Assembly (NCBI RefSeq): GCF_000092465.1
Contig: NC_014205.1
Span: 120,001-152,000, forward strand
DNA length: 32,000 nt
DNA from: Staphylothermus hellenicus DSM 12710
Lineage (GTDB): Archaea > Thermoproteota > Thermoprotei_A > Sulfolobales > Desulfurococcaceae
Reading direction: 5' to 3'
The notes under the pieces are model-generated. The model was given only the letters and a program-made list of their open reading frames with translations. It did not search any database and was not told where the DNA came from. Numbering within the stretch: position 1 is the stretch's first letter; each line of letters opens with the position of its first letter. Of the stretch, positions 1 to 32,000 are shown in pieces. Made by a program: the position numbers and the translations under genes.

Positions 1-865
1 TATGAACTTGGCAAAGATAACTAGTAAGCCTCCGATATAGTTTGTAGAGATATCGATAGGCCATGAACCACCTAGGAATAGTAAAACATATATTATTGGA
101 ACAACTATTCTCTCAGCAAACAATATAAAGAATGCTAATGCAAGTCTAGGCCCACCATACTCTGTAAATATACCCCAATATATTTCGCCTTCAGCTTCTG
201 GGAAATCAAAAGGTTTAATCTCCAATATCCCCATCATGGCGAGAAAACCTGCGATCGCCGCAATTATCATTGCTATGAGGGAGAATACATTATCGGTCCA
301 TAACTGATAAGATATTAGCGATGATCTATATAGGCTATATTCCACGCCGGGATCTATTTTTGAAGCAATAATCACTGGCACCAAGAAACTACTAATATAT
401 GCAGGCTCGGCACTGACAAGTAAAGCCATATACCTGCCAACACCAAGACTTGTATAGGGATTAGGGGTTGCTAATCCTAGAAACATTATTGATAAACTAG
501 CCCATAACGCTAGATAGAAGAATAATATGATGTCGAATGGTGCATGAACAGGGTCATATGCTAACGGCGTCATCAATGTCAATACAGTTATTGCACCAAC
601 ACCTAAAGCAGCAATAATAACAGGGGCTATCTTCGCCGAATACCTCGATACAACATCTTCCTTAAGCAACAGCTTCATGAGATCAGCGAATGGTTGTAGA
701 AGACCAAACGGCCCAACATATGTTGGTCCCCGCCTATACTGTACTCTGCCAGCAACTTTTCTATAGATCCACTGCGTAAATATTATCATTATTATTATGA
801 ATAATAAGCCAGGATATAATAGAGATTGTAAGGTATAGGAACCTAGATCTCCCCATGTCATCCAT
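1..865 (-). CDS. NuoH/ND1/MbhM-like integral membrane subunit of the Mbh/Mbx-type complex (N-terminal part; C-terminus lies beyond the window start)
   Basis: Absent from the ORF track because it runs off the window edge. My translation of the minus strand from the ATG at 865-863 reads [76 protein letters not shown]... The GRxQxRxGP..VGPxGLLQPxADxxKLxxKE signature is diagnostic of NuoH/HycD/MbhM. The start lies 2 nt after the stop of the upstream ORF. Confidence 0.8.
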
Positions 866-867
866 GA

Positions 868-1218
868 TCACCCATAAACATATGCTAATACAATTATAGT
901 TAACAACAATACAAGCATCCATGCGAACCAATTATTTAAAATACTTGTTCCACCGCCCTCCTCAATAATTTTAGAGAGTTTTGGAAGGGATCTTTTAATA
1001 ATATCGGTGAACACGTGTGAGACAGGTGCAGATAAAGTCTCCTCTGTGTATTCTTGGCCGCACATTACAACTTCTTCTTTTAACCTACTCGGGCTCTTCA
1101 GCTTCTCCCCATAAATCTTACCTAATAGTTTATAGAGGATCAAATATATAATTATTCCATTTAAAACCGCTAACCCGGTCACCAGTAGAGTTGCTATATA
1201 GATATCTAACCCATTCAT
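868..1218 (-). CDS. Small two-TM membrane subunit, MbhI-like by size and position
   Basis: 116 aa with hydrophobic N- and C-terminal helices flanking a charged loop. It sits between the MrpE-like and NuoH-like genes of the operon. The assignment rests on size and context only. Confidence 0.4.
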   Translation of the reverse strand: MNGLDIYIATLLVTGLAVLNGIIIYLILYKLLGKIYGEKLKSPSRLKEEVVMCGQEYTEETLSAPVSHVFTDIIKRSLPKLSKIIEEGGGTSILNNWFAWMLVLLLTIIVLAYVYG

Positions 1219-1234
1219 TAATGCTCACCCCTCT

Positions 1235-1747
1235 CTAATCAAATATTTTCTTAGCATATTTCTCAAAAACACTAGAGATATGCACCCATGCCCCCTCATC
1301 TGATAGGTCAACTGCTCTTATCCAGTGAACATAGAGGTGTTTCTTGTTCTCATCGACATCGATAGTTATTGTTCCAGGGGTATTTGTTATTGAATTAGCT
1401 ATGGTTGTAACAGCATAATCTGTTTCTACACTATAGGGTATTCTCACAATTGCAGGCTTAACATTTGATGGTTTAAATATCAACTTTATAACCTCCCAGT
1501 GAGCTTTCGCTTCTATTATGGTGAAATATAGTATTGCATAGACTAAGCCCCAAAACCACCTAATAGGACTATATATTTTTCCAGCGTTTCTTACTACAGC
1601 ATCACCGAATAGGTAAGCTACAAATACAGCAACAATTATTCCCAGTAATAACTCGAACAAACTATATGATCCAGTGTAGATTAGGTAAATAATTATTAAT
1701 GGAATAATTAACGCTATAATTGCTTTCACTTTATCCACTCTTCTCAC
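1235..1747 (-). CDS. MrpE/MnhE (MbhA)-like antiporter-module subunit
   Basis: 170 aa with N-terminal TM helices and a C-terminal ITNTPGTITIDVDENKKHLYVHWI segment resembling the MnhE TLTPGT...vH motif. Overlaps the upstream gene by 17 nt. Confidence 0.6.
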   Translation of the reverse strand: MRRVDKVKAIIALIIPLIIIYLIYTGSYSLFELLLGIIVAVFVAYLFGDAVVRNAGKIYSPIRWFWGLVYAILYFTIIEAKAHWEVIKLIFKPSNVKPAIVRIPYSVETDYAVTTIANSITNTPGTITIDVDENKKHLYVHWIRAVDLSDEGAWVHISSVFEKYAKKIFD

Positions 1748-2156
1748 CTCTAATTTTCTTCTCCAACAATCTTACATCCAGTGTTCCATATTTTTGGTAG
1801 AGAAGCAATGTTACATAGCCAAGGAATACGAGAACAGCTAGCCCGATTACTATAGCTGTAACAACTAGGACTTGTGGAATGGGGTCAACAGCTTCTCCAG
1901 CGAAATTCAATAATTCATTGTAACCAGCAACCGGGTGATCTGTAAATGATATTCCCGGGAATACTGGCGGCTTAATCATGCCTGCGTGGACACCGATCAT
2001 GACAGCTATAAGATTGCCTGTATCGCTAAGTATGCTTAGAAGTATTAGTTTCTTAACAATATTGGGACGTGTAGCCATTCCATATACTGTGATCACTATT
2101 ATTGTTATAGTGACAGCATATATATAGCTCCATATAAGTGTTGAAACATCAATCAC
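1731..2156 (-). CDS. MrpC/NuoK (MbhG)-like membrane subunit
   Basis: 141 aa, three predicted TM helices, operon context. 4-nt overlap with the upstream gene. Confidence 0.55.
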   Translation of the reverse strand: MIDVSTLIWSYIYAVTITIIVITVYGMATRPNIVKKLILLSILSDTGNLIAVMIGVHAGMIKPPVFPGISFTDHPVAGYNELLNFAGEAVDPIPQVLVVTAIVIGLAVLVFLGYVTLLLYQKYGTLDVRLLEKKIRGEKSG

Positions 2157-2989
2157 TCTATATCACCTCCCTCAACGAGCTTCTTCTTCGGCAAAGCCAT
2201 TATTATAAAAGCAAGGCTGAGACCAGCCGATACAGCTAGAAACTCGGCTAGATTGAGGAATATGAGAGAGCCGCTGTAGAGTATATTTCCGAAAACACCT
2301 AAATCGACGAGGTACCCCATACCAATAGGTGCCCAGGGCTTCCATTGATTCTGCACAATATATGCTGTAATACCACTAAATACTCCGACAACAAACAATG
2401 ATATAACAGTTGTAGAAATAATTAGTAATCCCAAAGTTCTAAAACCTAGTAATCTCATCTTAGTCCATCCCCTTCTATAGAGGAAACCTGTTCCAAGAGC
2501 TACTATAGCTAGTAGTGAAGATACTGCGAATATGCTTCCACCCTGGAATCCTCCACCGGGAGTTAAGTGTCCATGTAAAGCAACACTGGCAGCAACTACA
2601 GGAACGGCTACAAGTATTATTTTTGTTACTGTTTTCGAAATAACACTCATACCCTTGATACCCAAGGATTCCTTATCTATCTTCACGCTTCTAACAAGCA
2701 TTAAGCCACCTATTATAGCGAAGAAGAACACACTCGTCTCGTATACTGTGTCTAAACCACGATAATCCCATAGAATACTGGTAACAACTTCTGGGCTGCC
2801 ACTCCACCATTCTTTATTCTCCCAATTATACGTGCTTGTCAAAAACCAGTTAGCAAGCCATCTATTGGTTTCCTGGGGAGGAATACTTATAACGAAAAAT
2901 GATACTAGCACATAGGATAATATAACAATTATTGATGCAGCCACAATAGATAATAATACATCCCTACCTGAAACCTTACCCTCCACCAT
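2153..2989 (-). CDS. MrpB/MnhB-domain membrane subunit (MbhE/F-like)
   Basis: 278 aa, polytopic. The ILWDYRGLDTVYETSVFFFAIIG segment matches the MnhB DyRg.DTlgE motif. Confidence 0.65.
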   Translation of the reverse strand: MVEGKVSGRDVLLSIVAASIIVILSYVLVSFFVISIPPQETNRWLANWFLTSTYNWENKEWWSGSPEVVTSILWDYRGLDTVYETSVFFFAIIGGLMLVRSVKIDKESLGIKGMSVISKTVTKIILVAVPVVAASVALHGHLTPGGGFQGGSIFAVSSLLAIVALGTGFLYRRGWTKMRLLGFRTLGLLIISTTVISLFVVGVFSGITAYIVQNQWKPWAPIGMGYLVDLGVFGNILYSGSLIFLNLAEFLAVSAGLSLAFIIMALPKKKLVEGGDIE

Positions 2990-3288
2990 TACCTACCACC
3001 ACTCTTCTCTAATGCTTCGCTCAAGGACTCATATTCTGTATCCTCTGTGCGTGAAATTATGAAGAGGAATAAAGCAGTATACATACCTACACCAACAGCT
3101 ACATAGGCTAATACGAGGTCGGGTGCAGCTAATAATGTGAGAGCCAATGTATATGCAACTGCTTGGCCAGCAGAGTAAATAGTTGCTTTTACTAGATTCT
3201 TAGCTTTCAGAGTCATATATGTGAGTATTAATGCATAGGTCATGAATAATGCTAATAAAATATAGCATAGTGGAATGCTCGGTATCAT
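2989..3288 (-). CDS. MbhD-like small membrane subunit (MrpA C-terminal/DUF4040-like)
   Basis: 99 aa, three TM helices, with an AAPDLVLAYVAVGVG segment similar to the APDVAlt motif of MbhD-type proteins. Start and stop overlap the neighbouring genes. Confidence 0.5.
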   Translation of the reverse strand: MIPSIPLCYILLALFMTYALILTYMTLKAKNLVKATIYSAGQAVAYTLALTLLAAPDLVLAYVAVGVGMYTALFLFIISRTEDTEYESLSEALEKSGGR

Positions 3289-3680
3289 TGCTTACCAGCC
3301 CCCTTCTCCTCATCTTCTAAAAGCTTATCAGCAATTATGGGTTCAGGCATAACAATCCTTGACTTATGAGCGCCTTGAGCAAGTGCATGGCTCCCAACAG
3401 GAGCAGTTAAAACTAGGAAAAACGCCGTAGTAAAAGCTATTCCCGAAATATAATATTTCATGCTTCCTAACCAGTCAAAAGTCAATGCTACTAATCCCAA
3501 ACCTATTAATGGATAAAATCCTCCACCAATAGCTCCAATTGTTGCAGCATGTAGTCTAAGATAGAAGTTCTTAAACCTATTCATACCTATAGAAGCTATA
3601 ATGTCAAGTACTCCTCCAACCAGTATTAGAGCCATACCAGCATAGTAAGCTATAGCTTCCAATATCACGCCTACATCCAT
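3285..3680 (-). CDS. MrpG/MnhG (MbhC)-like subunit
   Basis: 131 aa. SIGMNRFKNFYLRLHAATIGAIGG matches the MnhG lRfpDfy.RlHa..k..tlG motif. Confidence 0.65.
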   Translation of the reverse strand: MDVGVILEAIAYYAGMALILVGGVLDIIASIGMNRFKNFYLRLHAATIGAIGGGFYPLIGLGLVALTFDWLGSMKYYISGIAFTTAFFLVLTAPVGSHALAQGAHKSRIVMPEPIIADKLLEDEEKGAGKQ

Positions 3681-3682
3681 AT

Positions 3683-3976
3683 CTAATCACCCAGCTCTCT
3701 TTTGACCAGGTACTTTGAAACATACATGTCTAGGAGATAAGCCCATAATACCAAGGGTAATGCTCCAACTGCTAGTAGCGGCGAATTACATAGTAAGCTA
3801 AACAATACCATGAAAACAGCTAGATCATAGGATAAAGTATCAACAGCCAATACTATATCCGGCAGCGACGGCCCTTTAACTACTCGTGTAAAATAAAATA
3901 TTGATGCTAAAACGAATAATCCAGTAGCAAAGGATAAGAGATACAATGTTGTTTCTTGGGGCGGTAGCAGAGACAT
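3683..3976 (-). CDS. MrpF/MnhF (MbhB)-like subunit
   Basis: 97 aa. TRVVKGPSLPDIVLAVDTL matches the MnhF R.ikGPt..DRv.alD motif. Confidence 0.65.
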   Translation of the reverse strand: MSLLPPQETTLYLLSFATGLFVLASIFYFTRVVKGPSLPDIVLAVDTLSYDLAVFMVLFSLLCNSPLLAVGALPLVLWAYLLDMYVSKYLVKRELGD

Positions 3977-3986
3977 ATTAACACCT

Positions 3987-4460
3987 CTACTTCTTCTTCT
4001 TTGGTGGAGGAGTTAGGGGAGGTTTCCAAGTATCTTTGCTTAATGTAATAACGTATTTTCCTTCGGGAGGTTTAGCCAGCATTTCCGGTGTATACAATGT
4101 TGTTGCTTTATCCTCTGTTATCAAATGTTCCATGGTATAATTAGTCATCGCTAACGCGTTCACAGGGCATGCCTCAACACATAAGCCACAATATGTGCAT
4201 CTACTATAATCTATTCCTGGAAAAATCTTCTTTCTATTCTTAGGATAATCTCCTTCAACATGGTACATTTTAATAGCATCAGCTGGACACGCTAGTTGGC
4301 ATGCACGGCAACCTATACATCTATCCATATAGAGTATATGTCTGGCTCTAGTCTTAGACGTGACATAGGCTTCTTCCTTATAGGGATACATACGTGTATA
4401 TGGCTTCTTAAACAAGTACTTAAAACCTAAGAGTACAGCTTTTAACACCATTTCTATCAC
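3987..4460 (-). CDS. NuoI/MbhN-like 2x[4Fe-4S] ferredoxin subunit
   Basis: Two complete CxxCxxCxxxCP motifs (CIGCRACQLACP and CTYCGLCVEACP). 4-nt overlap with the large-subunit gene. Confidence 0.85.
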   Translation of the reverse strand: MIEMVLKAVLLGFKYLFKKPYTRMYPYKEEAYVTSKTRARHILYMDRCIGCRACQLACPADAIKMYHVEGDYPKNRKKIFPGIDYSRCTYCGLCVEACPVNALAMTNYTMEHLITEDKATTLYTPEMLAKPPEGKYVITLSKDTWKPPLTPPPKKKK

Positions 4461-5584
4461 CTATCAATATCTGGAGCACATGGATCAAAGCTTCCGATAA
4501 GAACAGGTAAATCAGCTACAGTTATTTCTTCATTATGAACAATATGTTTTAGCACAGTGGTTAAATGAGCCATTGTTGGTCCACGGAATTTTATCCGGTA
4601 GGGATTTAAGGGTTTCGAATACCTATGAGCTCCCGGCGGTCTCTGGAGAATGTGTGCTAGGAATTCTCCCCTAGCGCTCTCAACCCTACCTATACCTTCA
4701 CCGGTCGGTATTGCAGCGGGTAGTCTATACCTGTATGGCCCCTCTGTAGGCATTTTTTCAACAGCTTGCCTAATGATCTCCATGCTAATATACATCTCCC
4801 TAAGTCTAACGAGGGCACGATCATAGGAGTCTCCATATTCTCCTGTTGGAATCTCAAAATCTATTTCTCCATAAGCATCATATTTTAGAGCCTTCCGTAA
4901 ATCGAATTTAACGCCGCTTCCACGCAGTGTAGGACCTGTTGCTCCTAATCTTATAGCATCTCCCGGTTTTAATCTACCCATATCCCTTGCTCTCTTCTCA
5001 AATATTGGGTGATAGAAGAAACCATCTCTTAGATCATCTATTAACGGCTTAATTACCTTCAAAACTTTCAGGGTTTTCTCCTTGAAGTCGCTGGGTATAT
5101 TCCACCTTATTCCTCCGGGGAAAATATAGTGGTGATAAACTCTATGCCCAGCAACATAGTCGAACCATTTAAGTATTTCTTCACGAGCTGCAATAGCCCA
5201 TGATGTAGCATATCTAGCAGCTATGGGCCCTGCAAAATGCATCATCCATAAAAGATGATTAGCCAATCTACTGAATTCGGCAACTATTACTCTAACATAT
5301 TTTGCCTTCTCAGGCGGCTCTATTCCGAATATTTGCTCCATTGCATGGGTATATGTAAGCTCTACATGATCAGGATCCTCGACACATACACGGGCAGACA
5401 AAACTAGATCCATGTCCCATCTACGATACTCCATCATTTTCTCGAATCCGCGATGCAGAAAACCTGGAATAAGATCTATGTCTAAGACACGTTCTCCGTC
5501 AAGCAATAATTTAAACCCAACATTACCTGGGGCACCAGGGTGTTGAGGGCCAAGAAATACCGTTAAAACCCTAGCCTTACTCAT
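4457..5584 (-). CDS. NuoD/group-4 [NiFe]-hydrogenase large-subunit homologue, Mbx(L)-like with an incomplete cysteine set
   Basis: 375 aa colinear with MbhL/NuoD. The N-terminal site reads RVCVEDPDH (canonical RxCGxCxxxH) and the C-terminal site reads DPCAPDIDR (canonical DPCxxCxxR). Confidence 0.85.
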   Translation of the reverse strand: MSKARVLTVFLGPQHPGAPGNVGFKLLLDGERVLDIDLIPGFLHRGFEKMMEYRRWDMDLVLSARVCVEDPDHVELTYTHAMEQIFGIEPPEKAKYVRVIVAEFSRLANHLLWMMHFAGPIAARYATSWAIAAREEILKWFDYVAGHRVYHHYIFPGGIRWNIPSDFKEKTLKVLKVIKPLIDDLRDGFFYHPIFEKRARDMGRLKPGDAIRLGATGPTLRGSGVKFDLRKALKYDAYGEIDFEIPTGEYGDSYDRALVRLREMYISMEIIRQAVEKMPTEGPYRYRLPAAIPTGEGIGRVESARGEFLAHILQRPPGAHRYSKPLNPYRIKFRGPTMAHLTTVLKHIVHNEEITVADLPVLIGSFDPCAPDIDR

Positions 5585-6135
5585 TTCTCCCCACCCTTCT
5601 CCACCAAGCTATATCCACCGAGACTCCTCTTCTGCACAGGTCTCTCGTATCTTTTGCCGCCATAGTAGAGTTTTAAAACAATATCTCTTGTATCAACATC
5701 TTTTCTCAGAGGCGGCGGTCCTTGCCAATTATCTTCCAGAATCCATTTACGAAGACCATCATGATTATTGAATCTTATACCGAAGAACTCGTATGCTTCT
5801 ATTTCTTGATAATATGCTAATGGATAGATAAACGAGGCTGTATCAATGACTGGGTTATCTCTGGGTAATTTTGTTCTAATAGCTACTAATTGTCCATTCT
5901 TAGATATAGAATCTATTAAGTAGACGAGCTCGAAAGCATTCTGGTCAGGATAGTCAATCACAGTTATCCCTATGAAATGATCATATCCAGCATCCTTGAC
6001 GGCTGGAAGAACCTTGCACAAGTCTTGTGGCTCAATATTTATCTCTATACGTTTACCTGTATCTGTGCCTTCGACTGAGAAACTATTCTTATACTTATCC
6101 GGCAGCTTCTCTATAAGTTCCTTATCAATCTCCAT
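5581..6135 (-). CDS. NuoC/MbhK-like subunit
   Basis: 184 aa. The YQEIEAYEFFGIRFNNHDGLRKWIL segment is typical of the NuoC E.e..d.fGi.f..hp.lr motif. Located between the NuoB- and NuoD-like genes. Confidence 0.75.
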   Translation of the reverse strand: MEIDKELIEKLPDKYKNSFSVEGTDTGKRIEINIEPQDLCKVLPAVKDAGYDHFIGITVIDYPDQNAFELVYLIDSISKNGQLVAIRTKLPRDNPVIDTASFIYPLAYYQEIEAYEFFGIRFNNHDGLRKWILEDNWQGPPPLRKDVDTRDIVLKLYYGGKRYERPVQKRSLGGYSLVEKGGEK

Positions 6136-6137
6136 CG

Positions 6138-6677
6138 TTAACCCCTTACTTTAGCCATTAATTTTTCACGCATTTCTATCTCTCTATAAATGAGTTCTTC
6201 GAGTTCTCCAGGCTCTTCTACCGGTCTAGGACTAACTATTCTGCCTTCACTGATCTTCTTTCTTAGCCTCAAGAATCCTTGAAGCCAATCCTCTGCTCTA
6301 GGCATACAGCCTGGTACCCATACATCGACAGGTAAAAATTCATCTACAGCTTTAATAGTTGAATAGCTATCCCAGTATAATCCACCGGTTGCTGGACAGT
6401 TGCATCCAACCATAACATATCGGGGCTCAGGCATTTGATGATAAAGCCTCATTAGAATCTTTAGTGTCTTCTTTGTAACATAACCCATTACTACTAGAAC
6501 ATCTGCTTGCCTAGGTGAAGGTGCAGCCATTATACCCCATCTTTCAGCATCTAGTGGAGCCACTATATTGGGTGGTAGCTCTATTGCTCCACATGCTGTA
6601 CAGTAATGTATCATCCAGATACTCCTGCTCCGAACCCATTCAGCGAATCCTGGCTTGGATTTTTTCTTTCCACTCAT
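6138..6677 (-). CDS. NuoB/MbhJ-like [4Fe-4S] small subunit
   Basis: Cys pattern HYCTACGAIE ... VGCNCPATGG ... VPGCMPR corresponds to the NuoB/hydrogenase small-subunit proximal-cluster ligands. Confidence 0.85.
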   Translation of the reverse strand: MSGKKKSKPGFAEWVRSRSIWMIHYCTACGAIELPPNIVAPLDAERWGIMAAPSPRQADVLVVMGYVTKKTLKILMRLYHQMPEPRYVMVGCNCPATGGLYWDSYSTIKAVDEFLPVDVWVPGCMPRAEDWLQGFLRLRKKISEGRIVSPRPVEEPGELEELIYREIEMREKLMAKVRG

Positions 6678-6682
6678 TTTAA

Positions 6683-8299
6683 CTAGCCACCTCTTAGAAG
6701 TGCTTGAGATAAATAATCATAAGCAGCTTTAACATATTCGTATCTAAACTGGTTAGAAAACATTGTCTCCACTATCCGGGACAATACTTGTTCATATAAG
6801 TAATTATAGAATATACCGGTTAATATAGTTGCTAAAACCAACAATACAATTAATGCTTTCGCAGAGTAAGAAGCTCTAGCTATTTTTCCAACAATACTGC
6901 GCCTCCTATAACCGATTGTTACAAACCATAATCTAGAGAAGCCTATGAATGCTAGCGCTGATCCCAATAAGATAACTATGAGTAATGGATAAATTCCCGA
7001 ATCAAGAACTGCTTCGAACAACATTAGTTTTGCAAAGAACATGTTAAGCGGAGGTATACCTACAACTGCTAGCCCGCCAAATAATAACGCAGAAGAAATA
7101 TATGGGTCAACTCCTCCGATCTCCTCTAATTTATCAATATCTGTAGTTTTATATTCAGCTTCAACTTCTCCAACAGCGATAAATAATAGTGGCTTAACTA
7201 TTGTATGTGCAAGAATATAGAATAATGCTGATTGTAGCCCGATCTTAGTGGCCAAGCCAATGCCGATCATTACATATCCCATATCGAGAATAGTACTATA
7301 TGCAACTATTCTTTTAGCATCCCTAGATACAGCCATCAAGTATCCTCCAGCAATAATATTTACGGTACCTAGAATTACTAGCAAGGAGAGGAGCCATAAC
7401 ACCTTATCAATTCCTACAATAACATATATTATCCTAATAATCGCATATGCCCCTATCCCCTCAGCAACCGCAGCCATTGTTGCAGCAGCCGAGGAGGGCA
7501 TACTAGAATAGGCATCTGGCAACCAGAAATGATGGGGGAAAATAGCAGATTCAATCATTAATGCCCAAACAGCTAGTCCAGCAAACAATGTGAGAACAGG
7601 AAACGGATTAGGGGCTAAACCAGTGGTTTCTCCGAAATAGTTCAAACCCATACTAGCGGCAGCAGCATCGGGCATAGCTAGAGTTCCTATACCGCTATAC
7701 AGAAATACGACGGCTAAGAAGTAAATAGTTGATCCAACAGCTCCGAATAATCCATACTTAATAGCAGCGTTTAAGGGCCTACCTTTTTCTCTGAAGTAAG
7801 CTGTTAAACCATATGCTGTAATGCTCATTACTTCTAACATTACGAATAAGTTGAAGAGATCACCTGTGTAGGCAATTCCAAGCATCCCGGCCTGTAAACC
7901 TAGATACAAGGTATAATACCATTCATTATGCTTAGAGCTTCTCTCAAGATAACTATATGAGACAATATTTACTAATGGAAAGACTAAGCCAACTAATAAG
8001 CCGAAGAAAGCGCCAAGAGTATCTACCTCATATATTATGCCGAAGGGAGCTGGAAAACCTGCAAATAAATATATGAGAACATTGTTTGAACCATGTATAT
8101 ATAGGTAAACGAGTGTTGTGAGGAACGCATTTATTAGAAATACAGTTTCTGAATAGATGAATGCAAATAATGATCTCTTATTAGACAACAAGGATGAGAG
8201 GAGTGGAAGCATAAATGCAGAAATTACAGCTAGTAATGGGGCTAAAGCAGCTGCTGTAACTGCGGCTGATTGATAAACCATTTTATCCTGCACCATCAA
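6683..8299 (-). CDS. MrpD/NuoN/MbhH-like antiporter-type subunit, first gene of the operon
   Basis: 538 aa, roughly 14 hydrophobic segments, with composition typical of the NuoL/M/N-MrpA/D family (FYILAHTIVKPLLF and similar segments). Preceded by a 124-nt non-coding gap. Confidence 0.8.
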   Translation of the reverse strand: MMVQDKMVYQSAAVTAAALAPLLAVISAFMLPLLSSLLSNKRSLFAFIYSETVFLINAFLTTLVYLYIHGSNNVLIYLFAGFPAPFGIIYEVDTLGAFFGLLVGLVFPLVNIVSYSYLERSSKHNEWYYTLYLGLQAGMLGIAYTGDLFNLFVMLEVMSITAYGLTAYFREKGRPLNAAIKYGLFGAVGSTIYFLAVVFLYSGIGTLAMPDAAAASMGLNYFGETTGLAPNPFPVLTLFAGLAVWALMIESAIFPHHFWLPDAYSSMPSSAAATMAAVAEGIGAYAIIRIIYVIVGIDKVLWLLSLLVILGTVNIIAGGYLMAVSRDAKRIVAYSTILDMGYVMIGIGLATKIGLQSALFYILAHTIVKPLLFIAVGEVEAEYKTTDIDKLEEIGGVDPYISSALLFGGLAVVGIPPLNMFFAKLMLFEAVLDSGIYPLLIVILLGSALAFIGFSRLWFVTIGYRRRSIVGKIARASYSAKALIVLLVLATILTGIFYNYLYEQVLSRIVETMFSNQFRYEYVKAAYDYLSQALLRGG

Positions 8300-8423
8300 A
8301 GTTAGGTTAAGCTAGCTAAAGACCTATTATAAGAGTCTTTTTGTTCAAGGTAATAAATTTTATCCGCCTATTAGAATATGGTTATGTGGGATAGTAATGG
8401 GATAAATCAGAAGATATAAGTGT

Positions 8424-8624
8424 TTAGGGATCATATACAGGAATCTTATTTAGGTCGAGTATTCCGGTTTTTATTTTCATTTCTAACCTGTAAGCAACAT
8501 ATTTATCTTCTGGACTAAATCTTGGGGGATGGGGGACAATAAGTTCTCCGCCACAATATGGGCAACGATCATGGTTGAGGGTGTATCTACCGCATCTAAT
8601 ACATTTACGCATCAGCCACCTCAT
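8424..8624 (-). CDS. nop10: H/ACA RNP protein Nop10
   Basis: Zn-ribbon CIRCGRYT...CPYCGG followed by PHPPRFSPEDKY, the Nop10 signature. ATGA overlap with the aIF2-alpha stop. The aIF2-alpha/Nop10 adjacency is conserved in archaea. The true start may be the second Met (MRKCIRCG). Confidence 0.85.
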   Translation of the reverse strand: MRWLMRKCIRCGRYTLNHDRCPYCGGELIVPHPPRFSPEDKYVAYRLEMKIKTGILDLNKIPVYDP

Positions 8625-9424
8625 TTTCTTTCACGCTCAAACCTAAACTCTACCTTTAACTCCTTCGCTAGTTTCTCGGTAGTTGCCAGTATTTCCTTTA
8701 ATATTTTCTCGGCTTCCTTATAATCTGGAGCTGTTATCTCTACAACGTATCGTGGAGATCCTAATAGATATATTCTTCCCTTAACATTATCTCCTACTTT
8801 ATCAAGGATTTCCTTAGCTGATAATAATATCTTCTTTATTCTCTCAACTCCATCTGATTCATAGCTTCTCAAAAACATTAATCCCCTTATCTTCACCATT
8901 TTCACTTTAACATGTCTTAGAGCGTCATTGTATAATGGCTTAATCCATTCTTCTGGAATACCTGCTTCGCGTAGAGCATCTGGTCCTCTGATAACAGCTT
9001 CTTCGAGCCCTAATAATGGATCACCATAATAGTCTTCAAGTTTCCACACAACCTCTCTATAAGCATCTTCAATGCTCTTACCTATTTTCTCAGCAACAAG
9101 CTCTACTATTTTAGATGCTTTCAAGTATCTTTTCCACCACAGAACTTTTCTTCTCTTCTCATTTTCGGGAACCTTCTTTAACGATACATCAACAGTTTTC
9201 CTGCGTCTATTAACCCTGATAACTTTAACAACTATTTTCTGGTTCTCACGTATAACGTCGCGAATATTTCTAACCCATCTAGAAGCCACTTCGCTCCACG
9301 GCAAATATGCTTCTAAACCATTATATTCATCCAGCGTAACATAGGCTCCATAATCAAAGATCTTCTTGACTGTTGCTATAACATATTCTCCAACATTTGG
9401 CAGTTCTTTTCTAGGTATAGGCAT
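8621..9424 (-). CDS. eif2a: Translation initiation factor aIF2 alpha subunit
   Basis: MPIPRKELPNVGEYVIATVKKIFDYGAYVTLDEYNGLEAYLPWSEVASRWVRNIRDV is the S1 domain of e/aIF2-alpha. I place the start at the ATG at 9424, preceded by GGGAGGG 8 nt upstream. The longer track ORF (to 9628) overlaps the upstream gene and is rejected. Confidence 0.9.
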   Translation of the reverse strand: MPIPRKELPNVGEYVIATVKKIFDYGAYVTLDEYNGLEAYLPWSEVASRWVRNIRDVIRENQKIVVKVIRVNRRRKTVDVSLKKVPENEKRRKVLWWKRYLKASKIVELVAEKIGKSIEDAYREVVWKLEDYYGDPLLGLEEAVIRGPDALREAGIPEEWIKPLYNDALRHVKVKMVKIRGLMFLRSYESDGVERIKKILLSAKEILDKVGDNVKGRIYLLGSPRYVVEITAPDYKEAEKILKEILATTEKLAKELKVEFRFERERK

Positions 9425-9458
9425 CTCTACAGCCCTCCCTTCTCTTCTACGTCTTTCT

Positions 9459-11516
9459 CTATGATATATTTGTTTCAACCTTATAAAGGGCAACCATATA
9501 TGTGACATTAAGCGTTGTTGTCCCTGTATCGACAGGGTATAGTGGAAGCATAATTGTTGATACATGCTTAAAGAATTGAGGCGGAGAAACCCCCTCAACC
9601 GGTATAGGAGATAACACATCATTGACAACGCTTAATGATTCCTTTCTCAAAGCATCAACTACTAGTTTGACTAAGAGTGATTGTTTTGTATTATCTTTCC
9701 ATGCAAGAGGTGCTTCGAAATAGGCTCTAGCCTTTGTATAGTCTATATAGGACTGTATAGTAGCATTAATGAGCGATAAGTATAATGGTATTCTCGCTAT
9801 ATCACCTATAGGTTGGTACAATACTTGTGTCTGACCAGGTGTTTGGGAAGGGATCACGATCGGTCTACCTATATGAGCATAGTTAGCTATAGGTGTTGCT
9901 CCTCCCTTCTCGATACTGACAACTTCTGAAACAAGAACATATACATTTATATTGCTATTGTTCCCAACCAGTTTCTTTATTAACTGATAAGCGGTGTTTT
10001 CATCGCTTATCATAATCCATGAAATAATTCTTTGACCCCTTAAACTACCCTTATAATCCGCGAGGGTATGTGCTCTACCACCAATATATCCAACAACCCA
10101 GTAGCTGAATCCCCAATATGATATAATCAATGATTCACGATCTGTATTATTCTTGATATAGCTGAGAGCCTTCAGCAATGGGCTCTCAGGTATTGATTTA
10201 TTGTGGAGTATATCATGTGTAAAATCGCCATAATAGACGCTTGGAGGAGTAGTTATTAACGCATATGAGGGTATAGCGTTACCCAATATGCTTCCAAACA
10301 ATATCCACGCAGCAACAACTATGTAAACCACTCTATACAAGCCTCTACTCGTGCTCGATAAGAAAGATGCTATACTTATTAAACTCAACGATACAAACGG
10401 TACTATACATGATGCAGTAAACACTGTAAGTGTTGGATCAAAATATGAGGCTATCAAACCTATAATGAAGCCAGCTATAAGAACGAACTCTAGGAAGTTA
10501 TTCTTTAGATCAACAAGTATATGGCTGCGGACAACAGCTATGATAGCTATAACAGATAATACACCTATGATGCCGTAATCGTATAGGGGATTATAAAGTC
10601 TATAATAATCCTCATAGACTCCATAACCCGAAATGAAATCAAGTAGTAGAAATGCTGATGCTAACCCAATAGCATAACCCATTATACTGCCAATGATTCT
10701 CCAAGCAAATCTTGAATATTCTCCAACCACACGTGTCACTCTATACTCAATATATCCTATTACAATATTTGATATGAGAAGAACTAAGCTGAAAATATGA
10801 TATACTGTGACATAAAGGAACCCAGTTAAAATATTTAGTGGTAGAGAGAAAACCAGTAGCAGTAACCCGGTCAATAATGATTCGCGGAAAATAGTTCCCT
10901 TATATATAAGGGCTGATAAATAAACAGAATACATCACAGGTATGATCCAAGCACCAGGCCACATAAGCCATAGTATTCCAGACAATATACTGCCTATAAT
11001 AATCAAGTATAATCTATTATGTCTAAGCCCTAAACCTAGAAGTATTGGTACAGCCAGCCATAAAGACTGAGAAACATATGCTCCAAACATATTGTATTTA
11101 AACCAATAAATAAAGGCAGGCACGAAACTGAACAATATAGTTGAGAAACCAGCAACATACATATTTTTATTAGAGATTAGGTACGAAACAGTAAAGACTA
11201 GGAGAATATATACTAGTGATAAAACAACAACGGTTATCCAAGGAGATAGATTCATTTTTACAATAAATAAATCTAAAAGTATTGGAGACAATAACAAGTT
11301 TCTTCCATCAATAAATCTGAGATAAGTATCTGATGCAGGATTATGCCCACTACTTAAGTACTGGATAACATGTAGATGAAACCATGAAACCATATCATCA
11401 GGAATATCTTGATACTGGTTCATATAATAGCTAATCCAGATATAGCCTAAGAAACCGATCGCTAATAAAACAATACCTACAACCACTTCAACAATAAACC
11501 TATTATTCTTCATCAC
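9459..11516 (-). CDS. GT-C fold membrane glycosyltransferase, STT3/AglB-like oligosaccharyltransferase paralogue with a degenerate WWDYG motif
   Basis: 685 aa: a polytopic N-terminal domain of about 430 aa followed by a soluble C-terminal domain. The first loop carries DIPDDMVSWFHLH (compare the DPD..yH loop of AglB). After the last TM helix, ISYWGFSYWVVGYIGG sits where STT3 proteins carry WWDYG. Confidence 0.5.
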   Translation of the reverse strand: MMKNNRFIVEVVVGIVLLAIGFLGYIWISYYMNQYQDIPDDMVSWFHLHVIQYLSSGHNPASDTYLRFIDGRNLLLSPILLDLFIVKMNLSPWITVVVLSLVYILLVFTVSYLISNKNMYVAGFSTILFSFVPAFIYWFKYNMFGAYVSQSLWLAVPILLGLGLRHNRLYLIIIGSILSGILWLMWPGAWIIPVMYSVYLSALIYKGTIFRESLLTGLLLLVFSLPLNILTGFLYVTVYHIFSLVLLISNIVIGYIEYRVTRVVGEYSRFAWRIIGSIMGYAIGLASAFLLLDFISGYGVYEDYYRLYNPLYDYGIIGVLSVIAIIAVVRSHILVDLKNNFLEFVLIAGFIIGLIASYFDPTLTVFTASCIVPFVSLSLISIASFLSSTSRGLYRVVYIVVAAWILFGSILGNAIPSYALITTPPSVYYGDFTHDILHNKSIPESPLLKALSYIKNNTDRESLIISYWGFSYWVVGYIGGRAHTLADYKGSLRGQRIISWIMISDENTAYQLIKKLVGNNSNINVYVLVSEVVSIEKGGATPIANYAHIGRPIVIPSQTPGQTQVLYQPIGDIARIPLYLSLINATIQSYIDYTKARAYFEAPLAWKDNTKQSLLVKLVVDALRKESLSVVNDVLSPIPVEGVSPPQFFKHVSTIMLPLYPVDTGTTTLNVTYMVALYKVETNIS

Positions 11517-11665
11517 TTATCTCCTTCTTCCAAGCTATTATATTACAACTAGTAAATACGAAATAACCATAATAAATTAAAAATTGTTTCCTTCAATAAG
11601 ACAAAACAATTATTTTAATCTCGAAATAGTATTTTTATTCTGTAAGAGCTAAGCTAATAAACAGT

Positions 11666-12061
11666 GTGGTTGGAATGGCTAGGATAAAAAAGGAGTTGTT
11701 GGGTCATCTACTAGAATATGGATATGTAATAGAGAAAGTATCAACGCTTATTCTTGCAATAGTGTTTCTAATAACAATAATTATTATACCAAACTGGTAT
11801 AGAACTTTTCTAAACTATTCTCTTAGTCCCCAATTATACGGCGTCAGATATATTGGAACATCAATATTAATAACCGTGTTAATGCTTGTGAATGCGTTCG
11901 TAGCTTACTTAATACCGCACTTTGCACCATCTCTGAGGCCCAGAGGATTCAGGATGGTGAAGGATCGAAGAACATTATCGATTTATTTAGCCCTCATAGC
12001 TTCTTTGCTATCATTATCAATACTATCATATGTTTTACTAGTATCTCAGTTATTGATGTAG
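11666..12061 (+). CDS. Hypothetical membrane protein (3-4 TM helices)
   Basis: 131-aa ORF with clear hydrophobic segments and no recognisable motif. The likely start is the ATG at 11675. Its 3' end overlaps the convergent GINS-like gene by 12 nt. Confidence 0.4.
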   Translation: MVGMARIKKELLGHLLEYGYVIEKVSTLILAIVFLITIIIIPNWYRTFLNYSLSPQLYGVRYIGTSILITVLMLVNAFVAYLIPHFAPSLRPRGFRMVKDRRTLSIYLALIASLLSLSILSYVLLVSQLLM

Positions 12062-12547
12062 TATCTGCTCCAAATATGGATTAATAAACAATTCTATATT
12101 ACCCTCTATATAATGGATTAATGCTTCCTCAGCATTCATATAAACAATGTCTCCCGGCATATATTTTCTATTTTCAACATAGCATTCCTTCTTACACTTC
12201 ACTATTAATTTATCACCTATTCCGAGAAGAAACTTCGAAATATATAGTTTAGCGAAATCAACTATGCTGTTAATTTTATCCAATATAAACTTATCAATAG
12301 CTTCACCGGGATGATCGCTTCCAAGAGATTTCTTAGCAAGTCTAAGTCTAACCAGTAATTCTGCATCATAAACAATGTTCTCTAAAACTTTATTGAATAA
12401 TTTCTTAGAGTCTTTACTCATATATGCTAAGTCTCCAATATTGTTTTTAATGAACGATTCATATTCTTGGATCTTTGCGGGATGAATTAATGTTATTTTA
12501 TCTGAGCCTATTTCTTCTCTAATTAATCGTAAAAAGACATCATACAT
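12050..12547 (-). CDS. Probable GINS subunit (Gins15/Gins51-like)
   Basis: 165 aa with a helical N-terminal half and a beta-rich C-terminal half (KLIVKCKKECYVENRKYMPGDIVYMNAEEALIHYIEGNIELF). Its start overlaps the priS stop by 8 nt. A gins15 gene adjacent to priS is known from Saccharolobus. The assignment rests mainly on synteny and architecture. Confidence 0.5.
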   Translation of the reverse strand: MYDVFLRLIREEIGSDKITLIHPAKIQEYESFIKNNIGDLAYMSKDSKKLFNKVLENIVYDAELLVRLRLAKKSLGSDHPGEAIDKFILDKINSIVDFAKLYISKFLLGIGDKLIVKCKKECYVENRKYMPGDIVYMNAEEALIHYIEGNIELFINPYLEQILHQ

Positions 12548-13673
12548 TTTTAATCACCAATTTTTCATCACTAACTATTTTTACAATACCTTTTAAAGCA
12601 AGATAAACAGCAGTTTTAGAATCAAAAGATTCTTTCACGCCTCTTTTCAAATTAATTTTTTCGTTAAAAACTTGTAGGCCGGAAACATCTATTAGGGGCT
12701 TAACAATTATGCTTCCATTCCAAGGAGAGAAATCATTTGTGTTAAACATGTAATCCTCTCTTGGCTCTACATGCTTTGTTATTAATCCTGATTTTCCATT
12801 TATGGAGTTTCCAAACCTGGATAATCTAGAAATATCCATTGTAACAACTATGTCTATAGGTATTGCTAGGTCATTGATTATTTCTTCAAGAATTTTAAAG
12901 GGGAGTTTAATAAACAACTTATTTCCATTAACAATATTATTTTTGATCAAATAGTCGAGGACCCTCTTTCTTATTCCGTATTCATTTTTCGTGATTATAA
13001 CGTATTTGTTTCTCTTACCTACTACTGGAAATAATTTGTTAGTATCAAAGTTTTCAAGTGAAATATATGATGCTATTTCCCGTCTTTCATCGCCTCCTAG
13101 ATCCCAGATTTTTTCGTCGATTACTTTTACATGGAATCCTCTGTTTCCCGAAAAGTATATTTTAATATTTTTTAGTCCAAGCTCGTCTTCTAGTATGTAT
13201 TTTATTCTTAATGCGTCTATGTATGCTTTCTGAATACATTCTGTTTTAATTAATGGGTAAATTACTGGTTTAGATCCTGTTTTTGGACACTTCTTTATTT
13301 TTCCCTCATATATTGTGTTTTCTTCTATACATATTGATAATATCTTGCCGCATCCCGGATAATGGTCGGAGTCCAGATCAAACATTAGATCTGATCCTGT
13401 CCATCCCTTGAGTTCCATTTTCTTAATTGATGGCGATTCATAATATGCTGATGAATAATAGAGGTGTAAAGGGGTTTTCTCATTTAATATAAAATTGTAT
13501 AGATGGGTTATTGAGGGAAAAGTTAAATGCCTAATATATGCTTCATCCTCGAGACTATGAATAGCTATTTCTCTCTTATGAATATATAATGGTTCCTCTA
13601 ATGGTTTCTGAGAATAATATTCTCTAAGGATTTTTTTGATGAAAAATTTATTATTCAACTCTTGGCGCGACAT
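12540..13673 (-). CDS. priS: DNA primase small (catalytic) subunit PriS
   Basis: The catalytic motifs DLMFDLDSDH and YFSGNRGFHV of the archaeo-eukaryotic primase family are present. Confidence 0.9.
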   Translation of the reverse strand: MSRQELNNKFFIKKILREYYSQKPLEEPLYIHKREIAIHSLEDEAYIRHLTFPSITHLYNFILNEKTPLHLYYSSAYYESPSIKKMELKGWTGSDLMFDLDSDHYPGCGKILSICIEENTIYEGKIKKCPKTGSKPVIYPLIKTECIQKAYIDALRIKYILEDELGLKNIKIYFSGNRGFHVKVIDEKIWDLGGDERREIASYISLENFDTNKLFPVVGKRNKYVIITKNEYGIRKRVLDYLIKNNIVNGNKLFIKLPFKILEEIINDLAIPIDIVVTMDISRLSRFGNSINGKSGLITKHVEPREDYMFNTNDFSPWNGSIIVKPLIDVSGLQVFNEKINLKRGVKESFDSKTAVYLALKGIVKIVSDEKLVIKNV

Positions 13674-14397
13674 AGAATATTAACCTTCCCTCTTGTGGAA
13701 GAACATATTCGATTTTACATGGAACAGCTGTTGCAAACTCAAATGCTAGTTCTTCAGCTGCTTGTGATGCTCCGGAGATATCTGATAAGTAATCTATGGT
13801 ATATATTGCTCTAGCATCTTCTGAAGCCTCAAAATCTATGAGTGCGCCGTTTTCAACACTTAGCTCTATTTCAGCTTCAACCATGTCCCCTGAGGCTTTC
13901 GCTATAATTTTCTGTTCATCCTTAATAGCTCTAAACTCTATGGCATCACTTATAGGCTCTAATTCCTTAACCACATCCCTAAAAGTTGAAGGCAGCATTT
14001 TAGCTTTAACTGTAAACGGTATTTTTAGCTCGGGTAATTCTTCAGCGATTGTTTCTAGGCTTGGTATTATAAACATTCTTGTTCCACGTCCTAGAAAAAC
14101 TACTGCTAACCTTCCAGCCTCTAGTGTTTGAAGCTCTAGCTCGTCTCCCTTAACAGCTCTTCTCAAAATCTTTGTTAAATCCTCCATATTAACTCCTATA
14201 GTTTCCTCCTTATCGAATTCGTATTCTATTAGTCCTTCGCGTGGGATATGGAAGTCAACCATAACTATTCTTGATGGATCAATGGCTCGGAGCCTGATAC
14301 CGTTTTCCTGGATCTTATATGCTCCCTCATCTATTATTTTACCAATGGCGCTCATAGCATAACGCCAAGCACGAGCATCAGCGAATCTAAGCTTCAT
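13651..14397 (-). CDS. pcn: DNA polymerase sliding clamp PCNA
   Basis: 248 aa. The N-terminus MKLRFADARAWRYAMSAIGKIIDEGAYKIQENGIRLRAIDPSRIVMVDF is typical of archaeal PCNA. GAGGTG lies about 9 nt upstream of the ATG. Confidence 0.9.
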   Translation of the reverse strand: MKLRFADARAWRYAMSAIGKIIDEGAYKIQENGIRLRAIDPSRIVMVDFHIPREGLIEYEFDKEETIGVNMEDLTKILRRAVKGDELELQTLEAGRLAVVFLGRGTRMFIIPSLETIAEELPELKIPFTVKAKMLPSTFRDVVKELEPISDAIEFRAIKDEQKIIAKASGDMVEAEIELSVENGALIDFEASEDARAIYTIDYLSDISGASQAAEELAFEFATAVPCKIEYVLPQEGRLIFYVAPRVE

Positions 14398-14483
14398 AAA
14401 TATAACACCTCGTTTTTGGATAAATATCCAAGTATAAAATTATGTGGTTGAAAGTATTAATTTTATCCATTATCAAAATTTAT

Positions 14484-14654
14484 TTAGCTAAGGGTTTCAA
14501 GTAGTGATTGAACAAGTTCTTTTGCTCTTTTAATAAGTGTTTTCGAAGCTATATATGGTGGGGTAGAATAGTATGCTTCCAATAATAAATCGTTTAGTTG
14601 GTCAAGGGATTTCTCAAACAATTCTCTATCAACACATCTATTATCCCTAGTCAT
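14484..14654 (-). CDS. Small hypothetical protein (56 aa) translationally coupled to tfs
   Basis: Below the track size cutoff. My translation: MTRDNRCVDRELFEKSLDQLNDLLLEAYYSTPPYIASKTLIKRAKELVQSLLETLS. Its ATG (14654-14652) overlaps the TFS TGA (14653-14651) in an ATGA arrangement, and it fills most of an otherwise empty 253-nt gap. Confidence 0.3.
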   Translation of the reverse strand: MTRDNRCVDRELFEKSLDQLNDLLLEAYYSTPPYIASKTLIKRAKELVQSLLETLS

Positions 14655-14998
14655 TCATATTCCCTCCAGACATAACCACATCTTCTACACTTATAGAATC
14701 TTGTGGGTGGTTCGTCAGCAGCTCTTGTTTGAACTACCCAATAATATGCTTCATGGTAACCGCACCTCGGACAAGTTACTTCTCTAGTAATAGGTAGTCC
14801 CCGTAAACGTTCCTCCTCATCCACGACGGTTGTTTTCTCCTTATTGCTATGCTCGATTTTGACGGATATACGGTAAAGTTTTAGATCTTTCTCTGTAGCT
14901 TTTATTTTATATCCGCATCTTGTACATACTAGATAATACGTGTCTCCCTTCTTTACAGGCTTCATTATTCCTCCGCATCGCGGACAAAACTTAGGCAT
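14651..14998 (-). CDS. tfs: Transcription factor S (TFS; RpoM/TFIIS-like cleavage factor)
   Basis: Two Zn ribbons (CPRCGG...CTRCGY and CPRCGY...CRRCGY) and the acidic hairpin QTRAADEPPT, matching the TFIIS/TFS RSADE motif. Confidence 0.9.
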   Translation of the reverse strand: MPKFCPRCGGIMKPVKKGDTYYLVCTRCGYKIKATEKDLKLYRISVKIEHSNKEKTTVVDEEERLRGLPITREVTCPRCGYHEAYYWVVQTRAADEPPTRFYKCRRCGYVWREYE

Positions 14999-15098
14999 TT
15001 TTCCAATCCCTTACTATAGTTTTAGAGATTATACTCCTACTGCTATCCTCTATGAAAATGAAAATAACACCTAAATAATGTTATCTTGTAATGCTTAA

Positions 15099-15341
15099 CT
15101 AGCATTGTATAATAGAACTTGCACCGACTTGTTTTGTCGAGAAATATTTTAAACATTTAAGGATATGCTTGATCATGTTGCAATACGTGTTTTTTAAAAC
15201 CATGTAATTAGAACCCTCCAAAATTCTTAGGCTAGGAAATATTTTCTCATACTTGTTATCATTACAGATTATATAATATGATAGTTCTTCTTTAGTAATT
15301 AGCTTGTTCAATCCATGAATATGATCAATTACTTCTTTCAC
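15099..15341 (-). CDS. Hypothetical 80-aa ORF (doubtful)
   Basis: It is the only ORF in the 450-nt gap between tfs and rpoL, lies in a very AT-rich stretch, and has no motif. It may be spurious or a remnant. Confidence 0.2.
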   Translation of the reverse strand: MKEVIDHIHGLNKLITKEELSYYIICNDNKYEKIFPSLRILEGSNYMVLKNTYCNMIKHILKCLKYFSTKQVGASSIIQC

Positions 15342-15447
15342 ATGAAATATTCTGAGTTCTTCTAAAAATTTCTCCTATACACAGCGTATACATGGGTATT
15401 ATAATTACTTGTATATACTAAGATCCTGGATTCTGGCTTAACCTTAT

Positions 15448-15741
15448 TCATAGTTTTTCCTCGACTTCTTTTTTGAATTCTCTCAAAAACTTACGTATAT
15501 TCTCGGTTATTTCAAGCAATACTTCATTGATGTCAGCCCCTGGTTCTACATCAATCATTATTTCAAGCTTGTTTTGTAGTGGGTGAGGGATCCTATAAGA
15601 AGCATATACTACTTTGGGATGCTTCATTGCTTCTTTAGCAATTAGGTTTCCAAGAGTATCATCTTCCCCTATAATCTCGATAATAATTTCTGTATCGGTT
15701 TTCTTTAATACTTTAAGCTCCATATCCTCTACACCACTCAA
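15448..15741 (-). CDS. rpoL: DNA-directed RNA polymerase subunit L (Rpo11)
   Basis: IIGEDDTLGNLIAKEAMKHPKVVYASYRIPHPL matches the RpoL/Rpb11 GEDHTLGNLL...HP motif. Confidence 0.85.
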   Translation of the reverse strand: MSGVEDMELKVLKKTDTEIIIEIIGEDDTLGNLIAKEAMKHPKVVYASYRIPHPLQNKLEIMIDVEPGADINEVLLEITENIRKFLREFKKEVEEKL

Positions 15742-15744
15742 TAG

Positions 15745-16383
15745 TTACTTAGTCATTACCTTATTAAGAAACTCGCTTATAGCTCTTCTCCACTCCTTTC
15801 CCAACCTATATTTTTCATCTTCATCTTTAAATAATAAGCCGATACTATAAGCCTTCATAATAACTTCTTGAGGATCCATATCTGTGAGAATAGAAGCAGC
15901 CGTTAAGAAGTATTTTGTCGTTGTTCCACGAACATCATACTTGATCTTCTCTATAACATCCCATATATTATCTATTAATTCCTCTATTACCTCTAGTGGT
16001 GCATCAGTGATTATTTCGTCTTTGTAATCGCTTAGATCTGCTTTGAACCCTTTATGCTTTAATATTTCAGATAAGAGTACTGGTGAAAATGTTTTCTTTT
16101 TCTTCTCCACTAAATATTCGATCTTAATTCTCCTAGTACCCTTTTTACTATATTGTTCCGATGCTTTTGCTGATGAAACGAGTCTACGTATGTATTCCCA
16201 TGCATTCCTGATATCTGTTCTATACCCGTACATTTCTATATATAAGCCTGTATCGGTAATATTGATCTCTACAAGTTCTACTTGTGGAGCTTTTTCACGT
16301 ATAAGTTCTGCTAGTTTAAAGCATTCATCGCCTTTGCATGGAATATGGAAGAATCTTTTAGTGAGAGGCATATGGTTGTTCAC
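15745..16383 (-). CDS. Conserved-position hypothetical protein between csl4 and rpoL
   Basis: 212 aa, soluble and charged. Its start overlaps the csl4 stop by 4 nt and it ends 3 nt before rpoL, so it is clearly part of that operon. I recognise no catalytic motif. It may belong to the archaeal DUF-type family found in this position. Confidence 0.5.
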   Translation of the reverse strand: MNNHMPLTKRFFHIPCKGDECFKLAELIREKAPQVELVEINITDTGLYIEMYGYRTDIRNAWEYIRRLVSSAKASEQYSKKGTRRIKIEYLVEKKKKTFSPVLLSEILKHKGFKADLSDYKDEIITDAPLEVIEELIDNIWDVIEKIKYDVRGTTTKYFLTAASILTDMDPQEVIMKAYSIGLLFKDEDEKYRLGKEWRRAISEFLNKVMTK

Positions 16384-16958
16384 CGAAAAACATATGATGC
16401 ACTAATTTTTCTTTTTTCAACATTTCCGCATACAGGACATACGAGTTTATCATCTTGTTTCCTTAATGGTGATCCGCATTTTGTACAGAAAGCCGCGATT
16501 ACTCCTAGTCCTGGCTCCTTAGTTGTTAATTGGAATGGATGATTATTATTTATTACTCGTGCTCTGACAATATCTCCTATTCTCATTGCATCATACATTG
16601 TTTCAATATATTCTGAACTAGCCTGTGATATGTGGAGAATGCCTGTAAAACTAGTTGTTCTCGTGGGTTTCTCTTCTGTAGCATATATATCGATAAAGGC
16701 TAAATCTTCTGATACGCTTGATACGATTCCTTCAACTATATCGCCTACTTTTGGAACATATGGTTTACCATGAACACTCCTAACATTTGTTGTTCTCTTA
16801 ACAATGTCTATTAATACCCTGCCAACTAGTTGGGATCGTAGATATCCCTTACCATTCACATAAACTCCTTGTCCCGGAAAATATTCCTCTTCTACTCCTA
16901 ATACATCTCCGGGTAATACTAGTATTCCTTGCCTAATTTTCTCCATGGCACGCCTCAC
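16380..16958 (-). CDS. csl4: Exosome complex RNA-binding subunit Csl4
   Basis: N-terminal domain, central S1 domain (GDIVEGIVSSVSEDLAFIDI...) and a C-terminal Zn ribbon (CTKCGSPL...CPVCGN), the Csl4 architecture. Confidence 0.85.
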   Translation of the reverse strand: MRRAMEKIRQGILVLPGDVLGVEEEYFPGQGVYVNGKGYLRSQLVGRVLIDIVKRTTNVRSVHGKPYVPKVGDIVEGIVSSVSEDLAFIDIYATEEKPTRTTSFTGILHISQASSEYIETMYDAMRIGDIVRARVINNNHPFQLTTKEPGLGVIAAFCTKCGSPLRKQDDKLVCPVCGNVEKRKISASYVFR

Positions 16959-16959
16959 C

Positions 16960-17595
16960 CTATTGTTTCCTCTTCAAAACGTAAAAGATTACTTTAACTC
17001 TATATATCTTCCTCCTATGTGTTTCGAACAACATGGGTATTGGAAACAATAATTGCTCACTATATATTATTTTGAAACCAAAAGCATTAGCTAGCTCCTC
17101 GATAATCCTGGTTAGCCTTGGCGAATACTTGTGAATAGTATAGATGGATTCTGAAATCTCCATTGCTTTCTTCAAAAACAATATATCTAATCCACGATTT
17201 CTTCTAACCACACCAAATGGAGGATTCATAATAACTGTATCCACTGAATTAATGAATAGATCTCTAATATCACTATTAATCAGCAGTGTTTTAGCCGAAT
17301 AATCCCCGCCAAGATCTCTTAGTATTGATTCTGCTTGTCCAACTAAGGATTCATCAATATCTACACCTACCACAAGCTTTGCCCCTAAGAAAAGCGCTCC
17401 ATAGCCCAGTTTTAGATTACCGCATCCTAGATCAGCTATTTTCTTACCTGTTATATCCTTTCTAATAAATGCATTCCATAACATAGATGCAGCAATTGAT
17501 GAAGGTGTTTCATATTGTTCATATTGTCTTTTAGGATTACTAATGGACGGATACTTACTTAGTATTTTTTCTAGTTTCGCTTTATTTATTAACAA
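16960..17595 (-). CDS. SAM-dependent N6-adenine-type RNA methyltransferase (COG2263/METTL5-like)
   Basis: SAM-binding motif ADLGCGNLKLG, VVGVDID, and the catalytic IMNPPFG tetrad. The position next to csl4 matches the archaeal exosome-associated gene cluster. Confidence 0.8.
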   Translation of the reverse strand: MLINKAKLEKILSKYPSISNPKRQYEQYETPSSIAASMLWNAFIRKDITGKKIADLGCGNLKLGYGALFLGAKLVVGVDIDESLVGQAESILRDLGGDYSAKTLLINSDIRDLFINSVDTVIMNPPFGVVRRNRGLDILFLKKAMEISESIYTIHKYSPRLTRIIEELANAFGFKIIYSEQLLFPIPMLFETHRRKIYRVKVIFYVLKRKQ

Positions 17596-17704
17596 ATATT
17601 TTTCACCAATGCCGAAACAATATTTGTTAAACTAAATATTTATTGATATACTCGTACATATCTATTTTAGAGATAAATTTTCCTGAACTATTAAAGGTGA
17701 GATC

Positions 17705-18565
17705 ATGGATGGTTATGGTGATATTATTAGTTTTCTGTTTTGGCTAATACTATTATATTTGATAATTCATCCACAACTACAATATAAGTCTCTTCAAAGT
17801 GCTAGGTTGAAAATTATACGTGGTATGGAGAAGAAGTATGGTTGGAGAATAATAACGATGATACATAGACAGGAACGAATAGGTTTCTTAGGAATACCAA
17901 TGTATAGATTTATCGATATAGAGGATTCTGAGGCAGTATTGAGAGCAATACGTAATACTCCAGAGAATCAACCAATAGCTTTAATCCTTCACACACCAGG
18001 AGGATTAGTTCTTGCTGCCTCACAAATAGCTATGGCTCTGAAAAGACATAAGGGGAAGAAAATAGTTATTGTGCCACACTATGCTATGAGTGGGGGGACC
18101 CTGATAGCATTAGCTGCTGATGAAATAATAATGGATCCAGACGCTGTTCTAGGACCACTGGATCCCCAGCTCCAAACACCTAAGGGGACATTTCCAGCAC
18201 CTAGCTTAATAAAAATAGCTAAGATGAAGGGAGATAAGGCGAGCGATGATACATTGATTTATGGTGATATTGCGGAGAAAGCTCTACGTGAAATACAAGA
18301 GTTCATAGTTCAGTTATTAAAGGATAAGATGCCAGAGGAGAAAGCTTCTGAAGTTGCCAAAAAACTTACAGAGGGATACTATACGCATGATTATCCAATA
18401 ACAGTTGAGCACGCCAAAGAATTAGGGTTGCCTGTTAAAACAGATGTTCCTCCAGAAGTATATTTGTTGATGAATCTGTATCCGCAGGCAATACAGCAGA
18501 GACCAGGAGTAGAATATATTCCTAGGCCCCACGTCCCATATTATCATGGTAAGCATGAGAAGTGA
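17705..18565 (+). CDS. Membrane-anchored ClpP-fold serine protease (SDH/SppA-NfeD-like)
   Basis: N-terminal TM helix, then LILHTPGGLVLAASQIAMALKRHKGKKIVIVPHYAMSGGTLIALAADEIIMDP, typical of ClpP/crotonase-fold S49-like proteases. Confidence 0.65.
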   Translation: MDGYGDIISFLFWLILLYLIIHPQLQYKSLQSARLKIIRGMEKKYGWRIITMIHRQERIGFLGIPMYRFIDIEDSEAVLRAIRNTPENQPIALILHTPGGLVLAASQIAMALKRHKGKKIVIVPHYAMSGGTLIALAADEIIMDPDAVLGPLDPQLQTPKGTFPAPSLIKIAKMKGDKASDDTLIYGDIAEKALREIQEFIVQLLKDKMPEEKASEVAKKLTEGYYTHDYPITVEHAKELGLPVKTDVPPEVYLLMNLYPQAIQQRPGVEYIPRPHVPYYHGKHEK

Positions 18566-18568
18566 TTT

Positions 18569-19612
18569 TTACCATGGATAAACATATTTCTCCATAATAT
18601 TTTTCAAAATCATAACTAGTTCTCCAGGAGTAATCACGGGTTTATAGAAGTCGTTGAAATCGTCTATTGGTAATCTAGGACAACTAGTTATAACATATAG
18701 GTCTAGATTGTATGCGTTATCTATGGAGATCAATTGTTCTCTGCTGAGATATGTTGAGGTAAACAAGTAGTATTTAATACCATGTTCTCCCAGGAGATTC
18801 TCAATATATTTGATCAATGTAGGTCTATATTGTCCCGGCCTAGAACCAATAATTACACCGACATTTCTGATCACTTCGTTGCGGAGCTTAGACAAAATAT
18901 AGTATCTCTTCGCCTTTAAACGCTTAATATCGCTACTAGGATATGTGACTTGTAGCCTATACGGATCAAGTATGAGAACGGGCTTATCAACGATCAAGGA
19001 CAAACCTAAAGCATGAAAAATACCTCCTGCAACTACAAGGTACGCATCGACTTTACTATATATTTTCAATGCAGCTGAGTATTCACATCCAAGGATCTGG
19101 CCAGGCATCATTACATTATACGTTGGTTTTCCGATGTAAGCAATATATCCGTGCTCTCCTAGTTTTTCAGCTATCTCTTTTAATGAGTGGACATGCTGTA
19201 TAGATGTTACTAATCCTATTTTCTCAGCGTTATATTTTTTGAGTTCATTAATTAACATATTAATAATGTCATTTGTAGGCTTCCACTTATAATATGCTGG
19301 TAAATATATTATGTCATAGTTTATTTCTCTGCTTAGAAAGGGGTACTTGTTATGTCCTATATGAATAACTAGATCAGGCTTTACAGCCTCGATCTCTTCT
19401 AGAGGAATATCGCATGCACCGAATGAGGGAGAAGCTGAGTAGTATATTTTGATACTAGGCAGTTTATCTATGATATGTTCTCCGATGCATTTGTATAGTT
19501 TTTTCAAACCATCAGGTGCTTGTATAAAAACCGTAGAAGCATTCTTTTCCTGAATAGTATTAATTAGTGCTTGATAATCTACTTCGTAGCTTTCACAAAA
19601 ACTCCCGCTCAT
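18569..19612 (-). CDS. dph2: Diphthamide biosynthesis enzyme Dph2 (2-(3-amino-3-carboxypropyl)histidine synthase)
   Basis: 347 aa. The N-terminal YEVDYQALINTIQEKNASTVFIQAPDGLK and the three-domain length are typical of archaeal Dph2, with conserved Cys residues present. Confidence 0.8.
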   Translation of the reverse strand: MSGSFCESYEVDYQALINTIQEKNASTVFIQAPDGLKKLYKCIGEHIIDKLPSIKIYYSASPSFGACDIPLEEIEAVKPDLVIHIGHNKYPFLSREINYDIIYLPAYYKWKPTNDIINMLINELKKYNAEKIGLVTSIQHVHSLKEIAEKLGEHGYIAYIGKPTYNVMMPGQILGCEYSAALKIYSKVDAYLVVAGGIFHALGLSLIVDKPVLILDPYRLQVTYPSSDIKRLKAKRYYILSKLRNEVIRNVGVIIGSRPGQYRPTLIKYIENLLGEHGIKYYLFTSTYLSREQLISIDNAYNLDLYVITSCPRLPIDDFNDFYKPVITPGELVMILKNIMEKYVYPW

Positions 19613-19650
19613 AAAGATCTACTCAGTCATAGGGTGGGGGAGAAATATTT

Positions 19651-20175
19651 CTATATAGGTTTCAAACCAGGCTTTAATGGTTTGAAAACTATTCTCGCTG
19701 GTAATGGTAGTTTTGAAGCTGCTCTTCTAAGAGCCTCCTTAGCATGTTCTACATGTTCCTTCCCAACTCTAACCTCCATTACTATTGTTCCAGGATAAAC
19801 TCTTGCAGCTGTTCCTATGGGTTTTCCAAATGCTTGCCTCATACCATCTTGTAGACGGTCTGCTCCTGCGAAAGCCATCATTTTGTTCTCTCTTAGTACA
19901 TGGTGTGGGTATACACGTATTTTTAAGAAGTAGTTTTGGTCTCCAATAGTTGTGCTTAAATACTTATTAGCCATGACACGTGCAGCTTCTAATGCGTTAT
20001 GCCTTATTTGTCCAGCCTCGATCATTACTAGTTCTGCTCTATAATCATAGTCTCCATGAACATTACCCATTTCAAACTTCACGATCTTAGGCTGTGGAAC
20101 ACCTGGTATGTATTCTCTCCGAGTATATGGGGGCCCGCTGAAATGTGTATAGCATCTAGCAGGTCTTAGAGGCAT
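19651..20175 (-). CDS. rpl10e: 50S ribosomal protein L10e (uL16)
   Basis: [38 protein letters not shown] is the canonical L10e N-terminus. Confidence 0.95.
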
Positions 20176-20269
20176 ACATCATCATCTCCTAATCATTTAA
20201 CCATTATTCCTTATCGTTTTTGTAGATTTTAACCGGGTATTTTAAACTTACCTTTTACTATGTCCCAGA

Positions 20270-21391
20270 TTATTTCTCTAAAACAACTATTTTAGGATAT
20301 AATCCTCCATGTTGAACTGTTCTTTTATGAATTACTCTAAAACCTATATCGCCGGCTTTCTTCAACACATAGTTATACTCTGTTGTTATAATAGTTAATC
20401 GACCACCTGGCTTCAACGATTTATATGCTGAACCTAGGAAGTCCCTGTATAGTTTCCTAATAACTACTGGGTCTCCGTATCGGATGCCGTACGGTGGATT
20501 ACTAACTATATGATCTACTTGTTCATCGAAGATCACATGTAATCTCCTAGCATCCCATACGCCAAAAACAACTTTTCCATAAACACCTGAAGCATAAGCA
20601 TTAAGTTTTGCTCCTCTAACATGTTTCGGGTTTCGATCATATCCATAAATAAGTGCTTCTTCATGTAGAAGACCTGCTTCTATAGGAATAGTTCCTCCAC
20701 CACACATTGGATCAACTATTACTTGTTTATCTCTTGTACCCGATAATGTTAGCATAGCATATGCTAGTGTGGGTTTAAGAGCTGCTGGATGATCATATAT
20801 TCTATATCCTCTCCTATGAAGACTCCTAGAACCCGTTAGTGAAACTCCGAGAAAGAAGTTCTCATCCCTTACAAAAACATGGATTATGATATGTGGTGTT
20901 CTCAAATTAACAACTGGCTTAACACCTGTTTTCTCCTCAACCTTCCTAATAATTATTTCTCCAACAATACGTGAAATATCCATAGATGTATATTCATGAC
21001 TGCCTAGACGTTCCGTATCAACAGCAAATGATGTATGAGGAGTTATATAGTAATGAATTGTTTCAAGCGAAGAAACAAGTTCTTCTCTAAGCTTTACTAA
21101 ATCATTTGTTCTAGGACCAACTCTGCTCTTAAACAACAAGATAAATGCGCGATTAATACTTCTAAGCCTATAAATAGCTTCAAAACTAACATTGTCAACA
21201 ACATGGTATACATGCCCACTCATTTTTTCAAAGCTAGTAACACCGCCTAGCTCAGCTCTAATCTCCTCAGATGCGATATCCTCAATGCCTGGATTAACCG
21301 TATATAGTAGTTCCACGGTAATCCACCATGTAAAACCCCTATACTCCTCGACAAGTGAATACTGTATAAATCTATAAATAAACAATATCAC
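20270..21391 (-). CDS. THUMP-domain tRNA (guanine-N2)-methyltransferase (Trm14/Trm11-like)
   Basis: An N-terminal THUMP-like region followed by the SAM motif DPMCGGGTIPIEAG and catalytic SNPPYG. The true start may be the in-frame GTG at 21316 (VELLYTVNPG...), because the first 25 codons are atypical. Confidence 0.8.
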   Translation of the reverse strand: MILFIYRFIQYSLVEEYRGFTWWITVELLYTVNPGIEDIASEEIRAELGGVTSFEKMSGHVYHVVDNVSFEAIYRLRSINRAFILLFKSRVGPRTNDLVKLREELVSSLETIHYYITPHTSFAVDTERLGSHEYTSMDISRIVGEIIIRKVEEKTGVKPVVNLRTPHIIIHVFVRDENFFLGVSLTGSRSLHRRGYRIYDHPAALKPTLAYAMLTLSGTRDKQVIVDPMCGGGTIPIEAGLLHEEALIYGYDRNPKHVRGAKLNAYASGVYGKVVFGVWDARRLHVIFDEQVDHIVSNPPYGIRYGDPVVIRKLYRDFLGSAYKSLKPGGRLTIITTEYNYVLKKAGDIGFRVIHKRTVQHGGLYPKIVVLEK

Positions 21392-21446
21392 CGATAAAGG
21401 TAAGGATTATAATGGGATTATAGACCAGTAAAAATAATGGAGAAAA

Positions 21447-21570
21447 GCGGGGGTGCCCGAGCCAGGTTAAAGGGGGCGGACTCAAGACAGGGCCGACATA
21501 ATGGTGGTTAGGCCCAGGGGAGATCCGCTGGCGTAGGCCTGCGTGGGTTCAAATCCCACCCCCCGCACCA
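21447..21570 (+). tRNA. tRNA-Leu(CAA), class II, with an intron of about 36 nt at position 37/38 and an encoded 3' CCA
   Basis: Folded by hand. Acceptor GCGGGGG/CCCCCGC, D-arm CCC-GAGCCAGGTTAAA-GGG, anticodon stem GCGGA/TCCGC with loop CU-CAA-GA (anticodon 21493-21495). The intron is about 21497-21532 and contains a GGGCC/GGCCC stem. Long variable arm TGGCGTAGGCCTGCG, T-arm TGGGTTCAAATCCCA, discriminator A followed by CCA. Confidence 0.85.
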
Positions 21571-21601
21571 TCTCAATTATCAGAACAACTCTTATGAATA
21601 G

Positions 21602-21622
21602 AAAACAACCAGTTGTTGTTTT
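21602..21622. terminator. Hairpin plus T-run between the tRNA and the convergent csx1 gene (candidate terminator)
   Basis: AAAACAAC (21602-21609), loop CAGTT, GTTGTTTT (21615-21622): a perfect 8-bp stem ending in a T-run on the plus strand and an A/T-run on the minus strand. Confidence 0.3.
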
Positions 21623-21759
21623 CAGTTCGGTTTATAGATAAATAATTTATAGATAGAAGAACAAGCTCTTTAGGTAAACTGTGTTTGGAAGATTATGGGT
21701 TTGTCTAGTTTCTCTAGTAGTAGTGATTTGAAGTTTTTACTTGTTCTTGTTTAAGAATA

Positions 21760-23313
21760 TTATCGGATACACTCGTGTATTTTGCTGGCTCCCCCTATGT
21801 TTTTTAGTGTTTTTACTAGTTTATTGTAGTCATACTCTACCTCTATTATTCCGCATTCATGGTTTCTCCATTCTACCTTTACATATTTTATTATATTGTG
21901 GTTTAGTGCTGCGTGTGCTACAAAGTTTCTTGGATCTACTATTTTGTCATTCCCTATGCTTTGTATGCCCTTCTTTTTTGCCCAGTATTCTTTTAGCAGT
22001 TTTGCATCGATTATTTCCCTTCCCGTATCTTTACTAGCTTCACACGCCGTCTCTGTCAGTTCTGATGCCTCCTTTATAATTATCTGCTTCCTATCCCAGT
22101 AACCGTTTCTATCCAATATTCTGCTTACATGTTTAGCGAATTCCTTGAGGTATAATGGTTCTAGGTTTAGAAGCCTACTATACTCCTCCACCATATATTT
22201 TTGTAGGAAGTCCAGTATTGGTATATACTTGGCTAGCTCCTCAGGCAGTAATGAACGGTATTCAACAGTGTTGTCGGTAATATCTGGCGTTATCCATGGC
22301 CTGTTATAATCTACTTGGTAGATCTTCTTTAAGGAATTATAAATATTGTTTACTGTGAATGGAATATTTCTTCCATTAGATAACTTGCTATTGCTATATA
22401 ATAGCCCTAATAAACCCGATCTTAGTGCTTCAACCATACATACTGTCTTATCCATTAATTCCACATACTTATCATGTACCCTCTTCTCCCTCAGCCCTTT
22501 TAGTAGCTTATTTAGCTGTTTTTCGCTTAGATATCTTAGAGAGTCTAATGCCCTCAAGAAATCTATTATCTTCTGTAGAAGGGATATGTTATGTATATTC
22601 AGGGATGGAACATCTTGGATCTGCTTTTCCTCACTTTCTAACTTTTCGCTTTTCTCTAATTGTCTATGTTTTCCAGCCCTCCTACCAGGTGGATATGGTT
22701 CGGAGTTGAACGTGTATATTTTCTTACCATATACTATTGATGCTGCTACTGTAGCGTATAGTGTTGCTATTGTCAATATGTTTAAGCCATGTGTTGTATC
22801 CAGTACTATTACGCTTGGCTTAAAGCTCTCAATATTCAATACTATGTTCCGGTATGATTCAAGAAACATCTTGATAATATCTCCCTTAAAATAGTATCCA
22901 TGATACTCGCCTATACCAGGTACTACTCCTACATATATATCGTTAACCCATTCAGGATTTTTCTCCAAGCCATCGCATTTTGTACGGTTGAACAAATCCT
23001 TCACTGTTTCATAGAACCATTTCTCAACATTACCACGCAGATCATTAATATCAGGTTTTATAACAGTATCTGAGCCTATAATTAGTAAGCGTGCATCATC
23101 AACCTCATCATATGATTTAAGCAATAAGTATAATGTAAGAGAGCTACTGCAACTTATGCAACAGCCACCGATATCTATACCCCTATCACTGGCTTTTCTC
23201 AAACAATATTTTGCCTCGTCCCATCCTTTCGGATAACCCCATGGCGCCACAACTAGGACTCTAAACGAGGAGCTATTCATAGTAATCACAAAATATACTA
23301 TGTTCTTTCTCAT
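21760..23313 (-). CDS. csx1: Csx1-family CARF-HEPN protein (cyclic-oligoadenylate-activated ribonuclease type)
   Basis: N-terminal CARF hallmarks RVLVVAPWGYPKGWDEAKY and VLDTTHGLN. C-terminal HEPN R-x4-H motif DPRNFVAHAALNH (nt 21913-21930). A more likely start is Met12 (ATG at 23280, MNSSSFRVLVV...). Confidence 0.75.
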   Translation of the reverse strand: MRKNIVYFVITMNSSSFRVLVVAPWGYPKGWDEAKYCLRKASDRGIDIGGCCISCSSSLTLYLLLKSYDEVDDARLLIIGSDTVIKPDINDLRGNVEKWFYETVKDLFNRTKCDGLEKNPEWVNDIYVGVVPGIGEYHGYYFKGDIIKMFLESYRNIVLNIESFKPSVIVLDTTHGLNILTIATLYATVAASIVYGKKIYTFNSEPYPPGRRAGKHRQLEKSEKLESEEKQIQDVPSLNIHNISLLQKIIDFLRALDSLRYLSEKQLNKLLKGLREKRVHDKYVELMDKTVCMVEALRSGLLGLLYSNSKLSNGRNIPFTVNNIYNSLKKIYQVDYNRPWITPDITDNTVEYRSLLPEELAKYIPILDFLQKYMVEEYSRLLNLEPLYLKEFAKHVSRILDRNGYWDRKQIIIKEASELTETACEASKDTGREIIDAKLLKEYWAKKKGIQSIGNDKIVDPRNFVAHAALNHNIIKYVKVEWRNHECGIIEVEYDYNKLVKTLKNIGGASKIHECIR

Positions 23314-23397
23314 AGAAAAATTTTAGAGAGGAGATAGAAGACAGGTATTCTAAGCTATCGATAATGCTTTTGCTAGAGGTGCTATATAGATATAGGC

Positions 23398-24702
23398 TTA
23401 GAAGATATTCTTATTTAGTTCGTGTCTAAGTATGTCATATGCTTTAAGAACATCTTTTTGAGCCCTTAAATGATCGATCTCCTTCTCAATTCTACGCTTT
23501 ATGCTTTCACTCTTATTCATGAACAATTCTAGATCACCCTTACGTAGACCAAATGTGACATCTAAATATACAGGGAATAATCTCTCCCTTTGAACTCTAG
23601 GACCATATATTACATGCCTACTAAGCCATTGGTAGAGTCTCCGCGCGCTTGTTCGAGAATCCCCAGTAATTATCTTATTATTCTTTCTGAAAAGCTCGGG
23701 GTATTTCTCACCTAGTCTCACTATGTATCTATCCAAGAACACCTTATTCCATACATCGCCCGGTAGCTCGAGTTGTTCAAGATAGCCCTCGTATTCTACT
23801 ATGTCCTCGTGGAGTTGTTTAAGAAATGGTTTAATTGGATTGTTCTCGCTTAGGCTATTGATGAGTAGGAGGCGGAAGTAAGGGTTAACTATGTAATCTC
23901 TTAGAGCAGCCCAGAGCCTCTTGGTTCCACTGACTTTCAGCTTGTTCAGCCTGTATGGCTCAATATTTCTTGGCAAGAGGAAATGCTTTTCCTCAGCATA
24001 TTTGCAGAGATCCCCTATCCTGAATTCTTCTCTCTCATAAGTTAAAATGTTTAGTATTGCCGCCAATAACCTGATCCAATTGTTTTCATCAATACATGAA
24101 CATTCCCTAAGCTTTTCATCAATATAGTTGGCTAGGCTTCCTCCATAATTGGAAAGTGTTCTAAGAGTTCTTAGAAGTAATTTTCTTGGTGTATTATAAT
24201 ATACGTGGGTATACTTTAACCCTGTCCAAGGATCTCTAAGGCGTTTTCTACCAATAATGATTTTCTCCAATTCATCAACCTTTTTTCCATTATATAGCTC
24301 ATTTGCAATGGAGTAGAATATTGGGAAGTTTAGCCATATAAGGTCAGCCTTCTCACGGTAGTTGAAGATATATGCTAGCCAGTGCGCTAATATAAATACA
24401 CCAGCACCATGGTCTAGTTCTTTTAAGAATTTGGAGAAGCTTTCATAACTAGTATTAAAGCCTAGCTCCTCGCATTTACGTAGTGGGAAGTTAAGTGTTT
24501 TTGAATACTCATCTACTGCAAGCCAAGTTATTAGCCTCATATCCTTAGCCACTGCAAAGATGTGGCACAAATTCATTGCTTGGTGAAAAGTGAAGTCTAA
24601 CCAGGGCTTCTCTCTAGTTCTAATATTTGCTCCAAGTGTTGCTATACGCATCAAAAACCATGCGTCTAGAAGTCTATCCAAATCCATACAAGTAGCCTCC
24701 AT
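23398..24702 (-). CDS. Uncharacterised 434-aa soluble, predominantly helical protein. It weakly resembles the DUF2400/TIGR02757 and HhH-GPD glycosylase-like signatures.
   Basis: Long uninterrupted ORF, co-oriented with csx1 and 84 nt upstream of it. No TM segment, P-loop or nuclease motif recognised. The segments MRIATLGANI, SGTKRLWAALRDYI, LELPGDVWNKVF..RLG and VYLDVTFGL recall, from memory only, the AyG / GSAcKRlnlFLRW / iPLDtHv / YDfALFGLG blocks of TIGR02757-type proteins. Confidence 0.6.
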   Translation of the reverse strand: MEATCMDLDRLLDAWFLMRIATLGANIRTREKPWLDFTFHQAMNLCHIFAVAKDMRLITWLAVDEYSKTLNFPLRKCEELGFNTSYESFSKFLKELDHGAGVFILAHWLAYIFNYREKADLIWLNFPIFYSIANELYNGKKVDELEKIIIGRKRLRDPWTGLKYTHVYYNTPRKLLLRTLRTLSNYGGSLANYIDEKLRECSCIDENNWIRLLAAILNILTYEREEFRIGDLCKYAEEKHFLLPRNIEPYRLNKLKVSGTKRLWAALRDYIVNPYFRLLLINSLSENNPIKPFLKQLHEDIVEYEGYLEQLELPGDVWNKVFLDRYIVRLGEKYPELFRKNNKIITGDSRTSARRLYQWLSRHVIYGPRVQRERLFPVYLDVTFGLRKGDLELFMNKSESIKRRIEKEIDHLRAQKDVLKAYDILRHELNKNIF

Positions 24703-25150
24703 ATCATGTAGGCATAGGCCATTATACAGATACAGTAATAGATCTATTAGAACATTTTTTATTTATTTTTTTATGCTTCTCAGTTATTGGAACACTTACC
24801 AATGGTAGCGAAGATGCACTTATATTCTTAATGTTTGGGGGAACCAGGTTTAGTTTAGTGCTTTGCCTCTATGTATGGTTCTATAATAAAAATAAATTCA
24901 TTCTTAACTCCGAGAATAATGTGGAATCTTCATATTATGAAGAAATCATAGTCTATGTTCTGTCGTGGCTTGATGTAGATCCTAATACTCCCATATATAA
25001 TAATTTTATATTGTATATATGATGTAAGGAGTCTTCAGCTCTAGTGAATTGTTTATAGATTTATAATGTCTTAAATTGGTCTTGCCCGTTCTGTATAGAC
25101 ATCATGTTTTTTATTTTTCATAGTCATGGTTTATCTTTGGGTGTAATAGG

Positions 25151-25984
25151 TTGCTGTATAGGTTTCTTCACTTGGTTACTGTTGGTACCAGTATTATCCG
25201 TAATGCTTCTTTTCATGAGAGCGTTGAGGCTGGTGTTAGGGAGAGGCTTGCTAAGTGGTCTATGGCCCCGCCTCATAGTGGTGAGGATGTTGAGGCTGGT
25301 AATAGAGCTGTTCCTAGTTCTAAGGAGTTTAGGGAGGTTCTTGGTTTTGTATCAGGATCTCCTAGGAGGGCTAGTGCTGAGCTTAATGCGTTCATAGGGT
25401 ATCTTGAGCGCTTAGTGAGTAGGGGGATTGATGGTGTAAGCCATTATCTTGTATTGTTTGGTTCTGATACTGGTGCTGGCTGGTTTTCTACTAGGATTTT
25501 AGAGGAGTATCTGGGAAGTCTTGTTGGACAGGATCTTTCTAGGACATGGGGTGTAAGAGGACATTTTATAGGTGGCGTTGAAGCTTATCGGGTAAGGGGT
25601 CTTGGAGTTAACTTCCAGGATGGAATATTGAATCTCCTTGGAAAAGTTAAGAAGATCGTGATCAGTATGGGTAAGGGGTATGACAGGGTTTTAGCAAACC
25701 TTACAGGAGGCTTTAAACCGGAATCCGCCGCAATACTTGTAGTAGCAGGTATGCTGGGAATAGACACGGTATACTATATACATGAGGCAATGAGGGAGGT
25801 TGCTGAAATACCAGTCATACCACTAACAATAGAACCCAATGCAAAAAAGATCCTGGAAAACGCCCTCGAAAATAATATAGGGGGTGCAGAGCAAAAACTT
25901 CTAGAAAAACTAGGGCTACCATTAACAGGCAAAAAACTAACACCATGGAGCAAGAAACTACTTGAAACACTGCTATACCCATAA
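25151..25984 (+). CDS. CARF-domain-only protein of the Cas_APE2256/TIGR02619 type (ring-nuclease-like or cOA sensor)
   Basis: N-terminal HLVTVGTSIIRN, RRASAELNAF and ANLTGGFKPESA match my recollection of the APE2256-family blocks (hLvTvGTSll.N, SAEln, N.TGGfK). A short helical C-terminal tail follows, with no effector domain. Apparent TTG start at 25151, preceded by GGGTG. Confidence 0.6.
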   Translation: MLYRFLHLVTVGTSIIRNASFHESVEAGVRERLAKWSMAPPHSGEDVEAGNRAVPSSKEFREVLGFVSGSPRRASAELNAFIGYLERLVSRGIDGVSHYLVLFGSDTGAGWFSTRILEEYLGSLVGQDLSRTWGVRGHFIGGVEAYRVRGLGVNFQDGILNLLGKVKKIVISMGKGYDRVLANLTGGFKPESAAILVVAGMLGIDTVYYIHEAMREVAEIPVIPLTIEPNAKKILENALENNIGGAEQKLLEKLGLPLTGKKLTPWSKKLLETLLYP

Positions 25985-26097
25985 GCAAAACCTTCCTAGT
26001 TCTCTAGAGATATTCATGATTGTTTTCTTTTAGGATACTTTTAAGATGATCTTTAATGACTAGGTCAAAGCTTCCTCCTACCTATCTGGCTATGTAA

Positions 26098-27528
26098 TTA
26101 TAGCAGGGTATTTCTCCTGAGAGAATCCTTGTTTTCTAGAACATACTTAGCTACTTCTAGTGCTTTCCTATATAGTTTCTCGGGTATGATTCCTTTTTCA
26201 TAATATGTTTTAAGCTCTTCTTCATCAATAATATATGCTTCACCAGTGTTTTTCACAATGACATCTATTAATAGATCATGATACTTTATTGTGCCGGGAA
26301 GTATTTCTGGCGGTGTATTTATATTTATATATGAGCCGAGCCATTCATTTCCGCGGTAATAGTTATGGCTTATTATCCATGAATTCTCCTCGATCACCAT
26401 ATAATCTATGTCTCTAGGCTTCTTTTCCACGCCTAATCCATCATAGACTCCTATACTCTTCAATGTTCTCTTTAAAACAATCTTTACTCCATTCTCAGAT
26501 TTCACTATCTCATGTATTGTTCCCGGAGATAATGTATGGGTTATTCCATCTGGTTTTTTATGTATAATCCTTATTTTTGGGAGAGACTTGTTTTTTTCTA
26601 AGATATAATCCAATAACGAGTTATGTATTGTTTCTTTGGAGACGCTGTGTCTAAGAAGGATCTCTGAGTAATCCACTATATCACTCATAGCATTATTGCA
26701 GCTTTTAAGGCTATGATGCCTAGTAATTGTAGGTATTACTTTGTCTCTATATGAATCAAGTTTTTCTTTTGCTAAACTAGTTAAGCCTATTAAACCTATG
26801 AATTCTCCCTCATAAAGTATTTTAGGAGCATCTTCTATGTGTTTAGCTTTATCTAGCAGTTCTCCTAGTTTTTGTTTTAACTCATCTATTTCTCTCTCTA
26901 TTTCTTCCTTCCCAGCATATTTACTACTGCTTCTTAAATGAACTCCCAGTCCTGAACCCATTATTTTAGACATAGCAATAGCTAGTAGATATTCTCTTTT
27001 ATCCCGGTCACGTATGTGCTCCGATATTGTTAGGGAGGGTTTTCCATATATTATGGATACATATTTACCGATTACCCGGATATTACGTGTCAGTAATGCT
27101 TCTTCGCCGGGTTTAATAGGGGCTTTAGCTACTCCAACTAAAACCTTTTTGCCAATATCCAAGTTGCAGCGGGGAAGTATTCCTTTAACATTGTTTCCTA
27201 TCTCCACTATGCATTTATCCCCTATCTTATCCCTAATCAAGCCTACATGGATACTGTGTAGTCCTACTGGCGAAATCCATTTGAAAGCATACTCTAGTTC
27301 TTCCACGAGATCATTATATACTTTATCGGCGTGGCCGTAGAAGCCTAATACTAATAATTCGTCTTTATCAGCATCTTTAACGGTTACATCAGCTGGAGAA
27401 GTGTCTAGGGGAAGGTTGAGTCTTTCACGTATAATATTGCTTGCTTGAACTATTCTATATCCTTTATCTAATAATATCTTTGAAACAGCAGTTGCAGTAA
27501 TACCTCTAACTCTAACTCCTGTACACAA
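26098..27528 (-). CDS. FAU-1-like RNA-binding protein / RNase E/G-like (aRNase G) with a C-terminal DUF402-like domain
   Basis: 476 aa. The N-terminus VRVRGITATAVSKILLDKGYRIVQAS resembles the archaeal FAU-1 N-terminus. An S1-like region is present, and the C-terminal YHDLLIDVIVKNTGEAYIIDEEEL resembles DUF402. Confidence 0.6.
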   Translation of the reverse strand: MCTGVRVRGITATAVSKILLDKGYRIVQASNIIRERLNLPLDTSPADVTVKDADKDELLVLGFYGHADKVYNDLVEELEYAFKWISPVGLHSIHVGLIRDKIGDKCIVEIGNNVKGILPRCNLDIGKKVLVGVAKAPIKPGEEALLTRNIRVIGKYVSIIYGKPSLTISEHIRDRDKREYLLAIAMSKIMGSGLGVHLRSSSKYAGKEEIEREIDELKQKLGELLDKAKHIEDAPKILYEGEFIGLIGLTSLAKEKLDSYRDKVIPTITRHHSLKSCNNAMSDIVDYSEILLRHSVSKETIHNSLLDYILEKNKSLPKIRIIHKKPDGITHTLSPGTIHEIVKSENGVKIVLKRTLKSIGVYDGLGVEKKPRDIDYMVIEENSWIISHNYYRGNEWLGSYININTPPEILPGTIKYHDLLIDVIVKNTGEAYIIDEEELKTYYEKGIIPEKLYRKALEVAKYVLENKDSLRRNTLL

Positions 27529-27562
27529 TCTCCCACTAACCCCTTCCTAGATGAGGGAATCA

Positions 27563-27835
27563 TTAATCTCTAACCGTTTCCAGTATAGCTATTATTTGCC
27601 ATATTTTCGTCCTAGTATTAATAGGCATGTTTGGATCTTGGCTGATAGAATCTAGTACACTAATAGCATTAGCAGCTCTAACACCTGGTGTGAGTTTAGG
27701 GTTTCGTAGATGATTCAATGCTTCAGTTGCAGCCCTCCTAATATTTCTTGGAACAGCTGTGTCATTGATTATGCTCATCAACATGTACATAGCATTTCTG
27801 ATCTTAGTTTCATTATCCATTAATCTAACACCCAT
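27563..27835 (-). CDS. UPF0147-family small conserved archaeal protein
   Basis: INDTAVPRNIRRAATEALNHL ... VRAANAISVLDSISQDPNMPINTRTKIWQIIAILE matches the UPF0147 signature (VPRNIRRAA ... DPNMP..tRt.iW). Confidence 0.7.
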   Translation of the reverse strand: MGVRLMDNETKIRNAMYMLMSIINDTAVPRNIRRAATEALNHLRNPKLTPGVRAANAISVLDSISQDPNMPINTRTKIWQIIAILETVRD

Positions 27836-27981
27836 TCACTCCACACCTCCACCATATACTGACCCGATACGTGTTTAATCAGTATAAAACTAAATAATCA
27901 TCGACACATTATGGACAATAAATATTTTCCTCTATAAAGAATATCTGGGACATACTAGTATTATAAGTATTGGTGGAGAAA

Positions 27982-28338
27982 ATGAGTGGAAAAATTGATC
28001 CAGTAAAGAAAATGGCTGAGCTATTAAAGAGTGGTGCAACAATGCTTGGAGAAACATGTCCTGTTAAGGGATGTAATCTCCCATTATTTAAGCTTCCAAG
28101 CGGAGAAATAGTTTGTCCTGTTCATGGAAAAGTATACATGGTTAAAACAGAGGAGGAAGCACTTGAGGTAAAGGAGAAAGTTTCGCTTAAAAGTGTTCTG
28201 GATAAATTGGAGAACAAAGTATTATTGATCCTAGATGATCTCTCGAGTAACTCTATTCCTCAAACCTCAGAGCTTATAGAGTGGCTGGAAGTACTTGAAC
28301 GTATAAGGAGAATAAAGAAGCTTATTAGTGAAAAATAG
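27982..28338 (+). CDS. UPF0148-family Zn-ribbon protein (autoantigen p27-like)
   Basis: MAELLKSGATMLGETCPVKGCNLPLFKLPSGEIVCPVHG matches the UPF0148 N-terminal pattern. I place the start at the ATG at 27982, preceded by GGTGGAG. The track ORF begins at the TTG at 27970. Confidence 0.65.
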   Translation: MSGKIDPVKKMAELLKSGATMLGETCPVKGCNLPLFKLPSGEIVCPVHGKVYMVKTEEEALEVKEKVSLKSVLDKLENKVLLILDDLSSNSIPQTSELIEWLEVLERIRRIKKLISEK

Positions 28339-28351
28339 AGATCTAGAAAAT

Positions 28352-28951
28352 CTAGAAAACAATGTGTTCAAAAACTATTTTCTCAACATCACGATATACT
28401 TTGTCGAACTCTCTATTCGCATCTACAAGAACCATGTAGCCCTTCTTTACAAGCCATAAATAGTTTTCTCTAACCTTATATAGGAAATCTAGTTTCTCAT
28501 ATTCTGGAAAACGAGTGTTTAATCCTTCTCTTCTCTTAACACCTATGTGTGGATCGACGTCTAAATATATTGTTAAGTCTGGTTTGAGAGCATACTTGTT
28601 TATTTCAAGAACCCATTCTATAGGTGCTCCTTGAGCTGATTGATAAGCTGCACTACTATAGTAGTAGCGATCACATATGACAACGTATCCTCTGCGAAGA
28701 TATGGGAGAATATCAGTTCTAATATGGACGAGTCGATCAGCAGCATATGTTAGTGCGTCGAGATACGCATCTCTATATTCATCATATTTTTTCTTTAATG
28801 CTTCAACATATAATGTATCATAGGGCTCATATGTATAGTGCACACTAAATCCTTTCTCAACTAGGAAATCCATAAGTTTAAAGGCAATACTTGTCTTACC
28901 TGCTCCATCTATACCTTCAAGTACTAGGAAGAAACCATTACTCTCTGACAA
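28352..28951 (-). CDS. tmk: Thymidylate kinase
   Basis: P-loop LVLEGIDGAGKTS, a DRY motif (CDRYYYSS) and a lid region. The only possible start is the TTG at 28951-28949, directly after the tnpB stop codon. Confidence 0.9.
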   Translation of the reverse strand: MSESNGFFLVLEGIDGAGKTSIAFKLMDFLVEKGFSVHYTYEPYDTLYVEALKKKYDEYRDAYLDALTYAADRLVHIRTDILPYLRRGYVVICDRYYYSSAAYQSAQGAPIEWVLEINKYALKPDLTIYLDVDPHIGVKRREGLNTRFPEYEKLDFLYKVRENYLWLVKKGYMVLVDANREFDKVYRDVEKIVFEHIVF

Positions 28952-30160
28952 CTATGAACCCCCTCCGTTCTGGTTAGCCGTAACTTTTATTGCTTTTGCT
29001 ACGGCCAGCCTTCCTCTCTCCATTTTCATCGGGTTTTTTCCCTCGAACTTCATTGAGAGGCTTTCAGGGGGAACGGGGACTCCCCTCATCCTGAGCATGT
29101 TTATGCAGGCTATGATGTCTCTATCATTTATGTATCCGCATTTTCTACACTTCAGGAGCCTCCGCCCATTCGGTGCTAATCTCCCACCACATATCGGGCA
29201 GAGGCGGGAGGTGTTGCGGGGATTAACATAAACAACAGGGATCCCGTTGAGCTTAGCCTTATATTCAATCATGAACTGTAGTTTTCTAAAATTCCATGAA
29301 TGAAGCCTCCTATTAAGATTTCTGTTATATTTGATTCTCTTCCTAATCCCTCTCAAATCCTCCATTATTATGCCTAATCCCTCCTTCTTTGCAAAATCAA
29401 CTATCATCTTTGAGATCTTGTGGCATAAGTCATGAGTCTTTCTCTTCTCCCTTCCAGAATACTTCTTCAACAACCTCCTAGACGTTATCGGCTTGTACCT
29501 TGATAGCTTCTGAATCCTCCTCCTGATCTCGTAATAGGTTGTATGGATCGTTCTGAGGTTATGCTCTATTCTCAGAATATGCGGGTTAGAACTTACACCC
29601 GTAACATTGCTCTCATTAATATCTATTGCAATCCAATCACTAGGATTTGTAAGATCAACCTCCTTCTTGAATGGAATAATAACCTTGTTCTCATTCATCG
29701 TAATTTCTCCAATTCGTAGATTTCCCCTCCTCCACTCCTCAATAAACCTTCTCTGATACTCACCATACCTTAGCTTGACATATAGGAACCTTCTAGGCTT
29801 TACAGAGATCCTGAGCCTCTCACCATCAAATTTTACGAGTTGCTGATCAAATCTTATGAATAGCTTTTTAGCCTTAGGCGGTTTCTTTGGATCTGCTTCA
29901 CCTCTTCTCGTTTTTCGCCTCCAAGACTTCAACATGGAAGACGCTATCCTACATGCTGAATGACAAAAATGTGTTGAGTAATCCCACCTCCTCTTCCATT
30001 CACCGTAGACAAGTTTCCTAAGCCTTGCATATGATGTAACTCCACTTTGTACAGCCTTCTCTATACAGAAATTAACCATATCCCTAAAATCCACCAAAAG
30101 CCTCCTAATCTCCCCACTCTTCTCATACTTGAAGGGTACAGTTAGCGTTACCTCAACCAT
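28952..30160 (-). CDS. tnpB: TnpB (IS200/IS605-family OrfB, IS1341-type) RuvC-like RNA-guided nuclease
   Basis: 402 aa with the split RuvC triad (WIAIDINESN, GIIMEDLRGI, INDRDIIACINM) and the Zn finger CPICGG...CRKCGY after RNTSRLC. GC content is visibly higher than in the flanking genes. Confidence 0.9.
   Translation of the reverse strand: MVEVTLTVPFKYEKSGEIRRLLVDFRDMVNFCIEKAVQSGVTSYARLRKLVYGEWKRRWDYSTHFCHSACRIASSMLKSWRRKTRRGEADPKKPPKAKKLFIRFDQQLVKFDGERLRISVKPRRFLYVKLRYGEYQRRFIEEWRRGNLRIGEITMNENKVIIPFKKEVDLTNPSDWIAIDINESNVTGVSSNPHILRIEHNLRTIHTTYYEIRRRIQKLSRYKPITSRRLLKKYSGREKRKTHDLCHKISKMIVDFAKKEGLGIIMEDLRGIRKRIKYNRNLNRRLHSWNFRKLQFMIEYKAKLNGIPVVYVNPRNTSRLCPICGGRLAPNGRRLLKCRKCGYINDRDIIACINMLRMRGVPVPPESLSMKFEGKNPMKMERGRLAVAKAIKVTANQNGGGS
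28959..28966 (-). promoter_or_regulatory. Shine-Dalgarno-like GGAGGGGG for tmk, embedded in the last codons of tnpB
   Basis: The minus strand reads GGAGGGGG-TTCATAG-TTG. That is a purine-rich anti-16S-complementary block, a 7-nt spacer that includes the tnpB TAG, and then the tmk TTG start. Confidence 0.5.
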
Positions 30161-30247
30161 ATCGATCCTCTCAGTTTTGGCTAGCCATAATAGAGTACTG
30201 CCCTAAAGAGTATATAAACACTTCTTGGAAACAAAAGTATATAAATG

Positions 30248-30643
30248 TTACGAAAGCAACACTATATGTTTCTGCCCCTTCTTGTGAATGATTGTTCTCG
30301 TTTTCTCCAATACGTGTCTAGTAAGTTCATTATAATTGTAAACAACGAATAAAGGGGTATCGGAGAGTACGCATCCAGTAATTAGTATTGGTTCAGCATT
30401 TTCAACGATCATGCATGATGGTGATTTTCCATAGTATTTCAATGCATAAATAATGTATGAGCCAACAGTTGATCCCCTGCTTCCACGGAAAACTAGGGCT
30501 TTTCCAGTAATAGATATGTTTTCAGGTCTCACTATGCCCTTAACAGGATCTACCTCGCCGAAGAAGCTAATGCTTCTATTGATAACTACTGGTTCTCCTT
30601 CACAGTCGCCGTCAACAACTATTTTTATGGGAAAAGTCTTCAA
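30248..30643 (-). CDS. Aconitase X swivel-domain protein (DUF126), small subunit of phosphomevalonate dehydratase-type AcnX
   Basis: 131 aa. EGEPVVINRSISFFGEVDPVKGIV...GKALVFRGSRGSTVGSYIIY is the DUF126 pattern. 4-nt overlap with the large-subunit gene. Confidence 0.75.
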   Translation of the reverse strand: MKTFPIKIVVDGDCEGEPVVINRSISFFGEVDPVKGIVRPENISITGKALVFRGSRGSTVGSYIIYALKYYGKSPSCMIVENAEPILITGCVLSDTPLFVVYNYNELTRHVLEKTRTIIHKKGQKHIVLLS

Positions 30644-31812
30644 CCATAAACAGCCTCCACAACCTTCTTAAAAGAAGACAAACTCACCTTTAACCCGTGG
30701 AGTCTGCGTAGGTAAAAAGCTGCCTTACCACTATTTGTAACAACTATGTCAAAACCATTTTTCAAACGCGACACTATGGGGCATGTGCCTACTGCAACAT
30801 CTACGCCTCGCAGTCTGAGAAACTCTAGTAAATCCCTATATGTTTCAGCATAGATCCCCGGTATGGATACTAATAATGCATTATCTCTTCTAGGAGAGCT
30901 TTTCTCCGACAAGTATTTTACCAGCCAGAATAGTTCCGAGGGGTGTAGGTGTGGGCATCCAATATATCCTAGAATTCTCTGATCACTGCTTGGCTCTTCT
31001 CCCATATATTTCTCTAAACTTGTTTTTTCAACAAATATTTTCTCCACATGATCGCTTATCCTATATGTTTCTCTAGGTGTTAAACCATCTATAACAATTA
31101 ATCCGTGGCTACCGCTAGCCGCTGCAGCTGCTAACAGTATTTTTAAATCATAAATATTCTTTGGGGCATTCTCCAAGATCGGTATTTCTCTAACATGCTC
31201 ACCTATCCATAAACCAGTTGCGCCATAGTAGTCCTCGGATAAATTTTTTGGAAGAACTATTTTCTTCTCAGCAACCCTATTATCTAATAAGTGTAGTCCA
31301 GCATAGTATGTATACCCAGTAATAGCAGCTGCTAATGCAAGGGGTCCTCCCTCCCTATTAGTTCTTGCACCATAGAAGCTGTTAGCAATGATAACAGCAT
31401 TACTTTCCCCCCAAGCTAAATGCTCGTTCACACCAGGTATTCTATGGAAATACGGGATACACGTATATGTTGGTTTAAACCCCATTCCTTCTAGAAACTT
31501 GTTAATAACTAATTGTTTATCATAGTATTCCCTACTTATTATATGAGAGTATCCCAGCAAATCTATGCATCCAGGATTCACAGTTGTATATGCTCGGCTT
31601 CTCCCTCCGTTCTCATATAGTTCTTTAATAAATAATAAGCCGGGCTCGCCTATGTTGCTATAAGATATGCCTGATACGTGGGCATGAGTTATTGGAACAA
31701 GTTTTTCTGCTCCAAGAGCTTCTCCAACCTTAACTATTACTTTTAATGCTTTAGCAGCGACCCATCCATATTCTCCATTAATCATTTTCTCCTGTTCACG
31801 GGTAAGATACAC
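30640..31812 (-). CDS. Aconitase X catalytic-domain protein (DUF521), large subunit of phosphomevalonate dehydratase-type AcnX
   Basis: 390 aa. MYLTREQEKMINGEYGWVAAKALKVIVKVGEALGAEKLVPITHAHVSG is the DUF521 N-terminal pattern, with conserved Cys residues for an Fe-S cluster. GTG start at 31812 overlaps the upstream stop by 1 nt. Confidence 0.8.
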   Translation of the reverse strand: MYLTREQEKMINGEYGWVAAKALKVIVKVGEALGAEKLVPITHAHVSGISYSNIGEPGLLFIKELYENGGRSRAYTTVNPGCIDLLGYSHIISREYYDKQLVINKFLEGMGFKPTYTCIPYFHRIPGVNEHLAWGESNAVIIANSFYGARTNREGGPLALAAAITGYTYYAGLHLLDNRVAEKKIVLPKNLSEDYYGATGLWIGEHVREIPILENAPKNIYDLKILLAAAAASGSHGLIVIDGLTPRETYRISDHVEKIFVEKTSLEKYMGEEPSSDQRILGYIGCPHLHPSELFWLVKYLSEKSSPRRDNALLVSIPGIYAETYRDLLEFLRLRGVDVAVGTCPIVSRLKNGFDIVVTNSGKAAFYLRRLHGLKVSLSSFKKVVEAVYG

Positions 31813-32000
31813 TATGGTATCCCCGCATACCTGTATTTATCCCATGGTTCATTGAATGGTTTGGTAGCGTCAATAATTACTTTATCACCCACCCCCTCAT
31901 TTCCACGTGGATCCAGTGTGCTTCCCCTCATGTTTCTCAGTATAATAATGTCTTCGCTTCCCCTAACCCTTGTAGCTAGAGCCCATTCAATCATGTATGG
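31812..32000 (-). CDS. UbiD-family decarboxylase, C-terminal 62 codons (gene continues beyond the window end); candidate anhydromevalonate-phosphate decarboxylase
   Basis: The frame is open to position 32000. The C-terminal ...RGSTLDPRGNEGVGDKVIIDATKP... resembles the UbiD family C-terminus. The function is inferred from adjacency to the AcnX genes. Confidence 0.65.
   Translation of the reverse strand, partial: PYMIEWALATRVRGSEDIIILRNMRGSTLDPRGNEGVGDKVIIDATKPFNEPWDKYRYAGIP

Follow-up and report, generated by a model that had tools for sequence, protein, structure and literature searches.

Three genes lie between a tRNA-Leu(CAA) gene and a FAU-1 gene of Staphylothermus hellenicus. They encode a Csx1 protein, an unannotated protein of 434 residues and, on the opposite strand, a protein of the APE2256/CARF7 family, and the question they raise is whether they constitute a signalling unit of their own or serve a type III CRISPR system encoded elsewhere. 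The term window is used here for the whole stretch of DNA analysed (32 kb). Its origin from S. hellenicus is confirmed by the products of the Csx1 and 434-residue genes, which are 100% identical to S. hellenicus proteins. The segment and its flanks contain the following features.

20270–21391, minus strand: Trm14, tRNA (guanine(6)-N2)-methyltransferase, housekeeping gene of the left flank (NCBIfam NF040721, 289.5 bits, cut-off 280)
21447–21567, plus strand: tRNA-Leu(CAA) gene that bounds the segment on the left; ~39-nt intron following position 37/38, long variable arm
21760–23313, minus strand: Csx1, CARF9-type CARF domain plus HEPN RNase domain, ORF of 517 residues (Pfam, NCBIfam, PADLOC)
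21913–21930, minus strand: HEPN catalytic motif R-x4-H, RNFVAH, residues 462–467 of the 517-residue ORF (regular expression on the translation)
23314–23397, minus strand: spacer of 84 nt from the stop of the 434-residue gene to the first Csx1 ATG (sequence)
23398–24702, minus strand: 434-residue protein of an unannotated all-α family; the gene ends 84 nt before Csx1, in the same orientation
24703–25150, no strand: divergent intergenic region of 448 nt between the 434-residue and APE2256 genes (sequence)
25151–25984, plus strand: predicted ring nuclease, Crn1-like ('large standalone' type), CARF7/APE2256 family (Pfam, NCBIfam, PADLOC and PDB matches)
26098–27528, minus strand: FAU-1/RNase E-G-like protein with DUF402, housekeeping gene, right border (Pfam DUF402 1e-16, RNase_E_G 4e-8)

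A sequence-only reading of this DNA had already described the three genes between the tRNA-Leu and FAU-1-like genes, and every feature it named was recovered at its position. The tRNA gene, whose anticodon loop reads CUCAAGA, was detected by a local Rfam scan (RF00005, 43 bits, E 7e-8); it was not picked up by ARAGORN or by a whole-window Rfam scan at the gathering threshold. No CRISPR array is present in the 32-kb window, the Cas10 HMM has no match inside it, and a tblastn search with 22 Cas proteins of related loci returned only the Csx1 and APE2256 genes. As stated earlier, the window is free of arrays and, apart from the Csx1 and APE2256 genes, of cas genes.

Csx1

The N-terminal part of the Csx1 protein is a CARF domain, matched by Pfam PF22230 (Csx1_CARF) over residues 20–206 with an E-value of 4.8e-28. 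Over its full length the protein exceeds the cut-off of TIGR01897 (117.1 bits compared with 110) and matches the PADLOC CARF9 CARF_HEPN model PDLC01961 with 1025 bits; the Pfam Csx1_HEPN model alone stays below its cut-off (17.8 compared with 23 bits). In the C-terminal HEPN domain, RNFVAH aligns with PRNVLAHA of the Csm6 chain in PDB entries 6O6X and 6O6S, which we take to be from Thermococcus onnurineus. Together with the CARF and TIGR01897 matches, this motif upholds the earlier description of a Csx1 with an intact R-x4-H. Reference members of this group are Pyrococcus furiosus Csx1 (PDB 4EOG), the TIGR01897 family and the CARF9 clade of the Makarova 2020 classification, in the form that PADLOC uses. 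By these matches the gene at 21760–23313 is predicted to encode Csx1, an ordinary type III CRISPR helper that would act as a signal-activated RNase.

The identical NCBI entry, 'CRISPR-associated CARF protein Csx1 [S. hellenicus]', has 506 residues compared with 517 in the ORF, and translation in that entry thus probably begins at the ATG at 23280. The spacer upstream of the gene holds AT-rich TATA-like boxes, including a 20-nt motif that recurs at 1186–1205 (repeat family D1). Since the 434-residue gene lies on the same strand and only 84 nt upstream, its co-transcription with Csx1 is possible.

The predicted APE2256/CARF7 ring nuclease

The APE2256 gene diverges from the 434-residue gene, and the 448-nt region between them presumably holds the promoters of both. 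Its ORF comprises 277 residues from a TTG codon; the gene called on an identical Logan contig has 270 residues and starts at 25172. The protein matches Pfam PF09651 (Cas_APE2256, 1.9e-27), TIGR02619 (7.5e-25, 87.6 bits, cut-off 37.45) and PADLOC PDLC01926 (CARF7, 1.1e-66), and its best PDB matches are 3qyf (Sso1393, 8e-15) and 7pq2 (Sis0811, 4e-12). Ser14 (25190–25192, in VGTS) and Lys189 (25715–25717, in TGGFKPE) align in 7pq2/3qyf with S12 and K169, the catalytic residues of Sis0811 (PMC9638899). The PF09651, CARF7 and Sis0811/Sso1393 matches thus agree with the earlier assignment of an APE2256/Crn1-type CARF protein.

The accompanying label 'CARF-only' is probably imprecise, because the best matches, Sis0811 and Sso1393, are CARF+HTH 'large' ring nucleases (PMC9638899). 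Alignment with these CARF+HTH proteins reaches residue 258 of 277; no separate HTH model matched. Against the NCBIfam equivalog 'CRISPR system ring nuclease' (NF040951) the protein scores 51.4 bits, below the cut-off of 600, and it is therefore a distant family-level relative, not an orthologue, of the Sulfolobales ring nucleases. Crn1 belongs to CARF7, typical of crenarchaeal type III loci (PMC12409355), and the product of the APE2256 gene is predicted to be a Crn1-type ring nuclease that destroys the signal.

A type III system elsewhere on the chromosome

The same 1.58-Mb chromosome encodes a protein annotated as 'type III-A Cas10/Csm1' (P0137, 943 residues), with an HD motif, LLHDIGK, in its N-terminus and SGGDD at 719. 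Its operon (locus L081) also encodes a 140-residue protein, two RAMPs and a 395-residue protein, stands beside CRISPR-array sequence and does not overlap the window. This locus is syntenic with the region at 316–340 kb of S. marinus CP000575, where three CRISPR arrays and cas1, csa1, cas2, cas4, cas6 and csa3 follow. Three CRISPR arrays are also counted in the S. hellenicus genome paper (PMC3236042).

A cas10 gene and arrays, for which a scan of the genome had been proposed earlier, thus exist outside the window, and the word 'orphan' that had been applied to the island does not fit a genome with a type III module, a Cas10 bearing HD and GGDD motifs, and arrays. The alternative offered at the same time, that the module serves a distant type III locus as an accessory, is supported by this Cas10/Csm1 and its RAMP partners. 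Linkage of Csx1 to type III genes is absent from the 32-kb window and present at the level of the genome, and in orthologues. Neither the S. hellenicus type III locus, as far as its sequence is covered, nor the syntenic S. marinus locus contains a Csx1, and the Csx1 studied here may therefore be the only cOA effector of the system.

The Csx1–APE2256 pair in related archaea

In four related archaeal loci the orthologues of both CARF proteins (42–49% identity) are encoded side by side within CRISPR-Cas loci. In L076 and L077 (GCA_027022365.1 and GCA_027013395.1) the Csx1 (47%) and APE2256 (49%) orthologues are adjacent and convergent, directly downstream of a RAMP-RAMP-RAMP-Cas10 series. In L085 the pair stands beside type I cas genes (Cas3-like, Cas5, DevR-type Cas7, Csa3 and Cas6) and a CRISPR array, and in L086, a short contig, beside the same two genes as in L085, an HD-domain protein and a large neighbour. 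The 434-residue gene is absent from all four.

In S. hellenicus the APE2256 gene is upstream of Csx1 and divergent from it; in the relatives it is downstream and convergent. This difference in gene order means that a rearrangement took place, and a new functional unit could thereby have been created. The ORF lengths agree with those of the orthologues, 277 residues for APE2256 compared with 277–281, and 517 for Csx1 compared with 499–524.

Was the segment acquired as a cassette?

The sequence-only reading had also proposed that the three genes arrived as a cassette, in part from the composition of the CARF gene at 25151–25984. The shift itself is real but small (43.8% GC compared with 37.9 ± 3.1% for the window's genes); as evidence for a cassette it is weak, because the orthologues also exceed the GC content of their own loci and the higher value is thus a property of the gene family. 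The GC-skew flip in the segment merely mirrors the change of coding strand. With no att-like or tRNA-derived direct repeat in 21400–26200 and no integrase among the three ORFs, the arguments for acquisition are weak. A tRNA-integrated mobile element would carry a direct repeat of the tRNA 3' part at its distal end and an integrase gene, and the segment shows neither. A 17-nt direct repeat does occur, at 25051–25067 in the intergenic region, with its partner at 21630–21646. Close homologues of Csx1 and of the 434-residue protein are absent from the sister species S. marinus, which is compatible with either gain or loss.

The 434-residue protein and its family

Neither the 434-residue protein nor any of its 60+ homologues matches a Pfam, NCBIfam, PADLOC or PHROGs family, so that no sensor or effector domain is recognisable, and the protein has no sequence match in the PDB. 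Alignment of the family (alignment A1) shows conserved motifs HW (107–108), KRLWAALRDY (261–270), LELPGDVWN (311–319) and YP..LD (376–381), and its invariant residues (H, K, R, D, E and W) all bear a charge or an aromatic ring. The archaeal subfamily to which the protein belongs has ~80 extra N-terminal residues and lacks the Cys-rich C-terminus of the bacterial members, in which four nearly invariant cysteines are clustered. The AlphaFold2 model of the protein (pLDDT 91.5) is all-α, and Foldseek finds no fold match with E<0.1 for the family models. Two independent searches, each with a different model, gave as their most probable matches MUTYH (probability 0.60) and a viral Endonuclease III (probability 0.41, TM 0.49 on the target), respectively. 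Profile-profile comparison of alignments A1 and A4 with Endonuclease III by hhalign gave a probability of only 0.3–0.4%, with just a CxxC stretch aligned, and no similarity to the HhH-GPD superfamily (HhH hairpin, catalytic Asp) is seen at the profile level.

The family occurs in both bacteria and archaea, where it is widespread but sparse, patchy across phyla and unnamed. Its ~88 other loci (67 genome, 18 metagenome and 2 viral in the survey) show no gene family common to more than 6 of 71 loci and none at a fixed position. The Cas10 HMM matches only one of the ~88, L024, with cas10 within 10 kb; the family gene there is ~1.6 kb from the type III operon and split into two ORFs. The Csx1 and CARF7 HMMs match only the S. 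hellenicus window, with the proviso that these local models were built from the S. hellenicus lineage and divergent CARF/SAVED neighbours could escape them. No CARF family is among the 25 most frequent Pfam or PADLOC neighbour families, a list in which a singleton CARF match could be hidden, and none of the ~88 loci has a CRISPR array. Recurrent linkage to cas10, CARF/SAVED genes or arrays, as expected of a type III accessory, is thus lacking (cas10 in one of ~88). Co-occurrence among homologues had been set beforehand as the test of the 434-residue protein as a third signalling component, and it came out against a CARF/CRISPR link, with one cas10 and no arrays.

Within two positions of family members lie genes for BrxL, Mrr, restriction enzymes of types I and III, pAgo, MADS, DpdF and UvrD/GajB-like helicases, alongside housekeeping genes. 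The closest archaeal homologues adjoin a type I R-M system and a Piwi protein (L095), Mrr/AAA_23, a methyltransferase, or DndB/NurA-HerA; the closest of all (P0002, 56–57% identity) is on a 1.8-kb contig without gene context. Collections of viral, plasmid and phage sequences contain hardly any members of the family, a rarity that neither supports nor contradicts a role in defence.

Interpretation

We consider it probable that the locus holds a displaced Csx1 and Crn1-type pair that acts in trans, together with an unrelated resident of a defence island, the 434-residue gene. Two standard type III ancillary genes would have become separated from their effector module. The type III complex encoded elsewhere on the chromosome would bind target RNA, and its Cas10, with an intact GGDD cyclase motif, would then make cyclic oligoadenylate, most probably cA4. 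Binding of cA4 to the CARF domain of Csx1 (21760–23313) would switch on the HEPN RNase (RNFVAH), and the Crn1-type CARF7 protein (25151–25984) would slowly cleave cA4 and so reset the system. The 434-residue gene would stand outside this circuit, the CARF genes being mere island neighbours of a family whose members typically stand alone, without a fixed partner, on variable chromosomal islands that are often rich in defence genes. Domain identities, the conservation of catalytic residues, the Cas10 elsewhere, the pairing of Csx1 with APE2256 in relatives and the lack of a conserved partner for the 434-residue protein are computed results; we infer from them the identity of the signal as cA4, the action in trans and the independence of the 434-residue gene.

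That the three genes are instead a self-contained nucleotide-signal-responsive module, to which the 434-residue protein would contribute a third and undescribed function (as an effector, a signal modifier or a regulator), seems to us unlikely. Such a module would account for the position of the 434-residue gene between the two CARF genes and for its 84-nt gap from Csx1 on the same strand; the two are both absent from S. marinus and could have arrived jointly, and the family member in L024 does lie near a type III operon. The orthologous pair, however, does without the 434-residue gene in four loci, among the ~88 other family loci a CARF or CRISPR link is confined to L024, with its split gene, and no sensor or effector domain can be recognised in the protein. 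Moreover the genome has its own Cas10 with an intact cyclase motif, and the module would therefore not be self-contained. Still less probable is that the pair is a decaying or idle remnant, left by rearrangement from a type III module and no longer engaged in immunity. Its distance from any cas gene or array and its altered gene order would fit such a fate, but both ORFs are full length, with lengths as in their orthologues, the catalytic residues are intact (RNFVAH in Csx1, Ser14 and Lys189 in the ring nuclease), and Csx1 is possibly the only cOA effector of the type III system.

For the 434-residue family on its own, a tentative possibility is a new stand-alone anti-virus defence gene, perhaps an enzyme that acts on DNA and is a remote relative of the helix-hairpin-helix glycosylases Endonuclease III and MutY; the gene would then have come to share a defence island with the CARF genes. 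It is suggested by neighbours rich in BrxL, Mrr, type I/III R-M, pAgo, MADS, DpdF, PIN and SLFN/AlbA, by the solitary and patchy occurrence of the gene, by the invariant H, K, R, D, E and W residues and the four near-invariant cysteines of bacterial members, and by the MUTYH and viral Endonuclease III matches. Against it, all fold matches have E>1, the profile-profile probability for Endonuclease III is 0.3%, no PADLOC or PHROG model matches, and many neighbours are housekeeping genes, the richness in defence genes being read from a raw listing of neighbours. As a best guess, in which we have little confidence, the protein works alone as an enzyme on nucleic acids, in defence or DNA processing. 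Only as a conjecture would we add the fuller picture of an undescribed family with a new all-α fold, whose bacterial members carry a probable Fe-S or Zn cysteine cluster, and which supplies such an enzyme to defence islands and may be co-transcribed with Csx1 in S. hellenicus. If so, co-transcription would tie expression of the 434-residue gene to the type III response.

Comparison with known systems

Like Endonuclease III and MutY (HhH-GPD, [4Fe-4S] cluster loop), the 434-residue family is all-α, its L-P-G-D-V-W motif bears a loose resemblance to the LPG[VI]G hairpin, and its bacterial members also have a Cys-rich C-terminus. The fold matches, however, all have E>1 and TM scores of 0.3–0.5, the cysteine spacing differs from C-x6-C-x2-C-x5-C, and the S. 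hellenicus protein has no Cys cluster. We regard the likeness as a lead, not as membership.

Like the cA4-activated CARF-HEPN RNases, the S. hellenicus Csx1 combines a CARF domain at the N-terminus with a long helical insertion and, at the C-terminus, a HEPN domain carrying R-x4-H. Its sequence similarity to solved structures is low (best E 3e-5, CARF region only), and whereas its orthologues directly adjoin cas10, its own gene adjoins no cas gene or array. The ring nuclease resembles Sis0811 (PDB 7PQ2/7PQ3) and Sso1393 (PDB 3QYF) in an APE2256/CARF7 domain aligned over residues 6–258, in the conserved Ser and Lys and in length (277 compared with 275–324 residues), and its gene accompanies Csx1, a pairing also seen in type III loci of crenarchaea. 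Both proteins are orthologous to, and close in length to, those of the uncultured archaea (L076/L077, L085 and L086), whose genes directly adjoin each other in convergent orientation, surrounded by cas genes and arrays; in S. hellenicus the two genes are 1.8 kb apart and divergent, with the 434-residue gene between them and housekeeping genes on either side. Csx1 together with a ring nuclease is a known combination (PMC12409355), and the Csx1 and Crn1-type genes of S. hellenicus, as type III helpers, are of an already known kind.

Organisation of the segment

The segment between a tRNA-Leu gene and the FAU-1 gene contains three protein-coding ORFs, laid out as follows:

21447-21567, + strand, tRNA-Leu(CAA) gene with an intron of ~39 nt, a long variable arm and the anticodon loop CUCAAGA
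21760-23313, - strand, Csx1, a 517-aa ORF
23398-24702, - strand, 434-aa ORF, co-oriented with Csx1, whose start it precedes by 84 nt
25151-25984, + strand, 277-aa APE2256 ORF, beyond a 448-nt divergent spacer

Housekeeping genes border the segment on both sides, Trm14 and L10e on the left and FAU-1, UPF0147 and thymidylate kinase on the right. All the features that the sequence-only reading had described from tRNA-Leu to FAU-1 were found in the sequence, and the 32-kb window indeed has no CRISPR array anywhere. Its statement on other cas genes also holds; when 22 Cas proteins from related loci were used in tblastn searches, the two CARF genes were the only window matches, and a Cas10 HMM found no match in the window.

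The tRNA-Leu(CAA) gene was overlooked by ARAGORN and by a whole-window Rfam scan at the gathering threshold, and was detected solely by a local E-value scan (43 bits). That two standard scans passed over this intron-containing gene is a point of some use. Two short repeats were also noted. The 20-nt motif TAGAG(T/G)TGCTATATAGATAT occurs at 1186-1205 and 23374-23393 (95% identity), with a weaker copy at 7679-7698; one copy falls within the 84 nt that separate Csx1 from the 434-aa gene. The motif looks TATA-like and may be a promoter or regulatory element common to these sites. An AT-rich 17-nt direct repeat, GTTTATAGAT(A/T)(A/T)ATAAT, at 21630-21646 and 25051-25067 (15/17 identical), encloses Csx1 and the 434-aa gene; it could represent promoter boxes or a rearrangement scar, and may well be due to chance.

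The two CARF proteins

By sequence, the 517-aa ORF encodes a genuine Csx1, with matches to Pfam Csx1_CARF (4.8e-28), NCBIfam TIGR01897 (above cut-off) and the PADLOC CARF9 CARF_HEPN model (1025 bits), and the NCBI name for the exact window protein is 'CRISPR-associated CARF protein Csx1'. The R-x4-H motif noticed earlier is indeed intact: it reads RNFVAH (residues 462-467), and in alignments with Csm6 (PDB chains 6o6x/6o6s) it coincides with the HEPN motif.

Assignment of the 277-aa protein to the APE2256/CARF7 type was likewise confirmed (Pfam 1.9e-27; PADLOC CARF7 1.1e-66). The closest solved structures are Sso1393 (3qyf, 8e-15) and Sis0811 (7pq2, 4e-12), which are 'large standalone ring nucleases' of the Crn1 family with a CARF7 domain and an HTH (PMC9638899). 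The key residues of these enzymes, S12 and K169 (PMC9638899), have kept equivalents in the 277-aa protein in Ser14 (VGTS) and Lys189 (TGGFKPE). Its score against the NCBIfam ring-nuclease equivalog model is 51 bits compared with a cut-off of 600, however, and we therefore regard it as a family member and not as an orthologue of the Sulfolobales enzymes.

The 434-aa protein family

One database yielded 70 homologues of the 434-aa protein, and a second gave 62 cluster representatives. An archaeal subfamily (32–57% identity) shares a common N-terminal extension, and a larger, mostly bacterial group of ~380 aa has a Cys-rich C-terminal segment with four nearly invariant Cys residues. Invariant positions of the family are H107-W108, K261-R262-x-W264, R268-D269, E312-x-P-G-D316, N319 and D381. 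Pfam, NCBIfam, PADLOC and PHROGs recognise neither the 434-aa protein nor any of 60+ homologues, and PDB sequence searches with the family profile and a bacterial member as queries found nothing either. AlphaFold2 gave confident all-α models both for the window protein (pLDDT 91.5) and for the bacterial homologue P0023 (pLDDT 92.6), for which Foldseek found nothing significant in the PDB or BFVD. The 434-aa gene defines an unnamed family, confidently foldable in these models and with very strongly conserved motifs, without a recognisable fold relative, and is modestly interesting in its own right.

The LPGD motif and the Cys cluster, together with two weak fold matches, suggested kinship with Endonuclease III/MutY. 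These matches, to MUTYH (E 1.1, prob 0.60) and to an Endonuclease III of viral origin (E 1.6, prob 0.41), were those of highest Foldseek probability. Comparison by hhalign with one, and then three, Endonuclease III sequences gave no support, and no Endonuclease III homologue is present among the fetched loci; the resemblance is a lead only. Two long proteins, P0076 and P0087, which match residues 369–405 of the 434-aa protein 13–21 times, were rejected as family members; their scattered sub-threshold Pfam matches are typical of repetitive, low-complexity sequence, so these hits are artefacts.

Genomic neighbourhoods of the 434-aa family

The neighbourhoods of the family were compared in ~88 loci besides the window, after removal of duplicates. 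Before that removal, species-representative genomes had contributed 67 loci, including Dehalococcoidia, Planctomycetota, Desulfobacterota, Clostridia, Bacteroidales, Methanosarcinales, Thermoplasmata and Bathyarchaeia; the others were 18 metagenome loci found with a 6-sequence alignment of the archaeal subfamily as query, two viral contigs, the only two viral loci of the family, and five contexts from exact-protein look-up. Plasmid and phage collections gave no match to the family.

No conserved partner gene emerged from all-against-all BLAST clustering of the neighbouring ORFs or from phmmer searches with the same-strand neighbours. The commonest neighbouring ORF family is found in at most 6 of 71 loci, none is at a fixed position, and the same-strand neighbours are not mutually homologous, nor are the many small upstream ORFs. 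The family gene is a singleton.

The sequence-only reading had proposed a self-contained cyclic-oligoadenylate (cOA) module with the 434-aa protein as its third component. HMMs built from the sequences gathered here, which are narrow CARF models, detected no Csx1 or CARF7 relatives near the family genes, and no CARF family is among the 25 most frequent families that the Pfam and PADLOC scans list for the 233 genes within two positions on either side. A k-mer array finder that detected arrays in the Csx1 and Cas10 loci found none in the family loci, and a Cas10 HMM, also built from sequences gathered here, placed a cas10 operon near a family gene in one locus only (L024). The proposed module does not survive this comparison; the co-occurrence check came out against it, with no neighbourhood link to CARF or CRISPR genes, and nothing ties the 434-aa family to cyclic-oligoadenylate signalling. 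A CRISPR-independent cOA module with a new third component would have been notable if true.

What the Pfam and PADLOC scans do list beside the family gene are BrxL, Mrr, type I and III restriction enzymes, pAgo, MADS, DpdF, UvrD/GajB-like helicases, SLFN/AlbA and PIN proteins, with housekeeping genes intermixed. The closest archaeal homologues variously adjoin an Mrr-like nuclease, a methyltransferase, DndB/NurA-HerA or a PIN gene. The simplest reading of the neighbours seen in the family loci is that the family may live in defence islands, and that the S. hellenicus island happens to hold displaced CARF genes. An unnamed, foldable family with conserved motifs and this apparent habit is a reasonable, low-cost candidate for defence-gene screens.

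Three of the individual loci have features of their own. In L024, a Chloroflexota MAG, the family gene (57-1587) is split into two ORFs, possibly by a frameshift, and the type III operon (3225-10865), which opens with an 827-aa Cas10, lies ~1.6 kb from it. In L095 one of the closest archaeal homologues (43% identity, 9938-11047) is flanked by a Piwi-domain protein on one side and by the full HsdR/S/M set of a type I R-M system on the other, with a second, partial family copy (19191-20137) 8 kb downstream on the same contig. In L001 (11587-18423) the archaeal homologue P0005 is directly upstream of a NurA-HerA-Mre11-Rad50 operon, and also near DndB, a group II intron reverse transcriptase and a metallo-β-lactamase-fold protein.

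Composition and history of the segment

A shift in base composition had been taken as a sign that the segment was acquired as a cassette. The shift itself is present, the APE2256 gene having the highest GC content among the window genes (43.8% compared with 37.9 ± 3.1%, ~1.9 standard deviations). Its orthologues, however, likewise stand above their own loci (55.9 against 47.2%, 49.6 against 46.2% and 49.5 against 46.6%), so that the bias is a trait of the gene family. The positive GC skew is a coding-strand effect alone, being the same at 17.5-18.5 kb. No att site or tRNA-derived repeat was found for the segment and there is no integrase among its three ORFs. S. marinus, which shares 73–89% DNA identity with S. 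hellenicus, has no close homologue of Csx1 or the 434-aa protein in the database, so the segment differs between the two species; gain and loss are both possible.

A type III system elsewhere on the chromosome

Contrary to the earlier 'orphan' label, the CARF genes are not orphans, since the same chromosome codes for a type III system predicted to be cOA-competent. The window belongs to S. hellenicus, as protein matches of 100% and an identical Logan contig show. A Cas10 encoded beside the Csx1 orthologue of a related archaeon served as query and led to P0137, 'type III-A Cas10/Csm1 [S. hellenicus]', a 943-aa protein encoded on the same 1.58-Mb chromosome, with both an HD motif and SGGDD. Its operon, on contig L081, also encodes a 140-aa protein, two RAMPs and a 395-aa protein, and is syntenic with a locus at 316-340 kb of S. 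marinus (CP000575) that continues with three CRISPR arrays and cas1/csa1/cas2/cas4/cas6/csa3. The genome paper gives 3 CRISPR arrays for S. hellenicus (PMC3236042), and 4 repeat types from the species were used in another study (PMC3597662). At the contig end, L081 13805-13893 is 82–85% identical to the borders of the S. marinus arrays (L083), which suggests that the assembly contig breaks at an array directly after cas10.

L081 does not overlap the window, and the type III module is therefore remote from the segment. This supports the other earlier proposal, that the genes are accessories of a distant type III locus. As far as the contig shows it, the S. hellenicus type III locus lacks Csx1 and ring-nuclease genes, and so does the syntenic S. 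marinus locus; this fits a pair in the window that would act for that system in trans.

Comparison with Csx1-APE2256 pairs in other archaea

Four related archaeal loci with usable flanks carry Csx1 orthologues (42–47% identity), and in all four an APE2256 gene of 277–281 aa is directly downstream, convergent with Csx1; the APE2256 protein of L076 is 49% identical to that of the window. In L076 and L077 the pair directly follows RAMP-RAMP-RAMP-Cas10, and in L085 it adjoins type I cas genes (Cas3-like, Cas5, DevR-type Cas7, Csa3, Cas6) and a CRISPR array. The short contig L086 has the pair beside the same two neighbours as L085, namely a large gene truncated at the contig edge and one for an HD-domain protein. 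None of the four has a relative of the 434-aa gene. In the L076 MAG (10001-11500) the two genes contrast strikingly in composition, with 37.4% GC in the Csx1 orthologue and 55.9% in the adjacent APE2256 gene, in a locus of 47.2%.

We conclude that the two CARF genes probably are a recognised effector and off-switch pair, which relatives keep within CRISPR loci. The segment would then be a clear case of ancillary type III genes that act at a distance, and surveys limited to a few kb around cas10 would miss such displaced genes. Csx1 with a Crn1-type ring nuclease is a known combination, Crn1 being typical of crenarchaeal type III loci (PMC12409355). Whereas in the related archaeal loci the APE2256 gene lies downstream of Csx1 and convergent with it, in S. 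hellenicus the arrangement is altered, with the APE2256 gene upstream, divergent and 1.8 kb away.
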